Source: an uncultured Myxococcales bacterium (GTDB lineage Bacteria; Myxococcota_A; UBA9042; PWKZ01; CAYRCM01). Taken from it: a DNA stretch of 64,000 bases. Of this stretch, positions 1 to 64,000 are shown piece after piece. The position numbers and the translations under genes were made by a program. The DNA lies in the NCBI GenBank assembly GCA_964422715.1, contig CAYRCM010000003.1:15377-79376 (forward strand). The letters run 5' to 3'. The notes below the pieces were generated by a model. That model saw nothing but the letters and a program-made list of their open reading frames with translations, searched no databases and was not told where the DNA came from. Positions within the stretch are counted from its first letter, which is position 1. The number at the start of each line of letters is the position of its first letter.

Positions 1-473
1 AGAACGAAGCGAGCACGGTGACGGGCCCGTTGCCGGCCCGCAGCGCGCGCACCGGCCAGCGCAAGACGGCCTGCGCTTCCGACTCGGCCAGGGACGAATC
101 CCCCTTGCGAACCTTGGGTTTTAGCGATTCAACGGCCGCTCCGGGGGCAGGCTTGGCCCGGAAGGCCGTCGGGTACTCGACGTTCCATTTCAGCCCCGCG
201 GCCGGGCGCAGCGTGAACGTGACGACACCCTCGGCGCCGGCCGCGAGCGGCGGGGCCTCGACCGACACCGAAAACAGCGCGGCCGGGTCGCCGGAGGCCT
301 CGGGGCCTTGCGCATCGGCCGTCTTCTTCTCGCAGCCGCCAACGAGCAGGCCGAGGGCCACGACGAGCGCCAGCAGCCGCGCCACGATTCGCGGCGCGCG
401 CCGTTGGGCCGTGCTTCGCGCGAGCGGCCACCGGGGGCGGTTATGGGCAGAACCGAGAGCCAAGCGGCAAGTC
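1..473 (-). CDS. Lipoprotein, 5'-partial in window (gene start at 473, runs off the left edge)
   Basis: Reverse-strand ATG at 471-473 opens a frame with high GC3. Signal peptide with lipobox (…LLALVVALGLLVGGC EKK…). No stop codon before the window edge, so it is absent from the ORF track. Translated by eye. Confidence 0.5.
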
Positions 474-607
474 TGGAAACGCATCCCTTTTCTCCGTGAC
501 CGCCCAGCCCGCGACGGCGGCCGTCCCCGATGTACCAGAAGCACGCGGGGCGTGCAAACCCCGCCGACAAGCCCGCCGGGCTTGAAAACGTGGCCGGCGC
601 GGCGCTC

Positions 608-636
608 TTGACGGGCGAGCGACGAGAGACGACAAT
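608..636 (+). promoter_or_regulatory. Sigma70-like promoter candidate (TTGACG-N17-GACAAT) upstream of the 685 gene
   Basis: TTGACG at 608-613 and GACAAT at 631-636 with a 17-nt spacer, about 49 nt upstream of the ATG at 685, in a divergent intergenic region. Confidence 0.3.
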
Positions 637-684
637 CGCGCCCGTTTCGGGTGCTGCGCGCCGCGCACATCCAGCGGGGGTCCG

Positions 685-1353
685 GTGGCGCTTTCCTCTA
701 CCACAACGCGTGTGCTCGTCACCATCGGGGTGTTTGTCGCGGGCTTTGGCGTGGGCCTGGGGCTCGTGCTGCTCATCGCCGGACGCATGGCCCCCGCACC
801 GCCCGCGGCCCAGCCCGCCGCGGCACCCGCTGCGGTCGCAGAGCCCGCCGCACCACCTGCGGCGCCTGCCGGTGCCGCTGCCGTGGCCGCTCCCGATGCA
901 GGCAGCCCCTCTGACGTCGCCAGCCCCGGGGCCGCGGCTGCGCCCTCCCCGGCGGGTGGCGCTGCCGAGGTCACGCTCGATCCCGTCGAGACCCCGCCGG
1001 CCGCCGCCGCCGCCGCCCCCGCGGCTCTGCCGCCCGACGCTCCCTGGTGGCAGCGCGCGGTGGGGCACGAATGCCGCGTGGTCCTGGGGCGCGTGAACGT
1101 CCTCCAGATTCGCGACGGCTCCCTCACCCCCGACGCCGTCGTCGACTGGCAGCGCGATTTTGGCAACCGGCCCAAGGCCGGCCGGCTCGTGGCTTCCGAC
1201 CGGCCCAAGGTCCTCGTGCACGCCGTGGCACTCGATAGCGAAGGGCTGCCCATCGCAGCCGAGATTACGTCTCGCGGGGCGGGCGCCGAGATTCGTGGCG
1301 TGATCTGCCTGCGCATCGGCACCCAGAACATCCAGCTCGAACCCATCGACTGA
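685..1353 (+). CDS. Hypothetical membrane-anchored protein: N-terminal TM helix, Ala/Pro-rich linker, C-terminal globular domain
   Basis: 222-aa ORF with coding-like GC3. The hydrophobic segment (VLVTIGVFVAGFGVGLGLVLLIAG) is followed by a PAAP-rich low-complexity stretch. The overlapping minus ORFs are Arg/Gly-rich and artifact-like. Confidence 0.55.
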   Translation: MALSSTTTRVLVTIGVFVAGFGVGLGLVLLIAGRMAPAPPAAQPAAAPAAVAEPAAPPAAPAGAAAVAAPDAGSPSDVASPGAAAAPSPAGGAAEVTLDPVETPPAAAAAAPAALPPDAPWWQRAVGHECRVVLGRVNVLQIRDGSLTPDAVVDWQRDFGNRPKAGRLVASDRPKVLVHAVALDSEGLPIAAEITSRGAGAEIRGVICLRIGTQNIQLEPID

Positions 1354-1612
1354 GAGGCTGCGAGAAAATCCCCGTCCTGCTGCTGCGGCCCTGCCGGTCG
1401 TCTGCTGCGTCCCGGGGACTCCCGAAACTCTGCGCCGTATCCATGGATACGCCTCGGGTTTCGTGCCCCCCGTTTCTCGCATTCGTTCCGGCAGGGACGC
1501 GCCTCGCGACGAACGTCGACATCCTCACAGCCACTGAGTCCGCCCGCAGCCGGTCGTCCACCGGCCTGGTTCAGGCGGCGGCCGGCCTGGCGCGTCGAGG
1601 GCGTGAGCGGCG

Positions 1613-3964
<2,352 letters not shown>

Positions 3965-4018
3965 GCGCGGTTTCCGGTGTGACGACGATGCGTTAGAGGT
4001 GCGTTCGCGGGTCGTGGG

Positions 4019-5272
4019 CTAGGCCGTTTCCTGGCGTTCCTTCTCGTAGACGAGCAGCGGCTCGCCTCCCGAGGCGATCGCGTCCGCGTTGAGGACCACT
4101 TCCCGGACCCCATGCTTCGAAGGCAGTTCGTACATGATGTCGAGCATGGCGTTTTCGAGTATGGAACGCAGACCGCGGGCCCCGCTCTTGCGCTCGACAG
4201 CCTTCTGCGCGATGGCCTTGAGGGCGTCGGGCGTGAACGTCAGTTTGGACCCGTCCAACTCGAGCAGCTTCTGGTACTGCTTGACGAGCGAGTTGCGCGG
4301 CTCGGTGAGGATGCGGACAAGCGCTTCTTCGGTCAGTTCATGCAGACTCGCGATGATGGGCACGCGGCCCACGAATTCGGGAATCATACCGAACTTCAAC
4401 AGGTCCTCCGGTTGGACCTGCGAAAGCACTTCACCGATGGGCCGCTCGGTGCGGCGTTCGACGTTGGCGCCGAACCCGAGGCTCTTGGACCCGACGCGGC
4501 GTTCGATGATCTTTTCGAGCCCGTGAAAGGCCCCGCCGCAGATGAAGAGGATGTTCGTTGTGTCGACGCGCAGGAAGTCTTGCTGCGGGTGTTTGCGTCC
4601 GCCCTTCGGGGGCACGTTGGCCATGGTGCCCTCGATGATTTTCAGCAGCGCCTGTTGCACGCCCTCGCCGCTCACGTCGCGCGTGATGGACGGGTTTTCG
4701 CTCTTGCGTGCGACCTTGTCGATTTCGTCGATGTAGACGATGCCTCGCTGCGCCGCCTCGACGTCGTAGTCGGCGTTTTGCAGCAGGCTGACGATGATGT
4801 TCTCGACGTCTTCGCCCACGTAGCCGGCTTCGGTCAGGGTCGTGGCATCGGCCATGGCAAACGGCACGCGCAGGATGCGCGCCAACGTCTGGGCGAGCAG
4901 CGTCTTGCCGCAGCCGGTGGGCCCGAGCAGCAGGATGTTGCTCTTCTGCAACTCGACCGGGTCGCCGCGTTCGGGGTCGGACTCGATACGCTTGTAGTGG
5001 TTGTACACCGCCACCGACAGGGTCTTTTTCGCACGCTCCTGCTCAATGACGTATTCGTCGAGAACCTGACGGATTTCGCGCGGTTTTGGCAGGGAGTGCA
5101 GCCCCGGCTGGCGCTCGTCCTTCTCGATTTCTTCGGCGATGATGTCGTTGCACAACCCGATGCACTCGTCGCAGATGTACACCGTCGGGCCCGCGATGAG
5201 CTTCCGGACTTCCTTCTGGCTTTTGCCGCAGAACGAACAGCACAGGTTGTTGCTGTCGCGCCGTCTGTCCAC
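4019..5272 (-). CDS. clpX: ATP-dependent Clp protease ATP-binding subunit ClpX
   Basis: N-terminal C4 zinc-binding motif (CSFCGK…CDECI). Walker [19 protein letters not shown]. Walker [10 protein letters not shown]. 417 aa. Confidence 0.97.
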
Positions 5273-5440
5273 GATGGGCTCCTCGGAGTTAGCAGGCCCC
5301 AGGCATGGCCTGGCGCCTCGCGTTCAACGCCCTCACCTTAGAACCAAGCCCTCGGCTTGTCCACTCCCGCGGGGCGCTTCGCGCACTGCATCGCGTCGCA
5401 CGCGGGGTCCGCGGGCGCCGCCAAGTTCGGCTCCGCCGCG

Positions 5441-6067
5441 CTAGCGCTTGGCAGGCTCGAGTTTGGTCACGGGCGGTGTGGCCGCACCCCGCACGATGAC
5501 TTCGTCGATGAGGCCGTAGTCACGCGCCTGGTCGGCGCTCATGTAGTAGTCACGGTCGGTGTCCTCGCGGATGCGCTCGAGACTCTGGCCCGTGTGCTTT
5601 GCCAGCAGGCCGGTGAGAATGTCTTTCAACTGCAGGATTTCGCGGGCCTGGATGTCGATGTCGGCGGCCTGACCCGAAAACCCACCGAGCGGCTGATGAA
5701 TGAGCATGCGGGCGTGAGGCAGGCTCGAACGCTTGCCCTTCGCGCCCGCCGCGAGCAGCAGGGCCCCCATAGACGCCGCCTGGCCAACACAAATGGTGTG
5801 AATGGGGCAGCGGATGTACTGCATGGTGTCGTAGATGGCGAGCCCCGCGCTGACCGACCCTCCCGGCGAGTTGATGTAGATGAAGATGTCCTTGTCGGGG
5901 TCTTCGGATTCGAGGAACAGGAGTTGGGCGATGACCACGTTCGCCACCATGTCCTCGATGGGCGTGCCGAGAAAGATGATGCGGTCTTTCAGCAGGCGCG
6001 AGTAGATGCTCCACTCACGTTCGCCGCGGTGCGTTTGCTCGATGACCGTCGGGACCCACCAGGTCAT
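5441..6067 (-). CDS. clpP: ATP-dependent Clp protease proteolytic subunit ClpP
   Basis: 208 aa with the catalytic Ser context GQAASMGA, plus His and Asp motifs. Canonical position between tig and clpX. Confidence 0.97.
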
Positions 6068-6091
6068 AGTCGGACTCCTTCGGAAGCGTCG

Positions 6092-7510
6092 CTAGGCGTT
6101 CGGCGCATCGTCGCCGGGGTCACCGGGAACGGCCACGGGTTCGGCGGCGGCCTCGGGCGCAGCCGCAGGGGCTTCGCTCACGGCCTCGCTCGGGCCCGCC
6201 GCGATGTCGGCGACCGCGGGCGCACCCGCCTGAGCCGCGTTCTGTGCGGCGCGCGTCAGCAGGAAGTCGAGGGTGCGCCGTTCGAGCAGATTGATGGCCA
6301 AATCGGTGCGTGCATCGCCCCGGAGCCGGGCCCGGGCGTGGGCGACGTTCTGGCCGCTCGCGCGCGCGAAGCGCTCGATTTCTTGGTCGAGCAACTCGTC
6401 GGTGACGGTGATGCCCTCGGCGCTGGCCACGGCTTCGAGCAGCAGATGCCGGCGGATTTCCCGCCGCGCCCGGTCTTCGAACAGTTCGCGATTGCTTTCG
6501 AAGCCCTGGCGCAGCGTCTGGACCCCCTCCTTGGACTCAGAGAAGCGCTCGGCGATGCTCTGGATGAGGATCTGTGCACGCTCGCTCACGTACTGCTCCG
6601 GCAGGTCAAACGGATTGGCCTCGGACAGCAGTTCGATGAGCCGTTCTTCACGCTTCTGGCGGTCGGCCTGGATGTGACCGGCCTCGATGCGCGCCCGCAC
6701 GAGTTGGCGCAGGTTGTCGAGATTCTCGGCGCCGAGGTCGGCCGCGAATTCGTCGTTGAGCGCAGGCAGCACCTTGCGCCCGAGCGCCTTGACGTGCACG
6801 GCGAACGTGGCGGTCTTGCCGACGAATTCTGCCGGCGCCTCTTGCTCGCTGAGCACGGTCTCGATGGAAAGGTCGCTGCCGACGGTGGCCCCGACCAGCC
6901 GATCTTCGATGGCTGCCGGCAGCCGCCCCTGCCCGAGTTCGACCTGCACGTCCTCGCGCGAGCCGCCGGGGAACGGAGCGCCTTCGATGTTCCCGCGCCA
7001 GTCGACGGTCACGACGGACCCGATGTCGGCCTTGGCCAGCGGGTCGTCTTCTGCGACGACCTGCGCCTTGGCCTGGCGCAGCCGTTCGAGTTCGGCATCG
7101 ACATCGGCGTCGTTCACGGTCGCGACCTCGGGCGAGAGGGCGATGTCCTGGTAGCCCTTGACCTCGACCTGCGGCTTGATTTCGCAGCGGAACCGGAAGC
7201 GGAAGGGCTCACCCGGGACCAGGTCGTCGACTTCCATCTCGGGCTCGGAAAGCACGCGGAGCCCGTGCTCGGCCAGCACGCGAGGATAGGCGGCCTTGAC
7301 GAGTGCCACGGCCGCTTCGGCCCGCACGGTGGTGGCGAATTTCTTCTCGATCAGCGCACGGGGGGCCTTGCCCGGCCGGAAGCCCGGAATGACCGAGTGC
7401 TTCGCAACAACTCGAAACTGCTTGTCGATTTCCAGATCGACCGCACTCGGGGGGATCTCGACCGACACCTTCGCGACGGAGCCGCTGACCTTCTCGACCT
7501 CGACCTTCAT
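6092..7510 (-). CDS. tig: Trigger factor (ribosome-associated chaperone and PPIase) with an Ala/Pro-rich C-terminal tail
   Basis: N-terminal ribosome-binding region (…GFRPGKAPR…), a PPIase domain and a C-terminal arm. 472 aa, with about 40 aa of low-complexity extension. Confidence 0.93.
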   Translation of the reverse strand: MKVEVEKVSGSVAKVSVEIPPSAVDLEIDKQFRVVAKHSVIPGFRPGKAPRALIEKKFATTVRAEAAVALVKAAYPRVLAEHGLRVLSEPEMEVDDLVPGEPFRFRFRCEIKPQVEVKGYQDIALSPEVATVNDADVDAELERLRQAKAQVVAEDDPLAKADIGSVVTVDWRGNIEGAPFPGGSREDVQVELGQGRLPAAIEDRLVGATVGSDLSIETVLSEQEAPAEFVGKTATFAVHVKALGRKVLPALNDEFAADLGAENLDNLRQLVRARIEAGHIQADRQKREERLIELLSEANPFDLPEQYVSERAQILIQSIAERFSESKEGVQTLRQGFESNRELFEDRARREIRRHLLLEAVASAEGITVTDELLDQEIERFARASGQNVAHARARLRGDARTDLAINLLERRTLDFLLTRAAQNAAQAGAPAVADIAAGPSEAVSEAPAAAPEAAAEPVAVPGDPGDDAPNA

Positions 7511-7740
7511 GCGCTACCCCGTGATGCACCGCCGGCGACCGGAGGAGCCGGCCAGATGGATGAAGGGCTGCCACGGTGCGGTGGCTGTGGTGCGGGCCCG
7601 CAGGATGCGGCGAGCCGCGTTGAGGAACTCAAAGGAAGGCGCTCGAACGGCCAGAGGCGCCTCGAAGCTGCGCATCGAACCCGACGAGCCCGCTCGATGG
7701 CCACGGCCCGTCGCGACGAAGACCTGCGCCCTGTTTCGCC

Positions 7741-7822
7741 GGTGCGAGAGGGGGGACTCGAACCCCCACGGTTGCCCGCTGGAACCTAAATCCAGTGCGT
7801 CTACCAGTTCCGCCACCCTCGC
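7741..7822 (-). tRNA. tRNA-Leu (anticodon TAG), long variable arm
   Basis: Reverse complement reads GCGAGGG-T-G…CTGGA-TTTAGGT-TCCAG…GGTTCGAGTCCCC…CCTCTCGC-A-CC. The cloverleaf was folded by eye, with anticodon loop TTTAGGT. Confidence 0.8.
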
Positions 7823-7863
7823 AGGACGAAGCAGCGCCCGCAAGGCGGGAACTGCGATTGGCG

Positions 7864-7939
7864 TGGTGAGCGCGGAAGGAATCGAACCTTCAACCCACGG
7901 ATTAAGAGTCCGTTGCTCTGCCAGTTGAGCTACGCGCCC
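7864..7939 (-). tRNA. tRNA-Lys (anticodon CTT)
   Basis: Reverse complement reads GGGCGCG-TA-GCTCAACTGGCAGAGC…ACGGA-CTCTTAA-TCCGT…GGTTCGATTCC…CGCGCTC-A-CCA, with CCA encoded. Confidence 0.85.
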
Positions 7940-7980
7940 GACACAAGGAACAAAAACGATCGGCATCCGGCGACGCCACT

Positions 7981-8055
7981 GTACGCCCGGCAGGATTCGA
8001 ACCTGCGGCCTTCGGATTCGAAGTCCGGCGCTCTATCCACCTGAGCTACGGGCGC
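7981..8055 (-). tRNA. tRNA-Arg (anticodon TCG)
   Basis: Reverse complement reads GCGCCCG-TA-GCTCAGGTGGATAGAGC…CCGGA-CTTCGAA-TCCGA…GGTTCGAATCC…CGGGCGT-A. There is one C·A mismatch at the top of the anticodon stem. Confidence 0.75.
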
Positions 8056-8128
8056 CTGTGTCAATGAACGACCGCCGCGTCGAGGAACGGCGTCATGGCC
8101 CCGCCCGACTCCCCCACGCGCCCCAGAG

Positions 8129-8204
<76 letters not shown>

Positions 8205-8247
8205 CGACGCGCTCGAGCTGGGGTGCGAACCCCCAAAACGGGCGCTG

Positions 8248-8275
8248 AGTGTAGCATCGGATCGGCGCTTGTCAA
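8248..8275 (-). promoter_or_regulatory. Candidate sigma70-like promoter for the tRNA cluster (minus strand TTGACA-N16-TACACT)
   Basis: Reverse complement of 8270-8275 is TTGACA and of 8248-8253 is TACACT, about 44 nt upstream of the 5' end of tRNA-Arg(TCT). Confidence 0.3.
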
Positions 8276-8454
8276 GCGCGATTCGCGGCCCTTTCGCGCC
8301 ACGGGTCGACGCCGCGGCGGGAAAACGCCTCCCGGCTTGCCCCACACCCGCGCCTGCCCCTATCATCGCGGCCGAGACGCACGCGCGGGCCGCGCGCCGC
8401 GCCGGCCCGATTCGCGCGGTGCCGCGCGCGCCGCATCGCGGGGAGAGCCAATCG

Positions 8455-8948
8455 TGGGCGACACCGAACAACCGAGCGCTGCTGCGCCGTCCGCCAAGAC
8501 CCAGGCCGCGGGCCCGTTGCGACGGGTGCGCGCCGTGCTCGCGCCGTCGGCCATCGCCCTCCAAGCGCTCGCCGGCATCTCCGGCACGGCCGTGGCCGGC
8601 GTCGCCGGGCTGCGCGACTGGTACATGCACCTCAGCATGCACGGCATTCTGCTCGTGTTCGTCCTGCTCTACGTGCAGGCGCACCAAAGAGGGCGGCGTT
8701 TCGGGCGCGCCTTCGAGTTGTTCATCAACCTGCTGCTCAACGCCTTCTTCGTCGCCATGCTCATCGACCGGGCGGCCCCAGTGCAGGTGTTCGTCGAGGG
8801 AGCGCTGCGCTGGCGCGAGGCCATCCCCCTGTTTTTCCTGCCGATCGGGCTCATGGGGCTGTCCATGCTGGCGTTGGTGCTCCACTGGGCATTCGTTCCC
8901 GTGCGCCGCGCGCCGACCGACACCGCCCCGCCGAAGGCGTCTGCCTGA
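8455..8948 (+). CDS. Small integral membrane protein (hypothetical, 3-4 TM helices)
   Basis: The 8058 ORF overlaps the tRNA genes. The plausible start is GTG at 8455, after a GGGGAGAG Shine-Dalgarno sequence. High GC3. Hydrophobic helices (HGILLVFVLLYV; FINLLLNAFFVAML; LFFLPIGLMGLSMLALVLHWAF). Confidence 0.5.
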
Positions 8949-9039
8949 CCCGTTCTCTGCCGCAAGTGGGCTGGCCGCGCGAGCGGGCCGAGCCCGGCGG
9001 GCGCCGGGCCGGCCGGGCCGAGGGCCACGCGTTGGCCGG

Positions 9040-10650
9040 CTACGGTTTGGCTGCGGGCGCTGAGCCGGCCGCCGCAGCGTCCGGTTCTGGGGCGGCCGGC
9101 GCGTGCAGCAGGCGTCCGAGCTCGGTCTTGGCGGCCGCGCTCGTCGTCGCGACGGCCGCGCGCCGCGCGGCGCGTTCGTAGCGCGTGGGCTGCAGCCCGG
9201 CGTGCAGGCTGAGCACCGTGGCGATGGCGACCACCGCCGCCGTGGCCGGGGAGCGCAGCAGCGGCGCTGGCTCGCCCGCGGGTTCGCGGAAGTACATGTA
9301 GAGGGTGACGCGCAGGTAGTAGTAGGCCGCGATGGCGCTGTTGACGACGCCCACGATCACGAGCCACAGCCACTTGCCCCCGTCGGCCGCGAGCGCGTCG
9401 GAAAACACGCGGTACTTCGCATAGAAGCCGGCGAGCGGCGGCACCCCGGCCAGCGACAGCAGGCACACGGTGAGCCCGGCGGCGAGCACGGGATGGCGCT
9501 TGCCGAGGCCCGCGAACTGTTCGAGATCGGCGTTTTCCTGCCCGTTCTTGGCGAGCAGCGCCACGACCGCAAACGCGCCCAGGTTCGCAAGCGCGTAGGC
9601 GAACAGGTAGTAGAAGGTCCCGGACCCCGGCACCGTGAATGCCAGGCCGTTGCCTGCAAAGCGTTCGGGGCCGACGAGCCCGACGAGCAGGTAGCCCGCA
9701 TGCGCGATGCTGGAGTAGGCCAGCATGCGCTTGACGTTGTGCTGCGAGAGCGCGCTCAGATTGCCGACGAACATGGACAGCGTCGCCAGGATGGCGATGG
9801 CCGAGTGCGGCGGCAGCGGCAAGGCGCGGAATCCCGGGGCGTCGAAGGCCACGAAGAACACGCGGATGAACGCGGCGAAACTGGCCGCCTTGACCGCCGT
9901 GGCCATGAACCCCGTGATGGGCGAGAGCGCCCCCTCGTAGACGTCAGGGGTCCACATATGGAAGGGCACCGCAGCGATTTTGAAGGAGAAGCCGACGAGC
10001 AGCAGCAGCGCCGCGACGTAGGGCAGGCTCACCGCCGACTCGGGTGGATGCGCCACGAAGTATTGGCCGAGCGCTTCGAGGTCGAACAGCCCCGTGGCGC
10101 CGTAGAGCAGGGCCATGCCGTAGAGCAGGATGGCCGACGAGAACGCGCCGAGCACGAAGTACTTGAGCGCCGACTCGACCGCGCGCGGCGATTGTCGCTT
10201 GAAGCCCGTGAGCACGTAGGCCGATAGCGACATGATTTCGAGACCGACGATGAGCACGAAGACGTGCCGCGCCATGGCCATGACGAGCATGCCGACGAGC
10301 GCGAAGCTGACGAGGCTGTAGTACTCCCCGTGGTCGCAATCGTTTTCGCCGAGGTGGTCGGCACTCATCACGACGACGAGGGCGCCGCAGCCGAGCGCCA
10401 GGGCCGTCCAGAAGAGCCCGAAGGGGCCGACGAGGAACATGTCGCTCAGAAACGGCGTCTGCAGCGCGACTTCGCCGCGGCGCCAGAGCCACCACGTGGC
10501 AACGCCGGCGACGGCATAGGCCGCGGCGCTCATCCAGGCCAGGTAGGCCTTGCTGCCCTGGCGCACGAAGGCGCCGATGAGCAGGCACACCAGCCCGCAG
10601 CCGGCCACGATGAGGAGAGGCGACAGATGGAGCAGATCCGTTAGCAGCAT
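9040..10650 (-). CDS. nuoN: NADH-quinone oxidoreductase subunit N
   Basis: 536-aa polytopic antiporter-like subunit, last gene after nuoM. Typical NuoN N-terminus (MLLTDLLHLSPLLIVAG…). Confidence 0.9.
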   Translation of the reverse strand: MLLTDLLHLSPLLIVAGCGLVCLLIGAFVRQGSKAYLAWMSAAAYAVAGVATWWLWRRGEVALQTPFLSDMFLVGPFGLFWTALALGCGALVVVMSADHLGENDCDHGEYYSLVSFALVGMLVMAMARHVFVLIVGLEIMSLSAYVLTGFKRQSPRAVESALKYFVLGAFSSAILLYGMALLYGATGLFDLEALGQYFVAHPPESAVSLPYVAALLLLVGFSFKIAAVPFHMWTPDVYEGALSPITGFMATAVKAASFAAFIRVFFVAFDAPGFRALPLPPHSAIAILATLSMFVGNLSALSQHNVKRMLAYSSIAHAGYLLVGLVGPERFAGNGLAFTVPGSGTFYYLFAYALANLGAFAVVALLAKNGQENADLEQFAGLGKRHPVLAAGLTVCLLSLAGVPPLAGFYAKYRVFSDALAADGGKWLWLVIVGVVNSAIAAYYYLRVTLYMYFREPAGEPAPLLRSPATAAVVAIATVLSLHAGLQPTRYERAARRAAVATTSAAAKTELGRLLHAPAAPEPDAAAAGSAPAAKP

Positions 10651-10662
10651 CGCAGGCTCTCC

Positions 10663-12321
10663 CTACTCGCCGGGCCGATCGCCGGCGGTCTGCGCCTGCA
10701 TGCGGCGCTGGTGTTCCCAGACGGCGATGGCCCCGGGCGCGCGGTGGAGCAACACGGGCGTGCGATAGGCGTTGACGTAGGCGCGCACCGAGGCCTCGGT
10801 CTTGGACAGCAGCACGTTCGGTGCAAGCCCGATGAGGAAAATGAGCGCGAGAATGGGCAGCAGCACGATGCGTTCGCGCCAGCTGAGGTCGGGCAGCGCG
10901 CGGTTCTCGGCGTGCGTGACGGGGCCGAACATGACGCGCCGGTACATCGTGAGCATGTACACGGCCCCCAGGATGACCCCGGCCGTCGCGAGCACCCCCA
11001 TGGAAACGCCGAAGACGCGCCAGAAGAGCTCGGGCTGGAAGCCGCTGCCCGAGCCGATGGGCGCCATGAGACCGTCACGGAAGGTGCCGGCCAGAATGAG
11101 AAACTCGCCGACGAAGCCGTTCGTGCCCGGCAAGCCGATAGACGACAGCGTGACGATCATGAACGCCACCGCAAAGGCGGGCATGATGCGCGCCAACCCA
11201 CCGAAATCGGACATGTTACGCGTGTGGCGGCGTTCGTAGAGCATGCCGACGAGGAGGAACAGCGCGCCCGTGGAGAGGCCGTGGTTGACCATCTGCAGCA
11301 GGCTGCCCGACACCGCCGATTCGGTCATGGCGAAGAGCCCGAGCATGACGAAGCCGAGGTGGCTGACCGACGAGTACGCGACGAGTTTCTTGATGTCTTC
11401 CTGGGCGTACGCCGTGAACGCGCCGTACAGGATGCCGATGACCGCGAGCCCCATCATGACCGGTGAGGCGGCGCCGCACGCCTGCGGGAAGAGCGGAATG
11501 GCGAACCGCACGAAGCCGTAGGTGCCGAGTTTCAGCAGCACGCCGGCGAGGATGACGGAACCCGGCGTGGGGGCTTCGACGTGCGCGTCGGGCAGCCACG
11601 TGTGGAACGGGAAGACCGGCACCTTGATGGCGAATGAGAGCGCGAAGGCCGAGAAGAGCAGCATCTGCTCGGTGAACGAAAGTTGCCCGCCGCCGACGAA
11701 ATCGAGGATCTGGACGAGGCCGAACGTGCTGCTGCCGGTCTTCACGTACAGGTAGAGGATGGCGGCCAGCATGAGCACGCTGCCGAACATGGTGTAGATG
11801 AAGAACTTCACGGCGGCGTAGACGCGGCGCGGCCCGCCCCAGATGCCGATGATGAGGTACATGGGAACGAGCATGAGTTCCCAGAAGACGTAGAAGAGGA
11901 AGAGGTCGATGGCGATGAGGGCGCCGAGCATGCCGGTTTCGAGCAGCAGCATGCAGATGACGAATTCCTTGACGCGGTCGCCGATGGCCCGCACGGCCCC
12001 GAGCAGCGTGAGCGGCGTGAGGAACGTGGTGAGCAGCACGAGCAGCAGGCTCAAACCATCGACGCCGAGCACGTAGCGGATGGAATGGCCGATCCAGGAA
12101 TGGTCTTCGACGAACTGGAACCCTGCAAACTGACTGTCGAAACCGACCCACAGCAGCAGGGATGCGGCGAACACGGCGAGCGCGACGCCGAGCCCCAGAG
12201 CGCGCACGAGCCCCGCGTGGGCCCGCGGCACGAGCGCCACGAGCGCCGCCCCCGCGAGCGGGCCGGCAAGAATGAGCGTGAGAATCGGGAACGACGAGTG
12301 CTGCAATTCCATGGGCGTCAC
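10663..12321 (-). CDS. nuoM: NADH-quinone oxidoreductase subunit M
   Basis: 552-aa Mrp-antiporter-like subunit (…FYVFWELMLVPMYLIIGIWGG…). Sits between nuoL and nuoN. Confidence 0.95.
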   Translation of the reverse strand: MTPMELQHSSFPILTLILAGPLAGAALVALVPRAHAGLVRALGLGVALAVFAASLLLWVGFDSQFAGFQFVEDHSWIGHSIRYVLGVDGLSLLLVLLTTFLTPLTLLGAVRAIGDRVKEFVICMLLLETGMLGALIAIDLFLFYVFWELMLVPMYLIIGIWGGPRRVYAAVKFFIYTMFGSVLMLAAILYLYVKTGSSTFGLVQILDFVGGGQLSFTEQMLLFSAFALSFAIKVPVFPFHTWLPDAHVEAPTPGSVILAGVLLKLGTYGFVRFAIPLFPQACGAASPVMMGLAVIGILYGAFTAYAQEDIKKLVAYSSVSHLGFVMLGLFAMTESAVSGSLLQMVNHGLSTGALFLLVGMLYERRHTRNMSDFGGLARIMPAFAVAFMIVTLSSIGLPGTNGFVGEFLILAGTFRDGLMAPIGSGSGFQPELFWRVFGVSMGVLATAGVILGAVYMLTMYRRVMFGPVTHAENRALPDLSWRERIVLLPILALIFLIGLAPNVLLSKTEASVRAYVNAYRTPVLLHRAPGAIAVWEHQRRMQAQTAGDRPGE

Positions 12322-12345
12322 GCTTCCCTGCGCGCGGTGCGCGGC

Positions 12346-14325
12346 CTACCAGACGTACAGGAACAGCAGGGCCATGCCCACGAGCACGGCGACGGCGTAG
12401 GCCTGGACGTTTCCGTTCTGGAACAGCCGCACGGCGGCTCCGAGGGTGCGCGTCGCATAGGCGGCGCCGTTGACGGCCAGGATGTCGATGAAAATCCGGT
12501 CGACGACGCGGTAGCTCAGGCGCGCCACGAAACGGACGGGGCGCACGACCAGCCAACCGTAGAGTTCGTCGATGCGGTACTTGTCGTAGACGAGGCGATA
12601 GAGCCAACCGAGCCGTTTGGCAAGCTGCGCCGGCACGGCCTGGAATCGGCCGCGGTAGAGCGCCCAGGCGGCCCCGATGCCGATGGCCGCGGCGAGCACC
12701 GAGGCGCCCATCAGCAGCAGCTCGAGCGTGTGGTCGTGCGAGCCGGCGTACTGGATGAGCGCGGGTCCGAGCGCGGGTTCGAGCCAGTGTTCGAGCAAGT
12801 TGAAGCCCGGGATGGGCAGGCCCAGATAGCCGCTGAAGACGGCTCCAACCGCCAGCACGAGCAGCGGCACCGTCATGGTCCAGGGCGACTCGTGGGCGTG
12901 CGCGTAGGCGTGTTCGGACGCCCGCGTCTCTCCGCTGAACGTCAGGAAATACAGGCGGAACATGTAGAACGCGGTGCAGACGGCGGCGAGCAGCCCCATT
13001 CCAAAGAAGACCTTGTTCAGCAGCGCGATCGTGGGGCTGGCGGCGAGGTGCACCTGCGAGAACGCCTTCCAGAGGATCTCATCCTTGCTGAAGAACCCGG
13101 ACAGCAGCGGCACCCCAGCGATGGCCAGGCAGGAGACCAGGAACGTGAGCCGCGTGATGGGCAGTTTGCGCGCGAGGCCGCCCATCTTGCGGATGTCCTG
13201 CTCGCCGCCGAGCGCATGGATGACGCTGCCCGCCCCGAGGAAGAGGCAGGCCTTGAAGAACGCGTGCGTCATGAGGTGGAAGATGGCCGCGCCGAAGGCC
13301 CCGACCCCCACCCCCAGGAACATGAAGCCGAGTTGGCTCACCGTCGAGTAGGCCAAGACCTTTTTGATGTCGGTCTGCGCAAACCCGATGGTCGCGGCAA
13401 ACAGCGCGGTGGCTGCGCCGACCCCCGCCACGACGCAGAGCGCCACCGGCGACAGCACGAAGAGGAACGAGAGCCGCGCGATCATGTAGACGCCGGCCGT
13501 GACCATGGTGGCGGCGTGGATGAGTGCCGAGACCGGGGTCGGACCCGCCATGGCGTCGGGCAGCCAGATGTAGAGCGGAATCTGTGCCGACTTGCCCGTG
13601 GCGCCGAGGAACAGCAGCAGGCAGACGCCCGTGATCGTGGCCGGGTCGGACCAGAGCGGTGATGCGCCGTCGGCCACCGAGTAGCGCAGCGCACCGAAGT
13701 CGAGGGCGCCGTGGCCCGTCCAGTCGACGTAGTAGAGCAGAATGAACACCGCGATGAGGAAGCCGAAATCGCCGATGCGGTTGACGATGAACGCCTTTTT
13801 TCCGGCCTTGGCCTTGGCGTCGTCTTCGAACCAGAAGCCGATCAGCAAGTAGGAGCAGAGCCCGACCCCCTCCCAACCGATGAACATGACGAGCAGGTTC
13901 TTGCCGAGCACCAGGAGCAGCATCGCGAACAGGAAGAGGTTGAGAAAGGCGAAGTAGCGCGCGTACGAGCGGTCGCCGTGCATGTAGCCGACGGAATAGA
14001 GATGGATGAACGAGCCGATACCCGTGACGACGAGCGTCATGACCGCCGAGAGGGGGTCGAGGTACAGCGCCCACTCGATGGAGAAGGAGCCCCCCGGGAT
14101 CCAGGAGGCGCCGTACGTCCAGGCCAGGTGCGGCTCGGGCCCGGCCTGGGCCGCCAACGCAATCGTTGCCAACACCGCGAACACAAAAGACAACGCCGCG
14201 GACAGGCAGCCCACGACGGAAACGGCGCGCGGGCCGAGCCGGCGCCCGAGGGCCCCGTTGACGAGGGCTCCGGCGAGCGGCATGCCCACGATGACGGGCA
14301 GGAGTGCGTGCGCTTCGTATTGCAT
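12346..14325 (-). CDS. nuoL: NADH-quinone oxidoreductase subunit L
   Basis: 659 aa with the conserved N-terminal region (…LYSVGYMHGD…FAFLNLFLFAMLLLVLG…VMFIGWEGVGLCSYLLIGFWF) and a long C-terminal amphipathic-helix region. Confidence 0.95.
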   Translation of the reverse strand: MQYEAHALLPVIVGMPLAGALVNGALGRRLGPRAVSVVGCLSAALSFVFAVLATIALAAQAGPEPHLAWTYGASWIPGGSFSIEWALYLDPLSAVMTLVVTGIGSFIHLYSVGYMHGDRSYARYFAFLNLFLFAMLLLVLGKNLLVMFIGWEGVGLCSYLLIGFWFEDDAKAKAGKKAFIVNRIGDFGFLIAVFILLYYVDWTGHGALDFGALRYSVADGASPLWSDPATITGVCLLLFLGATGKSAQIPLYIWLPDAMAGPTPVSALIHAATMVTAGVYMIARLSFLFVLSPVALCVVAGVGAATALFAATIGFAQTDIKKVLAYSTVSQLGFMFLGVGVGAFGAAIFHLMTHAFFKACLFLGAGSVIHALGGEQDIRKMGGLARKLPITRLTFLVSCLAIAGVPLLSGFFSKDEILWKAFSQVHLAASPTIALLNKVFFGMGLLAAVCTAFYMFRLYFLTFSGETRASEHAYAHAHESPWTMTVPLLVLAVGAVFSGYLGLPIPGFNLLEHWLEPALGPALIQYAGSHDHTLELLLMGASVLAAAIGIGAAWALYRGRFQAVPAQLAKRLGWLYRLVYDKYRIDELYGWLVVRPVRFVARLSYRVVDRIFIDILAVNGAAYATRTLGAAVRLFQNGNVQAYAVAVLVGMALLFLYVW

Positions 14326-14349
14326 CGTCAGCGAGCCTCCTCCGCGAGC

Positions 14350-14670
14350 CTAGCGCTTCAACTGCGTGGCTTCGTCGAGGTGCACGGTCTTCTTCAGCCG
14401 GAAGTAGGCGAGCAGGATCGCGAGCCCGACCACCGCTTCGGCCGCGGCCAGCGCCATGACCAGCAGCGCCACCGCATGGCCCTCGGCGCTGCATTCGACT
14501 TCGCAGCGGTAGCGACTGAACGCCACGATGGTGAGGTTCACGGCGTTGAGCATGATCTCGACGGACATGAACACGATCAGTGCGTTGCGGCGCACGACGA
14601 CCCCGGCCGCGCCGACAAAGAACAGGAGCGCAGCGAGGATGAGGTAGTTTGAAAGCGGAGCCGCGGGCAT
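14350..14670 (-). CDS. nuoK: NADH-quinone oxidoreductase subunit K
   Basis: 106-aa, 3-TM protein (…LIVFMSVEIMLNAVNLTIVAFS…). Confidence 0.93.
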   Translation of the reverse strand: MPAAPLSNYLILAALLFFVGAAGVVVRRNALIVFMSVEIMLNAVNLTIVAFSRYRCEVECSAEGHAVALLVMALAAAEAVVGLAILLAYFRLKKTVHLDEATQLKR

Positions 14671-14715
14671 GAGCGCACCCTCCGGCGGCCGCGCCTGGTG
14701 CGCGGCCTTCCTGGC

Positions 14716-15231
14716 CTAGAGCCGTTTCTTGGCCAGCACGACCGCGCCGACGACGGCCACGAGCAGCAGGATGGAGACGAGTTCAAACGGGGCGAGCAGG
14801 CTCGTGTAGAGGTGCTCGCCGACGTCGCGGATGCCTCCGAAGCCCTCATAGACCGGGCGCGCCTGCTCCCCTATGCGCTCGCCGCCGAGCGCCAGGACCC
14901 GGACGATCTTGACGAGCACGAAGCCGCCGGCCAGTACGCCGACGGCCTTGGTCACGGTGACGCGCGCGGCCCCCAATTCGTGCCGCCGCAAGTTGAGCAG
15001 CATGATCACGAAGAGGAAGAGCACCATGATGGCGCCCGCATAGACGAGCACCTGCAGGACCGCCAGCACGTGCGCCGACAGCAGCACGTACAGCGCCGCG
15101 AGACACAGAAAGTGGGCGATGAGCGCGATGGCGGCGTGAACCGGATGGCGTCCAAACGGGGGGACGATGACCGCCAACGCAGACAGCAGGGCCCCGATTC
15201 CGAGTACCCAGAACAGGATCGACTCAGCCAT
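14716..15231 (-). CDS. nuoJ: NADH-quinone oxidoreductase subunit J
   Basis: 171-aa membrane subunit directly upstream of nuoK. Typical NuoJ hydrophobic N-terminus. Confidence 0.88.
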   Translation of the reverse strand: MAESILFWVLGIGALLSALAVIVPPFGRHPVHAAIALIAHFLCLAALYVLLSAHVLAVLQVLVYAGAIMVLFLFVIMLLNLRRHELGAARVTVTKAVGVLAGGFVLVKIVRVLALGGERIGEQARPVYEGFGGIRDVGEHLYTSLLAPFELVSILLLVAVVGAVVLAKKRL

Positions 15232-15240
15232 CGCCGTGCC

Positions 15241-16530
<1,290 letters not shown>

Positions 16531-16542
16531 GCTGGCCTCACT

Positions 16543-17061
16543 CTACGCGGATGGGGCGTCATGCTCGACACGCGCCGCACCCGCCTCGCGGCGAAGCGCC
16601 TCGATGATGCGGTCGACTTTCTCGACGGTCAGGTCTTCGTGGTAGTCGTCGTTGATCTGCATGGCCGGCGCCGTACCACACGCGGCCAGGCACTGGACTT
16701 CATCGAGTGTGAAGATCTTGTCGGGGGTCGTTTCGCCGACGCGGATGCCGAGGCGCCGCTGGAGGTGTTCCAGGACGTCGTCGCTGCCGCGCAACCAGCA
16801 GGCGAGGTTCGTGCAGACCTGGATGTGGTAGCGGCCCACGGGCTTCTTGTGCAGCATCGTATAGAAGGTGGCCGTGCTGAGGACCAGCGTCGCCGGGACG
16901 TCGAGGTGCCGGGCCACGAGATCCATGACTTCAGGGTTCAGGTAGCCGAACTCGCGCTGCGCCAGTTGCAGCGCCGGAATCACGGCCGCCTGGGCGCTGG
17001 GGTACCGGCTGCGCAGCGTTTCGAGCGTTTTCGCACTTTCCGGCGAGAAGGACAGTGCCAT
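16543..17061 (-). CDS. nuoE: NADH-quinone oxidoreductase subunit E (24 kDa, 2Fe-2S)
   Basis: 172 aa with the thioredoxin-like 2Fe-2S motifs (CTNLACWLRG… CLAACGTAP). Located 12 nt upstream of nuoF. Confidence 0.95.
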   Translation of the reverse strand: MALSFSPESAKTLETLRSRYPSAQAAVIPALQLAQREFGYLNPEVMDLVARHLDVPATLVLSTATFYTMLHKKPVGRYHIQVCTNLACWLRGSDDVLEHLQRRLGIRVGETTPDKIFTLDEVQCLAACGTAPAMQINDDYHEDLTVEKVDRIIEALRREAGAARVEHDAPSA

Positions 17062-17301
17062 GTTGCCCCCGTCCGATGGGCCCCCGAGAAGACCACCCGC
17101 GCGGGGGGCCGGTTGACGCGAATACGAGGCGAACCTCCCGAAATTGAATTGCTTTGAAGACCTCGAACTGGGCGCTCAAAACCGCTGCGACGATAGAAAA
17201 GACGCCATCGACTGTCAAGGAAAAACCCGCCGTTGACAGGGGAGCGGTCGCACCCGCACAGTAAGGCGCCGGGGCGCTTGGCGCCCGCGGGGAGCGACAC
17301 C

Positions 17302-18405
17302 ATGTCAGACGCCATCGAACTCAACCCCTCCGACCTGGCCCTTGTGCAGGGCGCTGTGGCTGCGCTGCCCTTCGCCGTCGGGGCGCGCATCGCGAGCGTT
17401 GCGCGCCTGCCGCAGCACGCGTCGAGCCGGGCCTACTTTCGCGTCACGCTCGACCGCGCCGAAGCGTCGCTCGTCGTGATGAAAATGGGCGCCGATCCGC
17501 TGCGTTCCGACGAGGTGACCGACGGCGAGCGGCCGACCCGGCCCCCGTTCGTCGAGGTGGCCCAGTTCCTGCTCGCCGCCGGGGTGCCGGTTGTGCGCAT
17601 CCTGGCCGATCTCTCGGCCGAGCGCCTCCTGCTGTTGGAGGATCTTGGCGACTGCACGCTTTTCGAGCGGTTGCAGCAGAGCGAGCGCGCGACCTGGGCC
17701 GCATGGTATCGCCGCGCCCTCGACGTCCTGGTCGGCCTGCACGCCGCCGGTCACGGCGCACCGAGTGCGGCCTGCATCGCGCTTCGGCGCCGCTTCGGCT
17801 ATCCGCTGCTGCGCTGGGAACTTCAACACTTTCGGGAGTACGCCCTCGAAGCGCGGGGAGTCATCCCCAACGCCGAGCAGGCCGCCTTCCTGGAACGCGC
17901 CTTCGACGCGCTGGCCACAGCGCTCGGTGCCTTGCCGCTCGGGCTGGCGCACCGCGACTACCAGAGTCGCAACCTCATGGCCACGGCGGAAGGGCTGCGG
18001 GTCATCGATTTCCAGGACGCGCTGCTCGCCCCGTTGCCCTACGATGTCGTGGCCTTGCTCCGCGATTCCTATGTGGCCCTCGACCCTGCCACCGTCGAGG
18101 GCCTCGTGCTGCACTACCTCGCGCTGCGCCGCCGTGCCGGGCTGCCGACACCCGACGACGAAACCTATCTTGCAGCGTTCCACCTGCAGAGCGTGCAGCG
18201 CAAACTGAAGGACGCCGGCCGCTTCGTCTTCATCGACCGCGTCAAGGGGAATGCCGCCTTCCTGCAGAACATTCCTCAGTCCATCCGATACGTTCGCGGC
18301 TCCGTCGAGTGGCTGGCGAGCCACGGCGCCTATCGCCAGGTGACCGCATGGCCGGCCTTCGCCGAGCTGCTCAGCCAGCTCGTGCCTGAGTGGGCTGCCG
18401 CGTGA
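17302..18405 (+). CDS. APH-family sugar kinase, AmgK-like (anomeric MurNAc/GlcNAc kinase candidate)
   Basis: Brenner motif LAHRDYQSRNLM and DFQD. Sits in the conserved pairing with a downstream NTP-transferase. Start chosen at the ATG at 17302 after GGGGAG; the ORF track starts at 17233. Confidence 0.6.
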   Translation: MSDAIELNPSDLALVQGAVAALPFAVGARIASVARLPQHASSRAYFRVTLDRAEASLVVMKMGADPLRSDEVTDGERPTRPPFVEVAQFLLAAGVPVVRILADLSAERLLLLEDLGDCTLFERLQQSERATWAAWYRRALDVLVGLHAAGHGAPSAACIALRRRFGYPLLRWELQHFREYALEARGVIPNAEQAAFLERAFDALATALGALPLGLAHRDYQSRNLMATAEGLRVIDFQDALLAPLPYDVVALLRDSYVALDPATVEGLVLHYLALRRRAGLPTPDDETYLAAFHLQSVQRKLKDAGRFVFIDRVKGNAAFLQNIPQSIRYVRGSVEWLASHGAYRQVTAWPAFAELLSQLVPEWAAA

Positions 18406-19430
18406 CTGCGCCCCCGGTCGCCGTGCTGCTCGCGGCCGGCTTCGGCCAGCGTCTGCGCCCGCTCACCGATCTCCGTCCGAAGGCCCTCGTGCCGTTTTTC
18501 GGCATTCCGCTCATCCAGTTCGGGCTCGCGGCCCTCATCCGCAGCGGCGTGCGCGACATCGCCGTCAACGCGCATCACCTCGCCGCGACCCTGACGGACT
18601 ACCTCGCCGCGCACGCCCCGGCCGGCGCCACGTTGACGCTCTCCCGCGAGGCCGAGATCCTCGGCACGGGCGGGGCGCTGGTGCGACTGCAATCGCTCAT
18701 CGGCACGCGGCCCTGTCTGGTCGTCAACGCCGACGTGTTCCACTCGGTCGATCTCGGCGCGCTCCTGCGGGCCCACGCCGCAGGCATGGCCGACGCCACC
18801 GTTGCGGTGACCCGCGATGCGGCGCACCCCGAACTCGAACTCGTGCATTTCACGCCCGCCGGGCGAGTCGTTCACGTGGGTCCGACGCCGCCCGGCGGCT
18901 TGCCGGCCGCCCCGGAGCGGGGCGTATTCTCGGGGGTGCACCTCGTGGGTCCGGCGCTGCGGCGGCACCTTCCGGCGGCGGGCTTCTCCTGTGTCGTCAG
19001 GGCCGGCTATGTGCCGCTGCTGGCCGCCGGCGGCCGCGTGGAGGCGTTCGACGCCCGGGCCGCCCATTGGTTCGACCTCGGCACACCGGCGAGCTACCTC
19101 GAAGCCCACTTGCGCGCCTTTGCGGCTTTGCCCGAACTCGCAGCGGTGGGGGCGCCGTGGCGTCTTCCGGCTGCGGCGGCGCCGGGTGTCTGGCGGCATC
19201 CGACGGCCATCGTCGGCTCCGGGGCTCGCCTCGTGCCGCCTGTTCTGCTATGTGAAAGGGCTCAGATCGGCCGCGGCGCGCAGGTGGGTCCGGCGGTCGT
19301 CCTGGGCGCCGGAGCGCGTATTGAAAACCGTGTTCGGGTTGCGGAGGCCGTGCTTTGGGAAAACGCGGTCCTCGACCGTGACCTGCGTCGGGGAATCGTT
19401 GCGGCCCACTTGGTTGTTTCGGTCCGGTAG
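18390..19430 (+). CDS. Sugar-1-phosphate nucleotidyltransferase with C-terminal left-handed beta-helix, MurU/GlmU-like
   Basis: N-terminal LLAAGFGQRLRPLT (the G-x-G-x-R nucleotidyltransferase signature) plus a C-terminal hexapeptide-repeat region. A possible GTG start at 18402 overlaps the upstream stop as GTGA. Confidence 0.65.
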   Translation: MGCRVTAPPVAVLLAAGFGQRLRPLTDLRPKALVPFFGIPLIQFGLAALIRSGVRDIAVNAHHLAATLTDYLAAHAPAGATLTLSREAEILGTGGALVRLQSLIGTRPCLVVNADVFHSVDLGALLRAHAAGMADATVAVTRDAAHPELELVHFTPAGRVVHVGPTPPGGLPAAPERGVFSGVHLVGPALRRHLPAAGFSCVVRAGYVPLLAAGGRVEAFDARAAHWFDLGTPASYLEAHLRAFAALPELAAVGAPWRLPAAAAPGVWRHPTAIVGSGARLVPPVLLCERAQIGRGAQVGPAVVLGAGARIENRVRVAEAVLWENAVLDRDLRRGIVAAHLVVSVR

Positions 19431-19493
19431 CGGGCAAGCGGGCCCGCCTTCTTCCTCCTGCGGCGTCGGTCCGCGGAGCACTGCGAGGCGTTC

Positions 19494-20642
19494 ATGAACC
19501 GATCCGCGTCGGCGATGCGCCGGTGGCTCGCGATAGGGGCTTGGCTTCCGCTTCTTGGGGGCCTCGGCGCGTTTGGTTCATCCGCAGTGGCCGGCCCCGT
19601 GGTTGCCCCTGAGCGGCCCCGCTGCGTGCCCGCAGCCGAACCGCCGCCCAAGGGAAAGGCCGACGCCGCCGAGCGGCGCGAGCGTCGCCGCGGGTCCACG
19701 CAGCGGCCGGCCGCGCGGTCCCGTTTCTACAAGACCGAGCACACGGTTGCCCGGGGCGAAACCTTGGCCCGCATCGCGTCGAAGTACCGTGTCAGCGTCT
19801 CCGACATTCTCACCTGGAACAACCTCGAATCCTCCGAACTGCTGCGCGTCGGGCAGAAACTGCGCATCTACACGGCGTCCCGCAGCGCCATCGCGCGCCG
19901 CGTGCCCTATGTGGTCGAAAAGGGCGATCGTTTCGTCACCATCGCCAAGAAATTCGGCATGACCACCGGGCGGCTCAAGTCCCTCAACCCGCGGCTGCGA
20001 GACGTTCGGCTCATCCGTCCGGGCATGACGCTCCAGGTCGAGATCTACGGTCCCGAGGAGCCCAGCGAGGCTGCTGGCCGGCCGCAGGCGGGTCGGCTCG
20101 CGCAGGGCGAGCAACTTCCCAAGGGCCCCGGCTACTTCATCCGCCGGCCCGAAAACGCCTGGGGCACGAACGAGACCATCACTGCCCTCGTCGGCGTCTT
20201 CCACGAAATGCACCGCAAGCACCCCGGCTACGTGGCCGCCATCGGCGACATCAGCCGCGAGGGGGGCGGGCGTCTGCCGCCCCATCACTCCCACCAGAAT
20301 GGCCGCGATGTCGACATTTCGTACTACATCGAAGGCGTGAAGAAGGCCTCGCGCTTCCCCACGGCCGCGCCGTCCACCCTCGACGCCAAGCGCACGTGGG
20401 CCCTCATCGACCTCTTTCTCAAGAACTCGCAGGTTGAGATGATCCTGATCGACTACTCGCTCCAGAAGCCGCTCTACGCCGAGGCCAAACGCGTCGGCCT
20501 TTCCGACAAGCGGCTTGCCGAGGTGTTCCAGTACCCGGCCGGCCGGCACGTGTCGCAGGGCATCATTCGCCATTCGGCCGGACACAAGAACCACTTGCAC
20601 ATCCGATTCTCATGCCCCAGGTCTGACGCCAGCTGCAACTAG
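19494..20642 (+). CDS. Secreted LysM-domain protein fused to a penicillin-insensitive murein endopeptidase (MepA-like, M74)
   Basis: Signal peptide. Two LysM-like modules (…HTVARGETLARIASKYRVSVSDILTWNNL…; …YVVEKGDRFVTIAKKFGMTTGRLKSLNP…). MepA-like His/Asp metal motifs (HHSHQNGRDVD…HKNHLHIRF). Confidence 0.75.
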   Translation: MNRSASAMRRWLAIGAWLPLLGGLGAFGSSAVAGPVVAPERPRCVPAAEPPPKGKADAAERRERRRGSTQRPAARSRFYKTEHTVARGETLARIASKYRVSVSDILTWNNLESSELLRVGQKLRIYTASRSAIARRVPYVVEKGDRFVTIAKKFGMTTGRLKSLNPRLRDVRLIRPGMTLQVEIYGPEEPSEAAGRPQAGRLAQGEQLPKGPGYFIRRPENAWGTNETITALVGVFHEMHRKHPGYVAAIGDISREGGGRLPPHHSHQNGRDVDISYYIEGVKKASRFPTAAPSTLDAKRTWALIDLFLKNSQVEMILIDYSLQKPLYAEAKRVGLSDKRLAEVFQYPAGRHVSQGIIRHSAGHKNHLHIRFSCPRSDASCN

Positions 20643-20775
20643 CGCCGCGCAAGGTGTGCCACGGGCTGTCGCCGCCCGAGGCAACGTTCACGACCGGCCG
20701 ACCGCCGCTCGGCGCGCACGCCGGCCCGCGGCGTAGCCCGCCGTGGTCCGCATCCGTGCCGCTCGGGACGGTCGA

Positions 20776-21540
20776 CTACGCCACGACTTCGATGAGGATG
20801 GCGGTCACGTTGTCTTTGCCGCCGTTTTCGCAGGCAGCGCGGATGAGGGCATCGCAGCAGGTCTTCAGGTCGCCCCGTTCGCGGGTGACGATCTCGAGGA
20901 TCTGCGGGTCGGGTACTTCCCCGGACAGACCGTCGGAGCACAACAAGTAGATGTCGCTCTGCTCAGGCTTCTCGCGGTGTGTGTCGACCTGCACCGTCTC
21001 TTTCATGCCCAAGGCTCGCACGATGATGTTCTTGTGCGGGAAGTTCTTCTCTTCCTCCGGCGTCATGGCCGTCATCTTCTTGTAGTCGTTCAGCAGCGAA
21101 TGATCCTCGGTGAGTTGATCGAGGGCCCCGTTGCGCACGCGGTAGGCCCGGCTGTCGCCCACGTGGCCCACCACGAGTTCGTCGTCGAGAAACTGCAACG
21201 TCACGATCGTGGTGCCCATGCCCTTGAAGCGGAGGTCGGACATGGCCTGCTCGAAAATGCGCAGGTTGGCGAGTTTGACGCCCGCCACCAGACGATTCTC
21301 TTCGTAGCCGAGCGCCTTGTCGCCCTTGAAGGGCCAGGTCAATTCCTTGTCGCGGGCCGTGTCCTCGAAGAACTCGCCGATGGTGTCGACCGCGATGCGG
21401 CTCGCCACCTCGCCGGACGAATGCCCGCCCATGCCGTCGGCCACGACGAACAGTTTCTCCTTGGGAACCAACTTGAGGCTGTCTTCGTTGTGGGTGCGCT
21501 TCATGCCCACGTGCGTGGTGCCGGCGTACAGAAGATTCAT
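20776..21540 (-). CDS. PP2C-family Ser/Thr protein phosphatase
   Basis: 254 aa with motifs GMKRTHNEDS, VADGMGGH and the C-terminal DNVT of PPM phosphatases. Confidence 0.9.
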   Translation of the reverse strand: MNLLYAGTTHVGMKRTHNEDSLKLVPKEKLFVVADGMGGHSSGEVASRIAVDTIGEFFEDTARDKELTWPFKGDKALGYEENRLVAGVKLANLRIFEQAMSDLRFKGMGTTIVTLQFLDDELVVGHVGDSRAYRVRNGALDQLTEDHSLLNDYKKMTAMTPEEEKNFPHKNIIVRALGMKETVQVDTHREKPEQSDIYLLCSDGLSGEVPDPQILEIVTRERGDLKTCCDALIRAACENGGKDNVTAILIEVVA

Positions 21541-21916
21541 CCCGCTCCATCCTTGTCAAGCGAGCGTTCGGGCGTCCTTATAGCCCCCAGCCGGCCCGCT
21601 CGTCAACGCACCCAAGCGCAGCCGGGTGGCCACGGAAGGGGCAACGACTCGATGCCACCCGGCGCACGGGCGGCCCGACGGGGATCCGCGGCCTCCGCGG
21701 CTCAGCGCTGAGCAATCATCATGCCAAGGCCCCGCTCGCCGGAACCTCCCTCCGCCGCCCGAAGGGACCGCGCCGAGGACTTGCCCAAGAACCGCGCTCC
21801 GCACTACCCTGCATCCGCGTCGGATCCCCGGCGGTCTCGGCGCGTCCGCTCGCGCGCCCTCGGTTTCCCCGCACGGGTTGCACTTCGGCGCGGGGGCTCG
21901 GGGCTTGGGGGCAATC

Positions 21917-24790
<2,874 letters not shown>

Positions 24791-24826
24791 GATGCCGCAA
24801 TTCCGCCCGGTTGGGAGGGCACCCCC

Positions 24827-26806
24827 ATGACCACGCGCCTCGGCCCATACACCCTCATCGAGCGCCTCGCCACCGGCGGTATGGCCGAGATCTTTCGCGC
24901 CAACCGAGAGGGCGAGGCCGGCTTCCAGAAGCCCTGCGTCGTCAAGCGCATCCTGCCGCACTTCGCCCAGGATCCGCAGTTCATCCACATGTTTCTCGAC
25001 GAGGCCCGGCTGGCGGCCCAACTCAACCACCCCAATATCGTTCAGATTTTCGAACTTGGCGGACACGACGGCACCTATTTCGTGGCCATGGAGTACGTCC
25101 AGGGCTGGCCGCTGTCGCGGGCTCTCAAAGTGCTCGCCGACAACGACCTCCGGATGCCCTTGCCCATCGGGGCCTGGATCGTCGCCAAGATGTGCGCCGG
25201 CCTCGAATACGCCCACGGCCTGCGCGACGCCAGCGGCGAGCCGCTCGGCCTCGTCCACCGCGACATCAGCCCCGACAACGTGCTCGTCACGGGGGCCGGC
25301 GAGGTCAAGATCATCGACTTCGGCATCGCCAAGGCCCGCGGCCGCGAGACCAAGACGGTCGCCGGCACCGTCAAAGGCAAGTTTCGCTACATGTCGCCCG
25401 AGCAGGTCACCGGGCGCCCCGTCGACCGGCGCTCCGACCTGTTTTCGCTCGGCATCGTGCTCTACGAGGTCACCACGCTCGGCCGGCCGTTCCTCGGCGA
25501 CAGCGACGTCATGACGGCCACGGCCATCGTGCGCGATGACCCCACCGTCCCGAGCGTCTACCTCGAAGGCTACCCGGTCAAACTCGAACGCATCATCCTC
25601 TCGGCGCTTTCCAAAGACCTCGATGCGCGCTATCAGAGCGCCGCCCTCATGCAGACCGACCTCGAAGACTACCTGCGTTCGACGGGTTCCTATCCGACCG
25701 AACGCGAAGTCGGCGAGTACATGGCGCGGCTCATGTCGGGCGAAGCACCCGACCTCGCCTACTTGCGGGCGGTGCCCCTGGGCCTCGAACACCCCGCTCC
25801 GGCCCCGGCAGCACCGGCCGCGGCCGTTGTCGAGACCGCTACGCGGCCGCAGGCCCGTGCCGCACAGGCCGTTGTGCCGCCGCCGGCCGCCGCCGCGCCC
25901 GCCAACGCGGGGTCCGCCGACGTCGCGCCAAGTCCTCGGGCGGCACAACGCGGGACGCGCAAAGTCCTGTTTGCCGCCCTCGCCCTCGTGCTCGCGGGAG
26001 CGGTGGCGTTCGGGCTCTACATGCTCCTGCGCCCCGACGCTCCCTCGACGGGTACCGCCGTGCTGCCGGCGCTGTCCCTGTCGTCCGACGCCGGCTCGTC
26101 GGCCGCCGATCCGTCGCGCTCCCTGCCGCGGCCCGACGCCGTTGGCACGCGCCAAACCCCGCCGCCAGCCGACGCCGCCGCGCCCTCCGCGGCGCCTGGC
26201 GAAGTCCGTCCGGCATCGCCGGTGCCGCCTCAGCCGGCATCCGATGCGGTCGGGGCTTCCGGCCAGCCGTCCCCGTTTCTCCGTCTGCGCTGGGGCCGCG
26301 ACGCCACGGGCGCCGCGCCGACGCCAGCCGATGCGGGCGCTGCGGCCGTGGCCCCGTCACCCGACGCGACGGCTCCCGCTCCGCCTCCAGCCCAGGCCTG
26401 GCTCGTGATCCCTCAACTGCGCCCAGCCACGACGGTTTCGCTCGACGGTCAGCCCCAGGGTGCGCCGCCGTTGCGCCTCAAGGTGGCCCCGGGGCCTCAC
26501 GACGTCGCTTTTGCGCAGGGTGGCAGGACGGTCGTCGAGCATGTCGAGGTCGCCGCCGGCAGCGAGGCCACGGTCACCCCGCATTTCCCGGCGGCCGCCA
26601 CCGACAACATCGGCTACCTCGTCGTGGCCGCCCCACGGTCGTTGCCCCTCACCATCTCGTCGGTCCGCCGACCGCGGGTCAATCATCCGCTGCCCCTCAA
26701 ACCCGGGGTCTACAGCATCCGCTACCTCAGTCCATCAACCAAGCGTTGGAATAGCCTGACCGCCAAGGTCCGCTCAGGGCGTACGACCACGGTGCGAGCG
26801 TTCTGA
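24827..26806 (+). CDS. Hanks-type Ser/Thr protein kinase with Ala/Pro-rich linker and C-terminal beta-rich domain
   Basis: GxGxxG-like loop (LATGGMAEIF), VVK, catalytic HRDISPDNVL, DFG and SPE motifs. Roughly 300 aa of low-complexity and C-terminal region. Confidence 0.9.
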   Translation: MTTRLGPYTLIERLATGGMAEIFRANREGEAGFQKPCVVKRILPHFAQDPQFIHMFLDEARLAAQLNHPNIVQIFELGGHDGTYFVAMEYVQGWPLSRALKVLADNDLRMPLPIGAWIVAKMCAGLEYAHGLRDASGEPLGLVHRDISPDNVLVTGAGEVKIIDFGIAKARGRETKTVAGTVKGKFRYMSPEQVTGRPVDRRSDLFSLGIVLYEVTTLGRPFLGDSDVMTATAIVRDDPTVPSVYLEGYPVKLERIILSALSKDLDARYQSAALMQTDLEDYLRSTGSYPTEREVGEYMARLMSGEAPDLAYLRAVPLGLEHPAPAPAAPAAAVVETATRPQARAAQAVVPPPAAAAPANAGSADVAPSPRAAQRGTRKVLFAALALVLAGAVAFGLYMLLRPDAPSTGTAVLPALSLSSDAGSSAADPSRSLPRPDAVGTRQTPPPADAAAPSAAPGEVRPASPVPPQPASDAVGASGQPSPFLRLRWGRDATGAAPTPADAGAAAVAPSPDATAPAPPPAQAWLVIPQLRPATTVSLDGQPQGAPPLRLKVAPGPHDVAFAQGGRTVVEHVEVAAGSEATVTPHFPAAATDNIGYLVVAAPRSLPLTISSVRRPRVNHPLPLKPGVYSIRYLSPSTKRWNSLTAKVRSGRTTTVRAF

Positions 26807-26910
26807 GCGGCGAGTCGCTGCCCGCCGAGGCCCCGGCCACGTCCGGCTGGCAGCCGGGGCCCGATTGTGCTAGAGCTCGGGCCACGTTCTTTCCGGGCGA
26901 GGAGGATGCC

Positions 26911-27375
26911 ATGCGACATCTAGCAACAGCAGCCCTCACACTCTGCTGCGTCTGGGCCGCCGCGGCGTGCGGCGACGACGGCGACGACCCCTCGCGGCAG
27001 GACGACCGTCGTTCCGCTGCGAAACCCATGGATATGGGCGGTATCGCCGACGACAAGGTCGACCCCGCAGCTGGTGACTCGACTGACTGGAAGAAATTCA
27101 GCCTCGTCACCGACGACACGGTCACGGTTACAGTGTACTTCGACAACCCGACGGTCGATGCCAAGGTCGCCCTGCGCGACGCCTTCGGCTCGGACCTCAA
27201 GAAGTGCGTCAAAGAAGCCGACAAGGATTGCGTGCTTACCATCGATCTCAAAGGGGGAACGTACTTCGTGGGGGTCGAAGCCGGCGAGCAGGCATCGGTC
27301 TACACTGTTTCGGTGGAATTGGGTAGCGGAAAGATTGCAGGTACGGGCGGTTACGACGACCCGCGGCCCGAGTAG
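26911..27375 (+). CDS. Small secreted lipoprotein (hypothetical)
   Basis: 154 aa. Signal peptide ending in a lipobox-like AAAC-G. Acidic mature protein. Sits immediately upstream of the CIS-like operon promoter. Confidence 0.55.
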   Translation: MRHLATAALTLCCVWAAAACGDDGDDPSRQDDRRSAAKPMDMGGIADDKVDPAAGDSTDWKKFSLVTDDTVTVTVYFDNPTVDAKVALRDAFGSDLKKCVKEADKDCVLTIDLKGGTYFVGVEAGEQASVYTVSVELGSGKIAGTGGYDDPRPE

Positions 27376-27480
27376 CGTGGGGACTGGCGACCCCCGGTGG
27401 GGTCACGCGACACCGTTGCGCCAGACCCCATTTGCCGTTTTCTGGGCCTTTCCAGCGGCCCCGGCCAAAGAAAATAAGCG

Positions 27481-27508
27481 TTGACAGTCGAGCGACGGTC
27501 GTGATAGT
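27481..27508 (+). promoter_or_regulatory. Sigma70-like promoter candidate in an AT-rich island (TTGACA-N16-GATAGT) upstream of the CIS-like operon
   Basis: AAAGAAAATAAGCG-TTGACA (27481-27486) … GATAGT (27503-27508). This is the only strongly AT-rich stretch for several kb, about 95 nt upstream of the first CIS gene. Confidence 0.4.
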
Positions 27509-27602
27509 CCAAAACCACTTTGACGCTCGAAATCGCAGCAATGGCGCGCCGCGCAGACAGTTGTTCGGACTTGCCGCTGCGCACTGAGGCCTGTCAGAAC
27601 GT

Positions 27603-28190
27603 ATGAGCCAATTTGAGGTCATCCGCGACATCGGAAAGACCCTCGAAGACTTGCTCAAGGAAGCGTTCAAGAGCAAGGGTTTCACCACAGTCAACGTCAG
27701 CACCGACAAGCCCAAGAAAGACAATATCAAGAATCTTCCAACGGTTTCCTGCTACCTCTACCATGTCTCCTTCGCCCCGGGCTACAAGGAGCGCACGCAG
27801 GCGCTCGTCTCCACCCAGGACCGCGAGGGCAACATCGTCGAGTTCTACCAGGACGCCCCGGTCTACCTTTGGGCGCACTTCATCATCTCGGTCTGGGGCA
27901 ATTCCCCAGCCGAAGAAAACTTGCTTCTCGGGCTCGCCGTGAAGACCTTCCTCGAGAACCCCATTCTCACGGGGGAGGTGCTCCGCGGCGATTCCTTCTA
28001 CCCCGACGACATGCTCAACATCTACCCGAATCTACAGACAGATTTCAACGACGTCTTGACGTTCTGGAGAAGCCTCAACGAGGAACTGCGTCCGTCCATC
28101 TATTACTATGTCAAATTCCGGATCGAGTCCGACCGGAAGAGTACCGAGGTCAAGCGGGTTACTGGCAAGGATTTTGCTATCCGCCGATGA
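27603..28190 (+). CDS. DUF4255-like (Pvc16/Afp16 N-terminal-like) tail cap/terminator protein candidate
   Basis: 195-aa first gene of the operon, directly preceding a sheath gene, as in many eCIS loci. The assignment rests on context and size; the family membership was not verified. Confidence 0.45.
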   Translation: MSQFEVIRDIGKTLEDLLKEAFKSKGFTTVNVSTDKPKKDNIKNLPTVSCYLYHVSFAPGYKERTQALVSTQDREGNIVEFYQDAPVYLWAHFIISVWGNSPAEENLLLGLAVKTFLENPILTGEVLRGDSFYPDDMLNIYPNLQTDFNDVLTFWRSLNEELRPSIYYYVKFRIESDRKSTEVKRVTGKDFAIRR

Positions 28191-28301
28191 CAGCGTGCAA
28201 CGACTTCGTTTGGCACTCTGCTTTGAGGCGGTGCGCCAGTCGGTAACCCGGGGCGAATGAACGTGAGTCGACACATTGGCCAGAACTAGAAGGAGGAACT
28301 A

Positions 28302-29450
28302 ATGGCAACGTCGTATCTCTCCCCGGGTGTGTATGTCGAAGAAGTCGACCGTGGCACGAAGCCGCTCGAAATGGTTGGCACGAGTACCGTCGGTTTCATC
28401 GGCGAATCGAACATCGGTCCCGTCAACCAGCCCATCTTCTGCACCAACTGGAGTCAGTACACCAAGCACTTTGGCGATTTCCAGAACAGCGAGTTTCTGG
28501 CTCACGCGGTGTATGGCTTCTTCAACAACGGCGGCGGCCGCTGCTTCGTTCTGAACGTCGGCCTGCCCGAAGAAGGCAAGGCGGGCAAAGCGGGTCTCTA
28601 CATCGGCACCGACAATGGCCCCGGCACCCGCACGGGTCTCAAGGCCTTCGAAGACTGCGACGAAATCAACATCGTCGTGGCCCCTGGCCAGACCGAGCCG
28701 GCCATCGTCGACGCGGTGCTCTCCCACTGCGAGAACATGCGCTATCGCTTCGCCATCCTCGACTCCCCCGAACTCATCGAAAAGGGTGGCGTCGACAAAC
28801 TGCCGAAGCCGCGCGACTCCAAGTACGGCGCCTACTACTTCCCCTGGGTCGAGGTCTACGACCCGATCAAGGGCAACATCTACCAACCGCCCTCTGGCTT
28901 CATGGCGGGCATCTACGCCCGCACCGACGGCGAGCGCGGTGTCCACAAGGCGCCGGCCAACGAGATCGTGCGCGGGGCGTTGGGTCTCAAGTACCAGATC
29001 ACGAAGGGCGAGCAGGACATCCTCAACCCGAAGGGCATCAACTGCATTCGCGAGTTCCCGAACCGCGGCATTCGGGTTTGGGGCGCCCGTACCATCTCCA
29101 GTGACCCGTCGTGGCGCTATATCAACGTTCGTCGTCTCTTCAACATGGTCGAGCAGAGCATCGAAATCGGCACCCAGTGGGTCGTCTTCGAGCCCAACGA
29201 CCATCGGCTGTGGAAGCGCGTCACGCGTGACCTCACCGCCTTCCTGATGCGGCTGTGGCGGCAGGGTGCGCTCTTCGGCAAGACTCCCGAAGAGGCCTTC
29301 TACGTGAAGTGCGACGAAGAAACCAATCCGCCGGAAGTCATCGACGCTGGCCAGATGATCGTCGAGATCGGCATGTGCCCGGTGAAGCCGGCAGAGTTCG
29401 TCATTTTCCGCATCGGCCAAATGCCGGCCGGCGGTGACGTTTCCGAGTAG
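28302..29450 (+). CDS. Contractile tail sheath protein, paralog 1
   Basis: 382 aa with N-terminal MATSYLSPGVYVEEVD and the conserved C-terminal sheath motifs (…GAYYFPWV…, …GINCIREFPNRGIRVWGARTIS…, …WRYINVRRL…). Strong AGGAGG Shine-Dalgarno sequence. Confidence 0.9.
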   Translation: MATSYLSPGVYVEEVDRGTKPLEMVGTSTVGFIGESNIGPVNQPIFCTNWSQYTKHFGDFQNSEFLAHAVYGFFNNGGGRCFVLNVGLPEEGKAGKAGLYIGTDNGPGTRTGLKAFEDCDEINIVVAPGQTEPAIVDAVLSHCENMRYRFAILDSPELIEKGGVDKLPKPRDSKYGAYYFPWVEVYDPIKGNIYQPPSGFMAGIYARTDGERGVHKAPANEIVRGALGLKYQITKGEQDILNPKGINCIREFPNRGIRVWGARTISSDPSWRYINVRRLFNMVEQSIEIGTQWVVFEPNDHRLWKRVTRDLTAFLMRLWRQGALFGKTPEEAFYVKCDEETNPPEVIDAGQMIVEIGMCPVKPAEFVIFRIGQMPAGGDVSE

Positions 29451-29527
29451 TCCGACGAACCGGTTCGTTTTTCGGGCTCTTTGAAGGCCTTGGCTAGACA
29501 GTCCACCATCACCCAGGAGGAGGCATT

Positions 29528-29959
29528 ATGCCAAACCGTAGAAAGCACGATCACATTGGGCAGTTCAACTTCAAGGTCGAGATCGAGGGCGTGACCCAGG
29601 GCGCGTTCCGGAACGTCGAAGGCCTCGACAGCGAGACCGAGATCGTTGAATACCAGGACGGCGACGACATCATCCTGCGCAAGCGTCCCGGCCGTACCAA
29701 GTATTCGAACGTCGTTCTGAAGCGCGGCTACATCAACACCGACGAACTGTGGCAGTGGCGCAAGAAGGTCATCGAGGGCAAGGTGGAGCGCAAGAGCGGG
29801 TCCATCATCCTCTGCGCCGACGACGGCGGCGAAATCATGCGCTACAACTTCTTCGAAGGCTGGCCCTCGAAGTGGAAGGGCTTCACCCTCGACGGGAAGG
29901 GCGCCGACGTCAACGTCGAAGAGATCGAACTCGCGGTCGAGAAGATCGAGCGCGGCTAG
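29528..29959 (+). CDS. Tail tube protein (T4 gp19 / Hcp-like), paralog 1
   Basis: 143 aa. N-terminal …GQFNFKVEIEGVTQGAFRNVEGL… is typical of the tube family. Follows the sheath gene. Confidence 0.85.
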   Translation: MPNRRKHDHIGQFNFKVEIEGVTQGAFRNVEGLDSETEIVEYQDGDDIILRKRPGRTKYSNVVLKRGYINTDELWQWRKKVIEGKVERKSGSIILCADDGGEIMRYNFFEGWPSKWKGFTLDGKGADVNVEEIELAVEKIERG

Positions 29960-29997
29960 TTCTTCTTCGAGAAGTCAGAGCCGTCGAACAAGCAAAA

Positions 29998-30044
29998 GAC
30001 CCACTCCGCCGGTCTAGCGGCGGGGTGGGTCGTTTTGCGTTTTG
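29998..30044 (+). terminator. Intrinsic-terminator-like hairpin with U-tract (possible attenuator) between tube 1 and the chaperone gene
   Basis: GACCCACUCCGCC-(8-nt loop)-GGCGGGGUGGGUC forms a 13-bp stem with one G·U pair, followed by GUUUUGCGUUUUG. Confidence 0.45.
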
Positions 30045-30063
30045 AGCAGGGGACAGGCTGACC

Positions 30064-30435
30064 ATGGCTTTCAAGACCGAGTTTGAATTCACACTTCCGA
30101 AGGGTTACGTCGACAAGGACGGCAACCTGCATCGCAAGGGCGTGATGCGGCTGGCCACGGCCAAGGACGAAATTCTCCCCCTCCAGGACTACCGCGTCCA
30201 GGCCAATCGCGCGTATCTCGTCATCATTTTGCTTTCGCGCGTCATTACGAAACTCGGCGATCTGAGCTCCGTCAACCCCTCCGTCATCGAGGAGCTGTTC
30301 TCCGCCGACCTGGCCTACCTCCAGGACTTCTACCGCCGAATCAACGAGGAAGGCACGTCGAAGATCAAGGTGAGTTGTCCGGCGTGCAGCCACAAGTTCG
30401 AGGTCGATCTCGGAGCTGACCTGGGGGAATCATAA
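30064..30435 (+). CDS. Small tail-assembly-chaperone-like protein (P2 gpE / lambda gpG analog) with C-terminal CxxC
   Basis: 123-aa ORF between the tube and the next structural genes. Ends …SCPACSHKFEVDLGADLGES. The downstream ORF overlaps in the -1 frame. Confidence 0.5.
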   Translation: MAFKTEFEFTLPKGYVDKDGNLHRKGVMRLATAKDEILPLQDYRVQANRAYLVIILLSRVITKLGDLSSVNPSVIEELFSADLAYLQDFYRRINEEGTSKIKVSCPACSHKFEVDLGADLGES

Positions 30436-30593
30436 GCTACCCCCTGGACCGCTTGTACCAGGAGGTAGCCTACATCGCCTATCATTTCCATTGGTCGCCC
30501 GACGACGTCTTGGAGATGGAACACAAGGAGCGCCAGGTCTGGGTGCGCGAGATCTCCGAGATCAACAAGGAAATCAACCGTTCCCGCAGATGA
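30420..30593 (+). CDS. Putative -1 frameshift extension (E'/GT-like) of the upstream chaperone ORF; no independent start or RBS
   Basis: The frame opens at 30420, 16 nt before the upstream stop, across a CTGGGGGAA run. It encodes …YPLDRLYQEVAYIAYHFHWSPDDVLEMEHKERQVWVREISEINKEINRSRR. It has no ATG or GTG with an RBS; only a weak TTG at 30453. Confidence 0.35.
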   Translation, partial: PGGIISYPLDRLYQEVAYIAYHFHWSPDDVLEMEHKERQVWVREISEINKEINRSRR

Positions 30594-30606
30594 TGGGGAG
30601 GGGTGT

Positions 30607-32370
30607 ATGGTGACCTACCGGCCTCCTGGCGTCTATCCGGAGCGTGCCGAGCGGCGATATGCCCCACTCACCCTCGCGAAGAGCGGGGTCGTGGGGTTCG
30701 TTGGCATCACCGAGAAGGGGCCAACCGACGTCCCGGTCCACGTGACGAGCCTCCGAAGGTTCCACGAAGTCTTCGGCCACCTCCAGCACCTCGACACCTA
30801 TCTCGAAGAGGCGCTAAAGGGGTTCTTCGACAATGGGGGGCGTGAATGCTACGTGCTCCGCGTGGCCCACCGGGCCAGCCGCGGCACGGGTGGGGCCGCC
30901 CGGGCCGAGGCGACGCTCGTCGATGGACTCGGGCGCAGCACGCTTCTCGCGCAGGCCCGCGACGAGGGCACGTGGGGCAACGAGATCGCGGTTTCCGTGC
31001 GCCGACCGCCGCCGCGGGTGCGGAGTCTGCTCACGATCGACCTCAAGCCCGGCGACTTGTTGGCCACCATCAAGTCGACCCACGGTTTCGAGCGAGGTAC
31101 CGTCGTCCGGATTACCGACGGCGAGGGCGAGGTCTACCGCGTCGTGCGTTCGCTCGACGGCAAGACCCTGCAATGGTTCGACGACCAGCCGCTCGATCGG
31201 GGGTTCAAGTCCGCTGCCCCCACCTACCTCGAGCCCGTCGAATTCGAACTGTCGGCCGAGACCTTGCGCGCGCGCGAAACCTACCGCAACCTCTCCATTG
31301 CCCCCAACAGCCGGAACTACGTGGCGCGCGTGGTCAACGGCGCCTCCGACCTCATTCGGGTCTCCGACCTCGATTCGAACTCCCCGCTGGCCGAGCGCCT
31401 GCCGGTCGTGGTCGACGACGTGCGGCTCGCCGGAGGCACCGACGGCATTTTCTCGCTAACACCCGACGATCTCATCGGCATGAACCTCGGACCCGGGGAG
31501 CGGTACGGTTTGGCCGCCTACGAGGCCGTCGAAGAGGTCGATCTGCTGTCCATTCCCGACCTCGTGTGGCTGTTTCGCGACGAACGGTGCCAGGCGTTTC
31601 GCACGCTCAAGGACGTCGAGGTGGTCCAGCAGTCCATGATCTCGCAATGTGAAATGCTGAAGGACCGCTTCGCGTTGCTCGACGCCCCCGACCCCGACGA
31701 CCACATCCTGGCCCAGCAGTGGCGCCTGATGTTCGACACCGCGTATGCGGCGCTCTACTTTCCCTGGCTCGTGGTCGATGCCGGCGGAGAAAAACGCTCC
31801 ATCCCTCCGAGTGGACACCTCGCCGGAATCTTTGCAAGATCCGACGCCGACCATGGCGTTCACCGTGCCCCAGCGAACGAACCGATTCACGGAATCACAG
31901 ATCTGGAACTGGTCTTGCAAGACGAAGACATCGCGACGCTGAACGAGAGGGGCATCAATTGTATGAAGTACTTTCCAGCGCGGGGCATACGGATTTGGGG
32001 GGCGCGCACGGTCTCCTCGGATTCGTCCCAGCGCTTCCTCAACGTTCGGCGCGTCATGAACACCATCATCCGTACGATGAACACGGGGCTGCAATGGGTG
32101 GTGTTCGAGCCGAACAACCCGCGTCTCTGGAAGATCGTGGACCGCGATGTGACCTATTTCCTTATGACTCTCTGGGAGAAGGGCTGGTTCAAAGGCGAGG
32201 TCCCGGAGGAAGCGTTCTACGTCAAGTGCGACGAGGAAACCAACCCGCCCGAGGTCAGAGATGCCGGGCAGGTGGTCGTCGAAGTCGGCGTCGCCCCTGT
32301 ACGCCCCGCGGAATACATTGTGTTCCGCATTGCGCAGACCGTTGGGGGTGGACGAGAGACGGGCGAATAG
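30607..32370 (+). CDS. Contractile tail sheath protein, paralog 2 (with ~200-aa inserted domain)
   Basis: 587 aa. N-terminal MVTYRPPGVYPER and C-terminal sheath motifs (…AALYFPWLVV…, …GINCMKYFPARGIRIWGARTVSS…). The C-terminal ~120 aa are nearly collinear with sheath 1. Confidence 0.9.
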   Translation: MVTYRPPGVYPERAERRYAPLTLAKSGVVGFVGITEKGPTDVPVHVTSLRRFHEVFGHLQHLDTYLEEALKGFFDNGGRECYVLRVAHRASRGTGGAARAEATLVDGLGRSTLLAQARDEGTWGNEIAVSVRRPPPRVRSLLTIDLKPGDLLATIKSTHGFERGTVVRITDGEGEVYRVVRSLDGKTLQWFDDQPLDRGFKSAAPTYLEPVEFELSAETLRARETYRNLSIAPNSRNYVARVVNGASDLIRVSDLDSNSPLAERLPVVVDDVRLAGGTDGIFSLTPDDLIGMNLGPGERYGLAAYEAVEEVDLLSIPDLVWLFRDERCQAFRTLKDVEVVQQSMISQCEMLKDRFALLDAPDPDDHILAQQWRLMFDTAYAALYFPWLVVDAGGEKRSIPPSGHLAGIFARSDADHGVHRAPANEPIHGITDLELVLQDEDIATLNERGINCMKYFPARGIRIWGARTVSSDSSQRFLNVRRVMNTIIRTMNTGLQWVVFEPNNPRLWKIVDRDVTYFLMTLWEKGWFKGEVPEEAFYVKCDEETNPPEVRDAGQVVVEVGVAPVRPAEYIVFRIAQTVGGGRETGE

Positions 32371-32464
32371 ACTGCTGCGATTGCAGGGTTGACAAGTAGC
32401 GTCGGCAGGCGCGCTGGGCGGCAGCGCACCGCCCCGCGGACCGTCATGGCGAAGGAGAAACGTC

Positions 32465-32956
32465 ATGCCAGCTGGGGCCAGGAATCAGGACTACCAGGTC
32501 AAGTTCAACTTCAACGTCGAAGTCGACGGCATCACCGCCGGACGATTCGTTGAGGCAGGCCCTCTCAAATGGAGCACGGAAGCCGAATCCGTGCGTGAGG
32601 GTGGCAACAACGCGGGCAAGGTCAACTTGGTGGGCCCGGGTACCTTCGACAAACTGTCCCTCAAACGTGGGTACCTCATCGCAAATACAGAGTTCTTCCA
32701 GTGGATGAAGGACATCCATGACCCGGCCAAAGGCAAGGGCTCGGGGTTGCGGCACAACTTCGACCTCGTCGTCCTCGATGACTCCGGGGCCGAAGTGGGG
32801 CGCTACAGCTTCTTCAACGCCTTTGTGTCCAACTATTCGGTCGACGCCTTCAACGCCAAGACGGGCGAGATTGTCATCGAGTCCGTTGAGTTGACCTATG
32901 ACTACTTCACGGTGAAGGGCTCGGGCGGCAGCGGGTTCACTGGGTCCGAACTGTGA
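32465..32956 (+). CDS. Tail tube protein (gp19/Hcp-like), paralog 2
   Basis: 163 aa. …YQVKFNFNVEVDGITAGRFVEAGPL… parallels tube 1. AAGGAG Shine-Dalgarno sequence. Confidence 0.8.
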   Translation: MPAGARNQDYQVKFNFNVEVDGITAGRFVEAGPLKWSTEAESVREGGNNAGKVNLVGPGTFDKLSLKRGYLIANTEFFQWMKDIHDPAKGKGSGLRHNFDLVVLDDSGAEVGRYSFFNAFVSNYSVDAFNAKTGEIVIESVELTYDYFTVKGSGGSGFTGSEL

Positions 32957-33004
32957 TGTTCCGCGCTTCAAGCGTCGCTGGCGGACTCGTGAGGTAGCGA
33001 GACC

Positions 33005-36000
33005 ATGGACGAATCCAAAACGCTGGGCACCAAACGCGACGGCACGAGCCCGAGGCTCGTCGCCGACCTCGTGAACCGCTTCGGGAGCGAGCACGCCGAC
33101 GTAACCCCCGATGACTCCAAGGCCTTGGCGGGCATGGGGGAGTGGCTGGGCCACCTCCAGTCGCGGAGCGACCCGAGCCACGTGGTCCTGTCCGGCGGCT
33201 GGACCCCGGCGGGCGGGCGCGACGTTCAAGAGCGTATCGCCTCCCGCTACCGTCTGGCCGAGCGGCCGCCGATTGCGACGGGGATTGCCGCGTTTCTTGG
33301 TGGGCTGCGCTGGACTTCTGCGCCCGAGCAGCGGTTTTTCGAATGGGGGGGCTTCGACGATTTCGAGTCCCTGATGCTCGAACCCGAACTGCCCGAGGGG
33401 GCCGACGAACTTGGAGACACATCGCCCCGACCCGCAGCGCGCGCAGGGGGATTGCGTGCGGGGCGGAAGGGCCGCGGACAGGCGAGCGTCCAGTCTCGCT
33501 CCGCGAAGGCGGGTGAGGTTGCCCGGTTGTCAGTGGCCACGCCGCCGCCCGGCGCTCCAATGGCCGCCGGCAACCTTCTCAGCGGCGAGTCGCTCGCCCC
33601 GCCGGAACCGCTGCGCGCGGTTTCTGCGGGCGCAGCACCGGTCGTCCTCGACGGCGTCCCGCTCAGCCCGCGCACACTGCCTGCCTTGACGGCAGCGCTT
33701 GCGCGGGTTTCCGAGGTCTTCCAAGGGCCGGCTGCCGCGACCGCGCGGCGTTTCAGCCCGGCTGCCTTTTCGGCGGCGCTCAAGGTCGTGTCGTTGACCT
33801 CGGCTGATGCGCCGAGCCAAAGGCGCCATGGTGCGCCGCCGCAGGCGACAACCGACCCGCGCAGCCAAGCCGCGGCGCAGGGCGTCTCACCGCGCGCGGT
33901 CGGCTTCCACCGCGGGATGGAACTGGGGACTGTAGTCCCCGGATCGGGCACGGGTGACCCCACTCCGGGGACCCCAGAAACCCGAATTTCTGCCAGGGCC
34001 CAGAAACGACGGGTACCCGCGACGTCCGCCGCCGACCCGACGATGCGACTCGGCCGGTACGGCTTCGCGCGCGACTTCAGTCTGACGCCGGCCGAAACCT
34101 TCTCGTCCTCCGTCATTCTGCGCGCCTTGGACGAGGCGCCCGACGCCGGACCTGACGCGTTTTCGCCGGGAGCAGGGTACGTCCAGCCGGCGGCTCCGGC
34201 CGCGCAGTCAACGGCGCTTGTTGGCGACAACGACATTGTCTACGTGTCTCTCGAAGACCTGGATCCGGCCGTACTTGGCGGCGGCGGCGAGGCCGAGGCC
34301 AGTTTGCGTGTGCCGACGGGCCTGCGTACGTTTGCCCGACTGCCCGCCACGGTGCGCGAGCGGCTCAGCAGCCATGCCTTGACTGTGACCGAGGCCGTTC
34401 GTCTCCAGCAGGCCCTGGCCCGCTCCGCGTCCTCGCCGGCCGGTCGACCGCTGCGGTCCCCGCACGCGCCGAGCGCCGCCGCGCAGGCGGCCGTCGTGCC
34501 AGCCGCCGCGGTGCGCGACCGGGTCGATGTGCAGACTCCGCCGTCTCTGCCGGCGGCGCTCCGCAACGCTGTGGCCGCGCGCACGCTGCCCGCGGAGGCG
34601 CGGTTTGGCTCGAGCGAGGTCGAGCCCGCGCAGCCGCGCCCCATTGGGCAGCCGGCTGTGCTCGGGCGTCCCGAACTGCTCGCCAGCCAGGTTCGCGCTC
34701 TTCGGGCTGCACTGCAGCCGAGGACGCTGCGGGCGCCGTTGGTTGGGCGTGACGCGCCGTCGGCGACGCCGGGCACCCGACCGGGAGCCAGGACGCGCGC
34801 AGCGAGCATCGAGTCGTGGATCCACGGGCTGGCCGCGATCCCGGGCGTGGAATCCGGCGCGTCCCCCACGGTGGGTCTTGGCGGTTCCCTGACGTCCGCC
34901 GCCAACGAGGCGGCGGGGCCGCGCCAGGTGCGGGCCGCGACCGAGGACGTTGGCCAGGGTCGCGTCGTCCCTGCCGGCATTCTCGATGGGGAATCCTTCA
35001 GCTGGTCCGGGTTCGACTTTCTTGCCCCGCAGGCCGAGGAAGCGGTCGTGCGCGACGAACAGCGTGTCGTTGCGGCCGCCCTTGCGGCAGCAGCGGGCGC
35101 GTCGCCGACTGGGGCGCAGCGTGCGGCCCAGCGCAGTACGTCGAAGCAGCCCCGACGGGCTCGGACCACTCGGGTGGCAGCCGCCCTTGAGCCCACGGCT
35201 TCTCTGGTCGGCGGCGTCGCTCCGGCCCTGCCCCCGACCGTCTCCGAGGCGCTGGCGGGGCTGACGGGCACCCGGCCCACCATCGCGGCGGGCGTTCGCC
35301 TGCGGGCCGACGTCGAAGAGGTAGGACGCGGCATCCGCCGCGCGGCCCCGGCCCGTGCGCAGGCCCCGGTCCCCGGCACCGCCGACGTTGCTCCGGCCAC
35401 GGCGACCGGTCGTCCGACCGAGGCCGCGTCCTCCGCGTTGACCGCGGAGACGCCGGAACTTGCGGCCTATTCCTACCTGCCGCGACTCGTGGCGCACCTT
35501 GGCGTCCGTCAGGCCGCAGCCGTGCTGCCGGCCCTGCGTACCGCGGAGGCGCGTCGCACCCTCACCGCCCGGACACCCGAACAGATCTCACGTCTCGTCG
35601 GTCCCGAACGGACCTACGCGGAGGGCTGGCTCTCCTCTGCCGTCGAATTGACGCGCGAGTGGCTTCGCCCCGTCGGGCCGGAGGGCCCCGCGGCGCTTCC
35701 AGAAGACGCCCGCGGGGTCGAGTCGGCCGCCGCATCGACGCGGCAGCGCGGGTCGGCCACGGCGGTGGGTGCAAGCGTGGCCGCCGATGCCCGCCCCCGG
35801 CGAGCTTCGGCCGAAGTCAGCGCGCCGGCGTTTGGGTTGCATCCCGGCTCCACGGGGGAGCCCGTGGGGCATGAGCGAACCGGTGGCGCAGTGGCGAGTG
35901 AGCGCGGGCGCTACTGGGGCGGCTTCGCGCCGTTGCGCAGTCGGGGCGCCAGTGGGGTGGCCGACGTCCTTCGTCAGGAGGCCCTCGCGATGGCCCTTGC

Positions 36001-37879
36001 GAGCCGTCACGCTGCCACTTCGGGCGACACCCCCTCGGCATCGAGCCCTTGGGACCGTGCCTGGGCAGGCGATCTGCTGACACTCGTCGAGCTCGAAGAG
36101 GCTCTTCGGACAGGCCCACCCGCTGGACAGGCCGAGGTCGGCGGTGATCCTGCCGCCGAAACGCGAATCGGCCGCGCCGGCGCCCGGGCCGGGGTCGAAC
36201 CGCGGAGGACGGTAGATGTGCCGGTCGACCGAGCAACAGCGGCCGGCGCCCCAAGTGGCCGCGCCGCGTTGGGCGCGGTCGAACTCGGCCGGGCCCTGAC
36301 GGCAGCGCGCCAGGTCCAGGAGCGGATGGGGGCGCCGACCCCTGTGGTGCAGCGCGTCGCTGCGGGGCTGCTGGGCCGTGAGACGGTCGGGCTTCGCCTC
36401 TCGACAGCGGTCGACGGGAGACTGACCGAGACCGAACCGGCCAACGACGTCGTGGCTCGGGCCGAGTCTGCGGCGAGGCCGCTCGGCGGGCCCGCATTCA
36501 CCGGTTTGGCGGATCGGCTCGAACGCTTGTGGGGGGGCGCTGCAGAGTCCCGCACCTCCCTCACGGGCCTTCCCGATGGCACGACCGAAGCATTCTGGGC
36601 CGAGGACGGCGCCCTCGTGCTGCCCGAACCCTCCGAGGCCGAAGCGTCGTCTCCGGCCGGTGGCGAGACGGGCGGCCTCCCGACGGCCCTCGCGACTCGG
36701 GCGGCAGCGCGGCGTGGTGCGCGCCCGGGGCGTCTCAGCGTTTCTCGGGGCGGCGCCGCCGACCAGCCGCTCACGGCTATCGAACGCGTCGCCGCGCGGC
36801 GTCTGGCGGCAGCCGCCAGCGGTGCTTTGCGGCGTCAGCCGCAGGCGGGCGGGCCGGCGGAACCCGGGCGATCGACAACCGCGTACCCGACCCTCATGGC
36901 CGTTCTCGCCGATCGGCCCGACGTTGCCGCCCGGGTTCTGCGTGCGGTTGGCGGCCAGGCCGATACGGCCGCGCAACTGCTGCGGCTCGAACCTGCAAGG
37001 CTGCCTCGGGCCGTTCGCGATGCGCTCACCCAGGCCGGCATCGACTGGGCCGCGCCTGCGCCCGCCGGAGGTGGCGCGGTGGCTGCCGAAGCCACCCGGC
37101 GTGCCAGCGCGGCGGTTCTCGACATCGAAACCATGATCGCGCTCGCCCTTGCCGACACAACGGGCGGGGTGGGCGACCCGATCAAGAGTGGCTTGGCCGA
37201 ACGGGCCCTCGGCGAAATCCCTGCCGCTTGGGCCCACGCCAACGACGCCATGGTGCAGCGGTTGGTCGAGCGGCTCACGCGCAGTCGGGCCGTCCGGCCT
37301 CTGGACATTGGCTTCGCCGACATGGAGCCGGTCGCCGGCGACACCGCCGCCACCTCTACAGAAGTGCCTGAGGCAGGCGGTGGGGTCACGCTGGTGCAGC
37401 CGGGTGCGGCGCCGACCCCGTCCGAGAATGAGCCGGCGCGGCGCACGCGTCGTGACGTCGTGGCGCCTGAGGGTCCTGGGGCCCCGATGACGGCGGCCCT
37501 CGACGCTGTCGACATGTCGCCGGTCACGTGGGACCTGATTCAGACCCGGCTCAGCAGCGCGCCCGTGTCGCACGCGCGTCCGGCCAACGTGTCTGGGGTG
37601 GCCCAGGCCATGTTGAGCAACCGCGTTCTGACCCGGTCTACACTGCCGCTCGTGGCTCCGGCCGTTGCCCAGGTCGCGGCGCAGGCGCAACTCAGCGCGT
37701 CCGGCGGTCCGACAGCCGACGCCCAGCCCACGCAGACGCAGGCCGCTGCTGGCGATGGCGCCGGTGCGGGCCTCGAAAAGCAACCCAAGCTCGATATGGA
37801 GCGTATCGCAAAGGAAATTGCGTCCAGGATTTCTCTGCGTGCGAGACGAGAGAATGATAGGAGAGGGACATGGCTCTGA
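33005..37879 (+). CDS. Giant (1624 aa) Ala/Pro/Arg-rich low-complexity protein in the tape-measure position (TMP candidate)
   Basis: 4.9-kb open frame, far beyond the random expectation of about 50 codons at 70 % GC. Codirectional with the operon, with an RBS before the ATG and a 10-nt overlap with the downstream gene. The antisense ORFs are Arg/Gly-rich artifacts. No recognisable catalytic motifs. Confidence 0.6.
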   Translation: MDESKTLGTKRDGTSPRLVADLVNRFGSEHADVTPDDSKALAGMGEWLGHLQSRSDPSHVVLSGGWTPAGGRDVQERIASRYRLAERPPIATGIAAFLGGLRWTSAPEQRFFEWGGFDDFESLMLEPELPEGADELGDTSPRPAARAGGLRAGRKGRGQASVQSRSAKAGEVARLSVATPPPGAPMAAGNLLSGESLAPPEPLRAVSAGAAPVVLDGVPLSPRTLPALTAALARVSEVFQGPAAATARRFSPAAFSAALKVVSLTSADAPSQRRHGAPPQATTDPRSQAAAQGVSPRAVGFHRGMELGTVVPGSGTGDPTPGTPETRISARAQKRRVPATSAADPTMRLGRYGFARDFSLTPAETFSSSVILRALDEAPDAGPDAFSPGAGYVQPAAPAAQSTALVGDNDIVYVSLEDLDPAVLGGGGEAEASLRVPTGLRTFARLPATVRERLSSHALTVTEAVRLQQALARSASSPAGRPLRSPHAPSAAAQAAVVPAAAVRDRVDVQTPPSLPAALRNAVAARTLPAEARFGSSEVEPAQPRPIGQPAVLGRPELLASQVRALRAALQPRTLRAPLVGRDAPSATPGTRPGARTRAASIESWIHGLAAIPGVESGASPTVGLGGSLTSAANEAAGPRQVRAATEDVGQGRVVPAGILDGESFSWSGFDFLAPQAEEAVVRDEQRVVAAALAAAAGASPTGAQRAAQRSTSKQPRRARTTRVAAALEPTASLVGGVAPALPPTVSEALAGLTGTRPTIAAGVRLRADVEEVGRGIRRAAPARAQAPVPGTADVAPATATGRPTEAASSALTAETPELAAYSYLPRLVAHLGVRQAAAVLPALRTAEARRTLTARTPEQISRLVGPERTYAEGWLSSAVELTREWLRPVGPEGPAALPEDARGVESAAASTRQRGSATAVGASVAADARPRRASAEVSAPAFGLHPGSTGEPVGHERTGGAVASERGRYWGGFAPLRSRGASGVADVLRQEALAMALASRHAATSGDTPSASSPWDRAWAGDLLTLVELEEALRTGPPAGQAEVGGDPAAETRIGRAGARAGVEPRRTVDVPVDRATAAGAPSGRAALGAVELGRALTAARQVQERMGAPTPVVQRVAAGLLGRETVGLRLSTAVDGRLTETEPANDVVARAESAARPLGGPAFTGLADRLERLWGGAAESRTSLTGLPDGTTEAFWAEDGALVLPEPSEAEASSPAGGETGGLPTALATRAAARRGARPGRLSVSRGGAADQPLTAIERVAARRLAAAASGALRRQPQAGGPAEPGRSTTAYPTLMAVLADRPDVAARVLRAVGGQADTAAQLLRLEPARLPRAVRDALTQAGIDWAAPAPAGGGAVAAEATRRASAAVLDIETMIALALADTTGGVGDPIKSGLAERALGEIPAAWAHANDAMVQRLVERLTRSRAVRPLDIGFADMEPVAGDTAATSTEVPEAGGGVTLVQPGAAPTPSENEPARRTRRDVVAPEGPGAPMTAALDAVDMSPVTWDLIQTRLSSAPVSHARPANVSGVAQAMLSNRVLTRSTLPLVAPAVAQVAAQAQLSASGGPTADAQPTQTQAAAGDGAGAGLEKQPKLDMERIAKEIASRISLRARRENDRRGTWL

Positions 37880-38580
37880 AAAACGACATCATGGGCCAGG
37901 CGTACGGCGGAGAACTGGCCCGGGCCAAGCTCAAGGTCATCGCCGAGCATGCGGGGTCGATTTCGGGTCCGACGGAACTGGAGTTGCCGATCAACCCGAA
38001 CAAGGTGACCGTCTCGAAGGAGGTCAACCGGGGTTCCGACTCTCCGGCCGTGGGCTCCGACACGAGGCAGCGCCAGGAAACGGGCAGCGAACCTCGCACG
38101 GTGACTCTCCATGACGTGATCTTCGATACGTACGAGGAGCGCGACGACGTCCGCACCAAGTACATCGACACGTTGGAGAAGTTTGCGAGCGTCGACAAGA
38201 ACCTGCACCAGCGACCGACCCTGATGCTCGACTGGGGTGCGTTCAAGACGACGTATGAAAGTGGGGGCAAGCTGCTCGTCGAAATCTCCAAGTTCGACGT
38301 GACCTACACGATGTTCCTGCGCGACGCCACCCCGGTGCGGTGCCGCACGACCATCGTGCTCAAAGAGGTCACCGACCCGAAGGAGAAGGCGTCCGAGATG
38401 CAGTCGCCCGACCACGCGAAGCTGCACACCGTCATTCGCGGCGACACGCTCCAGGCCCTGTCCTTCAAGGAGTACGACGATCCCCGGGAATGGCGCCGCA
38501 TTGCGGATGCCAACAACCTGGACGATCCGATGCAGCTCGAGCCCGGGACGAAACTGTTGATCCCGCCCATCCTCAAGTGA
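37870..38580 (+). CDS. LysM-domain tail-tube-initiator/baseplate protein (Afp7 / Mu gp43-like)
   Basis: 236 aa with a C-terminal LysM (…HTVIRGDTLQALSFKEYDDPREWRRIADANNLDDPMQLEPGTKLLIPP). In this position, before a GpD hub gene, it matches CIS and Mu-like tail loci. Confidence 0.7.
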   Translation: MALKNDIMGQAYGGELARAKLKVIAEHAGSISGPTELELPINPNKVTVSKEVNRGSDSPAVGSDTRQRQETGSEPRTVTLHDVIFDTYEERDDVRTKYIDTLEKFASVDKNLHQRPTLMLDWGAFKTTYESGGKLLVEISKFDVTYTMFLRDATPVRCRTTIVLKEVTDPKEKASEMQSPDHAKLHTVIRGDTLQALSFKEYDDPREWRRIADANNLDDPMQLEPGTKLLIPPILK

Positions 38581-38615
38581 GACGGGCGTCGCCGTAAGCG
38601 GGGAGAGCGGCTGCC

Positions 38616-39809
38616 ATGGCAAGCGGACAGACCGGAAAAGAAGTCTCCATCTCCATCAAGATCGATGGCAAGGAAACGTTGACCGGCTCGGTTGGGGGGT
38701 CCGAACCCCTCATCGACGGTGGGCCGATCCCGTACCTGCGGGTGGAGAAGTACCTGAACGCACCGGACAGCTGTGTGGTGCAGTTCAGCCAAATCAAAGA
38801 GGGCAAGATCGACATTCTCGATCAGGACTTCGAGGGCAAGTCCATCGTCATCGAGGCGGGTATCGGCCGCGGCAGTCGCGGGCCCCTGTTCGTTGGCGAG
38901 ATCGCGTATGTCGAGCCCCACTTCACCACGGGGGAAGAGCCTCCGTATACCGAGATCGGGGCGTACGACCACTCGCACCGCCTCACCCGCGGCACGCGTT
39001 CCCGAACCTGGGGCGACGGGGTCCAGGCGAGTGAGAAGGTCAGCGACGTCGCCAGCAACGTCATCTCGTCCAGCATGAGCCAGAAGGGCGATGCGACCGA
39101 CCAACTCTCGATCGACAAGGTCGACGCGTCGACGCCTCAGCACGCCTACGTCGCCCAGGTCAACCAGAACGACTACCAGTTCATGCGGCGGCTGGGCTAC
39201 GCAATGGGACGCGTGACCGACTCGGACTCGACCGCCGACGACAAGAAAGTCCGATTCGCCAAGATCGACCCATCGGCGGGCGAGGTCGTGACGATTTGCC
39301 GCGAGGCAGCCGGACAGGATCAGTCGCAGGTCCTTGCGACGAACATGCGTCTCGGTCTCAGCGCCGTTCGGCAGGTCGTCAAAGTCATCGTGCGCGGCTG
39401 GAACCAGAAAGAAAAGAAGAACATCGTCGGTATTGCTGAATCGAGCGACATCAGTTTCGACGGCACGCCGGGCTGGCAGCGTTCGGCGCAGGCGTTCTAC
39501 GGCAGCGCGAGCGCCGGGCGCGTCTACGAAGTGGTCAACCAGCCCGTCGACAGCAAGGAAGAAGCCGATGCCGTGGCGCAGGCTATCTTCAACGGGCTGT
39601 CGCTCGACTTCGTTACCGGCGAGGCCACGTTCCCCGGGCGACCTGGCATCAATCCGGGCGACATGGCCAAGGTTGACGGCAAGTACGGCGGACGTTTCGG
39701 TGGCAAGAAATTCCTCATCACGGGGGTTATCCATACCATCGACCGCTCCAACGGGTTCCTGACAACCCTCCAACTCGCGCGCAACGCCATCGGCGATCCC
39801 ACCGCCTAG
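38616..39809 (+). CDS. Baseplate hub protein, phage late control GpD / gp27 / VgrG-N-like
   Basis: 397 aa. …QNDYQFMRRLGYAMG… matches the Phage_GPD core. Has no gp5-like beta-helix spike extension. Confidence 0.7.
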   Translation: MASGQTGKEVSISIKIDGKETLTGSVGGSEPLIDGGPIPYLRVEKYLNAPDSCVVQFSQIKEGKIDILDQDFEGKSIVIEAGIGRGSRGPLFVGEIAYVEPHFTTGEEPPYTEIGAYDHSHRLTRGTRSRTWGDGVQASEKVSDVASNVISSSMSQKGDATDQLSIDKVDASTPQHAYVAQVNQNDYQFMRRLGYAMGRVTDSDSTADDKKVRFAKIDPSAGEVVTICREAAGQDQSQVLATNMRLGLSAVRQVVKVIVRGWNQKEKKNIVGIAESSDISFDGTPGWQRSAQAFYGSASAGRVYEVVNQPVDSKEEADAVAQAIFNGLSLDFVTGEATFPGRPGINPGDMAKVDGKYGGRFGGKKFLITGVIHTIDRSNGFLTTLQLARNAIGDPTA

Positions 39810-40225
39810 GCGTGCGGGCTGGTGGCCTCACACCCGTTCGATTGCTCGCCCCGCGGTCACAGCGCCCGCGGGTTGCCCTCTGGATGGCGGCCGCGACCCA
39901 AGCGGTTGCCGCTTGCGGCGCCGGCAGGGTACCTTCCCTCTCCGGACCTGGTCGGCGTCGCGCCCACTCCCCAGTCAGAACCGCTCGTCACGATTTGCCG
40001 GACGTGATCGCCCCTCGCGTCGTGTCACGCGCGGCACCGCGGGCGTTTCGGGCCCGCACCGCGCTTCGTCGGGGCCCCTCGTAGCGCCGGTCGGCGGAAA
40101 CGATCCGGCAGAGCGGCGAAGCCTGTTGCAGTCCGGGGCCGTGTGCTATCCTCGGGTTTCGTACGCGCCGTGGGTCGGGGACGAGCCCCGAACCGCGACC
40201 CAAAGAGCTGGAGGAAGCTCAAGCC

Positions 40226-41431
40226 ATGACGCACCGTCTCGCCTTCGCCGCGCTGTTCTTTGCGAGCACTCTGTTGCATGCCGGTCTGCGGGCCGACGAG
40301 CCGGCTCCCACCCCCTTCCCGGGGAGCGACGCCGGGGCGCCCCGGAGCACGTGGCAACTCTACCCCGAGTACGAGCACGGCATGCTGCGCTTCGAACGCG
40401 GCGAGTTTGCCGTCTCACTCGGAATGCGGCTTCAGACGCTGGTGTCGGTTTGGAACGGCGACGAGGCCTTGCTCGACGAAGGCGACCTCATGGAAGTGCC
40501 GGGGTTCCGGCTGCGGCGCACGCGCATCACCCTTGATGGTCAATTCATCGATGGCCTGACGTTCGGCTTGGGTGCAGAACTCTTCGACCAGGAAGAGACC
40601 GACGGGCCGTTGCTCGACGCCTGGCTCGACTATACGCCCACGCACTACATCGGGGTCCGGTTGGGCGCCCACAAGGTGCCCTACTCGGCGGCACGGCTGC
40701 ATCCGGCGCTCAACCTGGCTTTCGTCGAACGAGGCCTGGCCACGCGCGCCATGGCGCCCGACCGGGTGGCGGGGGCCACGCTGCACTCGACTCCGTGGCA
40801 AGACAGGCTCGCGCTGCAGTTGGGGGTCTACAACGGCATCGAGCGCAGATCCGGGTCGGCCTATCGTGGCTGGGAGGGGCTTGGCACGAGCCTGGGCAAC
40901 CGATTCGAACGACTGCTCGTGGCCGCGCGGCTTGACTTCGAGCCGCTCGGTCCGGTCGGGCCCGAAGAACTCGACCAGCACAAGACGACGTCCCCCTTGT
41001 TCGCGGTGGGCGGTGGCTTCATCTACAGCCCGGCGAAGACCGTGACCATGGTCGGGGCAGCGGGCTCGCTGCACTTCAAGTGGTACGGCTTCAGCCTGTT
41101 CAGCGAAGTGCTCTATCAGCGCGAGTGGCCCGAACAGCAACCCGACACCCTCAACGTGCTGCCTCACCGCACCGAGCGCCTCACGTTCGTCGGACAGGTC
41201 GGCTACACGATCCTGCGCGACCTGCTTGCGCTCGCGTTCCAAGTCGAGTGGCTCGACCTCAACATGGACCTCGAAGACAACCAGGACGAGATCATCCTGA
41301 GCGGGGTCATCAACGCGTGGGTCGTGCGCGACCTCCTGAAGGGCCAAGTCCAGTACAGCCACCGCGAAGAACTGCATGGCGTGTCACGCGCCAACGACGC
41401 GGTCTACCTGCAGGTTCAGCTCGGCTTCTAG
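40226..41431 (+). CDS. Outer-membrane beta-barrel porin-like protein (OprO/P-like candidate)
   Basis: Signal peptide (AFAALFFASTLLHAGLRA). Alternating amphipathic beta-strand pattern. C-terminal …VYLQVQLGF ends in an aromatic residue, as outer-membrane proteins do. Confidence 0.45.
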   Translation: MTHRLAFAALFFASTLLHAGLRADEPAPTPFPGSDAGAPRSTWQLYPEYEHGMLRFERGEFAVSLGMRLQTLVSVWNGDEALLDEGDLMEVPGFRLRRTRITLDGQFIDGLTFGLGAELFDQEETDGPLLDAWLDYTPTHYIGVRLGAHKVPYSAARLHPALNLAFVERGLATRAMAPDRVAGATLHSTPWQDRLALQLGVYNGIERRSGSAYRGWEGLGTSLGNRFERLLVAARLDFEPLGPVGPEELDQHKTTSPLFAVGGGFIYSPAKTVTMVGAAGSLHFKWYGFSLFSEVLYQREWPEQQPDTLNVLPHRTERLTFVGQVGYTILRDLLALAFQVEWLDLNMDLEDNQDEIILSGVINAWVVRDLLKGQVQYSHREELHGVSRANDAVYLQVQLGF

Positions 41432-41446
41432 CCAGGGAGGTGGCCA

Positions 41447-44400
41447 ATGATCGGGGGCATGGTCCGACGGTTGACCTGGGCGGGACTCATCCTCGCCTGG
41501 GCAGCCACCTCGCCGGGCTGCAACAACAACGAACGCACGCTCCAGGCGAAGCGCATCGAGCGCGAAGACGAACTCATCGGAGGCCCGCTGGCCAAGGGCC
41601 AGATCGGCGACTTCCTGCTCGAAAACGACAAGGTCCGGGTCGTCATCACGGCCACGGGGCACTCGTGGGAAGTCGGCCTCTTCAGCGGCAGCCTCATCGA
41701 CGCCGACCTGCGCCGGCCCGAGCGGTCCTTTGTGGCGGCTGGCGGGCTCGACCAGTTTGCCGAGCTGTTTCCCACCGTGAATCTCGTCACGGCCAACCCC
41801 AATGCCCCCGTGCGCGACCTCGTCGCGGCCCCGGCCGGGGTCCCCATGTGGGCGCCCGACGGCTCGGGTCAGGTTACGAACGAGACACGGCAGCTGCGGG
41901 TTGTCGACGAGCACGTGAGCGGGGTCTGGATCGAGAGCGACGGCTCGGACGGCACCGAGGCCGCCGTGGTCGCCGAAGGGCGCGGCGCCTTCCTTTTCGA
42001 GGCGCTCGGCTTGCTCCAGAGCCCGGAACTCTCGGCGTTCGTGAAGAACCTGAAAGTTGGGTTCGACTTCCGGACGACGTATGCCGTCCGGCCGGGCGAG
42101 TCTTGGGTGCGCATGCGCACGACCATCCGCTACAGCCCGAGCGACGTGCCCGCCGGCTGTCCCGGTCTGCCGGGCGACGACTGCCCCCTCGCCTGTCCGG
42201 CGGGCTACGAAACCGAATCCGTACCGGGAACCGAGGACGCCGCAACCGGCGAATGGAGCGAACTCGACTGTCCGACGTGCCGCTGTACCGTCGCCGGGAG
42301 CCAGGACTGGCAGCGTGAAGCCTGCGCCAACGCGCCCGTTTTTCGCCCCGACCCGGCCGACCCCACGACCTGGCATCGCTTCTGCCACGTGCCGGGCCAA
42401 CCGACCGTTCCATGCACCGACTACGAGGACCCAGCGGCTTGCGAATGTGGCTGCCTCAAGAGCGATTTTGGCGTGCAGGGCGACTGCAGCGCCTCCGGCG
42501 GCTACCGCTTCGAGGAAATCGAGGTCCCGAAGGAAGGCGGCGAGCCGGGCGAAGTCCGCCGCGTGTTCTGTCCGGTCTGCGCGTGCGACGGCAGCGACGA
42601 CCTGCCGCTGTACACCGAGAGCACGAGCATCTTCAACGACATCATCGGCGACCTGCCGTTCATCAACCCACGTCGCTGGCAACCGGGGATGATCGCTGGC
42701 GATTTCCTCTTCTTCGGCAAAGAATGCAACGTGTTTGCACCGGGGCTCGGCTACGACGAAGACCGCCGCATCTTCGAAAACACCTGGGAAGGCATCGGCA
42801 CCATCTCCAACCCGCTCTGCACCGACTATGTGGCCGCCGTCGGCGACCGCGTGTCGTACGGCTACTTCGCCTACGATCCCACACTGAACGTCGACGAACC
42901 GATCGACTCGGCCCGCTGTCCGACGAAACGGCTGGCACTCGTCGGGCTCAACTACCGGCCGCAGCTCTGGGACGAGGGCTCGCAGACGTTCACGGACATC
43001 TTCGACCGGCACCAGCGTCGCCGGGCGCGCGCTGGCATCCGGCAGGCGCTCGTCGACGATTTCGGCGTGACCGACACGGGCGTGGCCAGGTCGTTGCTCA
43101 CGGCCTTGCGCGTCGAACGCACGCCGCTCGTGCTCCGCACGCTCGAAACCCACTGCTACAACGGCAAGGATGACGACGCCGACGGCGTTCGCGACTGCGA
43201 AGACACCGACTGCGCGGGCGCCACGTGCGACTTCCGCTACGAAGAGTGCGAGGGCAAAGACCCGTGTCCCGCAATCGAAGACCCCCCCGCCGATTGCGAT
43301 CGCACCGGCGACAGCCGTTGTGATGGCTCCGACCTGGCGATTCAAGCCGCCATCGACGCCTTCGACGCGGCGCTCGGCGTCGCCGTCGTGGCCGAATCCG
43401 TGTGCACCGACGGCCTCGACGACGACGGCGATGGGCTCACCGACTGCGACGACGGTGACTGCGGCAGCGGAGCGGGGGGCTGCGAAGTCGGAACTGCCGA
43501 CGATACCTGCAACGCCCGCGGCTGCCGGAGCGGGGAGGCCGACTGCCTTCGAACGGGCGACGACCCAGCGTGCTGCCTCAACGGGGCTGACGACGACGGT
43601 GACGGGGCGGTTGACTGCGACGACGACAACTGCGGCGTCGAGCCGGCCTGCCAGACTCCCGTGGCCTCGGCCGAAGACCTCCTCACGGTGGGCTTCATCC
43701 CGGCGCCGGAGTGTCAACAGCCGAAGCTGCTCATCCCCCTGTTCACGAACAGTGCCACGGCGGTCATCACGCACGGCAAGCGCTGTGCCACGAGCCCGCT
43801 CTACGGCGATACGTGTCAGGGGGAGCGCTCGCTGAGCTACGAGCGCTTCTTCCTGATCGGCGAAGGCGATGTCGCGTCCATCCTCGACAGCGTGTACACG
43901 CTGCGCGGACAGGCCACCGGCACGCTGCGCGGGGCCGTGCTCGAAGCCGGCACCATGCGTCCCGTGCCGCACGCCGACGTTTTCGTACTGCGACTTCCCG
44001 TGGCCGCTCCCGCGTCGGCCGCGGCCGAGGGCAAGGCGGTCGAACCGAGCGAAGACCAACAGAACGCCGACTTCCTGCGCTACGGCTTCGCCTGGCGCGA
44101 CCTCATGGACGTTCGCGATCCCTTCGACCGCAACAATCCGGTCACGTACGACATGCTCGTGCGCGCCAACGACATCGCGTTCGGCAACATGGGGTTCGTG
44201 ACCCAGATGCAGTGCGACCGGGGCAGCGACCCGCGGCTCGACGGCGACTTCCAGGGGCGCTTGCTGCCCGGCACCTACGCCGTGGTCGCGCGCGGGTCGG
44301 ACACGACGGTGTCGGCCCTCCAGATCGTCCAGGTGCGCTCAGGCCAAACGACCGACGTCTACCCGCTCGTGCCTCCGCCCGGCAAGGTCAACTACCGGGT

Positions 44401-47377
44401 CTACGATGAGCACGGCGCGCTCGTGCACGCCAAACTGGTGTTCGTTGCGCTCGATTCGGCCGGCGAAGAATGCACGTGGGATGGCCAGCCCGCCCGCAAC
44501 GAATCCGGGCGCATCTGTCCGTCGCGGCGGCGCGTCGAACTCGGCGACGGCCGCAAGGACGACGGCGTGCGCACGGTGCTCTACGCCCCCTTCGGCCAGG
44601 GCAGCGACAGCATCGAGCCCGGCCGCTACAACGTTTACGTGTCGCACGGGCTCGAATTCGGCATCGACGTCATCGAGAACTTCGAGGTCGTGTCGGGGCT
44701 CACGGTGACGCTCGAAGCCCAGATCCAGCGCGAACTCGACACCCAAGGTTGGATCGCCGGCGACTTCCACCTGCACGCCCGCCCCAGTTTCGATGGCGGG
44801 GTGTCCATCGAAGGCCGGGTCACGTCCAACGTCATCGAGGGCCTCGAACTGGTCACCGCCACCGACCACGATGTCGTCGTCGACTACTCGCCGTACGTCA
44901 ACAAGTTGGGGTATGAGCCCTACTTGAAGACCCAGGTTGGCGTCGAATTGACCACGCTCGAGTTTGGCCACTGGAACGCCTATCCGCTGCGATACGAGGG
45001 GTTGTCGTGGCCAGTCCACGGTGCCATTGACTGGGTGGGCCTCGACAACCAAGAGCTCGTCGACGTGATGCGCGACAAAGGGGTCAATGGGCCGGCCGAA
45101 ACCGTCGTGCAGTGCAACCATCCGCGCGACGGGTTCATGGGCTACCTCGACCAGCTCGGGCTCAACGTGCTCGACCTCAGCCGCGAGACCTCGTTGCTCG
45201 AACGGTGCAATCCACAAACCGAACGGATCTCCTGCGATTTCGACGCAATGGAGATCATGAACGAGAAACGCTTCGAGCTCATCCGCACGCCGACGGTGGG
45301 CGAACTCGACCGTTTCTCCGACTGCCTCAGACTTCTCGAGGCGGCCGAAGACAACGAAGACGTCGTCGATCTGCTCGGCGACGGCGTCGATGTGCCCGAC
45401 ACGGCGTGTCACTGGGCGCTGCACTTGCCGTTCGTCGATGCTCAGACGTGTCGCGACCAGGCCTGCCCCGGTATCGACGTCGACGCCGGGGTCCTGCCGC
45501 CCGACTGCCGCCGCCGCTGCGCCGATCTCGCCAGCGAACTCTGTGAAGCCGAGCGCTGCACGTTCGCCGGCGTGTCCGACCCGGACTTGCGCGCAGCGCT
45601 CCAGGGCCGTTGCCGCGCACGCTGCGCCGAGGATGCGCGACGCGACTCGCTGCGGCGGGCCTGGCATGAGGAATTCCGAGCTGCCATCGTCGGCAGCGAC
45701 GGGGCAAGCCACTGCGCCGACCCGACGGTCAGCATGCTCGACTGCAGACGCCACGCCTTCGAGGGGCTCAAGTATCTGGCCGTGCGCTACATGATCGAGC
45801 GCACGCCCGCCGAAGAAGAGGCCCTCATGAGCCTGCCCGCGGAGCAGGACCCAGGCTGCAAACTCAACCCCGAGACACCCGACGGTTGCCGCCTGCGCGA
45901 TACGGTTTCGGGGTGCCCGAACTGCTACTGCGAGTCGTGCGTGTGCGAGCTGGCCGCGCGCTATCCGCCGTTGGCCGGCTGCTGCGGCGAGGGAGGCTCG
46001 TGGGGCGAGAACTGCGCGCTCGCGTGCGACTGGCTCTGCAACGGCTGCACCGAGATTCTGCCCTGCACCGGTTTCACCAACATCCTCGACGACTGGTTCA
46101 AATTCCTGAACGCTGGCCTCATTATCACGGGGGTTGGCAACAGCGACTCGCACGACCTGCTCTACGAAGGCGGCATTCCGCGTACGTTCGTGCGTTCGTC
46201 GACCGACGTCCCATCCGCCATCGACCTGCGCGAGATCGGCCGCAACATCAAGGCACACAAAGCCATGTTCTCGACCGGACCGTTCATTCGCTTCGCGCTG
46301 TCCGGCGAAACCGGCGACCAGGCCGATATCGGCGAAACCCTAGTGCTGCCAGCCGGCGAGCCGGTGAAGGCCCACGTCGAAGTGACCACGGCGTCCTGGT
46401 TCGGCATCGACTATGTCGAGGTGTACCGCAACGGCGTGCTGGAATACGTCGCCTACCCGGGGCTCGACTACCCGGCTGGCGAGCCGAGCGACCGCCCGAG
46501 CGACATTCTCGACTACCGGGCGACGATCGAGTTTGCGCGCCCGGCCGAGGACTCGTGGTACCTCGTCCTGGCGTACGGTTTGGGTCCCGACAACGACCTT
46601 GCGCCCGTGTATTTCAGCCTGCCCTACGGCAAGATCCTGCTCCCGACCGTGATCGAACTCGGCTTCGGCCAGATCCTCGGCGCGCTCGGCTCCGCCGCCA
46701 AACCGCTTCTCGACATGTTTGGCATCGGCGGTGGCGCCCTGCCCGAGCGGTTCCCGACGCTTCCTTTTGCCGCCACCAATCCCATCTTCGTCGATGTCGA
46801 CGGCGACGGCTGGCGGGCGCCCGAGCAGCGTGTCCACGAAGTCGTTTCCACCGCGGCCGACGGGCGGGCCAAGACCTGCACGCTGGTCAAGGACGAGGCG
46901 GGCCAGGTGTTGCCCGTCCAGTCCGACTGCGCCGAGGGCGAACTCTGCGGCGACGACTGCACGCCGACGCTCGACGGCGATGGCAACGTCGCGCAGGCCT
47001 GCGACGAGCGGGGCTACTGCCTCGCCCCCGCGCCCGCCCTGCCGCGCTTCTGCTCTCAGCCCTGCCCGCTGAAGCGCAGCCCCGATGGCTTGTTCCAACT
47101 GGTGTCGTCGAACTGCGGCGAAAACCAAATCTGCGCCGATGACGGCGATGGCGACGACATGGGCTTGTGCATCGTGCCCGTCGACCTCGCGAAATGCCCG
47201 AACGTCCGGCCCGAAGACACGTTCCTCGGCAAGCACGGCACGCTCGCGAGCCAGCAGCAGGCGCTCACGAGCGGCGCGCCTGCGGGTTCGGCGGGCGATG
47301 AGACGGCGCGCGAGTTCATGGCCGCCTTCGCCAGCAAGTTCGTCGGCGCGTTCTTCGCTCGCTGCAGTCGCCACTAG
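41447..47377 (+). CDS. Giant (1976 aa) secreted lipoprotein with PHP-type metal-phosphoesterase motifs and Ca-binding/Cys-rich (MopE-like) modules
   Basis: Lipobox …ATSPGC. PHP-like motifs (DFHLHARPSFDGG…, …ATDHD…, …GVGNSDSHDL…). D-x-D-x-DG Ca-binding-like runs combined with Cys pairs (CTDGLDDDGDGLTDCDDGDC…). Confidence 0.65.
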   Translation: MIGGMVRRLTWAGLILAWAATSPGCNNNERTLQAKRIEREDELIGGPLAKGQIGDFLLENDKVRVVITATGHSWEVGLFSGSLIDADLRRPERSFVAAGGLDQFAELFPTVNLVTANPNAPVRDLVAAPAGVPMWAPDGSGQVTNETRQLRVVDEHVSGVWIESDGSDGTEAAVVAEGRGAFLFEALGLLQSPELSAFVKNLKVGFDFRTTYAVRPGESWVRMRTTIRYSPSDVPAGCPGLPGDDCPLACPAGYETESVPGTEDAATGEWSELDCPTCRCTVAGSQDWQREACANAPVFRPDPADPTTWHRFCHVPGQPTVPCTDYEDPAACECGCLKSDFGVQGDCSASGGYRFEEIEVPKEGGEPGEVRRVFCPVCACDGSDDLPLYTESTSIFNDIIGDLPFINPRRWQPGMIAGDFLFFGKECNVFAPGLGYDEDRRIFENTWEGIGTISNPLCTDYVAAVGDRVSYGYFAYDPTLNVDEPIDSARCPTKRLALVGLNYRPQLWDEGSQTFTDIFDRHQRRRARAGIRQALVDDFGVTDTGVARSLLTALRVERTPLVLRTLETHCYNGKDDDADGVRDCEDTDCAGATCDFRYEECEGKDPCPAIEDPPADCDRTGDSRCDGSDLAIQAAIDAFDAALGVAVVAESVCTDGLDDDGDGLTDCDDGDCGSGAGGCEVGTADDTCNARGCRSGEADCLRTGDDPACCLNGADDDGDGAVDCDDDNCGVEPACQTPVASAEDLLTVGFIPAPECQQPKLLIPLFTNSATAVITHGKRCATSPLYGDTCQGERSLSYERFFLIGEGDVASILDSVYTLRGQATGTLRGAVLEAGTMRPVPHADVFVLRLPVAAPASAAAEGKAVEPSEDQQNADFLRYGFAWRDLMDVRDPFDRNNPVTYDMLVRANDIAFGNMGFVTQMQCDRGSDPRLDGDFQGRLLPGTYAVVARGSDTTVSALQIVQVRSGQTTDVYPLVPPPGKVNYRVYDEHGALVHAKLVFVALDSAGEECTWDGQPARNESGRICPSRRRVELGDGRKDDGVRTVLYAPFGQGSDSIEPGRYNVYVSHGLEFGIDVIENFEVVSGLTVTLEAQIQRELDTQGWIAGDFHLHARPSFDGGVSIEGRVTSNVIEGLELVTATDHDVVVDYSPYVNKLGYEPYLKTQVGVELTTLEFGHWNAYPLRYEGLSWPVHGAIDWVGLDNQELVDVMRDKGVNGPAETVVQCNHPRDGFMGYLDQLGLNVLDLSRETSLLERCNPQTERISCDFDAMEIMNEKRFELIRTPTVGELDRFSDCLRLLEAAEDNEDVVDLLGDGVDVPDTACHWALHLPFVDAQTCRDQACPGIDVDAGVLPPDCRRRCADLASELCEAERCTFAGVSDPDLRAALQGRCRARCAEDARRDSLRRAWHEEFRAAIVGSDGASHCADPTVSMLDCRRHAFEGLKYLAVRYMIERTPAEEEALMSLPAEQDPGCKLNPETPDGCRLRDTVSGCPNCYCESCVCELAARYPPLAGCCGEGGSWGENCALACDWLCNGCTEILPCTGFTNILDDWFKFLNAGLIITGVGNSDSHDLLYEGGIPRTFVRSSTDVPSAIDLREIGRNIKAHKAMFSTGPFIRFALSGETGDQADIGETLVLPAGEPVKAHVEVTTASWFGIDYVEVYRNGVLEYVAYPGLDYPAGEPSDRPSDILDYRATIEFARPAEDSWYLVLAYGLGPDNDLAPVYFSLPYGKILLPTVIELGFGQILGALGSAAKPLLDMFGIGGGALPERFPTLPFAATNPIFVDVDGDGWRAPEQRVHEVVSTAADGRAKTCTLVKDEAGQVLPVQSDCAEGELCGDDCTPTLDGDGNVAQACDERGYCLAPAPALPRFCSQPCPLKRSPDGLFQLVSSNCGENQICADDGDGDDMGLCIVPVDLAKCPNVRPEDTFLGKHGTLASQQQALTSGAPAGSAGDETAREFMAAFASKFVGAFFARCSRH

Positions 47378-47394
47378 GCCCGGGCTCGCGCTTC

Positions 47395-49050
47395 ATGATT
47401 CGCTCTGCGCGGCCCCGCCGGAGAGGTGTGCGCCGCAGTCCCGATCCCGCGACGGAGGGGGCCGCCCCCGTCGCCACGGTGCACCCCGCGGCAACGTCTG
47501 CAGCGCGTCTGCCGGGCGGCGGCCTTGGCAGCCGCTTGGCGCGTGTCCTGGCCCCAGCGTTCGCGCTGGCGCTGCTGCTCGGTCCGTCACCGTCCCTCGG
47601 GCATCCGTTCGGGCTCTCCTCGATCGATCAGAACGTCGCGGTGCGGGTAGGGCCGGAGCGCATCGACCTCGTGTTCGCACTCGACATGGCCGAGGCGGTC
47701 TCGGCCCAGCTGCTCCAGATCGCCGACCGTGACGGTGACACCGTGCTGTCTCCGGTCGAGCGGGCCGACGTTCTGGCTGCGCTCGGGTCGCAACTCGTCT
47801 CCCATCTTCACATCACGGCCGCGGGTGTGCCGGTGCGCCTGACGGTGGCGCGGCAAGAACTCTTGCTGCCACGAGGAGAACTGGGACTCGTCAATGTGAA
47901 GGCGCGTTTCTGGCTCGCCGGGCGCTACCCGCCGGGAACGCTCTCGGCCAACACCGAACTGCTCCTGTCGAACGCCAACTACCCCGACCGGGCGGGGGAG
48001 CGGGCCTTCCAGGTGCAGGGCGATCCCATGGCGGCGCTGCGCTACCGCATCCTCGGCGAGGCGCCGGTGCGCGGCAAACTCCGGCACTGGGGCCTTCGCG
48101 CCGTCTACCGGGCATCGGATGCCGCCATTGCGCGCGCGCCGGGCCTGCCGCCGCTGCCCGACGGTCCGGTGCCACCCGCCAAGCAGGAGGCTGGCCGGTC
48201 GCTCTCCACGTCTTCCCTCGATCCGCTGGCGGCGCGGCTCGGGGCACGCTCCCTGAGCCTCTGGGTTGTCCTGGCGGCACTGGGGCTGGCCTTCCTGCTC
48301 GGCGCTTTCCATGCGTTGAGCCCCGGGCACGGCAAGGCCCTGGTCGCCGCCTACCTCGTCGGTAGCCGCGGCACCGTGCGCCACGCCCTCCTGTTGGGCC
48401 TGACCGTCACGGCGACGCACGTCGTGAGCGTTCTCGTCCTGGGGCTCGTGACGTTGTTTCTGTCGGCGTACGTGCTGCCCGAGACCCTGGTCCCCTGGCT
48501 CAACGTGACGTCGGGCTTGCTCGTGCTCGGCGTCGGGCTGCTCCTCGTCGTGCGCCGATCGCGGGCGCTGCGCTCCTTACGCGCCGGTGGGCCCGCGCAC
48601 ATCCACGCGCCCGACCACGCTCATCCGTCCGAGCACGACCACGGTCACGAGCATGGGCACGAGGCGCCCGACCGCAGTCACGGGCACGCGCACGGCCCGA
48701 TTCATCATCACCCCGCCACGGTATCGCCGGCGCGGCTCACGGAAGTCTTCTGGCTCGGCGTCTCGGGAGGACTCGTGCCCTGCCCGTCGGCCCTGCTCCT
48801 GTTGCTCGTGGCGGTCAATTTGCAGCGGGTGGCCTTCGGGCTGCTGCTGATCGTCGTGTTCAGCGTCGGCCTGGCTGCCGTGCTCGTAGCCATCGGGGTT
48901 CTGGTTGTCAAGATGCGCGGCTGGCTCGACCGGCGGGCCGGGCTGTCTCGCCGTGTGCCCTACCTCGGGGTCATCAGCGCGGTCGCGGTGGCTCTGCTCG
49001 GTGTGGCCATGACCCTCATGGCCCTTCTCGAAGGAGGGTTTTTCCGATGA
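47395..49050 (+). CDS. Nickel/cobalt transporter, NicO/RcnA family, with N-terminal periplasmic extension and His-rich loop
   Basis: …FHALSPGHGKALVAAYLVGSRGT… matches the NicO signature. His-rich loop HIHAPDHAHPSEHDHGHEHGHEAPDRSHGHAHGPIHHH. The true start may be internal. Confidence 0.65.
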   Translation: MIRSARPRRRGVRRSPDPATEGAAPVATVHPAATSAARLPGGGLGSRLARVLAPAFALALLLGPSPSLGHPFGLSSIDQNVAVRVGPERIDLVFALDMAEAVSAQLLQIADRDGDTVLSPVERADVLAALGSQLVSHLHITAAGVPVRLTVARQELLLPRGELGLVNVKARFWLAGRYPPGTLSANTELLLSNANYPDRAGERAFQVQGDPMAALRYRILGEAPVRGKLRHWGLRAVYRASDAAIARAPGLPPLPDGPVPPAKQEAGRSLSTSSLDPLAARLGARSLSLWVVLAALGLAFLLGAFHALSPGHGKALVAAYLVGSRGTVRHALLLGLTVTATHVVSVLVLGLVTLFLSAYVLPETLVPWLNVTSGLLVLGVGLLLVVRRSRALRSLRAGGPAHIHAPDHAHPSEHDHGHEHGHEAPDRSHGHAHGPIHHHPATVSPARLTEVFWLGVSGGLVPCPSALLLLLVAVNLQRVAFGLLLIVVFSVGLAAVLVAIGVLVVKMRGWLDRRAGLSRRVPYLGVISAVAVALLGVAMTLMALLEGGFFR

Positions 49051-49853
49051 TGACGGCTGCGCCCGATCTGCGCGCGGTGCGGTGCTTTGTCTCGGACATG
49101 GACGGCACCTTCTATCTGGGCGAGCGACTGCTTCCGGGCAGTCTACGGTTTGCGGCACTGCTGCGCGAACGCGGCGTGCGGCTCCTGTTTCTCACGAACA
49201 ACTCGTCGAAGGCGCCCGAGGAATACGCCGCGAAACTCACGCGCCTCGGCTACCCGGCCACGGCCCACGACGTCTTCACATCGGGCGAGGCAACCGTCGA
49301 ACTCGTCGTTCGGGAGCGTCCCGGCGCCCGGGTCGACGTTTTCGGGACGCCCTCGCTGCGCCGCCAGTTCGTCGAGGCCGGAGTCGCACTCGACGAGGTG
49401 CAGCCCGACCTCGTGGTCCTCGGGTTCGACACCACCACCGACTACCCGAAGCTCGTGAGGCTTTGCGCGCACGTCGCGCGAGGCGTGCCGTACTGGGCCA
49501 CGCATCCCGACCGCACGTGCCCGACCGAGGACGGGTTCATTCCCGACGCCGGCGCCTTCATGGCGCTGGTCGAGGCTGCCACGGGGCGCCGCCCCGACCG
49601 CATCGTCGGCAAACCCGAGCGCGACATCATCACGGCGCTCAGCGTTCGCACGGGCCTGGCGGGAAACGAGCTCGCCATCATCGGCGACCGGCTCTACACC
49701 GACATCGCGACGGGGCTCGCGGCCGGCATTCCGGCCATCCTCGTGCTGAGCGGCGAGACGCGTCGCGCCGACCTCGCGGGCAGCCCCGTGCAGCCGAACC
49801 TCGTCGTGGAGGGACTCGCCGAGCTGGCCGACCGGCTGGCCGCCACCACCTGA
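49047..49853 (+). CDS. HAD-superfamily hydrolase, subfamily IIA (NagD-like sugar phosphatase)
   Basis: DxDGT motif (FVSDMDGTFY), …LTNNSS…, …KPE…, …GDRLYTDI… The ATGA start overlaps the upstream stop. Confidence 0.8.
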   Translation: MMTAAPDLRAVRCFVSDMDGTFYLGERLLPGSLRFAALLRERGVRLLFLTNNSSKAPEEYAAKLTRLGYPATAHDVFTSGEATVELVVRERPGARVDVFGTPSLRRQFVEAGVALDEVQPDLVVLGFDTTTDYPKLVRLCAHVARGVPYWATHPDRTCPTEDGFIPDAGAFMALVEAATGRRPDRIVGKPERDIITALSVRTGLAGNELAIIGDRLYTDIATGLAAGIPAILVLSGETRRADLAGSPVQPNLVVEGLAELADRLAATT

Positions 49854-49963
49854 ACGTTGCGCGGCGCCTCGGCCGGGACGGTCTGGCTCGCGCACCGGCC
49901 AGCCGAACGCCGGCCACGGCCGCGTGTCCCGAACGGCTGGGCGGCGCTCAAGAGCCGTGCATC

Positions 49964-50839
49964 TCAGGGGCCGGTCGGCACTGCCGATAGACTGACGACA
50001 TCGCGCACGGCGAAGCCTTTGGCCGTCTCCGCGACACGGCAGGCTTCGACCCGCGGGTCGTGGAAGAACGCGAGCGTCCAATCCTCGGCGACCGCGCGCG
50101 CCAGAATGCGCTGCTTCTCGGCGATGGTGACGGCGGGCGCGAGGTCGTACGCCATGATGTACGGAACCGGTACGTGCGCCGCCGTGGGAACGAGGTCGGA
50201 CGCGAACAGGCAGCTGCCCTGAGGGCCATGCACCACGGGCAGGATCTGTCCGGGCGTGTGACCCGAGACGACCAGCAGCCGCAACCCCTCGAAAAGCGGG
50301 AGCTCGTCCGTGTCGTGCAGCACGAGTTCGGCCTGCGCGACAAGCGCCTCGATGCGTTCGGCGAGGTAGCTCGCTCGGTCGCGCACGTTCGGCCGGCGGG
50401 CGTGTTCGAGTTGCGCGCGGCCCAGGTGGACGCGCGCCGCCGGAAACTGCGGCAGGAACGACCGATCGGCCTGGCGTACGACGAGAGCTGCGGCGTGGTC
50501 GAAGTGGAGGTGAGTGACGATGACGTCGGTGACCGCCTCGCGGGAGACACCGAGCGCCGCCAGCCCGCCGAGCAGCGTGCGTCCGCCCGTGCGAATGGCG
50601 TAGTGCGCATGCTCCTTCGTGTCGGGGGGATAGGCGTCGCCGATGCCAGGTTCGACGACGACGGTGTGGCGGCCGTCACGCAGCAGCAGACTGCGGGTGG
50701 CGAGCGGAATGCGGTTGTGCTCGTCGGCCGCTGCAAGCCGCCCCCAGATGGCCTTCGGGACGACGCCGAACATGGCGCCCCCGTCGAGGCAGAACGTTGC
50801 CGTCGGGATGGGCTGGATGAGCCACTGACCAAGCCGCAT
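49964..50839 (-). CDS. MBL-fold metallo-hydrolase
   Basis: HxHxDH motif (THLHFDHAA). The start was moved to the internal ATG at 50839 (MRLGQWLIQP…), because the upstream part of the ORF-track frame is Arg-rich and artifact-like. Confidence 0.7.
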   Translation of the reverse strand: MRLGQWLIQPIPTATFCLDGGAMFGVVPKAIWGRLAAADEHNRIPLATRSLLLRDGRHTVVVEPGIGDAYPPDTKEHAHYAIRTGGRTLLGGLAALGVSREAVTDVIVTHLHFDHAAALVVRQADRSFLPQFPAARVHLGRAQLEHARRPNVRDRASYLAERIEALVAQAELVLHDTDELPLFEGLRLLVVSGHTPGQILPVVHGPQGSCLFASDLVPTAAHVPVPYIMAYDLAPAVTIAEKQRILARAVAEDWTLAFFHDPRVEACRVAETAKGFAVRDVVSLSAVPTGP

Positions 50840-50880
50840 GGCGATGCTCCGATGCTGGGCCGCGCGCTGCCGGGCGCCCC

Positions 50881-52842
50881 TCAGCGGGTGCGCTGGACGA
50901 GGCGTTCGATTTCGCCGAGCGTGCGGTCGAGTTCGTGGGCGGCTGCCGCGATGGGCTCGGGGCGAGTCAAGTCGGCCCCGGCAGCGCGCAGCAGTTCGAG
51001 CGGCGGCTTTGTGCAGCCCCCCGCCAGCATGCCGAGATAGGCCCGCTGGGCCGCCGCGCCGCCTTGGGTCACGCGTTCGGCCAGCGCCACGGCCGCCGAG
51101 AGCCCCGTGGCGTAGGAGAACACGTAGTACTTGTAGAAGAAATGCGGGATGTAGGCCCATTCGACCGGGTCGTCGGCGTCGATGACGAGGTCGGGGCCGT
51201 AGTAGTCGCGGAGCAGCCCCGCGTAGGTGTCGTTGAGGAATTCGGCGGTGAGCGGCGTGCCCGCCTCGGCAGCCGTGTGCACGCGCAACTCGAATTCGGC
51301 GAAGAGCGTCTGGCGATACACGGTCGTGCGGAGTGTCTCGGCGTGCTCGGCCAGCAGGTAGAGGCGCTCAGCGTCGCCGGCCACCGTGGCCAGGAGATGG
51401 TCGGCCAGCAGCTTCTCGTTGAACGTCGAGGCGATTTCGGCCAGGAAGGGCACGTAGCCCGCCGTGACGTAGGGCTGCGCCTGCATGGACAGGTGGCTGT
51501 GGAGCGCGTGGCCGAGTTCGTGGGCCAGCGTCGAGAGGTCGTCGATTTCTTCGAAATAGTTCATCTTCACGAAGGGATGCACGCCGAAGACGCTGGCCGA
51601 GAAGGCGCCGCTCGCCTTGTCGGCGTGGGGGTACAAATCGATCCAGCCGCTGCCCGGACGCAACGCCTGTTGCAGGACGCGTTCGTAGTCGGCCCCGAGC
51701 GGCCGCAGCGCCGCCGGGAGCAGGCGCTGGGCCTCGGCGTAGGGCACTTTCATGTCGACGCCGTTTGCGAGCGGCGTGTAGAGGTCATAGAGGTGCAGCT
51801 CCGCCACCCCAAGAATGTGCTTGCGCAGCCGGAGATAGCGCTGCAGCGGGGCGAGATTCTGGCGCACCGCGGCGATGAGGTTGTGGTAGACGGCCGGATC
51901 GATTTCGTCGCGGTCGAGGTAGGCCGCGAGCGCCGTGTCGTAGCCTCGGGCTCGCGCGAGAAAGACGTTGAATCGGATTTGACCGGCAAGTGCCGCGGCG
52001 AAGACGTGCTGCTGGCTGCGCAGCGCTGCAAACATGCCCTGGACGGCCGCCCGACGGACCTCGCGATTGGCGGACGCGCGATACTTCGGGAAGTTCGACA
52101 GCGTCAGCGGCACGGCCCGCCCCCCCTCGTCCTGGATGGTGGGCAGCGGCAAGTCAGTGCGCTGCGCCTGGTAGACGCGTTCGAAGTCGGAGGGCAGTTC
52201 GTTGAGGTCGATCTCGGCGAAGAGGTTGTCGCCGACGAGTGCAAGCACGCGTTCGGTGTCGGCGCTGAGGACATGGGCGCGGCGGCGGCGCAACTGTTCA
52301 AGGTAGGGGCGATACGACGCCAGACCGGGAGCCGCCTGATAGGCGGCGGCCATGGCTTCGTCGCTCTGCGCCAGCACTTCGAGGCGGATGAAGCCGGCCG
52401 TGGCGATGAGAGCGTTCATGGCCTGCACGCCGCGTTCGTTGAGCGTCTGGAGGGCGGCGGACGTCTGCGCCGTGTCGAAACGCAGGTTGGCGTAGAGGGT
52501 GATGCGGTTTGTCAGGAGCCGCAAATCAAAGTAGAGCGCGAGCGCTTCCTGCAGGGTCGTCGGCTCCGCGAGCCGCCCGCGGTAGGTCGCCAGCCGCTCG
52601 CGCAGGCCTGCCGCCTGCCGCAGACCCGCCTCGCATTCGGCGTCGCTCGCGAAGAGCGGCTTCGGGTCCCATTGGAACTCGGCGGGGATGGCATCGCGGG
52701 GCATGGACGCGTCGGGAACGAAGGCCGGGGCACTCTCCGGCTTGCGGGCTCCGGCGGGCGCCGCCAGCGCATCGGCACAGCCAAAGAGGAGGGTGGCGAG
52801 AGCCGCGGCTGCAAGAGCGCACTCGTCGAGGTGCATGCTCAT
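50881..52842 (-). CDS. Oligoendopeptidase F (M3B family), predicted lipoprotein
   Basis: HELGH zinc motif (…LAHELGHALHSH…). 653 aa. N-terminal signal with …LLFGC lipobox. Confidence 0.88.
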   Translation of the reverse strand: MSMHLDECALAAAALATLLFGCADALAAPAGARKPESAPAFVPDASMPRDAIPAEFQWDPKPLFASDAECEAGLRQAAGLRERLATYRGRLAEPTTLQEALALYFDLRLLTNRITLYANLRFDTAQTSAALQTLNERGVQAMNALIATAGFIRLEVLAQSDEAMAAAYQAAPGLASYRPYLEQLRRRRAHVLSADTERVLALVGDNLFAEIDLNELPSDFERVYQAQRTDLPLPTIQDEGGRAVPLTLSNFPKYRASANREVRRAAVQGMFAALRSQQHVFAAALAGQIRFNVFLARARGYDTALAAYLDRDEIDPAVYHNLIAAVRQNLAPLQRYLRLRKHILGVAELHLYDLYTPLANGVDMKVPYAEAQRLLPAALRPLGADYERVLQQALRPGSGWIDLYPHADKASGAFSASVFGVHPFVKMNYFEEIDDLSTLAHELGHALHSHLSMQAQPYVTAGYVPFLAEIASTFNEKLLADHLLATVAGDAERLYLLAEHAETLRTTVYRQTLFAEFELRVHTAAEAGTPLTAEFLNDTYAGLLRDYYGPDLVIDADDPVEWAYIPHFFYKYYVFSYATGLSAAVALAERVTQGGAAAQRAYLGMLAGGCTKPPLELLRAAGADLTRPEPIAAAAHELDRTLGEIERLVQRTR

Positions 52843-52852
52843 CGGACAGACC

Positions 52853-54202
52853 TCACTTCGCGGGCGGGGCCGCTGCGGTCGGGGGCTCTGGCGCGCGGTC
52901 GAGCACGAACGTGCCCGAGGCTCGCAACTTGCCGTCGTGCAGGTCGAACGAACCGCAGACGCGTTCTGCCGTGACTTCGGTCAGTTCGAGCTCGCCGGCT
53001 GTCAGAAAGGCGTTGAAGTGCAGCGTAACGCCCCCGGGCAGCCGAACCGTGGGAACGACCCGGAAGTCGTTGTCATCGTGAGGGCTGACTTCGTAGCGAC
53101 CGATGCGCAGAGCACGTCCGGTCAGACGCCGAACATCGAGGAGCAGCAACGTCTGGTCGCGGCCGAGTTTGCCGCGCCGCGGGTCGAAGTCGGCGGGCAG
53201 TGCAGCGTTGGCGAAGTAGAGTTCTATCGCATCATTGGCGGCCAGCGGCGCCTGCGGGGCAGCCGGGACGAGTCCGGCCGCCTTGGCGCTGTCGAAGGGG
53301 AGCGGTTCGGCGGCCGCCGTGCCCTCGCGCGCAACCGTGGCCTGTGTGGCGGGCGGGCAGCCGGGCGCGCCCCGCGGCGGCCGGGCCCGCCCCACGGCGC
53401 GCACAACGGCGCCGGCCCCATCGAAGTAGAGCCGTTCGCCGGCCCCATAGGGGGTGCCGCCAATCGTCATCGCCTGTCCGAGTTTGGCGGCGGTGAGCGT
53501 GTGTTCGGGGGCGCTTGCGTCGAAGTCGAGCACCGATCCGCGCGGGAACGACAGGTTCTGGACCGTGACCGGGGCCGCGAGCGTGGCGTGCGTGAGGTCG
53601 AAGCGTGGCGTGAGATAGATCCACTCGTCGGCCGCGACCGGCAGCCCCTTGACCCATTGGGCCTTGCGCAGGCGAAAGGCCACGAAACGTCCGTCGGGCT
53701 GGAAGCGAACCTCGGTGCCGGCCATGAGCGCCAGGCCCGAGACGGCGAAGTCGACGGCCAGCGTGCAGCCCGCGAGCGACTTGCCGGAGTAGAACGTGGT
53801 GTCGGTCTCGGCCGCGCACGGCGTGCCCGCAAGGGCCGTGGCGCGGTGCAGCCGCACGTTGGCCGGCTTGCCGCCCACCGTCGCCTGGACGACGTAACGG
53901 TCGGCGGGCAGGGCCTCGCCGTCCGCGAATTGCGGAAAGTCGGCGGGCAGCGGGGCGGGCCTGGGCTCGGGCAGGGGGGCCGCCGGGTCTGCGTCCGGGC
54001 GGGCCGACTCGCTCGGTTTCGGGTCGGCCGCGGGGCCGGGGGCCTTTGCGGCGGGCCCCGCGCCCGGGGCGGCCACGATGGGCGCGAGGCCGGTGGCCGC
54101 CGTGGGCTCCGGGCTCCGAGAACAGGCGAGCAGGAAAGCGAGCGCAAACAAGGCGCCCCCCGCGATGCGCACGGGGCGGTCACGGCGTACCGGTCGGTTC
54201 AC
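52853..54202 (-). CDS. Hypothetical lipoprotein, co-operonic with the M3 peptidase
   Basis: GTG at 54202 preceded by GGAG. Signal peptide plus …FLLACS lipobox, then a Pro/Ala-rich linker and a C-terminal globular domain. Its stop lies 10 nt from the pepF-like start. Confidence 0.5.
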   Translation of the reverse strand: MNRPVRRDRPVRIAGGALFALAFLLACSRSPEPTAATGLAPIVAAPGAGPAAKAPGPAADPKPSESARPDADPAAPLPEPRPAPLPADFPQFADGEALPADRYVVQATVGGKPANVRLHRATALAGTPCAAETDTTFYSGKSLAGCTLAVDFAVSGLALMAGTEVRFQPDGRFVAFRLRKAQWVKGLPVAADEWIYLTPRFDLTHATLAAPVTVQNLSFPRGSVLDFDASAPEHTLTAAKLGQAMTIGGTPYGAGERLYFDGAGAVVRAVGRARPPRGAPGCPPATQATVAREGTAAAEPLPFDSAKAAGLVPAAPQAPLAANDAIELYFANAALPADFDPRRGKLGRDQTLLLLDVRRLTGRALRIGRYEVSPHDDNDFRVVPTVRLPGGVTLHFNAFLTAGELELTEVTAERVCGSFDLHDGKLRASGTFVLDRAPEPPTAAAPPAK

Positions 54203-54527
54203 GGGTGCGGGCTCCTCGACGCGGCCACGGGGCCGCGCGGCAAGGTTTTTTGGGCCCGGGCGGGGGATCGAGACGGCCCCGCGGGCGGTTGCACGGCCGA
54301 ATGATAGGCGGCCACGGCGCGGAATGCACGCCCCGCCCGACCCAGTTCGGGGGGGGCGCCATCCGAGCGCGGGCGGCGCTCCCGCCAGGCCGGCTCGCCG
54401 TGAACGGCGTTGATCTTTGGATTCCAATGCCTAGACTGCGTCTGCCGCGCGCCGTGCTCGGCGTTCCGGTCGAACGGCACCGAACCGGACACTGCGTCAG
54501 CGGCCGACGGCACCAGGGGCGAAGCGT

Positions 54528-57500
54528 ATGACCAGCACCACGTTCTTGCCGCGGGCGTTCGCCGTCCTTGCGGGCGCCCTGTGGGTGGCCGCCTGTGGCA
54601 GCGAAATCACGAGTCCCGTGGGGTGGATGGATACCCTCTCGGGCGGCGACCAGACGGCCCCGCCGCTTTTCGACACGGGCCGGAGCGACGACGCGGACCT
54701 GCCGCCCAACCCGGGCGCCTGCACCCATGACGCCGAGTGCGCCGACGTCGTCGTGGGGCTCGGGCCCTGCTTGGTGGGCCGCTGCGTTGGTCTGCCGGGC
54801 CGTTGTGAAGCGCAGCCGGCCGAGGCGGGTTCTCCGTGCAGCGACGGCGACCCGTGCACAAGCGACGATGTCTGCGGCGCCGGCGGCTGTCACGGTACGG
54901 ACGTTGCGGGCTGTCTCGCCTGCACCGGCGACGCCGACTGCCAGCAGCGTGCCGAGCCCGATCTCTGCAAGGGCGCGCCGCGCTGTGTCGACGGGGTTTG
55001 CGCCCGCGACCCGGCCGGAACCGTCGACTGCACGTCGGCCGAAGACACCGCCTGCCGCTGGGCCGCGTGCGATCCGGCGACCGGGCAGTGCGAGCCGGTT
55101 CTGGCCGCCGACGGCACGCCCTGCGAACTCGGCGGCGGCGAGTCTGTCGACGTCTGCGAGCAGAGCACCTGCCTTTCGGGGCTCTGCCAGGTGACGCCGC
55201 TGCCCAACTGCTGCGCTCCCGACTGCGTCGCCCGGGCCTGTGGCCCCGACGGCTGCGGCGGGACTTGCGGCGCATGCCCCGACGGCGAAACGTGCGACGC
55301 CTCGGGGCAGTGCCGCTGCACGCCGAATTGCCTTGGCCGCGAGTGCGGCGGCGACGGTTGCGGTGGGAGCTGCGGCGAATGCGCCGGGGCCGACGTCTGT
55401 ACGCCCGCCGGGCGGTGCCAGTGTCTGCCGAATTGCGTCGATCGCGAATGCGGCCCCGACCCGTGCGGCGGCGTCTGCGGCACTTGCCCGCCTACGCTCA
55501 CGTGCGACGAGTTGACTGGGCAGTGCCAGGGCTGCCTGCCGCTTTGCGCTGGCAAGCAGTGCGGCGACGACGGGTGCAGTGGGTCGTGCGGCGAGTGCCC
55601 GGCGGGCATGGCCTGCAACGCGGTCTTCCAATGCGAAACGTGCCGGCCGGCGTGCGCCGGAAAAGACTGCGGCCCCGACGGTTGCGGCGGCGAGTGCGGC
55701 AACTGCGTCGGAGGCACGACGTGTGACGCGTGGGGGCATTGCGTCGGCTGCACGGCCGACTGCACCGGCCGCGAGTGCGGGCCCGATGGCTGTGGCGGCG
55801 AGTGCGGCAGTTGCGCCGCGGGCACCGCGTGCAACGCGGCGGGGCAGTGTGAGTGCATGGCGAACTGCGTCGGCCGGCAATGCGGCAGCGACGGCTGCGG
55901 CGGCTCGTGCGGCGCGTGCAGCCCGGAACTGCAGTGCACCGCCGACGGGCAATGCGCCTGCGTGCCGGCCTGCGCCGGGCGACGTTGCGGTCCCGACGGC
56001 TGTGGCGGCGAGTGCGGCACTTGCCCGGACGGGCACGTCTGCGGCGTTGACGGCCAGTGCGTCTGTGTCGCCGATTGCGTTGGCCGCGAGTGCGGCGACG
56101 ACGGCTGCGGCCATTCGTGCGGCAGTTGTGCGCCCAGTTTCGCCTGTGACGGCATGGGACAGTGCATTGGCTGCGCCCCCGACTGCGGCGGCCGGGCCTG
56201 CGGCGACGACGGTTGCGGCGGCTCCTGCGGCACGTGCACGGCTCCCCTCGTGTGCGAAGCCGACGGCCTCTGCCATGGCTGCACGCCCACTTGCAGCGGG
56301 CGGCAGTGCGGCGACGACGGCTGCGGGGGCTCTTGCGGTTCCTGTGGCGGTGACCTCGCCTGCGACGCGGCGGGGCAGTGCGTCGACCCCTGTCCCGTCG
56401 CCGGCACGCTGCGCTGCGGCGACGTCCTCGAGGCCACGACGGTCGGGGCTGCGAGCAACTTCCCGCTCTATCCTTGCGTTTCCTGGAGCGAGCAGGGGCC
56501 CGAGCGCATCTATCGCTTCGAACCCGACGCCGCGGTGACCTCCGCAACCTTCCAACTGAGCGGATTGGCCGGCGACCTCGACATCTTCATGCTGGTCGGG
56601 GCGTGCAGCCCTGCGTTGTGCCAGGCGTACGGCAACGACCGCATTGCCGATTTCGCCATCGCGGTCGGTCAGAACTATTTCGTCGCGGTCGACGGCTTCA
56701 ACGGCTACTCCGGCTCGTACACCTTGGCTGTCACCTGCCAGACGGCGTGCGTGCCGAACTGCACCGGCCGCGAATGCGGGGCCAACGGTTGCGGCGGCTT
56801 GTGCGGCACCTGCCCCGCCACCGAGGATTGCGACGCCTCCGGGCGGTGCGTGTGCCGGCCCGAATGCAGCGGTCGCGAGTGCGGCCCCGACGGTTGCGGC
56901 GGCGTCTGCGGCACCTGTTCCGCCGGGGAGAGTTGCAACGCCGCCGGGCAGTGCCAGGGCTGCGCCCCAAGTTGCGCGGGCCGCCAATGCGGTGCCGACG
57001 GTTGTGGTGGCTCCTGCGGCACTTGTCCGGCCGGTACGGTCTGCAATGCTTCCGGCCTCTGCGAGTGCGTACCCAACTGCGTGGGGCGTGCGTGCGGTCC
57101 GGACGGCTGCGGCGGCTCGTGCGGCTCCTGCGGCGCGGGCGAAACCTGCGACACGGCGGGGCAGTGTCAGGGCAGTTCTCCTTGCGGGGCCAACCTCGAT
57201 TCGCTGTTCACGTTGGCCTGCGGCGGCACCATCACCGACAACACGAGCGACCATGCCGGCGTGTTTTCGACCTACTCGTGTTCCGGTTGGTCCGAGACGG
57301 GCCCCGAGGTGCTCTACCGCTTCGTCGCGCCCGCGACCGAGACCGTCACGATCGACCTCGTGTCGTCCGACGCCGACCAGGATCTGTTCGTGCTCGACGC
57401 GGGGTGCCAGCCGACCGCGTGCCTCGCGTACGGCGACTGGTCCGTGTCTTTTCCGGCGCAAGCCGGCCAGACGTACTACCTGGCCGTCGACGGCTACGTC

Positions 57501-57755
57501 GGGGCGTCCGGCAACTTCGCTCTCGAAGTCGTCTGCTCGGGCGGGGCCAACAACTGCGGCGGCGTGCCCTACGCCGGCTGCTGCCGCGACGGACGCACGT
57601 TCTGGTGCGATCTCGACGCGTTGCACGCCATCGACTGCACCCACAATGAGTCGCCCAACAACACGTGCGGCTGGAACGCGGAAGCCGGCTTCTACGACTG
57701 CGGCGGGAGCGGCGCCGACCCGAGCGGGGTGTGGCCCGAAATCTGTTCGTTCTAG
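54528..57755 (+). CDS. Secreted lipoprotein with myxobacterial Cys-rich tandem repeats and two PPC-like beta-sandwich modules
   Basis: Lipobox …VAACGSE. About 11 plus 5 copies of a ~37-aa repeat C-x-P-x-C-x-GR-x-CG-x-DGCGG-x-CG-x-C. These are interleaved with …RIYRFEPDAAV…LDIFMLV…YFVAVDGFNG… and …VLYRFVAPAT…DLFVLDA…YYLAVDGYVG… modules. Confidence 0.8.
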   Translation: MTSTTFLPRAFAVLAGALWVAACGSEITSPVGWMDTLSGGDQTAPPLFDTGRSDDADLPPNPGACTHDAECADVVVGLGPCLVGRCVGLPGRCEAQPAEAGSPCSDGDPCTSDDVCGAGGCHGTDVAGCLACTGDADCQQRAEPDLCKGAPRCVDGVCARDPAGTVDCTSAEDTACRWAACDPATGQCEPVLAADGTPCELGGGESVDVCEQSTCLSGLCQVTPLPNCCAPDCVARACGPDGCGGTCGACPDGETCDASGQCRCTPNCLGRECGGDGCGGSCGECAGADVCTPAGRCQCLPNCVDRECGPDPCGGVCGTCPPTLTCDELTGQCQGCLPLCAGKQCGDDGCSGSCGECPAGMACNAVFQCETCRPACAGKDCGPDGCGGECGNCVGGTTCDAWGHCVGCTADCTGRECGPDGCGGECGSCAAGTACNAAGQCECMANCVGRQCGSDGCGGSCGACSPELQCTADGQCACVPACAGRRCGPDGCGGECGTCPDGHVCGVDGQCVCVADCVGRECGDDGCGHSCGSCAPSFACDGMGQCIGCAPDCGGRACGDDGCGGSCGTCTAPLVCEADGLCHGCTPTCSGRQCGDDGCGGSCGSCGGDLACDAAGQCVDPCPVAGTLRCGDVLEATTVGAASNFPLYPCVSWSEQGPERIYRFEPDAAVTSATFQLSGLAGDLDIFMLVGACSPALCQAYGNDRIADFAIAVGQNYFVAVDGFNGYSGSYTLAVTCQTACVPNCTGRECGANGCGGLCGTCPATEDCDASGRCVCRPECSGRECGPDGCGGVCGTCSAGESCNAAGQCQGCAPSCAGRQCGADGCGGSCGTCPAGTVCNASGLCECVPNCVGRACGPDGCGGSCGSCGAGETCDTAGQCQGSSPCGANLDSLFTLACGGTITDNTSDHAGVFSTYSCSGWSETGPEVLYRFVAPATETVTIDLVSSDADQDLFVLDAGCQPTACLAYGDWSVSFPAQAGQTYYLAVDGYVGASGNFALEVVCSGGANNCGGVPYAGCCRDGRTFWCDLDALHAIDCTHNESPNNTCGWNAEAGFYDCGGSGADPSGVWPEICSF
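55209..56390 (+). repeat. Tandem ~111-nt (37-aa) Cys-rich coding repeats, ~11 copies
   Basis: Periodic C…CGxDGCGGxCGxC motif, visible in the translation and in recurring gacggctgcggcgg / tgcggc DNA words. Confidence 0.6.
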
Positions 57756-58088
57756 CCGCGGCTGTCGGCGTCCCCCTTGACGTGGGCGAGAAGGCTCGCG
57801 GCCGCGCGGGGCCCACGGGTTTCCCCGCCGCCCTGCCGACCGACCGCGCAGCCCGTGCGCACCGCGGTGCTCCGGCCGAACCGTGATAGGCCGGGCCGCC
57901 GCGCAAGAGCCCGGCCTGTGCGGGGGCAGGGCATTTGACCGCTTTCTGGCGTTCGGGCACGATGCTTCACGCGGTTTCGGGTGGGCCTGCTCCAGGCCCC
58001 CGGGCGAGGCGGGTAGCCGCCGTCGCAGGACAGGACCGGCGGCGCGCGGTGGGCCCGCGAAGCCACAAGCGGAAGGGTAGGGGCGCAT

Positions 58089-61000
58089 ATGCCAATGACG
58101 CCGTTGAGAGCCTCGGATGCGCGTTGGCTCTGGTCGCTCTGTGCGCTTTGCCTCGTCGCGGCATCGGGGTGCGGCGGAGGCACGCCGGGGCCGAGCCTCA
58201 CGCAGACGCCGACGAGCGACGTCCGTTGGCCCTCCGGCGACGCCGGCGGGCGGGCGGCCGACATGGCACCCGGCGGCGATTCCGCCACCGGCGACGTCTT
58301 CGAGAAGGACGTCCTGACTCCCGACACAGCCGGCCCGGACGGGCACGCTGGCGACGCCGTCCCGCGGGATACGGCGTCGCCCGACCAACCCGGCGATAGC
58401 CTCCTGCCGGACGTCGCCCCGGACGGCCTCGGCGATTCGGTCGCGCCCGACATGCCGCCGTCCGACGTCTCGTTGCCCGAGGTCGCGCCGGACCAGTCGC
58501 CCGACGTTCCGCCCCTCGGTTGCCAGTCGGCCGCCGACTGCGACCTCGCGGGTCCGCCGCCCGCGTGCAACGTGTGGATCTGCATCGATCGAACGTGCCA
58601 GCCGCAGCCCGGCGAGGATGGCGTCACGTGTGACGACGGCGATCCGTGCACGCTTGACGACCGCTGCGTCGGGGGCAGCTGCCTCGGCGCCCCGCTGGCC
58701 TGCGACGACGGCAATCCGTGCACCGCTGACGGCTGCGACGAGACCGGCGTCTGCCTTTCGCAGCCGCTCGACGGAACGCCCTGCGACGACGGCGACGGCT
58801 GCACCGCCACCGACGTATGCGTTGCGGGTCTCTGCACGGGGACCTTCGTGTGCCCCTGCCAGGTCGCCGCCGACTGCGCGCCCTTCGAGGACGGCGACTG
58901 GTGCAACGGTTCGCTCGTTTGCCTCGACGAACGCTGCGTTGTCGATCCGACCACGCTCGTCGAGTGCGTCGACGACACGCCAGCCGATTGCACGGTCCCC
59001 CAGTGCGCGCCGGCAACCGGTCAGTGCGAGGCCGCAGCGGCGCCCGACGGGACGTCCTGCACCGACGACGACCCGTGCACCATCGACGACCGCTGCATTC
59101 GGGGGCTGTGCGAACCCGGCCAGCCGCCCGACTGCGACGACGACAATCCCTGCACCGACGACCTCTGCTCGCCGTCCGGCGCCTGCGCTCACGACCCGGC
59201 GGCCGAGCCGCGCGGCTGCGAGGACGGCGATCCATGCACCGGGCCCGATGTCTGCGCCGACGGCGCGTGCGTTCCCGGTCCCGAGGTCGTCTGCGAATCG
59301 GCTCTGCCCTGCGCCAGCGGCCTCTGCGCCCCGGGTGTCGGCTGCCAACTCGTGCCGAACGACGGCGCGCCGTGCGAGGACGGCGACTTCTGCACCGCGG
59401 GCGACGCGTGTTCCGGGGGGCTCTGCGCGCCGGGCGCGCCCGCGTTCTGCGACGACGGCAATCCCTGCACGAGCGAGACGTGCGAGCCGGCCACGGGTTG
59501 CGCAGTGCAGCCCCTCGACGGAGCGCCGTGCGACGACGGCAACCCGTGCACCGAGAGCGACAGCTGCCTCGACGGTCAGTGCCGCGGCAGCGATGTCTGC
59601 GAGTGCAACAGCCCGGCCGACTGCGCGCCCTACGAGGATGGCAACCCCTGCAACGGCACGCTCACGTGCGACGTCTCGGCGTTGCCCTACCGGTGTGTGG
59701 TCGACCCTGGAAGCGTCGTGCAGTGCGAGCCGGACGGCGATACGACCTGCCGCCAGAACGTCTGCGATCCCGCCTCCGGAACGTGCGACCTTGCGGCCCG
59801 CAACGAGGGCGTCGCGTGCGACGACGCCGACCCGTGCACGGTCGACTCGCGCTGCGCCGCGGGCTCGTGCAGCGGCGGCGCGCAGCTCGCGTGCGACGAC
59901 GGCAATCCGTGCACGAGCGAGGTCTGCACGCCCGGGGTAGGCTGTGAATACGGCGCCATCAGTGGTCCGTGCGACGACGGGGACTCCTGCACCCTCGGCG
60001 ACACATGCGTCGCCGGCCGCTGCGAGCCGAGCGACATCATCGACTGCGACGACGGCGATGCCTGCACGAGCGACAGCTGCACGACCTCCGGCGAATGCAC
60101 CTACGAAATCGTGCGCTACGGGCTGCCCTGCGATGATGGCGACCCGGCCACGGTCGCCGATCACTGTGGTCTCGAAGGGGAATGTGGCGGATGGCGTCGC
60201 GTTGTGGGCGACACCACCGGCAGCAGCGCCGCGCTCACCGACGTGACGTACGTCGACCAGATCTGGACGGGCTACGGATTCCAGCGGGTCGATACGGTAT
60301 TCGCAATCGGCAGCGACCGTTTCAACGGCCAGAGTCGCGGCTGGATCGTGCGGCTGCAGCCCGACCGCATCGAGGACATCGGCGTCTCGTCTTCCCCATC
60401 GGTCTTCCAGAGCATCTCCGGCGCCATGGCGTCGGGCAGCGGCGGCCTCGTCTATCGCTACCGCACGTCGGGCTGGGCGTCCGACAACGAATTGCTGAGC
60501 GCCCTCGGGCTGGGCGATGCCCTCGCCAACGTCGAGTTTCAGGCCGTCTCGTCTTTCCGCTCCACCGAACGCTATCCGTACGTGCTGCGCGTGCTGCTCG
60601 GAGCCGGCAACGTCTCGTCCGCGGCCGACCCGAGCCTGTTCTACTGCTACCGGCATTTGACGTGGGGCACCAGCTGGTCATGCGGCCGCGAATCCGAGCC
60701 CGCGGCGCGTGCGGTCGACGCCCTGGCGGGGTTCTCCGTGTCCTCGGGCGGCTACACCGTGGCGGGGCCGGGCTGGGGCCTGACGCACGACGATACCGGA
60801 CGCTACATCGCCTACCGTCCGGCCAACTCGGGTGAGCCCGGCGCCGGTTGGGTGAACGACGCCCCGCTCGGCTGCAACCCCGCGGCGACCGGCGCGCCCT
60901 GCGCCGGCGTCGGCGCGTGGCTCGACCTCGGCGGCTACGGCAGCACCGTCTGGGCTCTCGGTTCCGGCGGGGCGCTGGCCGCGTACACCTCCGACGCGGG

Positions 61001-61424
61001 CTGGCGGGCGGTCAGCGTGCCCACTGGCGCGTTGTTCGGCGGGTCTCAGCAGAGCGACTACGATTTCGACGGCGTCTACGTCACGAGCCAGCACGTCCAT
61101 CTCGTGGGCGAGACGGCGGCGAGTCCCACGACACCCGAGCCGGGCCGGCGCTACCGCACGCTCTTCTACCTGCACTACGACCTCGTGGCCGGGCGCTTCG
61201 ATCCCGTGCGAGCCTTGCTTGCCACGTCGTGTTCCGAGGCCGTCTCCGAAGCCGACAACTGCACGGCCGGCAACCCGCTCGAAACCTACCGCCTCGACGC
61301 GGTGACCGGCACCGATGCCGGCAGCAACGAACTGTTCGCTGTGGGCAAACGCAACCGGCTCGCCTCTTCGCCCGACGAGCAGAACCGCCAGCAGGCCCTG
61401 TTCTTCTACCTCGACATGCCTTGA
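58089..61424 (+). CDS. Secreted lipoprotein with Asp/Pro-rich linker, ~16 CxDGxPCTxDxC-type Cys repeats and C-terminal ~400-aa domain
   Basis: Signal peptide plus …AASGCGGG lipobox. A D/P-rich low-complexity region (…PDTAGPDGHAGDAVPRDTASPDQPGD…). Repeated …CDDGNPCTxDxCxxxGxCxxxPLDGxPCDDGD… units. Confidence 0.8.
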   Translation: MPMTPLRASDARWLWSLCALCLVAASGCGGGTPGPSLTQTPTSDVRWPSGDAGGRAADMAPGGDSATGDVFEKDVLTPDTAGPDGHAGDAVPRDTASPDQPGDSLLPDVAPDGLGDSVAPDMPPSDVSLPEVAPDQSPDVPPLGCQSAADCDLAGPPPACNVWICIDRTCQPQPGEDGVTCDDGDPCTLDDRCVGGSCLGAPLACDDGNPCTADGCDETGVCLSQPLDGTPCDDGDGCTATDVCVAGLCTGTFVCPCQVAADCAPFEDGDWCNGSLVCLDERCVVDPTTLVECVDDTPADCTVPQCAPATGQCEAAAAPDGTSCTDDDPCTIDDRCIRGLCEPGQPPDCDDDNPCTDDLCSPSGACAHDPAAEPRGCEDGDPCTGPDVCADGACVPGPEVVCESALPCASGLCAPGVGCQLVPNDGAPCEDGDFCTAGDACSGGLCAPGAPAFCDDGNPCTSETCEPATGCAVQPLDGAPCDDGNPCTESDSCLDGQCRGSDVCECNSPADCAPYEDGNPCNGTLTCDVSALPYRCVVDPGSVVQCEPDGDTTCRQNVCDPASGTCDLAARNEGVACDDADPCTVDSRCAAGSCSGGAQLACDDGNPCTSEVCTPGVGCEYGAISGPCDDGDSCTLGDTCVAGRCEPSDIIDCDDGDACTSDSCTTSGECTYEIVRYGLPCDDGDPATVADHCGLEGECGGWRRVVGDTTGSSAALTDVTYVDQIWTGYGFQRVDTVFAIGSDRFNGQSRGWIVRLQPDRIEDIGVSSSPSVFQSISGAMASGSGGLVYRYRTSGWASDNELLSALGLGDALANVEFQAVSSFRSTERYPYVLRVLLGAGNVSSAADPSLFYCYRHLTWGTSWSCGRESEPAARAVDALAGFSVSSGGYTVAGPGWGLTHDDTGRYIAYRPANSGEPGAGWVNDAPLGCNPAATGAPCAGVGAWLDLGGYGSTVWALGSGGALAAYTSDAGWRAVSVPTGALFGGSQQSDYDFDGVYVTSQHVHLVGETAASPTTPEPGRRYRTLFYLHYDLVAGRFDPVRALLATSCSEAVSEADNCTAGNPLETYRLDAVTGTDAGSNELFAVGKRNRLASSPDEQNRQQALFFYLDMP
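58610..60190 (+). repeat. Tandem ~105-nt Cys/Asp-rich coding repeats (CxDGxPCT…), ~16 copies
   Basis: Periodic tgcgacgacggc…ccgtgcac words and the protein repeat pattern. Confidence 0.55.
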
Positions 61425-61556
61425 AACGGGCGCCTCTTCGGAGGGCTGCGCGCGGGCCGGCCAGCCGCCCCCGGCTGAGCAGGCCACGGAGGGCCCGACG
61501 CTGGCTGCGCCAGGCACCCGGGGAGCCCCGATGAGCGTTGGTGGGCGCGCCGCGGA

Positions 61557-63278
61557 CTACTCGGCGAGCGGATCGGCCAGGGTGCCCACGGCGTGGCATG
61601 CGTGGCGATGCGCTGCAATGGCTGGGTCGCGCAACGCTTCCTGGTAGGCCAGGCGGCAGTCTTGGAGGGCGCGGATGGCGCGCGGTTCGAGAGGCTCGGT
61701 CTCGACGTAGCGCACGACGGTGCCGGGATGGTAGGCGTAGAGCGGGTCGTGCGGCAGGGCCCGCTGCACGGCCTGGACGACGGACCCTCCGGGCGGCATG
61801 CCGCTGCCGATCTGCTGGGCGGATGTGCGCAGCGCTCCTGCTCCCGACAGCGCGACCCACGGGCTGGCCCACGTCTGCAAGTGTTCGACGGCTGCGGCCG
61901 TGGTGAGCGGGTCGACCACCTGATAGGAGCCGACGATGCGTTCGTCGAAGAGCCGGCATGCGCCGAGGCAATAGAGTTCGAGGCGGTCCATGAAGCCCTC
62001 GAAGCCCTTGGCTTCGAGATTGCCGTTGCCCTGGCGTTCGGACCACTCGGCGAACCGTTCGGACTGGCCGTCGAGCAGCGCATCGTCGGTCAGCGACGTG
62101 TTGTCGCCCCGCACGTGCGCCATGAGCAGGCTCGGAAGGTCGGTCGGCGGCTGCAGCGAGAAGTTGCGCTCTTCGATGGGCGGGATGTCGTAGGTTTCGA
62201 ATTCCTCGCGCATGTCGCGTGCGGCGGCGGCAAGCTCGGCTTCGGGCCAACCCGCGCCAAGTCCGCAACGGCGCGCCTCGGGCCGCCCGCGGTTGGCTGC
62301 CCAGCGTTCGAGCAAGGTGGCACCCAACAGATAGGCCGCGGCGCTGCGCAGGCGACCGCCGCCGGGCGCCATGCCCGCCATGCCGAACGCGCTGTACCGG
62401 GCGAGCTGCGGCGTGGCGTAACGGTGGCGCCGCAACGCCCCCGAAAACGCCGATCGGCTCAGTTCGAGCACGAGTGTTTCGGCTACCATCTCGATCGGTT
62501 CGAGCGGGTCGATGGGGCGCTGGCCGGTGCCGGTCTCACGGTCGACCACGTACACGCCGTGGAAGGGCGGGTTCGGGCCCGACTGTGCCGAATGCACCTC
62601 GCGAAAGGCCGCGTAGCCGTTGGCGCGGCCAATGAGGCGGCGCCGCTCGTCGTAGCCGACGAACAGCCCGGACAGAAACACGATGCAGCGCACGCGGGCG
62701 TTCGGAATGTGGCCGCGGACGGCGTCGGCGAGGCCGAGCAGGCTGCCCGACCCGATGCCGCCCGCGAGACTGGCCACGACGACCACCTCGATCCGTGGCT
62801 CGACTTCGGCGAAGCCGAGCGCCTTGGCGGCGGCAGCCGCAGCGGGGCTGCCGATCTGGGCAACCTGGCGATCGACTGCCGCCAGAAATTCGGCCTGGCG
62901 GTGCACGAAGGCCAGATGACCGATGAGCCGCGATCGCTCGGCGGGGAGCCCGGCCGTCGACGCGTTGTTGGGCAGAACCTCGGAGACCCCCGGCAGCAGA
63001 TCGGGGTGCGAGAGCATCTGCGCCGCCGTGGCCGCATGGAGCCTCAGCGACACGCGCGCCGTCTCGGATAGCGCCACCTTGCGCGCCACCCGTGCCGGCA
63101 GTTCGGGCGTGGGGTTGCGTTCGGTGTCGCGGTCGACCCACAGGAAGCCGGTAACGGGAAGCGACGTACGGCGGTACCGTTCGTAGAGCCGCCGCCGCGT
63201 GCGGAACACGACTTCGCGGCCGAGGCCGCCCAATCCGATGACCAGCGTCGGCCGAAGCGCTGCCGTCTCGTCCGCCAT
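61557..63278 (-). CDS. Tubulin/FtsZ-superfamily GTPase-like protein (Tubulin_2-type candidate)
   Basis: N-terminal Rossmann-like glycine loop (PTLVIGLGGLGREVV) and a T4-loop-like signature (SLAGGIGSGSLLG, compare tubulin GGGTGSG). 573 aa with no obvious FtsZ C-terminal tail. Confidence 0.5.
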   Translation of the reverse strand: MADETAALRPTLVIGLGGLGREVVFRTRRRLYERYRRTSLPVTGFLWVDRDTERNPTPELPARVARKVALSETARVSLRLHAATAAQMLSHPDLLPGVSEVLPNNASTAGLPAERSRLIGHLAFVHRQAEFLAAVDRQVAQIGSPAAAAAAKALGFAEVEPRIEVVVVASLAGGIGSGSLLGLADAVRGHIPNARVRCIVFLSGLFVGYDERRRLIGRANGYAAFREVHSAQSGPNPPFHGVYVVDRETGTGQRPIDPLEPIEMVAETLVLELSRSAFSGALRRHRYATPQLARYSAFGMAGMAPGGGRLRSAAAYLLGATLLERWAANRGRPEARRCGLGAGWPEAELAAAARDMREEFETYDIPPIEERNFSLQPPTDLPSLLMAHVRGDNTSLTDDALLDGQSERFAEWSERQGNGNLEAKGFEGFMDRLELYCLGACRLFDERIVGSYQVVDPLTTAAAVEHLQTWASPWVALSGAGALRTSAQQIGSGMPPGGSVVQAVQRALPHDPLYAYHPGTVVRYVETEPLEPRAIRALQDCRLAYQEALRDPAIAAHRHACHAVGTLADPLAE

Positions 63279-63458
63279 GCCTTAGTACCCCGTGACGCAG
63301 TGGTAACTCGTTACGACGCCTTGCGAAAAGGGCATGCGCCCCGCGCTGCGCCGAGCGGGGCGCATCCTAGCACACGCCTTTGCGGTGGGGCAACTTGCAG
63401 AGCGCCGGCGAGGAGGCGGTCCGCAGAACCGCGCCAGCCAGGCGCTCGGCGCGCACGC

Positions 63459-63893
63459 CTAGGCGCGCGGGGGCGGCGGGGGCAGGGCGACGGACAGGAC
63501 CTTGAGCCGCACGACGATGCTGCGCCCTGCAAGCGGGTGGTTGCCGTCGAGCACGACCTCCTTGTCGCTGAAGTCGACGACGGTGAGCTGCACCGACTTG
63601 CCCTTGTCGGTGGTGGCTTCGACGCGCTTGCCCTTCTCGAGTTTGAGGTCGCGCGGCATGGCGGAGCGCGGCAGGCGTTTCACGTCGCTTTCGTCGCGCA
63701 CGCCAAAGAAATTGGGTATTTCGAGCTCGACGACGTCGCCAACGCTCTTGCCCTCGAGGGCATCGAGGAGCTGCTGGTGGCGCATCTTCATCTTTCCGTG
63801 CTCGTAGTTGATCTGCTTGGCCTCGACCAGTTCGCCGTCGGTCGTCAGCACGGAATAGTCGAGTCTCACGATCGTTCCGTTCGCGATCTTCAT
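63459..63893 (-). CDS. FKBP-type peptidyl-prolyl cis-trans isomerase (SlyD/FkpB-like)
   Basis: Start moved to the ATG at 63893 (MKIANGTIVRLDYSVLTTDGELVE…), which is FKBP-like. The IF-insert region (…LKLEKGKRVEATTDKGKSVQLTVVDFSDKEVVLDGNHPLAG…) is typical of SlyD-like FKBPs. Confidence 0.75.
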   Translation of the reverse strand: MKIANGTIVRLDYSVLTTDGELVEAKQINYEHGKMKMRHQQLLDALEGKSVGDVVELEIPNFFGVRDESDVKRLPRSAMPRDLKLEKGKRVEATTDKGKSVQLTVVDFSDKEVVLDGNHPLAGRSIVVRLKVLSVALPPPPPRA

Positions 63894-64000
63894 CTCGTTT
63901 GTCACCCCCCGTACGGAAGTTTCCGAAAACGGGCTGTACTCTAGCACGGCCGACGGAACGCGACAACTTCCGGGAGCCCCCGGTACACCCACCAAGCGCC

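Follow-up and report, generated by a model that had tools for sequence, protein, structure and literature searches.

Tail-module operon of a probable two-operon contractile injection system in an uncultured Myxococcales bacterium

Genes and features of the operon

The DNA analysed here, a stretch of 64,000 nt from an uncultured Myxococcales bacterium (hereafter the window), carries sheath, tube and hub genes on the plus strand at 27603-39809. Nine genes had been named in an initial annotation made from the sequence; all lie at the coordinates claimed, on the plus strand, with identities upheld by Pfam, PHROG, PDB and Foldseek comparisons, and an overlooked DUF6760 frame brings the number of reading frames to 10. 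The features are:

27481-27508, +, putative sigma-70-like promoter (TTGACA, 16-nt spacer, GATAGT), intergenic, upstream of the cap gene
27603-28190, +, tail terminator/cap, Afp16/Pvc16/Cis16-like, 195 aa (Pfam Pvc16_N, 1.4e-22)
28302-29450, +, sheath 1, 382 aa (Phage_sheath_1, 4e-20; Phage_sheath_1C, 9e-21)
29528-29959, +, tube 1, inner tube protein, Afp1/Cis1-like, 143 aa (Phage_T4_gp19, 4e-38; TIGR02241)
29998-30031, +, GC-rich hairpin 3' of tube 1, 14-bp stem and T-rich tail
30064-30435, +, tail assembly chaperone, analogue of P2 gpE/lambda gpG, 123 aa (PHROG 508 'tail assembly chaperone', 6.8e-6)
30420-30593, +, DUF6760 or P2 GpE(E')-like extension (Pfam DUF6760, 1.3e-15; weak Phage_P2_GpE, 1.1e-3)
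30607-32370, +, sheath 2, 587 aa (Pfam sheath domains, 1.6e-13 and 1.2e-15)
32465-32956, +, tube 2, Afp5/Cis5/Cis1b-like adaptor/initiator, 163 aa (gp19, 5.5e-30)
33005-37879, +, 1624-aa low-complexity protein in the tape-measure position (by position and composition)
37870-38580, +, LysM tube initiator, Afp7/Pvc7/Cis7-like, 236 aa (CIS_tube, 1.2e-16; LysM, 5e-7)
38616-39809, +, baseplate hub, gp27/P2 gpD/Mu gp44-like, 397 aa (Phage_GPD, 2e-6; NCBIfam VgrG_rel, 7e-30)

The putative promoter matches the consensus at 10 of 12 positions and is one of only two such sites in 14.8 kb; its -35 box coincides with position 27481, at which the initial annotation had begun the feature. Shine-Dalgarno sequences precede most of the operon genes. 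The hairpin after tube 1 is likely to be an attenuator or an mRNA-stabilising element, and 8 of 12 relatives have a strong hairpin, unrelated in sequence, at the corresponding intergenic position.

In comparisons with the PDB, the cap matches the Streptomyces Cis16 cap (9gts_0A, 2.7e-8), and it shares 64-71% identity with its counterparts in relatives. Sheath 1 (83-87% identical to relatives) matches the Streptomyces Cis2 sheath (8bky/9gtp, 3e-135) and is probably the main sheath subunit. Its paralogue sheath 2 has a large N-terminal insertion, is less conserved (49-62%) and matches 8bky over the C-terminal 290 aa only (8e-98), and probably forms a specialised sheath layer like Afp3/4. Both tube ORFs match NCBIfam TIGR02241 and, in the PDB, tube proteins from the Algoriphagus, Anabaena and PVC systems; tube 1, with 87-91% identity to relatives, matches the main Algoriphagus tube (7adz_1a, 1.8e-19), and the top matches of tube 2 are the baseplate-proximal tube proteins 7aeb_Y and 7b5h_AM. 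The LysM initiator matches 9gtp_P (7e-19) as well as 7aeb_M, Pvc7 and Afp7.

Family searches proposed with the initial annotation gave clear matches for sheath, gp19, Pvc16_N and LysM, and a Phage_GPD match for the hub just under the cut-off (27.6 bits against 30.1). The hub identity is nevertheless upheld because of its structure: a Foldseek search with the AF2 model (pLDDT 94.2) ranked Cis8/VgrG hubs from the Anabaena, Algoriphagus and Streptomyces systems highest (E 1e-25 to 2e-27), with TM scores of 0.74-0.77 on the query for 7b5h_AJ, 7aef_q and 9gtr_q, and of 0.73-0.75 on the target for Mu gp44. In the PDB sequence comparison the hub covers residues 36-340 of the 643-aa Cis8 (9gtr_q), and the ORF is equivalent to the N-terminal, hub-forming portion of Afp8/Cis8 and lacks both the gp5 OB-fold and a spike. 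The family and structure matches of cap, sheath, tube, initiator and hub bear out the original assignment to the contractile injection systems.

The chaperone has a C-terminal CxxC motif. Its homologs number at least 7999 and carry the NCBI name 'phage tail assembly protein'; the top matches are 78-90% identical to it. Pfam and PDB sequence searches gave no match for it and its AF2 model is poor (pLDDT 59), but the PHROG 508 match and the naming of its homologs agree with the earlier guess of a P2 E/E'-like chaperone. The DUF6760 frame overlaps the chaperone 3' end in the -1 frame, with a slippery G5 run at 30423-30427 in the overlap. ATG, GTG and TTG are all absent from the interval that separates its upstream stop (30417-30419) from its conserved SYPL motif. 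Across 29 unique chaperone/DUF6760 junctions the G5 run is always kept, and a canonical DUF6760 start is absent from 10, the window among them; Gly-Gly-Ile/Val is conserved in the -1 frame 5' of the expected start. These patterns suggest that the extension is probably a programmed -1 frameshift product of the chaperone, at a G_GGG_GAA site that is not a classical X_XXY_YYZ heptamer; termination-reinitiation is a possible alternative.

The 1624-aa protein (20% Ala, 10% Arg, 10% Gly and 9% Pro) gave no match in Pfam, NCBIfam or PHROG searches. Its gene has a GC3 of 0.78 and a stop that overlaps the start of the LysM gene. Relatives with full-length calls have an ORF of 1200-1806 aa in the same position (one 557-aa call, in L005, looks truncated), conserved only in the C-terminal ~80-120 aa, ending in RExERRG, and in short internal patches. 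We regard it as a putative tape measure and/or lumen cargo.

The surrounding sequence

The initial annotation had found no baseplate, spike, fibre or ATPase gene within 12 kb on either side, and the absence holds for the whole window: Pfam searches of all large ORFs found no baseplate wedge, spike, PAAR or phage gene across the 64 kb, and the baseplate proteins of relatives, used as tblastn and HMM queries, gave no match there. The other large ORFs gave matches only to housekeeping or otherwise unrelated proteins, namely Lon, ClpX, ClpP, Tig, Nuo, UvrA, a Ser/Thr kinase and PP2C, together with a porin, NicO, HAD, an M3 peptidase and a tubulin-like protein. No Afp15-like AAA+ ATPase is present in the window, where the sole AAA+ proteins are the housekeeping ClpX and Lon, encoded 22-26 kb upstream of the locus on the opposite strand. 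Neither is there an AAA+ ATPase within 10 kb downstream of the Baseplate_J gene (J) in relatives, and even the contiguous relatives of the window's sub-clade showed no spike, PAAR or AAA+ ATPase. The TssB/C sheath pair, the TssJLM membrane complex and ClpV gave no match in the window, and the locus, whose sheath and cap are Afp/PVC-like, does not qualify as a type VI secretion system.

Phage head, capsid, terminase, integrase, lysis and fibre genes are also absent from the 64 kb, and no repeats flank the locus, which argues against a defective P2/Mu-type prophage tail or the remnant of an R-pyocin-like tailocin. Such an origin would fit the order of chaperone, tape-measure position, LysM and gpD-like hub, which, with the predicted E/E'-type frameshift, mirrors P2. 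However, a Pvc16_N cap and a CIS_tube LysM initiator are both characteristic of contractile injection systems, to which every one of the best solved matches belongs, with no phage tail among them. GC3 is also the same as in host genes, and a phage origin is highly improbable. With GC3 values of 0.78-0.88, like those of flanking genes, the operon is therefore not recent foreign DNA.

The source contig is metagenome-assembled, and a chimeric join at 39.8-40.2 kb, introduced in assembly or binning, could in principle have displaced baseplate genes that really follow the hub. The hub-to-porin junction is, however, reproduced in a separate Logan assembly of SRR12133404; the boundary is thus not due to one assembler or binning, which speaks against the mis-assembly that the initial annotation had raised as a possible cause of the gap. 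Neither GC content nor tetranucleotide composition changes from one side of the locus to the other (tetranucleotide distance 0.019 between the two flanks, and 0.010-0.020 between 13-kb chunks and the pooled flanks), and the same break point occurs in many unrelated assemblies, leaving an artefact barely credible.

Contiguous and divided relatives

In three relatives (L002, L004 and L005) the same first nine or ten genes are followed directly by a baseplate operon, and the window proteins are 42-91% identical to their orthologues in such contiguous relatives. The order after the hub is a gene of 63-64 aa, GPW_gp25, a J protein of 991-994 aa, Tail_P2_I, a protein of 511-513 aa and two FHA proteins. 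The 63-aa gene between hub and gp25 encodes a zinc-ribbon; the FHA pair, comprising one FHA protein and one VWA-transmembrane-FHA membrane protein, is usual but not invariable after the ~511-aa gene.

Elsewhere in the lineage the boundary between hub and 63-aa gene is cut in many relatives, and baseplate operons stand free in related genomes. The 25 closest hub relatives from a JGI metagenome scan include 16 informative loci, of which 12 have the first half alone, as do two of five relatives examined individually; each of these first-half loci ends directly after the hub, and together they span GC contents of 0.48 to 0.76. In the two examined individually the hub is followed by ruvBAC (L092, on a 293-kb contig) or by AhpC, VKOR and Lnt (L094). 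The second half alone, amid housekeeping genes, was found at 15 distinct loci of ~60 informative Baseplate_J loci, in at least five clades; one clade is large and split throughout. At one such locus (L013/L089, GCA_011526585.1) the second half starts at the 63-aa gene, with a 5'-3' exonuclease and a histidine kinase on one side and PHB, Fur and aspartate kinase on the other, and L096 is a further example. The position of the split is constant in the lineage, and the split is the majority state in the window's sub-clade.

By tetranucleotide composition alone, not by shared accessions, the flanks of some first-half and second-half loci in relatives look paired, at close to within-genome distances (L107 with L029, 0.0195; L110 with L029, 0.021; L094 with L039, 0.019-0.024), judged against a within-genome reference of <=0.02 that was taken from larger fragments. 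The window has no match among the second-half loci fetched, the lowest tetranucleotide distance being 0.0295 against <=0.02 within it. Three J candidates for the second half of the window genome were rejected as parts of other genomes: P0106 and P0215 are from other sequencing samples, and P0128 (PRO4), found only in NCBI and in an unrelated Logan record, failed the composition test.

We interpret the operon at 27481-39809 as the tail module of a two-operon (split) contractile injection system belonging to a large uncharacterised Myxococcota lineage, a reading to which we assign a probability of roughly 80%. The 'missing baseplate' is most likely a split locus of a known kind, because the baseplate genes of this lineage commonly form a separate operon, and from these sequence comparisons we infer that the window genome carries a gp25-J-P2_I operon elsewhere. 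The initial annotation had left the choice between a split or degenerate system and a distinct minimal sheath-tube-hub apparatus; the half-loci in relatives favour a split system, a degenerate one fits poorly, and nothing positive speaks for a minimal apparatus.

If the locus were a degenerate remnant, its baseplate half would have been deleted and its tail module would be non-functional and decaying. In favour of this reading, baseplate genes are absent from the whole 64 kb, and L002, the nearest relative of the window in the hub+LysM tree, has a contiguous locus, which means that the cut could be recent. Against decay, all ten reading frames are open and match their orthologues in length, the 4.9-kb low-complexity ORF included, and dN/dS is below 1 in eight of eight genes tested (0.10-0.17 for sheath 1, tube 1, chaperone and cap), indicative of purifying selection as a long-term constraint rather than constraint since the split. 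Moreover, at least 14 other divergent loci preserve an intact first-half-only layout, and free-standing second halves occur in at least 15. A remnant is unlikely because it would need many independent recent deletions, none with decay.

A self-sufficient sheath-tube-hub apparatus, whether contractile or a scaffold, would work without a wedge or dock on the baseplate of another system, and a genome without gp25, J and P2_I would then hold a contractile apparatus of a kind not seen before. Yet the window proteins are orthologous to proteins that share an operon with gp25-J-P2_I, their genes lying directly upstream of it in the contiguous relatives, and in the hub+LysM tree the first-half-only loci form no clade of their own with separate adaptations. 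To our knowledge every known contractile sheath (T4, T6SS, Afp/PVC structures) requires a gp25/TssE-like initiator, and we consider self-sufficiency very unlikely.

Under the split-system interpretation, homology suggests that a gp27-like hub trimer, the LysM initiator and the Cis5-like tube adaptor would form a tube-initiation complex, assembling around the conserved C-terminus of the 1624-aa protein, which the P2 E/E'-type chaperone, probably in two forms made via the -1 frameshift, would keep soluble. Tube 1 would then polymerise and sheath 1 around it, with sheath 2 as a specialised layer and the Pvc16-like cap ending the particle. The operon alone would be insufficient to build or fire a contractile particle, for which a wedge of gp25 (nucleating the extended sheath), Baseplate_J and P2_I would be needed. 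These would come from the second operon of the lineage, composed of the zinc-ribbon 63-aa gene, gp25, the ~994-aa J, P2_I and the ~511-aa protein, often with FHA genes next; the FHA proteins may provide membrane anchoring or phospho-regulation.

Comparison with known systems

The locus has the sheaths, gp19/Hcp-like tubes, Pvc16_N cap, LysM initiator and hub (the hub part only) of an Afp/PVC-like contractile injection system in the sense of Chen 2019 and Geller 2021, and lacks gp25 (Afp9), Baseplate_J (Afp11) and P2_I (Afp12). Alone it fails single-locus definitions of these systems, but the lineage as a whole qualifies; Afp8 and Afp11 have been reported to co-occur in 98.7% of loci (Geller et al. 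2021).

As judged from sequence, the closest solved relative is the cytoplasmic CIS-Sc of Streptomyces coelicolor (dbeCIS subtype IId; 8BKY, 9GTP, 9GTR, 9GTS), the top solved match of sheath 1, sheath 2, the LysM initiator and the cap and the best sequence match of the hub (1e-18). Cap, sheath, tube, initiators and hub follow one another in the same core order in both, and neither has tail-fibre genes. CIS-Sc is one contiguous 19-gene cluster without a tape-measure gene (Casu et al. 2023 and 2025, PMC12237407), whereas in the present locus the baseplate genes are missing and the 1624-aa protein occupies the tape-measure position. Further differences from CIS-Sc are the 397-aa hub in place of a single 643-aa hub-plus-spike Cis8, the two sheath paralogues, the chaperone/DUF6760 pair, the FHA and VWA-transmembrane-FHA proteins that end the baseplate operon of relatives, and the Gram-negative Myxococcota host. 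Subtype IId has a single contiguous Afp8 ORF (gp27 + gp5), one afp11 and no afp14 (Chen 2019, PMC6899500); with its gp27-only hub and long tape-measure-position protein, the present locus is not a typical member.

Afp, PVC and AlgoCIS share with the locus the Afp16-like cap, Afp2-4-like sheaths, Afp1/5-like tubes, Afp7-like initiator and Afp8-like hub, but genes for an Afp15 ATPase, an Afp13 fibre, PAAR and toxins are missing from the locus, and its hub is spikeless. The tape-measure-position gene follows tube 2 and precedes the initiator, an arrangement shared with phages, whereas afp14 sits at the 3' end in Afp. The P2 block FI-FII-E/E+E'-T-U-D is similar in its sheath, tube, chaperone with -1-frame extension (the frameshift at the present locus being a prediction), long protein and gpD-type hub. 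Unlike that block, the locus has an extra sheath/tube pair between chaperone and long protein, an injection-system cap and initiator, and no phage genes.

The label 'non-canonical' in the initial annotation proves overstated, as two sheath and two tube paralogues are the usual Afp2/3/4 and Afp1/5 pattern, gp27-only Afp8 is known from subtypes IIa-IIc, and split loci are known already. Split loci were described in 13 genomes of 11,699 and regarded as exceptions (Chen 2019, PMC6899500), and the T6SSiv of Amoebophilus asiaticus, whose afp1/5 genes lie at one locus and afp11 at another, is functional (Böck et al. 2017, as cited in PMC6899500). As in those cases, tube genes in the window genome would lie apart from Baseplate_J. 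What sets the Myxococcota lineage apart from the split loci of Chen 2019 is that its split is recurrent, falls at a constant gene boundary and prevails in the window's sub-clade.

The tail operon and the DNA around it

The tail operon is a tight row of co-directional genes (27603-39809, +) in high-GC DNA (about 69%). Nine of its genes had been called in the initial annotation, and all nine calls are supported: by Pfam matches, by a PHROG match for the chaperone, by AlphaFold2 (AF2) modeling with Foldseek for the hub and, for the 1624-aa ORF, by its presence, although without a family. The list was nevertheless incomplete, as it overlooked the DUF6760 reading frame at the end of the chaperone gene.

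Features of the tail operon in the window
27481-27508 (+), sigma-70-like promoter (consensus match), at the start coordinate of the initial annotation
27603-28190 (+), cap; Pfam Pvc16_N
28302-29450 (+), sheath 1; Pfam sheath
29528-29959 (+), tube 1; Pfam gp19-type
30064-30435 (+), chaperone, 123 aa; no Pfam match, PHROG 508 'tail assembly chaperone'
30420-30593 (+), DUF6760 reading frame; overlaps the 3' end of the chaperone
30607-32370 (+), sheath 2; Pfam sheath
32465-32956 (+), tube 2; Pfam gp19-type
33005-37879 (+), 1624-aa protein in tape-measure position; matches no family
37870-38580 (+), LysM tube initiator; Pfam CIS_tube and LysM
38616-39809 (+), hub; Pfam Phage_GPD just under the Pfam cut-off, confirmed by structure

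The hub model (pLDDT 94.2) has its best Foldseek matches among the hub parts of Cis8/VgrG proteins from Anabaena, Algoriphagus, Streptomyces and PVC systems, and is also matched by Mu gp44 over the full length of gp44. Best PDB matches to tube 2 are baseplate-proximal tube proteins. The chaperone family has at least 7999 members, carrying the NCBI name 'phage tail assembly protein', and the AF2 model of the chaperone (pLDDT 59) was too poor for a fold search. Homology suggests a mechanism in which the tube would be started by the hub together with the LysM initiator and a Cis5-like tube 2, tube 1 and sheath 1 would form the bulk polymers, and the cap would end the particle, with the wedge for sheath nucleation and triggering supplied by a second operon.

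All ten reading frames are open and have the lengths of their orthologues. Identity to relatives is highest for tube 1 (87-91%), sheath 1 (83-87%) and the chaperone (79-89%), followed by the cap (64-71%) and the other orthologues (36-62%, the 1624-aa protein left out). Crude Nei-Gojobori dN/dS estimates are 0.10-0.17 for four genes (cap, sheath 1, tube 1, chaperone) and 0.3-0.6 for the other genes tested. GC3 of the operon genes (0.78-0.88) is the same as that of the flanking genes and the GC dip sits in GC1 and GC2; the 'AT-rich island' is therefore a matter of amino-acid composition and not of recent import, and recent horizontal transfer was rejected as the source of the low GC. The locus is an ordinary member of its lineage, and it is highly unlikely to be the remnant of a phage tail.

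No baseplate gene was identified by Pfam among the large ORFs of all 64 kb, which encode solely housekeeping or unrelated proteins (Lon, ClpX, ClpP, trigger factor, the Nuo operon, APH, nucleotidyltransferase, LysM-M74 peptidase, PP2C, UvrA, Ser/Thr kinase, a PPC-domain protein, porin, a 1976-aa metallohydrolase-repeat protein, NicO, HAD, metallo-beta-lactamase, M3 peptidase and a tubulin-like protein), and relatives' baseplate proteins used as tblastn and HMM queries had no match anywhere in the window. The baseplate gap initially noted within 12 kb on either side thus extends across the whole window. A minus-strand block at 9-17 kb with baseplate-like gene sizes is the Nuo complex I operon. 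Mis-assembly, which the initial annotation had raised as a possible cause of the gap, is highly improbable: the same hub-to-porin junction is present in an independent Logan assembly of SRR12133404, and composition is homogeneous on both sides of and across the tail locus. Neither the locus nor the junction is flanked by meaningful direct or inverted repeats, and a mobile-element insertion at the break was rejected.

The porin and the 1976-aa protein downstream were rejected as parts of the system, neither being conserved beside the first-half genes in any relative. The latter (41447-47377, +), directly 3' of the phosphate-type porin, combines a CehA/McbA metallohydrolase domain with acidic double-disulfide repeats. 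Toward the end of the window, a 573-aa protein (61557-63278, −) has a Tubulin_2 (bacterial tubulin-like) domain (1.1e-29) and adjoins an 1111-aa protein with Dictyostelium-type CTDC repeats (58089-61424); a 2158-aa open frame (54180-60656, −), antisense to real genes and matching no family, is a spurious high-GC ORF.

Separation of tail and baseplate operons in relatives

There are about 95 close homologues of the hub, almost all of them in metagenome-assembled genomes of Myxococcota or 'Deltaproteobacteria'. Three relatives' loci (L002, L004 and L005) share the first-half genes of the window, cap to hub, and carry a baseplate operon directly after the hub, encoding in order a 63-64-aa zinc-ribbon protein, GPW_gp25 (132 aa), a 991-994-aa Baseplate_J (J), Tail_P2_I, a 511-513-aa protein and FHA proteins of ~210 and ~500 aa. 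This contiguous arrangement is the full form of the system. The double-CxxC zinc-ribbon gene that opens the second half (L002 11566-11760, L004 11372-11563, L089 9407-9598) holds a position occupied in other systems by PAAR/spike-tip genes.

In two other relatives the locus ends exactly where the window's tail operon does, with ruvB-ruvA-ruvC (L092, on a 293-kb contig) or AhpC, VKOR and Lnt (L094) following the hub. A metagenome scan was seeded with a narrow hub alignment and its 25 closest matches were classified: 12 are first-half-only (the 3-10 kb seen beyond the hub is unrelated DNA), four are contiguous and nine were too short to classify. GC of the first-half-only loci checked, from the scan and individual look-ups, ranges from 0.48 to 0.76. 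The reciprocal arrangement was found in a J-seeded scan of species-representative genomes, which returned at least 569 loci, those examined being nearly all from Myxococcota. Among the informative loci of the best 80 of these, after removal of duplicates, about 34 are contiguous, 12 (Kofleriaceae and Haliangiales) have the hub separated from the 63-aa gene by 3.5-8 kb of inserted DNA, and 15 are second-half-only, defined by at least 7 kb upstream with no sheath, tube or hub. One second-half-only locus (L013/L089, GCA_011526585.1), the sole one seen with gene calls, begins with the 63-aa gene and has housekeeping genes on both sides; L096 is an additional example. In both insert loci examined (L067 5483-9025; L049 665-1447) the insert encodes Phage_base_V (gp5/gpV OB-fold) spike proteins of 239, 260 and 932 aa, the largest extended at its C-terminus by a long segment, possibly an effector fused to the spike. 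No spike gene was seen in either half-locus of the window's sub-clade.

The J tree places split loci in at least five clades, including a large one that is split throughout, and in a hub plus LysM tree the window groups with the contiguous L002, then L092, then L094. The boundary between the hub and the 63-aa gene is a natural operon boundary in this lineage that has been repeatedly pulled apart with both halves persisting intact, which is sensible only if both are kept in one genome. Some first-half-only and second-half-only flanks pair at near within-genome tetranucleotide distances (L107 and L029, 0.0195; L110 and L029, 0.021; L094 and L039, 0.019-0.024), a composition signal that is suggestive only. 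We conclude that the window locus is probably one of the two operons of a contractile injection system, the one that carries the tail module (probability about 0.8).

Loss of the baseplate half, leaving the window with an orphaned first half, is unlikely given the intact persistence of both halves elsewhere. A search for J homologues gave 1834 matches and did not lead to the baseplate operon of the window's own genome; none of the three candidates followed up is from that genome. P0106 is on a contig of the contiguous type assembled from a different sample (SRR28720267), P0215 (GC 0.52) derives from SRR30574052, and P0128, the J of GCA_011526585.1 (PRO4), is in a clean second-half-only locus with the composition of a different genome (flank GC 0.72 vs 0.688; tetranucleotide distance 0.041). 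The window genes are very unlikely to form a self-sufficient minimal machine.

Candidate regulatory and assembly features

The DUF6760 frame is the −1 frame of the chaperone and has a weak Phage_P2_GpE match. The window's copy lacks any ATG, GTG or TTG from the upstream stop (30417-30419) to a conserved SYPL motif, the codon at the usual DUF6760 start position being ATA, and a canonical start is absent from 10 of 29 unique junctions, window included. A run of at least five G just 5' of the chaperone stop is present in all 29, which come from very divergent loci (L002, L004, L020, L030, L104, L130, L142 and others); the window has a G5 run at 30423-30427, within the junction region 30417-30440 (candidate frameshift cassette CUGGGGGAAUCAUAA). 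Gly-Gly-Ile/Val is also conserved in the −1 frame upstream of the nominal DUF6760 start. Together, the G run, the absent starts, the −1-frame conservation and the P2_GpE match suggest a probable programmed −1 frameshift of the P2 E/E+E' type, predicted to yield a chaperone-DUF6760 fusion of about 176 aa; termination-reinitiation is the alternative. A 183-aa chaperone homologue (P0339) was rejected as a natural fusion, its N-terminus being wrongly extended. Literature searches found no description of a frameshifted chaperone in contractile injection systems and no relevant paper on DUF6760. If confirmed, the frameshift would carry a conserved phage translational trick into non-phage machines.

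A strong GC-rich hairpin lies directly 3' of tube 1 (29998-30031). Eight of 12 relatives have a hairpin between tube 1 and the chaperone (L002, L004, L005, L094/95, L101, L102 and L107), unrelated in sequence with position and stability kept. It is probably an attenuator or stabilizer, and would lift the dose of sheath 1 and tube 1 over that of the downstream genes.

The 1624-aa protein is rich in Ala (20%), Arg (10%), Gly (10%) and Pro (9%), and its gene has an unusually high GC2 (0.64). Relatives' ORFs in this position (L002 3847-9048; L004 4269-9239; L092 3720-9140; L094 5676-9278) encode 1200-1806 aa and are almost unalignable; the C-terminal ~80-120 aa (...R(I/L)xxRxxRExERRG) are conserved with L004 and L094, and short internal patches are shared with L002.

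The last genes of the baseplate operon usually encode a small FHA protein and a signal/TM-VWA-TM-FHA membrane protein (together L002 18582-20924); in the larger protein the FHA domain is C-terminal, and a VWA domain and a transmembrane segment are also present. The pair recurs at this position in L004, L005, L089 and many other loci, and is absent from the split baseplate loci L096, L038 and L039. These proteins hint, speculatively, at inner-membrane anchoring or control by Ser/Thr phosphorylation. The window also encodes a Ser/Thr kinase (24827-26806) shortly before the tail operon and a PP2C phosphatase (20776-21540); the link could be a coincidence, as kinases of this type abound in these genomes.

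Comparison with known contractile injection systems

Split loci as such are already documented, in 13 genomes, and the Amoebophilus T6SSiv is functional with afp1/5 and afp11 at separate sites; gp27-only Afp8 genes occur in subtypes IIa-IIc (Chen et al. 2019, PMC6899500). The novelty is that the split in this Myxococcota lineage is so regular and so common, and we found no relevant paper on a Myxococcota system of this kind. Surveys usually demand Afp8 and Afp11, or at least ten core genes, in one cluster (Geller 2021). As the lineage is often split into tail and baseplate operons, cluster-based pipelines will overlook it or rate it incomplete, a blind spot covering a lineage with at least 569 J loci in species-representative genomes.

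The hosts of this lineage are predatory and social bacteria. The closest solved system by sequence is CIS-Sc of Streptomyces coelicolor, a cytoplasmic type IId system linked to cell death. Host lifestyle, the Streptomyces relative and the FHA proteins together offer a possible functional clue for an uncharacterized lineage. Matches to CIS-Sc were obtained for sheath 1 (3e-135), the LysM initiator (7e-19), the hub (1e-18) and the cap (2.7e-8). However, CIS-Sc is contiguous, has a single sheath and a fused hub-spike protein, Cis8, and lacks a tape-measure gene, whereas the window's system has no baseplate at the locus, two sheaths, a separate hub and the 1624-aa protein in the tape-measure position.

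Follow-up and report, generated by a model that had tools for sequence, protein, structure and literature searches.

A probable programmed −1 frameshift joins the DUF6760 domain to a tail assembly chaperone in a contractile injection system locus

In the window analysed here, a 64,000-nucleotide stretch of DNA, a small open reading frame (ORF1, 30064–30435, + strand; 123 aa, from ATG 30064 to TAA 30433–30435) is overlapped at its end by a second frame in the −1 register (30420–30593, + strand; 57 codons and TGA 30591–30593), which carries a DUF6760 domain and is a homologue of phage P2 E′. We consider it likely that the two are one recoded gene, encoding the tail assembly chaperone of a phage-tail-like contractile injection system, and the recoding is very probably, by its sequence features, a programmed −1 frameshift of the P2 E/E+E′ type, a mechanism itself already known. 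The initial annotation had suspected an E/E′- or G/GT-type frameshift of a tail assembly chaperone, a reading now supported by homology, a conserved geometry, a phased slip site and a stem-loop. Its coordinates for the end of ORF1 (...GADLGES* at 30435) and for the opening of the second frame at 30420 for 57 codons are confirmed, and the length of the predicted fusion is corrected from about 177 residues to 176 (121 + 55).

The pair lies among genes that, judged from their products, identify the locus as a contractile injection system with an Afp/PVC-like gene set. All of the recognised components are on the + strand between 27603 and 39809: a cap protein with a Pvc16 N-terminal domain (27603–28190; Pfam PF14065, E = 1.4e-22), sheath protein 1 (28302–29450; Pfam Phage_sheath_1 and Phage_sheath_1C), tube protein 1, directly 5′ of ORF1 (29528–29959; Pfam Phage_T4_gp19, E = 4e-38, and NCBIfam CIS5/CIS1-like below the cut-off), sheath protein 2 (30607–32370), tube protein 2 (32465–32956), a tube initiator with CIS_tube and LysM domains (37870–38580), and a VgrG-related spike or hub (38616–39809; Pfam Phage_GPD and NCBIfam VgrG_rel, the latter with E = 7e-30, both below the cut-off). 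ORF1 starts 105 nt past the end of tube gene 1 and is followed by the second sheath–tube pair and then by a 1624-aa ORF (33005–37879, + strand), which matches no Pfam or NCBIfam family and is a tape-measure candidate by position alone. The second sheath–tube pair, which had been described as unusual, is normal for such loci: it recurs in locus L086 and in the contig of P0272, and in Nostoc (L081) a second tube gene lies past the chaperone/DUF6760 pair. A scan of the larger ORFs of the 64-kb window showed neither an AAA+ ATPase (Cis15) nor baseplate wedge genes, which may lie elsewhere in the genome. In Streptomyces relatives a large hypothetical protein is encoded directly 3′ of the pair, and from gene order sco4251 of Streptomyces coelicolor is the likely candidate for the ORF1 counterpart; in the Haloferax relatives a DUF4255 protein and an AAA ATPase adjoin.

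ORF1 is very probably, on sequence grounds, the zero-frame product, a tail assembly chaperone of the P2 gpE/Mu gp41 class. It matches PHROG 508, “tail assembly chaperone,” with E = 6.8e-6, a remote relationship, and its homologues carry the NCBI name “phage tail assembly protein”; at sub-threshold Pfam scores, 7/24 of its relatives match Gp41_Mu and 3/24 match Phage_TAC_7. No Pfam family reached its cut-off for ORF1 itself. Unlike P2 gpE, with which a direct profile comparison gave no signal, ORF1 has an extra CPxC zinc-ribbon-like element at its C-terminus. A tblastn search of 50,697 phage records with ORF1 gave no match, and an exact-sequence look-up of P0001 found no record. Searches of solved structures with ORF1 and DUF6760 turned up designed coiled coils and Trm112 and no meaningful match, all at E values of at least 0.05, and the structure predicted for ORF1 from an alignment of database hits (mean pLDDT 54.6, pTM 0.28) was too poor for a fold search. 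One 183-aa homologue (P0118), fusion-like in length only, was rejected as a fusion since it is an upstream mis-start.

The −1 frame follows TGA 30417–30419 and opens with CCT GGG GGA ATC ATA AGC TAC at 30420. A 57-codon open frame is by itself a weak sign, because DNA of 66% G+C contains many overlapping ORFs; the match to DUF6760 together with its conservation across loci marks the frame as real coding sequence. The match to Pfam DUF6760 (PF20546) has an E value of 1.2e-15 and scores 57.7 bits against a gathering cut-off of 27, covering profile positions 8–53 of 89; all 27/27 relatives match the family, and the frame is conserved in every related locus examined. Aligned with the P2 E′ peptide in hhalign (probability 93.3%, E = 2.7e-7), the DUF6760 alignment has an FHW...M...E...W motif in common with it, and PF06528 is matched by the window (E = 1.3e-3) and by 10/27 relatives, all below the Pfam cut-off. 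In phage PG1 the sole similarity falls in the stretch without annotation that separates the tail assembly gene from the tape-measure gene, where it is in the −1 frame 3′ of a T_TTT_TTG. The frame was said to have neither ATG nor GTG and no ribosome-binding site, and this is borne out, the sole canonical start being TTG 30453 (codon 12) with no purine-rich stretch upstream. We rejected TTG 30453 as a start because it is not conserved (it recurs in 1/80 of the related loci first examined), lies inside both the conserved domain and a hairpin loop (see below), and has no ribosome-binding site.

The related loci span Myxococcota, Actinomycetota, Cyanobacteriota, Bacillota, Spirochaetota, Pseudomonadota, Planctomycetota, Chloroflexota, Acidobacteriota, and Methanoperedens archaea; 80 genome loci were first examined, an 84-locus subset and 82 loci (for GTA) served for particular counts, and 92 loci are distinct. 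The second frame is −1 and overlaps the end of ORF1 in the window and in 80/80 of the genome loci, and this geometry is kept in all of the 92. From the run of G residues in the overlap (the “G-run”) to a conserved tyrosine codon in the −1 frame, the distance is fixed at 15 nt in 75/84 loci, and the −1-frame peptide GG(I/V)xxYP is conserved, while the ORF1 tail past the run varies in length and sequence. On this basis, reading of the −1 frame appears to start at the G-run. The ORF1 stop lies 0–5 nt past the run in all loci except Ralstonia (L082).

In the window, the G-run is part of the heptamer G_GGG_GAA (30423–30429, + strand), the proposed −1 slip site, with GGG as an ORF1 codon. This ORF1-frame codon is GGG in 92/92 distinct loci, in the pattern NNG GGG G/stop: the codon 5′ of it always ends in G yet encodes 10 different amino acids, and the codon 3′ of it is GAA in 63 loci, GGG in 14, GGA in 7, GAG in 5, and a stop in 3. 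The length of the run ranges from 4 to 8 among the loci. The initial annotation had regarded the heptamer as non-canonical by the X_XXY_YYZ rule, which it is, and the mechanism as uncertain; it is less uncertain than was supposed, since GGGGGAA is documented as a slip motif of chaperone genes and, under the name “fivetwo,” is the motif of about 1000 annotated actinophage chaperone frameshifts (PMC10885494).

Directly downstream, separated from the heptamer by the spacer TCATAA (30430–30435, + strand), which includes the ORF1 stop codon, is a conserved stem-loop (30436–30469, + strand) of the form GCUACC-C-CCUGG, 10-nt loop, CCAGG-A-GGUAGC, which we propose as a −1 stimulator. The spacer is set at 6 nt by the fixed distance between the G-run and the tyrosine codon. 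The stem-loop has 11 bp and a folding energy of −18.7 kcal/mol (z −4.5), and it was recovered by RNAalifold; 92.7% of its cells are paired in the alignment, against 33–63% in slid controls, and 0/500 shuffles were as good. Compensatory change is seen at five pairs, with stem variants in Treponema (GCCGCC/GGCGGC at the stem-loop position), L064, L055, and L049, a covariation that comes down to few events because the hairpin varies little. The valine codon in the 3′ arm is the rare GTA in 75/82 loci, against a local usage of about 7.5%. In Streptomyces the stem is in a shifted register, and a convincing hairpin is absent in a few loci (L023, L024, and the Haliangium/Kofleriaceae-type L071, L074, L080). 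Taken in a 52-nt context, the folding energy is only modestly better than that of random windows from these G+C-rich genomes (median z −1.3; −0.6 in the window analysed here). RNAalifold also paired the G-run with a CUUCC some 60 nt further on; those bases are fixed by the HFHW motif, and their conservation lends the pairing no support.

The sequence of events that we propose is as follows. Most ribosomes would read ORF1 through to its TAA, giving the 123-aa chaperone, and a fraction would slip back by one base on CUG GGG GAA at the heptamer. In the P-site, tRNA-Gly would re-pair from GGG to GGG, and in the A-site tRNA-Glu would move from GAA to GGA, forming a G:U pair at the central position; the 11-bp stem-loop 6 nt downstream would aid the slip. 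The slipped ribosomes would read the −1 frame from 30426 to 30590, adding 55 residues that begin GIISYPLDRLYQEVAYIAYHFHW... and contain the DUF6760 domain, so that the 176-aa fusion would read ...FEVDLGADLG-GIISYPLDRLYQEVAYIAYHFHW... and the predicted tryptic peptide spanning its junction would be FEVDLGADLGGIISYPLDR. If lambda G/GT and P2 E/E+E′ are a guide, the two forms may act jointly during assembly, as chaperones of the tape-measure protein that also bring in tube subunits, in a ratio set by the presumed efficiency of the frameshift.

The alternative that the two frames are separate genes, with DUF6760 started alone or by termination–reinitiation at the ORF1 stop and with GGGGG serving as a Shine–Dalgarno-like site, we consider unlikely. 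The start would be a non-canonical or overlapping codon, ATA 30432 in the window and the GTG or ATG of GTGA/ATGA overlaps elsewhere, and the −1 relation alone does not discriminate between the two readings because four-base start/stop overlaps always put the second gene in the −1 frame. The GGGGG can pair with the anti-Shine–Dalgarno sequence; a GTG, ATG, or TTG is found near the stop in 23/84 loci, with a GTG created by a TGA stop in about a quarter of loci and true ATGA overlaps in haloarchaea, Burkholderia, and Rhizobium; and NCBI annotates DUF6760 as a separate protein. Between the G-run and the conserved tyrosine, however, no ATG, GTG, or TTG is present in 61/84 loci, in which the codon overlapping the stop is GTA, ATA, CTA, TTA, GCG, or similar, most of which cannot start translation, and NCBI's pipeline falls back on ATA, ATT, or CTG as the start or truncates the protein at an internal TTG. 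In loci with a TAA stop such starts number 0/50; they arise only as by-products of TGA and TAG stops. A ribosome-binding site, furthermore, needs neither a G-ending preceding codon nor a single phase of the run, the spacing of 0–4 nt from run to start is short for initiation, and a stable hairpin directly downstream would hinder it, while the GG(I/V)xx segment 5′ of any candidate start keeps its length and the ORF1 tail does not. Where an orthologue has a clean ATG, G-run and hairpin have both been lost. The haloarchaeal loci are, as far as their sequences tell, a natural control of this kind: the Haloferax and Halogeometricum orthologues (hhalign E = 7e-47 for ORF1) have their own DUF6760 ATG in an ATGA overlap, and in them there is no G-run, no GTA codon, and no notable hairpin (z −0.5 and −0.1). 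DUF6760 can therefore be a stand-alone protein, and independent or coupled initiation may operate in some lineages, given the haloarchaeal ATG and, in about a quarter of the loci, a stop-overlapping GTG or ATG codon for which the GGGGG 4 nt upstream could be a ribosome-binding site. Independent starts in orthologues, which the initial annotation had set against a frameshift, are thus found in a minority only (haloarchaea, Burkholderia, Rhizobium, and the GTG loci) and are absent from the window.

Two further explanations would yield the same fusion, or have once had it, without ribosomal slippage. RNA polymerase could add one G on the G5 run, so that ORF1 and DUF6760 would be in one frame in some mRNAs; the conservation of a homopolymer run and its variable length would suit this. 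Known bacterial sites of transcriptional slippage are long A or T runs of about nine or more, compared with which the five G of this run, and the four of some loci, are few. Since such slippage would make no demand on codon phase or on a hairpin 6 nt downstream, whereas both are conserved, and since the motif matches a described ribosomal slip site, we regard it as very improbable. Even less credible, in our view, is a broken gene or assembly error, in which a one-base indel in the G-run has split a continuous 176-aa gene. G-runs are error-prone in sequencing and a few continuous fusions exist in databases (P0271–P0274), but the split, its phase, and the placement of the stop recur in 92 independent loci, including complete genomes of cultured Streptomyces, Nostoc, Rhodococcus, Paenibacillus, and Treponema. 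Conversely, we did not take the in-frame database fusions (P0156, P0271–P0274) as evidence for the frameshift: they are rare singletons in a set of about 8000 homologues, the frames of several others are garbled, and in the only one for which the DNA was read (L086) the G-runs are shortened, as would fit homopolymer error. As at least some look like homopolymer or indel errors, they prove nothing.

The proposed frameshift in ORF1 has its closest parallels in phage tail operons. As in the FETUD tail operon of P2, which encodes gpE and gpE+E′, a small chaperone gene lies 3′ of the tube gene of a contractile tail and is extended in the −1 frame near its end by about 55 residues, homologous between P2 E′ and DUF6760. 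The P2 slip site, however, is a T_TTT_TTG some 20 nt ahead of the E stop, with no reported downstream structure (PMC3091744), whereas here G_GGG_GAA is 3 nt before the stop and is followed by a conserved hairpin, and the host element is a chromosomal injection-system locus rather than a phage. With the actinobacteriophage chaperones (SEA-PHAGES; PRFect, PMC10885494), the window has in common the heptamer, the −1 direction, the gene class, and the proposed G:U re-pairing of tRNA-Glu on GGA. Those genes differ in being mostly of the siphophage G/T type and curator-annotated, and the phage records searched above held none with protein similarity to ORF1.

Lambda G/GT is the source of our functional model, which assigns tape-measure binding to the short form and tube-protein binding to the extension. 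As in lambda, two products with a common N-terminus would be made in a ratio set by a −1 slip; the gene lies in lambda between the tube and tape-measure genes, and here between a tube gene and a positional tape-measure candidate. The lambda tail is non-contractile, its slip site is G_GGA_AAG, and no sequence relationship with it would be expected.

The Cis6/Pvc6/Afp6/Alg6 spike plugs of injection systems are also small, helical, and essential, and are encoded among the tube genes (PMC8894136, PMC12546770). Unlike DUF6760, Cis6 is encoded by genes that each possess a start, and no overlap of these with a chaperone gene is described. Searches of the Protein Data Bank with DUF6760 (single sequence and profile, E values up to 10), injection-system entries included, found no plug chain.

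Beyond this locus, DUF6760 is in most lineages probably the chaperone frameshift extension of a very large class of injection systems, with thousands of loci, rather than an independent family. It would be reached by way of an ancient GGGGGAA-type slip site and a covarying hairpin, and would have been missed by annotation and by the injection-system literature that we searched, with haloarchaea and others having since converted it into a separately started gene. The searched literature made no mention of DUF6760 and connected neither contractile injection systems to slippery sites or chaperone frameshifting nor the ORF1/DUF6760 family to the GGGGGAA motif. The mechanism is not a new one, but databases list the second half as a separate gene whose function is unknown and leave the frameshift unannotated. 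In some PLSDB records no gene is placed under the DUF6760 match, but those gene tables are nearly empty.

If our reading is right, thousands of injection-system loci carry a wrong gene model for DUF6760, and the phage tail-chaperone frameshift extends to phage-tail-derived machines in bacteria and archaea. Such systems are under development as protein-delivery devices, and heterologous expression or recoding in which the G-run, the rare GTA, or the hairpin is lost, for example by codon optimisation, could abolish the long form unnoticed and block assembly. The DUF6760 family would also offer a natural series, from frameshift through overlapping start to separate gene, for following the gain and loss of recoding sites.

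The candidate chaperone gene ORF1 runs on the + strand from an ATG at 30064 to a TAA at 30433–30435 and encodes 123 residues ending in GADLGES. As the initial annotation had described, a second + strand frame, −1 to ORF1, opens at 30420 (the preceding stop being the TGA at 30417–30419), extends for 57 codons to a TGA at 30591–30593, and contains neither ATG nor GTG; its sole canonical start is a TTG at 30453, 12 codons in. In DNA of 66% G+C with many ORFs listed, a 57-codon open frame is unremarkable by size, and it is thus because of its content, not its length, that we regard it as genuine coding sequence: it matches the Pfam family DUF6760 (PF20546) with an E-value of 1.2e-15 and a score of 57.7 bits (cut-off 27).

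ORF1 itself has more than 8000 database relatives, named “phage tail assembly protein” at NCBI, and matches PHROG 508, “tail assembly chaperone” (E = 6.8e-6), with sub-threshold Pfam matches to Mu gp41 and the E/41/14 chaperone family. No solved structure was related by sequence to ORF1 or DUF6760, the spike-plug proteins Cis6/Pvc6 (PMC8894136, PMC12546770) included, and the structure model of ORF1 was of too low quality for use. Two tandem ORF1 chaperone domains, each with a CPxC element, occur in one protein in the database entries P0121 and P0125 and in the related locus L047:95-538. Judged by gene order, the counterpart of ORF1 in S. coelicolor is presumably sco4251; that protein, from a particle preparation, has been described solely as being of unknown function.

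The −1 frame resembles a frameshift extension already annotated in phages. A DUF6760 profile built from 27 sequences aligns over 40 columns (93.3% probability, E = 2.7e-7) with P2 E′, the −1 extension of phage P2 gene E, which reads ...TFPKNLSVDDLMADVAVIFHWPPSELYPMSLTELITW... in the phage record; sub-threshold matches to Pfam Phage_P2_GpE are found for the window and 10 of 27 relatives. The only phage similarity to DUF6760 lies in Pseudomonas phage PG1, in an unannotated gap between the tail assembly and tape-measure genes, where the DUF6760-like stretch is in the −1 frame, 3′ of a P2-like T_TTT_TTG. Given these similarities, the −1 frame is homologous to a frameshift extension already known.

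For comparison, a genome scan provided 80 related loci from Myxococcota, Planctomycetota, Bacillota, Chloroflexota, Acidobacteriota and Methanoperedens, to which plasmid and chromid records were added from Nostoc, Ralstonia, Streptomyces, Kitasatospora, Rhodococcus, Paenibacillus, Pseudanabaena, Burkholderia, Rhizobium, Treponema and two haloarchaea. Outside the haloarchaea, every locus has DUF6760 in the −1 frame, overlapping the end of ORF1. At the position of the window's G_GGG_GAA (30423–30429), the ORF1-frame codon is GGG in 92/92 distinct loci, the preceding codon ends in G in all 92 while encoding ten different amino acids, and the codon that follows is GAA (63), GGG (14), GGA (7), GAG (5) or a stop (3). 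Past the run, ORF1 has a variable tail of zero to two residues (longer in Ralstonia, L082), and its stop shifts along with the tail, while the distance from the run to a conserved Tyr codon of the −1 frame is 15 nt in 75/84 loci and the −1 peptide GG(I/V)xxYP is conserved. Between run and Tyr, ATG, GTG and TTG are absent in 61/84 loci; the starts that do occur there are GTG or ATG codons created by chance by a TGA or TAG stop, and all 50 loci whose stop is TAA lack one. The constant distance, the peptide, the phase of the slip site and the scarcity of starts fit −1 reading from the G-run onward, not initiation further downstream.

The ORF1 stop is TAA in 50/84 loci (surveyed across L001–L083), in genomes mostly of about 65% G+C, where TAA is normally uncommon; TGA would be equally tolerable for the −1 frame protein, and termination efficiency may be under selection here, or the creation of a GTG start selected against. 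The NCBI gene models for DUF6760 begin with ATA (Nostoc), ATT (Pseudanabaena), CTG (Kitasatospora) or an internal TTG (Rhodococcus), at L081:2507, L095:707, L096:710 and L089:731, apparently because the family model demands a gene where a start codon is missing. In several further records the DUF6760 match has no listed gene; their PLSDB gene tables are nearly empty.

The initial annotation was right that G_GGG_GAA is not a canonical slippery heptamer, but the mechanistic uncertainty it drew from this is reduced, as the same motif is documented in phage chaperones: GGGGGAA is the “fivetwo” motif of about a thousand annotated actinobacteriophage chaperone frameshifts, in which re-pairing of the A-site tRNA-Glu on GGA is explained by a G:U pair (PRFect paper, PMC10885494). 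In many relatives the site is a formally canonical G_GGG_GGG or G_GGG_GGA.

The search for a downstream stem-loop, suggested with the original proposal, found one on the + strand at 30436–30469, 6 nt after the heptamer (GCUACC-C-CCUGG, a 10-nt loop, CCAGG-A-GGUAGC). Folded alone it reaches −18.7 kcal/mol (z −4.5 vs. shuffles), and RNAalifold on 25 diverse loci recovers it. Across 82 distinct loci, 92.7% of cells are paired, against 33–63% with slid partner columns, and 5 of 11 stem pairs show two-sided changes, values reached by 0/500 shuffles. Independent support comes from a Val codon in the 3′ arm, retained as GTA in 75/82 loci, although GTA makes up only about 7.5% of Val codons there. Treponema has GCCGCC/GGCGGC at the stem position, two compensated pairs that replace Tyr by Arg and Val by Ala; CCUACC/GGUAGG is found in L064, L055-type loci replace CUGG/CCAG by CUCG/CGAG, and in Streptomyces and Kitasatospora an 8-bp stem, GUACGCGG/CCGCGUAC, is shifted in register. 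Overall, there is little variation in the stem, a few loci have no convincing stem, and when folded with 52 nt of context the energy is only modestly below that of random windows of the same G+C-rich genomes (median z −1.3). A further pairing proposed by RNAalifold joins the G-run (30423–30427) to CUUCC of the HFHW codons at about 30488–30492, some 60 nt 3′; coding constraint keeps both sides invariant, so the alignment speaks neither for nor against it.

We consider it highly probable that the ribosome slips by −1 at 30423–30429, stimulated by the hairpin, which would yield the 123-residue chaperone and a 176-residue chaperone–DUF6760 fusion. Separate or coupled initiation of DUF6760 suits a minority of loci and has a natural example: in Haloferax and Halogeometricum, clear ORF1 orthologues (hhalign E = 7e-47), about 50 residues longer, are followed by an 89-aa DUF6760 protein that starts at an ATG of its own within an ATGA overlap (L087:1453-2249, L093:147-949). 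These loci show that the domain can act as a separate protein, which keeps such initiation alive for lineages with GTGA/ATGA overlaps; for the window it is a misfit, and we think it unlikely. The same loci have no G-run, a GTC Val codon, and a downstream region whose folding does not improve on shuffles (z −0.5 and −0.1); G-run and hairpin therefore go together with a missing start codon, as recoding signals would. Transcriptional slippage on the G-run is very improbable, the run being short, its codon phase fixed and a hairpin present, and an assembly error splitting one gene is less credible still, the same arrangement recurring in complete genomes. In-frame database fusions were set aside as evidence, being rare singletons partly due to indel errors.

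The ribosomal frameshift, which the initial annotation had likened to those of phage tail chaperones, is thus supported by the P2 E′ homology, the 92-locus slip site and the hairpin. The locus is homologous, and very probably equivalent in mechanism, to that known type, in which it would therefore belong; if lambda G/GT and P2 E/E+E′ are a guide, its products would act as a chaperone pair. The type itself is already known from phage tail chaperones; within the literature searched, no paper links contractile injection systems with chaperone frameshifting, and none mentions DUF6760. The value lies in a corrected gene model for a very large family, a conserved hairpin, and practical consequences for expression of contractile injection systems.

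Rather than a prophage, the surrounding + strand genes make up the trunk-and-spike portion of a contractile injection system: a Pvc16-like cap (27603–28190), sheath 1 and tube 1 before ORF1, sheath 2 and tube 2 after the −1 frame, a 1624-aa ORF in the tape-measure position (33005–37879; no Pfam or NCBIfam match), a tube initiator (CIS_tube+LysM) and a VgrG-related spike. The second sheath–tube pair, initially thought unusual, is typical of related loci; Nostoc likewise has a second tube gene after the chaperone pair. The module (27603–39809) seems limited to these components. The locus may be split, since the flanks (1–27000 and 39800–64000) are housekeeping (Lon, ClpX, Nuo subunits, UvrA-like, M3 peptidase) and no AAA+ ATPase, baseplate wedge, gp25-like or baseplate-J-like gene was found among the larger ORFs scanned in the window. 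The 1624-aa ORF is long for a tape measure in such systems. Directly 5′ of the cap gene, 24827–27375 (+) encodes a 659-aa Ser/Thr protein kinase and a small PPC-domain protein, and just 3′ of the spike region a 1976-aa ORF (41447–47377, +), with a CehA/McbA-type metallohydrolase domain and acidic double-disulfide repeats, is a possible cargo or effector. Finally, the gap between tube 1 and ORF1 holds a strong terminator-like element (29998–30044, +), a 14-bp stem with 11 G–C pairs followed by GTTTTGCGTTTT; it might keep expression of the chaperone and the genes after it below that of sheath and tube.

What the first reader, a model, noticed from the sequence alone, without database searches (positions are those of the whole stretch)
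33005..37879. 1624-aa Ala/Pro/Arg-rich intrinsically low-complexity protein in the tape-measure position
This is one uninterrupted 4.9-kb frame. At 70 % GC a random ORF averages roughly 50 codons.

It sits exactly where tail tape-measure proteins sit in Mu/P2-type modules: after the tube and chaperone genes and before the tube initiator and hub. Its 10-nt overlap with the next gene suggests translational coupling.

The composition is atypical for a TMP. TMPs are usually Ala-rich and helical; this protein is Pro/Arg/Ala-rich and probably disordered. A 1624-residue length would predict a very long tail if it acts as a ruler. It could alternatively be a cargo or effector, or a scaffolding protein.
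Basis: partly seen in the sequence, partly recalled or inferred. Interest (0 to 1): 0.7.

Follow-up and report, generated by a model that had tools for sequence, protein, structure and literature searches.

The report
Giant fast-evolving injection-system tape measure
The 1624-residue open reading frame is a real, translated gene and most likely the length-setting "tape measure" of a phage-tail-like injection machine; it belongs to a large unannotated protein family that also appears in Streptomyces clusters where the tape-measure gene was reported missing.

Summary
The ORF (33005-37879, +, 1624 aa) is real; shuffled windows give at most 527 stop-free codons. It lies in a Streptomyces-CIS-like contractile injection cluster between tube 2 and the LysM tube initiator. 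No Pfam, NCBIfam, PHROGs or PDB match exists. Synteny recovers 51 complete counterparts of 931-2129 aa in Myxococcota-type loci, including 51-57% GC genomes. Their termini are conserved; the C-terminus is an amphipathic helix ending ERRG. The centre is hypervariable yet coding (dN/dS 0.22-0.28; 21 of 21 indels in frame). Length is conserved more than sequence (1251 vs 1250 aa at 51% identity). The Ala/Gly/Pro/Arg richness tracks genomic GC (r = 0.85), so it reflects drift under weak constraint. The cluster also encodes a tail-assembly-chaperone homologue with a conserved -1 frameshift-like signal. The last codons (AGG AGA GGG) form the ribosome-binding site of the overlapping initiator gene. 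Best reading: a tape-measure-class protein. The ruler function is inferred, not shown. Predicted particle length is about 240-370 nm. Actinobacterial clusters carry similar ORFs, unlisted or truncated in the gene tables.

The parts
27603..28190 (+). Cap / tail terminator (Pvc16_N, Afp16-like)
   Evidence: Pfam PF14065, E = 1.4e-22
28302..29450 (+). Sheath protein 1 (382 aa)
   Evidence: Pfam Phage_sheath_1/1C. Closest solved relative is the Streptomyces CIS-Sc sheath 8bky/9gtp, E = 3e-135.
29528..29959 (+). Tube protein 1 (gp19-like, 143 aa)
   Evidence: Pfam PF06841, E = 4e-38
30064..30435 (+). Tail assembly chaperone homologue (123 aa), the most conserved protein of the cluster
   Evidence: phrog_508 'tail assembly chaperone', E = 1.7e-5 for the window protein; 10 of 10 family members hit it, best E = 5.4e-8. 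Weak Pfam Phage_TAC_7 hit, E = 0.15. 87 % identical to its counterpart in L083, whereas the initiator and hub are about 40 % identical.
30423..30429 (+). Candidate -1 slippery site G GGG GAA, two codons before the chaperone stop
   Evidence: A G-run (GGGGGAA in nearly all) next to the zero-frame stop is present in 54 of 55 loci from several phyla, and also in Actinobacteria. It uses the rare GGG and GAA codons in 65-75 % GC genomes.
30426..30593 (+). -1-frame extension (DUF6760), predicted to be fused to the chaperone by frameshifting, analogous to lambda G/GT and P2 E/E+E'
   Evidence: Pfam DUF6760, E = 1.2e-15; weak Phage_P2_GpE hit, E = 0.0013. In the window the -1 frame has no ATG or GTG after the TGA at 30417-30419; the only candidate start is a TTG near 30452, downstream of where the homology begins. 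About half of the loci have no start codon in the open -1 stretch.
30607..32370 (+). Sheath protein 2 (587 aa)
   Evidence: Pfam Phage_sheath_1/1C
32465..32956 (+). Tube protein 2 (163 aa; Cis5/Afp5 position)
   Evidence: Pfam PF06841, E = 5.5e-30
33005..37879 (+). The finding: a 1624-aa tape-measure-class protein
   Evidence: ORF; 51 complete syntenic counterparts of 931-2129 aa; purifying selection, indels in frame; terminal-module profile, 23.3 bits
33005..33388 (+). Conserved N-terminal module (residues 1-128): predicted helices, ending in the hydrophobic-acidic motif FFEWGGFDDFESLMLEPE (residues 111-128)
   Evidence: N-terminal alignment of the family. AlphaFold2 helices at 16-99, the best-scoring part of the model (pLDDT 50-60). 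N-terminal 100 residues have dN/dS 0-0.16 in close pairs.
33389..37645 (+). Hypervariable central spacer (about residues 129-1547): short helices broken by Pro/Gly roughly every 5 residues
   Evidence: Related pairs: centre 49-65 % nucleotide identity vs 85-97 % in flanking genes. dN/dS 0.22-0.28. Composition tracks GC.
37646..37693 (+). Conserved hydrophobic motif PLVAPAVAQVAAQAQL (residues 1548-1563)
   Evidence: Family consensus PLVAPAxxAVAxxA
37787..37876 (+). Conserved C-terminal amphipathic helix plus the E/D-R-R-G motif (KLDMERIAKEIASRISLRARRENDRRGTWL, residues 1595-1624); proposed anchor in the baseplate hub
   Evidence: end-to-end C-terminal alignments; all 11 hits among 1.84 billion representative proteins match at their own C-terminal end; 23.3 bits vs at most 8.3 bits for 8,846 other ORF fragments; predicted helix at 1598-1619.
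37859..37867 (+). Shine-Dalgarno sequence AGGAGAGGG of the initiator gene, embedded in the R-R-G codons of the long ORF
   Evidence: Family-wide, AGG/AGA make up 33 % of Arg codons in the last 14 codons vs 7 % elsewhere.
37870..38580 (+). Tube initiator (CIS_tube + LysM; Afp7/Cis7-like); overlaps the long ORF by 10 nt
   Evidence: Pfam PF19266, E = 1.2e-16, and LysM. PDB 9gtp_P, E = 7e-19.
38616..39809 (+). Baseplate hub / spike base (gpD/VgrG-like; Afp8/Cis8 position); last gene of the cluster in this window
   Evidence: Pfam Phage_GPD, E = 2e-6, below the gathering score. 41.5 % identical to the L083 hub.

Best explanation
The ORF encodes the tape-measure-class protein of a contractile injection system related to the Streptomyces CIS-Sc lineage, carried by a Myxococcota-type genome.

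Proposed mechanism (inferred unless marked as shown):
1. The conserved C-terminal helix and ERRG tail dock in the initiator/hub complex, whose genes follow immediately.
2. The initiator is translated in a coupled fashion. The overlap and the embedded ribosome-binding site are shown in the sequence; the coupling itself is inferred.
3. The long, weakly constrained central region is kept soluble by the tail-assembly chaperone and its frameshift-extended form. It threads the growing tube and acts as a spacer in which mainly length and general character matter.
4. The conserved N-terminal module marks the point at which the Pvc16-like cap terminates polymerisation.

Published eCIS coefficients of 0.2156-0.229 nm per residue predict a particle of about 350-370 nm. 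The phage figure of 0.15 nm per residue predicts about 244 nm.

The Ala/Gly/Pro/Arg-rich make-up is what a weakly constrained spacer drifts to in a 68-73 % GC genome.
For: Context:
- The gene order cap, sheath, tube, chaperone, sheath, tube, long ORF, LysM initiator, hub is reproduced in L083, including the 10-nt overlap.
- In 51 Myxococcota-type loci the ORF ending at the initiator start is 931-2129 aa (median 1493). This includes 51-57 % GC genomes where chance ORFs of that size are implausible.

The gene is real:
- dN/dS is 0.20-0.63 over the whole gene, 0.22-0.28 in the centre and 0-0.16 at the termini.
- 21 of 21 nucleotide indels are multiples of 3.

Tape-measure-like anatomy:
- Conserved termini and a variable centre.
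- A C-terminal module found only at extreme C-termini. It is also present in haloarchaeal, Ignavibacteria and Thermoanaerobaculia loci.
- The ER(R)G motif persists with CGN codons where no downstream overlap exists, so it is conserved at the protein level.

Length conserved more than sequence:
- 1251 vs 1250 aa at 51 % identity while the adjacent initiators are 99 % identical. Across 15 pairs the length difference is 0.1-6 %, and at most 3.4 % where the initiators are at least 85 % identical.
- In a calibrated neutral indel-walk test, all 7 pairs fall below the neutral median (combined p = 0.012).

Dedicated partner: a tail-assembly-chaperone homologue (phrog_508, 10 of 10 members) with a conserved GGGGGAA + stop + -1-frame DUF6760 arrangement.

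Literature:
- eCIS tape measures set particle length at 0.2156-0.229 nm per residue (bioRxiv 10.64898/2026.05.27.728243).
- CIS-Sc particles are uniform at 268 nm although no tape-measure gene was recognised (PMC12237407).
Against: - No sequence similarity to any tape-measure model in Pfam, NCBIfam or PHROGs, nor to any PDB chain.
- The centre is not the long helix or coiled coil typical of characterised tape measures. P+G is 18.8 %, the longest predicted helix is 28 residues, there is no heptad signal, and the models have low confidence.
- The random-sign indel test on the reliably aligned pairs is not significant (p = 0.17). The significant test rests on extrapolating indel rates.
- The window's cluster lacks gp25, baseplate J, Tail_P2_I and the ATPase within 64 kb. 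Assembly would need genes encoded elsewhere.
- No particle, proteomic or length data exist for this organism.
Confidence: 0.78

Rival explanations
1. It is mainly an ejected cargo or effector derived from a tape measure, like Tme of S. davawensis. It would be loaded in the tube lumen and delivered on contraction, and its fast-evolving centre would reflect interaction with targets rather than a ruler role. This is not mutually exclusive with a ruler function.
For: - It has the same slot and relative size as Tme: the largest ORF, immediately upstream of initiator and spike, about 70 % disordered in Tme (PMC11126660).
- A Kitasatospora cluster has a 1243-aa DUF4157 protein in the equivalent slot, with a similar C-terminal helix + ER.R.G tail.
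- The centre diverges faster than neighbouring genes.
Against: - No DUF4157/HExxH, no TM-like segment (maximum 19-residue Kyte-Doolittle hydropathy 1.36), and no nuclease or other enzymatic domain in the window protein or its family.
- Centre dN/dS is 0.22-0.28, so there is no sign of positive selection.
- Composition follows GC as expected for weak constraint.
Confidence: 0.12
2. It is a decaying or non-functional gene in a truncated, inactive cluster. The frame would persist only because stop codons are rare at 73 % GC.
For: - The cluster in the window stops after the hub.
- GC3 contrast in the ORF is weak.
- No homologue was detectable by ordinary searches.
Against: - 1624 codons vs at most 527 in shuffles.
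- All ten cluster genes are intact.
- The window protein retains the N- and C-terminal family modules. It scores 23.3 bits on a profile trained without it.
- It retains the embedded ribosome-binding site and the 10-nt overlap.
- Family members are under purifying selection, with only in-frame indels.
Confidence: 0.05
3. It is a non-ruler structural or tethering protein. Examples would be an internal scaffold or plug, or a flexible linker connecting the baseplate to another cell structure. It would use the conserved C-terminus to bind the hub without determining length.
For: - The Pro/Gly-interrupted, low-confidence structure resembles flexible linkers.
- The relatives closest in sheath sequence are cytoplasmic, membrane-associated systems (PMC10066040; PMC12237407).
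Against: - A tail-assembly chaperone, the specific partner of tape measures, is encoded in the cluster.
- No other candidate for length control exists in the cluster.
- Length is conserved more than sequence.
Confidence: 0.05

Closest known systems
Phage tail tape-measure proteins with their frameshifted chaperones (lambda gpH with G/GT; P2 gpT with E/E+E')
   Same: - The largest ORF of the tail module, placed before the initiator/hub genes.
- Accompanied by a tail-assembly-chaperone homologue that has a -1-frame extension and a slippery-like site.
- Conserved termini and a variable middle; length conserved more than sequence.
   Different: - No detectable sequence similarity.
- The centre is broken by Pro/Gly about every 5 residues instead of forming long helices or coiled coils.
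- A sheath and a tube gene lie between the chaperone and the long ORF.
- The system is an injection machine, not a virion tail.
eCIS tape measures Afp14 / Pvc14 / Alg14 (Alg14: 526 aa, 120.6-nm particle, experimentally a ruler)
   Same: Same proposed role in the same kind of machine. eCIS particle length scales with tape-measure length at 0.2156-0.229 nm per residue (bioRxiv 10.64898/2026.05.27.728243).
   Different: - About three times longer than Alg14.
- The middles of the characterised eCIS tape measures are predicted to be almost exclusively helical, whereas here about 39 % short helices are predicted at low confidence.
- afp14 homologues are reported as generally absent from lineage II eCIS (PMC6899500).
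- I did not have Afp14 or Alg14 sequences for a direct comparison.
Tme, the tape-measure-related effector of Streptomyces davawensis CIS (PMC11126660)
   Same: - The largest ORF, immediately upstream of tube initiator and spike, and largely disordered.
- A DUF4157-bearing protein in the equivalent slot of a Kitasatospora cluster shares a similar C-terminal helix + ER.R.G tail (10.3 bits, borderline).
   Different: The window protein lacks the defining N-terminal DUF4157, the TM helices and the C-terminal endonuclease.
Pro/Ala-rich ORFs in the tape-measure slot of Streptomyces-type CIS clusters, unlisted or truncated in the gene tables I could read. Examples: L084 18760-22494 (1244 codons stop to stop; 1235 aa from the first start), L086 14789-18940 (1383 codons), L088 12641-15367 (908 codons). 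By synteny this is the SCO4249 position of S. coelicolor.
   Same: - The sheath is 53-56 % identical to the window's.
- Same chaperone + DUF6760 pair with GGGGGAA + stop.
- A long, compositionally biased ORF that ends in an amphipathic helix + ER.R.G.
   Different: - It sits directly after the chaperone pair and before tube 2, which is the canonical phage order. In the window it lies after sheath 2 and tube 2.
- Even more Pro-rich (17-21 % P).
- Similarity of the tails to the Myxococcota profile is modest: 16.2, 10.3 and 10.0 bits for L086, L087 and L084. The L088 tail was compared by eye only.
- At 72-80 % GC, long chance ORFs also occur in other frames, so these need independent confirmation.

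Membership tests
Tail tape-measure protein (functional class, phage and CIS) | Largest ORF of the tail module, placed between the tube/chaperone genes and the tube-initiator/hub genes | tested here: met
   Gene order from Pfam hits and gene calls. The same order is seen in L083 and in 51 syntenic loci.
Tail tape-measure protein (functional class, phage and CIS) | A dedicated tail-assembly chaperone is encoded nearby, typically as two products made by a -1 programmed frameshift | tested here: met
   phrog_508 hit in 10 of 10 members. GGGGGAA + stop + -1-frame DUF6760 is conserved in 54 of 55 loci, with a weak Phage_P2_GpE hit. Frameshifting itself is predicted, not demonstrated.
Tail tape-measure protein (functional class, phage and CIS) | Sequence similarity to known tape-measure families | tested here: not met
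   No hit in Pfam (E up to 1; isolated C-termini up to E = 10), NCBIfam, PHROGs or PDB.
Tail tape-measure protein (functional class, phage and CIS) | Predominantly alpha-helical or coiled-coil central region | tested here: inconclusive
   AlphaFold2 on the single sequence: 39 % helix, longest 28 residues, pLDDT 38-40. P+G 18.8 %. 3.6-residue periodicity z = 2.5-2.8 and no heptad signal.
Tail tape-measure protein (functional class, phage and CIS) | A conserved C-terminus that binds the hub/initiator complex | tested here: inconclusive
   Conservation and strict C-terminal location are shown. Binding cannot be tested with these tools.
Tail tape-measure protein (functional class, phage and CIS) | Protein length determines tail or particle length | not testable with these tools
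   Proxy only: length is conserved while sequence diverges. The calibrated neutral-walk test gives p = 0.012, but the random-sign test gives p = 0.17.
Afp14/Pvc14-type (lineage I eCIS) tape measure | Gene located after the fibre gene (afp13) and before the ATPase (afp15) | tested here: not met
   Here the gene lies between tube 2 and the initiator. No ATPase or fibre homologue is adjacent.
Afp14/Pvc14-type (lineage I eCIS) tape measure | Sequence homology to Afp14 | not tested
PMC6899500 reports afp14 homologues as generally absent from lineage II.
Tme-like tape-measure-related CIS effectors (PMC11126660) | Relative ORF length and synteny immediately upstream of the baseplate genes | tested here: met
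Tme-like tape-measure-related CIS effectors (PMC11126660) | DUF4157 (HExxH) domain in the N-terminal region | tested here: not met
   No Pfam hit. No HExxH in the window protein. Among the complete family members there is a single, non-N-terminal match (HERTH at residue 693 of L037).
Tme-like tape-measure-related CIS effectors (PMC11126660) | Predicted transmembrane helices and a C-terminal endonuclease domain | tested here: not met
   Maximum 19-residue Kyte-Doolittle hydropathy is 1.36, below the 1.6 threshold. No domain hits. The C-terminus is the helix + ERRG module.
Streptomyces CIS-Sc-type contractile injection system (context of the gene) | Structural proteins closest to CIS-Sc | tested here: met
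   Sheath vs 8bky/9gtp, E = 3e-135. Initiator vs 9gtp_P, E = 7e-19, ahead of AlgoCIS, Anabaena, PVC and AFP.
Streptomyces CIS-Sc-type contractile injection system (context of the gene) | A complete contiguous cluster including gp25, baseplate J/Cis11, Cis12 and the ATPase | tested here: not met
   tblastn with the L083 baseplate proteins finds nothing in the 64-kb window. The genes downstream of the hub are unrelated.

The most novel reading that the evidence does not exclude
This family is the overlooked tape measure of the whole CIS-Sc-related branch of contractile injection systems, including Streptomyces, where the gene is said to be absent. It would work as a largely non-helical, Pro/Gly-interrupted ruler whose central sequence is almost free to drift, or is actively diversified. 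That would imply a length-per-residue rule and an evolutionary regime different from classical helical tape measures. It would be paired with a programmed -1 frameshift chaperone that I did not find described for CIS in the literature I could search.
Probability: 0.3. Interest if true: 0.75.

Novelty: new variant of a known kind. Interest (0 to 1): 0.6.

Why it matters
- **An open question becomes testable.** Length control in the Streptomyces-type branch of contractile injection systems is unresolved. Particles are uniform at 268 nm, yet the authors state that no tape-measure gene is present (PMC12237407). A conserved, syntenic, giant low-complexity ORF with a recognisable C-terminal anchor gives a concrete candidate. 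It can be deleted or resized in a tractable organism such as S. coelicolor (the slot numbered SCO4249 by synteny).
- **Annotation pipelines miss or truncate these genes.** Only 255 of about 1235 codons are listed for L084, and only 71 codons for L086, in the gene tables available here.
- **Tools follow directly.** The terminal-module profile and the chaperone/frameshift signature could be turned into family models.
- **Engineering relevance.** Tape-measure length tunes the cargo capacity of engineered eCIS.
- **A cautionary example.** An 'odd' amino-acid composition can simply be GC-driven drift in a weakly constrained spacer.

Tried and rejected
- **Word-indexed homology searches.** The full protein found only itself and the C-terminal 138 aa found nothing. 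The index is probably saturated by low-complexity words. Synteny through the initiator gene worked instead.
- **Exhaustive phmmer** with the C-terminal 200 aa gave only 11 hits. It was useful for showing location, not for defining the family.
- **Profile libraries and PDB.** Pfam, NCBIfam and PHROGs on the long proteins and on isolated C-termini gave nothing. The PDB profile search gave only a designed helical repeat.
pLDDT was 38-40, so I ran no fold search: matches would be meaningless.
- **Repeats or misassembly as the source of low complexity:** rejected.
- **Coiled-coil periodicity:** none.
- **DUF4157/HExxH, TM helices and nuclease** (the Tme criteria): absent.
- **ERRG conservation as a mere by-product of the embedded ribosome-binding site:** rejected. 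Non-overlapping loci keep the motif with CGN codons.
- **Compensating-indel (random-sign) test:** not significant, p = 0.17. I therefore present length selection as suggestive only, together.
- **tblastn of the chaperone fusion against 50,697 phage records:** no match. **PDB profile of the chaperone:** nothing.
- **Literature searches** for DUF6760 and for frameshifted chaperones in CIS returned no papers.
Full report
**1. The observation**

The frame is as described: ATG 33005 to TGA 37879, 1624 codons. It is the only one of the six frames without internal stops. Twenty shuffles of the window never gave more than 527 stop-free codons. The start is well defined. The frame opens only four codons upstream, and a GAGG lies about 10 nt before the ATG.

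The composition is A 19.8, R 10.2, G 10.0, P 8.8 %, with no Cys. The bias is compositional, not repetitive: there are no DNA tandem repeats of note and no internal protein repeats. A Logan contig from run SRR12133404 contains the identical ORF, although the reads may be shared with the deposited assembly. The codon-position GC signal is weaker than in neighbouring genes, so I looked for coding evidence elsewhere.

**2. Context**

Pfam identifies an extracellular/cytoplasmic contractile injection system. The gene order is:
- Pvc16_N cap (27603-28190)
- sheath (28302-29450)
- tube (29528-29959)
- a 123-aa ORF with an overlapping DUF6760 ORF
- a second sheath (30607-32370)
- a second tube (32465-32956)
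- the long ORF
- a CIS_tube+LysM initiator (37870-38580)
- a gpD-like hub (38616-39809)

The closest solved machine is the Streptomyces CIS-Sc: sheath E = 3e-135 against 8bky/9gtp and initiator E = 7e-19. AlgoCIS, the Anabaena system, PVC and AFP follow.

The cluster ends at the hub in this window. Homologues of the gp25, 994-aa baseplate and Tail_P2_I proteins that follow in the related locus L083 are absent from all 64 kb. The downstream genes are a porin-like protein and an unrelated Cys-rich lipoprotein with a CehA/McbA metallohydrolase domain.

**3. Finding relatives**

Ordinary searches failed. The word-indexed search returned only the protein itself. No Pfam, NCBIfam or PHROGs model matched.

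I therefore used synteny. I collected homologues of the initiator, aligned them and used the alignment to fetch 80 genomic loci, mostly Myxococcota MAGs. In 51 Myxococcota-type loci the ORF that ends at the initiator's start is complete and 931-2129 aa long (median 1493). This includes genomes of 51-57 % GC: L003 1809 aa, L027 1506 aa, L040 1187 aa, L037 1599 aa. The window's 1624 aa is ordinary for this clade.

**4. Anatomy of the family**

BLAST aligns only the last 80-130 residues, end to end with the counterparts' C-termini. The alignment shows a hydrophobic PLVAPAxxAVAxxA motif, a variable linker, and then an amphipathic helix (V/I)D(L/I)(D/E)xLAxE(M/I)AxRIxRRxKRExERRG a few residues before the stop. 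The same tail occurs in haloarchaeal, Ignavibacteria and Thermoanaerobaculia loci.

An exhaustive phmmer search of 1.84 billion representative proteins with the last 200 residues found only 11 proteins. Every one matched at its own C-terminal end. A profile of the terminal 45 residues, built without the window sequence, scores the window ORF at 23.3 bits at its extreme C-terminus. No other ORF fragment among 8,846 scored above 8.3 bits.

The N-terminal ~130 residues are also conserved within sub-clades. They end in a hydrophobic-acidic motif (FDDFESLMLEPE here; ADLVQ(I/V)VLEEEE in relatives).

**5. Is it translated and under selection?**

In pairs of related loci the whole-gene dN/dS is 0.20-0.63. 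Split by region, the termini give 0-0.16 and the centre 0.22-0.28. All 21 nucleotide indels in three close pairs are multiples of three. The gene is therefore coding throughout, with relaxed but real constraint in the centre.

**6. Hypervariable centre, conserved length**

The centre is an island of divergence. In L006/L007 it is 49-65 % identical at the nucleotide level where flanking structural genes are 85-97 %. In L060/L062 it is 70-86 % against 93-99 %.

Lengths nevertheless barely move:

| Pair | Lengths (aa) | Long-protein identity | Initiator identity |
|---|---|---|---|
| L006/L007 | 1251 / 1250 | 51 % | 99 % |
| L049/L050 | 1351 / 1357 | 64 % | 93 % |
| L028/L031 | 1194 / 1190 | 60 % | 90 % |
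| L058/L067 | 1493 / 1505 | 56 % | 92 % |

The alignment offset wanders by tens of residues and returns to about zero. Part of that wander may be an alignment artefact.

I ran two tests, with different outcomes. Giving random signs to the indels of the reliably aligned pairs does not show compensation (p = 0.17). A neutral indel walk calibrated on those pairs predicts median length differences of 38-45 aa for the more divergent pairs. The observed differences are 1-44 aa, all seven at or below the neutral median (combined p = 0.012). I therefore treat selection on length as suggestive, not established.

The centre's apparent synonymous divergence also exceeds that of the termini and of the neighbouring gene. 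I cannot separate misalignment, weaker codon bias, recombination or a raised mutation rate.

**7. The composition is explained**

Across 64 loci the A+P+R+G fraction of the long ORF rises with flanking GC (r = 0.85, slope 1.1). The adjacent initiator protein's fraction does not (r = 0.12). The window's 0.49 equals the 0.50 expected from random codons at its base composition. Only Ala is in clear excess, at 19.8 % against 11.9 %. The 'atypical' make-up is what weak constraint produces in a GC-rich genome.

**8. Structure**

- P+G is 18.8 %, and only 16 % of residues lie in Pro/Gly-free runs of at least 15 residues.
- Prolines are more evenly spaced than chance.
- AlphaFold2, single sequence only, in two halves, gives mean pLDDT 39.9 and 37.9. 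Helix content is 28 % and 50 %, the longest helix is 28 residues, and there are no beta domains. A terminal helix is predicted at residues 1598-1619.
- There is weak 3.6-3.67-residue amphipathic periodicity (z = 2.5-2.8) and no heptad signal.

The protein is best described as many short helices separated by breakers with no stable fold predicted. It is neither a classical coiled-coil tape measure nor a polar disordered protein; the charge-hydropathy index puts it on the 'folded' side.

**9. The chaperone**

The 123-aa ORF (30064-30435) is 87 % identical to its L083 counterpart, while the initiator and hub are about 40 % identical. It hits PHROG 508 'tail assembly chaperone' (E = 1.7e-5 for the window; 10 of 10 relatives; best E = 5.4e-8).

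Its last codons read CTG GGG GAA TCA TAA. From the G-run onward, DUF6760 homology (E = 1.2e-15, with a weak Phage_P2_GpE hit at E = 0.0013) continues in the -1 frame. In the window that frame has no ATG or GTG; the only candidate start is a TTG downstream of where the homology begins.

A GGGGGAA-type run next to the zero-frame stop is present in 54 of 55 loci from several phyla, and in Actinobacteria. It uses rare GGG and GAA codons in GC-rich genomes. This matches the G/GT and E/E+E' arrangement of phage tape-measure chaperones. In Actinobacteria a GTG overlapping the stop offers reinitiation as an alternative. In many Myxococcota loci that codon is GTA or ATA, which excludes reinitiation there. 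I found no literature on this in the library I could search.

**10. Coupling to the initiator**

The initiator's ATG (37870) lies 10 nt before the long ORF's stop. The R-R-G codons AGG AGA GGG (37859-37867) form its Shine-Dalgarno sequence. Across the family 53 of 63 loci overlap, mostly by 8 or 10 nt. AGG/AGA make up 33 % of Arg codons in the last 14 codons, against 7 % elsewhere. Loci without overlap (L015, L044, L038, L068, L069) keep [DE]R.(R)G with CGN codons. The motif is therefore a protein feature that has also been recruited as a ribosome-binding site.

**11. Comparison with what is known**

- eCIS tape measures are rulers. Alg14 is 526 aa for a 120.6-nm particle, which is 0.229 nm per residue. 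The slope across eCIS is 0.2156 nm per residue. Their middles are predicted to be helical (bioRxiv 10.64898/2026.05.27.728243).
- Afp14 homologues are reported as generally absent from lineage II (PMC6899500).
- For CIS-Sc the authors state that the tape-measure gene is absent although particles are uniformly 268 nm (PMC10066040; PMC12237407).
- Tme of S. davawensis occupies the same slot. It is defined by an N-terminal DUF4157 and has TM helices and a nuclease (PMC11126660). None of these is present here.

**12. By-product: actinobacterial clusters**

Sheaths 53-56 % identical to the window's occur on Streptomyces megaplasmids. There the order is sheath, tube, chaperone, DUF6760, [slot], tube, LysM initiator, VgrG. 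The slot contains:
- **Streptomyces sp. NBC_01426 (L084):** a Pro/Ala-rich ORF of 1235 aa from its first start (1244 codons stop to stop). Only the last 255 aa are listed as a CDS.
- **S. clavuligerus (L086):** a 1383-codon ORF, of which only 71 aa are listed.
- **S. cattleyicolor pSCAT (L088):** a 908-codon ORF; the record carries no annotation here.
- **Kitasatospora (L087):** a 1243-aa DUF4157 protein.

All four end in an amphipathic helix followed by ER.R.G. Three were scored against the Myxococcota-trained profile: 16.2, 10.3 and 10.0 bits. The L088 tail was compared by eye only.

The published S. coelicolor mass-spectrometry table lists Sco4248 (Cis5) and Sco4251 but not Sco4249 or Sco4250. 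By synteny those two are the DUF6760 and long-ORF positions. This is an inference; I could not read the S. coelicolor sequence.

At 0.2156 nm per residue, 908-1383 aa corresponds to 196-298 nm. That is the range of the measured 268 nm, and of the roughly 300 nm reported for extended S. lividans particles (PMC13277306).

**13. Verdict**

Predicted particle length is about 244 nm at 0.15 nm per residue and 350-372 nm at the eCIS coefficients.

The gene is not a member of any annotated tape-measure family. It represents a Pro/Gly-interrupted, hypervariable variant with conserved terminal modules.

The main caveats are the lack of any experimental data, the low-confidence structure, the incomplete cluster in this window, and the modest statistical support for selection on length.

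Noticed in passing
window 30064-30593 (slippery-like site 30423-30429): A 123-aa tail-assembly-chaperone homologue ends CTG GGG GAA TCA TAA. DUF6760 homology continues in the -1 frame without an ATG or GTG start. The GGGGGAA + stop arrangement is conserved in 54 of 55 loci from several phyla and in Actinobacteria. This is a candidate programmed -1 frameshift like lambda G/GT or P2 E/E+E'. I found it undescribed for CIS in the searchable literature.
   Followed up: yes
window 37859-37879: The conserved C-terminal R-R-G of the long protein is encoded by AGG AGA GGG, which doubles as the Shine-Dalgarno sequence of the overlapping initiator gene. Family-wide, AGG/AGA are enriched about five-fold in the last 14 codons.
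   Followed up: yes
L084 18760-22494; L086 14789-18940; L088 12641-15367; L087 14626-18357: Streptomyces-type CIS clusters carry 908-1383-codon Pro/Ala-rich ORFs in the slot after chaperone/DUF6760. These are unlisted or truncated in the gene tables I could read; in Kitasatospora the slot holds a DUF4157 protein. All end in a similar C-terminal helix + ER.R.G tail. The CIS-Sc literature says the tape-measure gene is absent. By synteny the slot corresponds to SCO4249, which the published mass-spectrometry table does not list.
   Followed up: partly
window 39810-47377: The injection-system cluster stops after the hub. No PAAR, gp25, baseplate J, Tail_P2_I or ATPase homologue occurs anywhere in the 64 kb. 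A 416-bp intergenic region is followed by a porin-like gene (40226-41431) and a 1976-aa Cys-rich lipoprotein with a CehA/McbA metallohydrolase domain (41447-47377).
   Followed up: partly
L006/L007, L047/L048, L060/L062, L028/L035 (long ORF centres): The centre of the long gene diverges faster than the synonymous sites of the adjacent genes (centre dS 0.45-1.05 vs 0.07-0.25 for the initiator gene). Misalignment, weak codon bias, recombination and local hypermutation were not distinguished.
   Followed up: partly
L034, L043, L064 (and L011, L039 from the same assemblies): Some MAGs carry two or three LysM-initiator loci, and a few of these have no long ORF upstream of the initiator. Clusters may be split or share components, which could also explain the truncated cluster in the window.
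   Followed up: no
window 28302-29450 and 30607-32370; 29528-29959 and 32465-32956: There are two sheath paralogues (382 and 587 aa) and two tube paralogues in one cluster, conserved in the related Myxococcota loci. The Streptomyces clusters examined list a single sheath gene.
   Followed up: no
window 24827-27375: A Ser/Thr kinase with a weak PEGA-domain hit (E = 0.008) and a small PPC-domain protein lie directly upstream of the cap gene. FHA-domain proteins follow the cluster in L083. This hints at phosphorylation-based regulation.
   Followed up: no
L032, L037, L041, L046, L059 (record titles): Several 57-66 % GC contigs carrying this Myxococcota-type cluster are titled 'uncultured Enterobacteriaceae' or 'Klebsiella pneumoniae' in the public records. 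These are probably taxonomic mislabels of MAGs.
   Followed up: no

Follow-up and report, generated by a model that had tools for sequence, protein, structure and literature searches.

The Question Raised by a Lone Tubulin-Like Gene

A 573-residue bacterial protein with a tubulin-like signature loop, encoded apart from any cell division cluster, raises the question of what a tubulin relative does when it stands alone, and in particular whether it still turns over GTP. The gene lies in a 64,000-nucleotide stretch of DNA from an uncultured Myxococcales bacterium (hereafter the window), and was described in a first-pass annotation as a stand-alone tubulin/FtsZ-like GTPase gene. The locus is a real gene and encodes a distant bacterial cousin of tubulin and FtsZ. 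Its open reading frame has GC fractions of 0.74/0.52/0.85 at the three codon positions, typical of real genes in this window of ~68% GC, and six full-length homologs with 45-50% identity align with the protein from end to end, in keeping with the ATG start. The product is a soluble cytoplasmic protein, with no predicted transmembrane segment or signal peptide. Features of the locus are listed in Table 1.

Table 1. Features of the tubulin-like gene and its surroundings (window positions; residues refer to the 573-aa protein)
Feature	Position	Strand	Remarks
Short-form FtsZl1/Tubulin_2 gene	61557..63278	-	573 aa plus stop; ATG-to-stop ORF; PF13809 E 1.1e-29
Tubulin/FtsZ-like nucleotide-binding domain, residues 12-322	62313..63245	-	
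T1 loop GLGGLGR, residues 15-21	63216..63236	-	follows predicted strand S1; family consensus GLGG[T/S]GK
T2 position DRD, residues 49-51	63126..63134	-	family consensus DTD
T3 position AERSRLIGHL, residues 113-122	62913..62942	-	just before predicted helix H3; consensus G-AGQIR..GRLAF
T4 signature loop AGGIGSGS, residues 172-179	62742..62765	-	family consensus AGGTGSG
Short-form-specific acidic/proline motif MREEFETYDIPPIEERN, residues 356-372	62163..62213	-	nearly invariant; in a loop of low pLDDT that follows predicted H7
C-terminal alpha-helical domain, residues ~397-573	61560..62090	-	homologous to long-form residues ~800-1000
Cys-repeat lipoprotein gene	54528-57755	+	lipobox signal peptide; PPC and Dicty_CTDC domains
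Cys-rich lipoprotein gene, 1111 aa	58089..61424	+	converges on the tubulin-like gene; lipobox signal peptide; PPC and Pfam Dicty_CTDC
Terminator-like hairpin	63326..63365	-	lies between the FKBP-like and tubulin-like genes; 12-bp GC stem followed by UUUU
SlyD/FKBP-like gene, 144 aa	63459..63893	-	180 bp upstream of the tubulin-like gene; NCBIfam PRK10737 E 6e-16

Family Assignment and Fold

Membership in the Tubulin_2 family (PF13809), which the first-pass annotation had offered as a possibility, was borne out by a Pfam search, with a score of 104.3 bits against a cutoff of 27 over profile positions 1-354 of 356. The match spans 311 N-terminal residues, and because these fit the Tubulin_2 profile end to end, the signature loop and N-terminal glycine-rich loop singled out in that annotation are not chance occurrences. 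The protein has a nucleotide-binding fold of the tubulin/FtsZ type, and a different Rossmann-type NTPase, named at the outset as what would overturn the assignment, is excluded. PF13809 was the only Pfam match, with none to Tubulin (PF00091) or FtsZ_C (PF12327), and a search of NCBIfam, its FtsZ model included, returned zero matches; together with the absence of a dcw-cluster context, these results rule out FtsZ proper. When PDB chains were searched with the protein and with a seven-sequence profile, nothing rose above noise, the matches being S17 and adenylosuccinate synthetase at E ≥ 0.06.

Tubulin_2 is the Pfam name for FtsZl1 (Makarova and Koonin 2010), a known but uncharacterized family of which the 573-aa protein is a short variant, here called the short form. 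A profile search recovered 2664 proteins of this family, and no solved structure or tested function for any member was found among the papers and PDB entries searched. The structure model of the short form has a mean pLDDT of 64, with residues 249-308 and most of 449-528 below 50. After H7 the model, at low confidence, is all-helical and shows no beta-sheet activation domain, unlike the solved structures of tubulins, BtubA/B, Asgard tubulins, CetZ, TubZ/PhuZ, and FtsZ, with which the short form shares 9-18% identity. FtsZl1 as a whole has no recognizable T6-H7 elements (PMC2875224), and neither the original description of the family nor the present analysis recognized a T7 loop or a C-terminal domain of the canonical FtsZ/tubulin kind.

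Architecture, Rarity, and Origin of the Short Form

An N-terminal domain, an extended coiled coil, and an alpha-helical C-terminal domain make up the architecture of "the majority" of FtsZl1 proteins (PMC2875224). At 573 aa, compared with a long-form median of ~1113 aa, the short form lacks a central region of ~400 aa and the last ~170-200 aa, and the missing center is what has been described for the family as coiled coil. The long forms share part of the C-terminal helical domain: 24 of their representatives give HMM matches to it that are weak but colinear, the best with an i-Evalue of 4e-9. No counterpart of the acidic/proline motif that precedes this domain was seen in the few long-form sequences inspected by eye. 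Further common ground includes the glycine loops T1 and T4, a basic H1 helix (RxRR..YE.Y), and the motifs GRLAF and N.YAA..E. The short form differs from FtsZl1 in its halved length, replaced polar residues in T1-T4, lack of an operon, extreme rarity, and narrow taxonomic range.

The short architecture was found in just seven sequences among 5.8 billion, all from metagenomes of Myxococcota (Bradymonadales/PWKZ01-like). Among 1.84 billion representatives, only three clusters and one fragment matched over the full length, and the remaining matches, at 226 bits or less, were mostly proteins of ~1100-1200 aa aligned over the first ~300 residues only. Profile searching of the 5.8 billion proteins yielded just one further sequence, a kinase-fused long form, while a scan of GTDB genomes found relatives in one MAG only and a scan of JGI metagenomes gave no confirmed relative. 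Neither the 50,697 phage records nor the 72,556 plasmid records searched gave a tblastn match, and IMG/VR contigs yielded no match either. The gene is chromosomal and has been passed down in a small lineage of Myxococcota (Bradymonadales/PWKZ01-like), and identity with TubZ or PhuZ is rejected given the lack of plasmid or phage relatives and the core-chromosome context. A neighbor-joining tree, whose backbone is unresolved and which carries no support values, nests the short clade among long forms. The best reading is that the short form is a derived, hydrolysis-impaired FtsZl1 paralog.

Nucleotide Loops

The N-terminal domains of the 7 short and 138 long forms were aligned, with T2 and T3 placed from the family alignment and predicted secondary structure, and motif statistics were taken from the best 150 of the 2664 matches. 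Eight glycines are invariant in all seven short forms (G15, G17, G18, and G20 in T1, GxGGxG; G173, G174, G176, and G178 in T4, [AG]GGxGxG), and since overall identity is just 45-50%, their invariance argues for selection rather than decay. The short form also keeps D49, N220, and E227, along with 26 of 49 family-conserved columns.

The polar residues of the same loops tell a different story. The polar position of T1, T/S in 129/129 long forms, is Leu in 7/7 short forms. T2 reads D[RHE][DN] in the short forms with D49 invariant: the Thr found in 88% of long forms is R, H, or E in all seven, and the second Asp, present in 94% of long forms, occurs in two. The GAGQ of T3 is absent from every short form in the alignment, and D182 (93% of long forms) is lost as well. 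In T4, a Thr found in 137/139 long-form representatives is Ile or Leu in 7/7 short forms, and because this Thr is common to FtsZ (GGGTGTG) and tubulin (GGGTGSG) (PMC2875224), the short-form state is derived. Of the original description as a tubulin/FtsZ-like GTPase, family and fold hold, but the GTPase label is doubtful, with Ile for Thr in AGGIGSGS and the polar residues of T1-T3 replaced.

The T4 Thr has been mutated in Escherichia coli FtsZ, where T108A leaves almost no GTPase activity and produces static, non-treadmilling rings (PMC5979038). The short form likewise carries a non-hydroxyl residue in place of the Thr of GGGTG and, by analogy, is predicted to behave in the same way, assembling without GTP hydrolysis or treadmilling. 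However, T108A was made in the laboratory as one substitution in a canonical FtsZ whose T7 loop and C-terminal domain are intact, whereas in the short form four loops have changed naturally in another family.

Genomic Neighborhoods

The gene does lie between Cys-repeat lipoprotein genes and an FKBP gene, as first annotated, and it does stand alone: no ftsA, ftsQ, or mur genes occur among the annotated ORFs of the window, and the gene lacks both a co-directional partner and an operon with vWA, OmpA, kinase, GTPase, or HSP70-like genes. The SlyD/FKBP-like gene matches PRK10737 below the curated cutoff and has no Pfam match; it is absent from the relatives' loci, and its adjacency is not conserved. 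The hairpin between these two genes is weak evidence for their separate transcription, being visible in the intergenic RNA fold, although the energy of the region is no different from that of shuffled sequences and a consensus scan missed it. That promoter/terminator scan gave nothing useful around the tubulin-like gene, and the RNA fold downstream of its stop codon was not significant against shuffles. Elsewhere the window contains lon, clpX, clpP, tig, nuo genes, uvrA, and genes for a Ser/Thr kinase, a PP2C phosphatase, and an M3 peptidase, as well as a contractile-injection-system cluster at 28-40 kb, more than 20 kb from the gene.

The classical partners of FtsZl1 are vWA and OmpA proteins (PMC2875224). 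At 1.9-9 kb from the short-form gene, just past the window end and on the opposite strand, there are two vWA and two OMP beta-barrel genes, with FKBP-like and AdoMet decarboxylase genes standing between; this closeness is probably coincidental. The closest long forms, L014 and L015, have three operon partners in common, namely proteins of 457 and 224 aa and one that is HSP70-like, all of which are absent from the window, from locus L001, and from the relatives' loci.

A comparison of neighbors across genomes, proposed in the first-pass annotation, found none common to the window and the relatives' loci. The latter carry a Kelch lipoprotein and OmpA; the 1111-aa lipoprotein was considered as a counterpart of the Kelch propeller neighbor and rejected, with BLASTP and hhalign both negative. 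Four of the relatives' loci extend far enough on the flanks, and in each of them gyrB/parE-like and gyrA/parC-like genes adjoin the short-form gene. Their products score between the NCBIfam equivalog models for gyrase and topoisomerase IV and have no GyrA box by strict regex. In L002 the short-form gene is co-directional with the topoisomerase genes, 81 bp upstream, followed by rdgC, while in L005, L009, and L011 it is divergent from them; its orientation changes among relatives whose loci are otherwise syntenic. These flips imply no operon constraint, and since tblastn found neither gyrB nor gyrA in the window or the 9 kb beyond, the topoisomerase linkage does not hold throughout the clade.

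Proposed Function and Competing Explanations

We favor as probable, by analogy with FtsZ, that the short form hydrolyzes GTP poorly or not at all and serves as a static scaffold or nucleotide-locked regulatory subunit. The protein has retained the N-terminal nucleotide-binding domain and a helical segment of ~170 residues, has lost the center, the end, and the operon partners, and is probably transcribed on its own. The phosphate-binding glycine loops are kept, but polar residues that serve catalysis or gamma-phosphate sensing in the superfamily have been replaced throughout the clade, such that a nucleotide or other phosphate ligand may still bind through backbone amides, and static self-assembly or nucleotide-locked regulation may have taken the place of GTP-driven treadmilling. 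In tubulin and FtsZ, backbone amides do most of the phosphate binding and T7 supplies the catalytic residue in trans, so the short form could keep some activity; in its case a catalytic residue might come in trans from the invariant acidic motif (residues 356-372) that follows H7.

A more far-reaching suggestion, offered tentatively and rather doubtful at present, is that the short form is a natural "pseudo-GTPase" of the tubulin superfamily, a compact, operon-free scaffold in a Myxococcota lineage that is nucleotide-locked, nucleotide-free, or re-ligated. The pocket would then be re-tuned by the hydrophobic residues L19 and I175 and by new cationic residues at T1-T3, and the acidic loop REEFETYDIPPxEERN would make a new contact, for which the neighboring type IIA topoisomerase or an envelope lipoprotein may be the partner.

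Retention of all loop glycines, D49, N220, E227, and the 26 conserved columns would also suit a fully functional compact cytomotive GTPase that acts with envelope proteins in membrane remodeling or vesicle biogenesis, as Makarova and Koonin proposed for FtsZl1, and envelope genes do occur near every locus (Cys-rich lipoproteins and vWA/OMP genes in and beside the window, Kelch lipoprotein and OmpA in the relatives). Yet the vWA/OMP genes are on the opposite strand behind unrelated genes and absent from the relatives' loci, no neighbor is common to the window and the relatives, the coiled coil is missing, and four nucleotide loops are without their polar residues when T108A alone abolishes GTPase activity in FtsZ (PMC5979038), making this explanation unlikely. 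The topoisomerase genes in all four adequately flanked relatives' loci could instead point to chromosome organization or segregation with a type IIA topoisomerase, by analogy with the DNA-positioning tubulins TubZ and PhuZ. That role seems improbable, given that these genes are missing from the window and the next 9 kb, that gene orientation flips, that the four loci represent one lineage and may merely share synteny, and that there is neither a TubR-like DNA-binding partner nor a relative on a plasmid or phage.

Two further explanations are very hard to sustain. The short form could be a decaying, functionless relic of a long FtsZl1 gene, having half the usual length and having lost its catalytic-type residues and operon; against this, the frame is intact with gene-like codon-position GC, and the seven sequences, for all their divergence (45-50% identity), have the same length and ends and share ~150 invariant columns over the whole protein, clade-specific motifs included. 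The first-pass annotation had also hinted at conflict and defense islands. The contractile-injection-system cluster shares the window, but the gene itself gains no support from it at its distance of more than 20 kb, and the hint fell away on several counts: 0 PADLOC-DB families matched at E ≤ 1, no phage, plasmid, or viral relatives were found, the surroundings are core-chromosomal, the relatives' gene adjoins topoisomerase genes, and no literature tying Tubulin_2 to defense was found. The short form is without the division, plasmid, or phage context of FtsZ, TubZ, and PhuZ, and a defense, plasmid/phage, or cell-division role has no support.

Significance

Few branches of the tubulin/FtsZ superfamily are as divergent as FtsZl1/Tubulin_2, and a soluble member of 573 aa that lacks the long coiled coil offers an experimentally tractable entry into this family. 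For annotation, the locus serves as a warning that a "tubulin signature" is not to be equated with "GTPase," "cell division," or "defense." A systematic, selected replacement of catalytic-type residues would amount to a natural experiment on the tubulin fold without GTP turnover, and if the doubtful pseudo-GTPase suggestion proved true, no prokaryotic tubulin homolog that is catalytically degenerate yet kept under strong purifying selection would have been described before the short form.

Family membership and fold

The target gene is an intact ORF running from ATG to stop, with codon-position GC of 0.74/0.52/0.85, as in other real genes of the window (GC ~68%). Its product has a single Pfam match, to Tubulin_2 (PF13809; E 1.1e-29, 104 bits against a cutoff of 27), spanning residues 12-322 and profile positions 1-354 of 356, and its top 50 Foldseek matches are exclusively tubulin/FtsZ superfamily members. 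Searches of NCBIfam, PADLOC, and PDB sequences returned nothing meaningful. The protein is thus a Tubulin_2 member by HMM and fold, as the first-pass annotation had guessed from two glycine motifs, both of which are present; because the profile match is full-length and the Foldseek matches are superfamily-only, a different Rossmann-type NTPase was rejected.

Tubulin_2 corresponds to FtsZl1, a family that Makarova and Koonin defined (PMC2875224) and that PMC9871819 equates with PF13809. The defining paper describes most members as an N-domain followed by an extended coiled coil and an alpha-helical C-terminal domain, with no recognizable T6-H7 elements or FtsZ/tubulin C-terminal domain in the family. 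From predicted operons that combine FtsZl1 genes with those for vWA proteins, kinases, a divergent GTPase, and OmpA-like proteins, its authors proposed a membrane-remodelling role. No later experimental work was found in the literature on the family, and no solved structure in PDB sequence searches.

Features of the target, its window, and related loci
Feature	Location	Strand	Detail
Target ORF	61557..63278	-	573 aa
T1 motif GLGGLG(R)	residues 15-21, nt 63216-63236	-	sequence
T4 motif AGGIGSGS	residues 172-179, nt 62742-62765	-	sequence
Large Cys-repeat lipoprotein gene 1	54528-57755	+	~20 copies of a CGxDGCGGxCGxC-type Cys repeat, plus PPC domains
Large lipoprotein gene 2	58089-61424	+	Dicty_CTDC-type Cys repeats; convergent with target
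Small SlyD/FKBP-like gene	63459-63893	-	180 bp upstream of target; sub-threshold NCBIfam match only
Contractile-injection-system/phage-tail-like cluster	28290-39809	+	sheath (PF04984 + PF17482), gp19-type tube, CIS_tube + LysM protein, GPD baseplate hub; annotation covers the genes outside 30-37.8 kb
1981-aa ORF	41432-47377	+	gene-like codon GC
2158-aa antisense "ORF"	54180-60656	-	fails GC3 filter
vWA to OMP genes past window 3' end	L001 1129-7833	opposite to target	co-directional
Short-form locus	L002 7866-16451
Short-form locus	L005 4877-13646
Long-form operon	L014 691-9231
Long-form operon	L015 7901-22226

A rare, truncated form

Most FtsZl1 proteins are ~1100-1200 aa (long forms), and the target belongs to a half-length clade (short forms). 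Among 1.84 billion representative proteins, a profile search recovered 2664 family members; full-length matches were limited to three representative clusters and a single 126-aa fragment. Scores fell from >900 bits for full-length matches to 226 bits at the next, and from there downward the matches were mostly 1050-1250 aa (median 1113) and aligned over the first ~240-340 residues only. In 5.8 billion proteins, two word-indexed searches turned up no more than seven full-length relatives (573-593 aa, 45-50% identity to the target). The seven short forms align end to end with ~150 invariant columns. Genome matches among 185,579 species representatives were confined to one Bradymonadales MAG, and another short-form contig is labelled Myxococcota_PWKZ01.

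The C-terminal ~170 residues of the short forms match residues ~800-1000 of 24 long-form representatives in local HMM alignments that are weak yet consistently colinear (best i-Evalue 4e-9), with the common pattern G(S/T)..hY.E....P......L..C...Y.........RH…LPD. The short form is therefore a long form minus its central ~400 and final ~170-200 residues. A quick neighbor-joining tree, in which the seven short forms make one clade nested among long forms on an unresolved backbone, is no more than consistent with truncation.

Altered nucleotide loops

Seven short forms were aligned with 138 long-form N-domains. The loops were named T1-T4 from the place of each motif (past predicted strands S1, S2, and S4, and directly ahead of predicted helix H3), so these names are putative.

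Nucleotide-loop motifs in long and short forms
Loop	Long forms	Short forms (7/7)
T1	GLGG[T/S]GK, T/S in 129/129	GLGGLGR
T2	DTD, Thr 88%, second Asp 94%	D[R/H/E][D/N]
T3	G-AGQIR..GRLAF	GAGQ replaced by variable residues plus RSR
T4	AGGTGSG, Thr in 137/139	AGG[I/L]G[S/G]G

The short forms also lack the Asp two residues past T4 (conserved in 93% of long forms) and a Pro that follows S5 (94%). Of 49 columns with at least 80% conservation across long forms, all seven short forms retain 26, and 7 are lost in all seven. As FtsZ and tubulin share the signature GGGTG(S/T)G (PMC2875224), the short-form state is derived. All T1 and T4 glycines are invariant despite overall identity of 45-50%, so the site appears to be under selection and re-tuned rather than decaying, and it is very improbable that the target is a decaying relic, a reading that the conservation pattern of the seven short forms contradicts. 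Residues 356-372, just after predicted H7, form an acidic loop (REEFETYDIPPxEERN) that is invariant in the short forms.

Genomic context

As first described, the target lies between Cys-repeat lipoprotein genes and a SlyD/FKBP-like gene, and no ftsA, ftsQ, or mur genes were found in the window. The C-terminal ~440 aa of the convergent lipoprotein form a domain with no detectable family. Separate transcription of the FKBP-like gene and the target is suggested by a GC-rich hairpin with trailing UUUU between them, although this hairpin is statistically indistinguishable from background.

Short-form flanks were readable in five lineages. In the relatives' loci, the gene sits between a ~590-aa Kelch-type lipoprotein gene (42-63% mutual identity) and a pair of gyrB/parE-like (gyrB-like genes, 69-83%) and gyrA/parC-like genes. 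The short-form gene alone is inverted between these loci: on contig L002 it is co-directional with the topoisomerase, 81 bp upstream of the B subunit, and on L005, L009, and L011 the two are divergent, so no operon constrains the gene. Against gyrase and topo IV models the relatives' type IIA topoisomerase gives intermediate scores, and no GyrA box was found in it by a strict regex. By tblastn, Kelch and topoisomerase genes are absent from the window and the 9 kb past its end on the Logan contig L001; the convergent lipoprotein, considered as a counterpart of the Kelch protein, proved unrelated.

Past the window end, on the opposite strand, lie genes for AdoMet decarboxylase, a vWA protein, a VIT-vWA protein, a Reg_prop/propeller protein, and a pair of OMP beta-barrels. 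Proteins of vWA and OmpA type are classical FtsZl1 partners (PMC2875224), but here unrelated genes intervene before the target, and the relatives' loci contain no such genes. The closest long forms (P0008, P0009) lie in a tight co-directional operon with 457-aa, ~210-aa, and ~990-aa HSP70-like (actin-fold ATPase) proteins, partners kept between two diverged loci, L014 and L015; the latter reaches further downstream and also encodes a protein that matches GrpE faintly. In its accessible text, the 2010 family description (PMC2875224) does not name this set of partners. No homologue of these partners was found near any short form. Given the flipping orientation, the neighbors unshared between window and relatives, and the missing long-form partners, the description "stand-alone" is a fair one.

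Proposed mode of action

Among tested proteins, the nearest analogue is E. coli FtsZ T108A, a mutant of the T4 Thr that is also replaced in short forms: GTPase activity is almost zero, and rings still form on membranes but are static, with neither treadmilling nor subunit turnover (PMC5979038). By this analogy, the best explanation is that the target is probably an FtsZl1 paralogue that is soluble and impaired in hydrolysis. Nucleotide, or a different phosphate ligand, may still be bound by its glycine loops, and the protein would serve as a static scaffold that self-assembles, or as a locked regulatory subunit, rather than as a dynamic GTP-driven filament.

A fully active membrane-remodelling GTPase is unlikely: envelope genes are close by in every locus and the invariant acidic loop could in principle act in a T7-like manner, but the loop motif losses, the missing coiled coil, and the lack of a conserved envelope partner speak against it. 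More doubtful still is a tie to chromosome topology or segregation through the adjacent type IIA topoisomerase, as this adjacency is absent in the window, orientation flips, and the four loci that have it represent one lineage. The suggested conflict or defence link did not hold up and is highly improbable, with no PADLOC match, no relatives on mobile elements, a housekeeping context, and no supporting literature found.

The finding overturns nothing, but it corrects a tempting "GTPase/defence" interpretation. Since the target belongs to FtsZl1/Tubulin_2 by HMM and fold yet fails three typical features (signature polar residues, coiled-coil architecture, and operon), it is classed as a variant of this already known, uncharacterized family. 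As a compact, soluble, possibly catalytically degenerate tubulin-superfamily protein, it is tractable for the family's first structure and biochemistry.

Other features of the window

Elsewhere, the window is unremarkable core chromosome and carries lon, clpX, clpP, tig, nuo genes, uvrA, a Ser/Thr kinase, a PP2C phosphatase, a LysM-M74 endopeptidase, a NicO transporter, and an M3 peptidase. The 1981-aa ORF, with zero Pfam matches, follows a porin-like gene and precedes the NicO-type transporter. The 2158-aa "ORF" antisense to both lipoprotein genes was rejected as a gene and is almost certainly a shadow ORF of high-GC, repeat-rich sequence. Within the contractile-injection-system cluster, GC falls to 0.59-0.63 at 28-32 kb.
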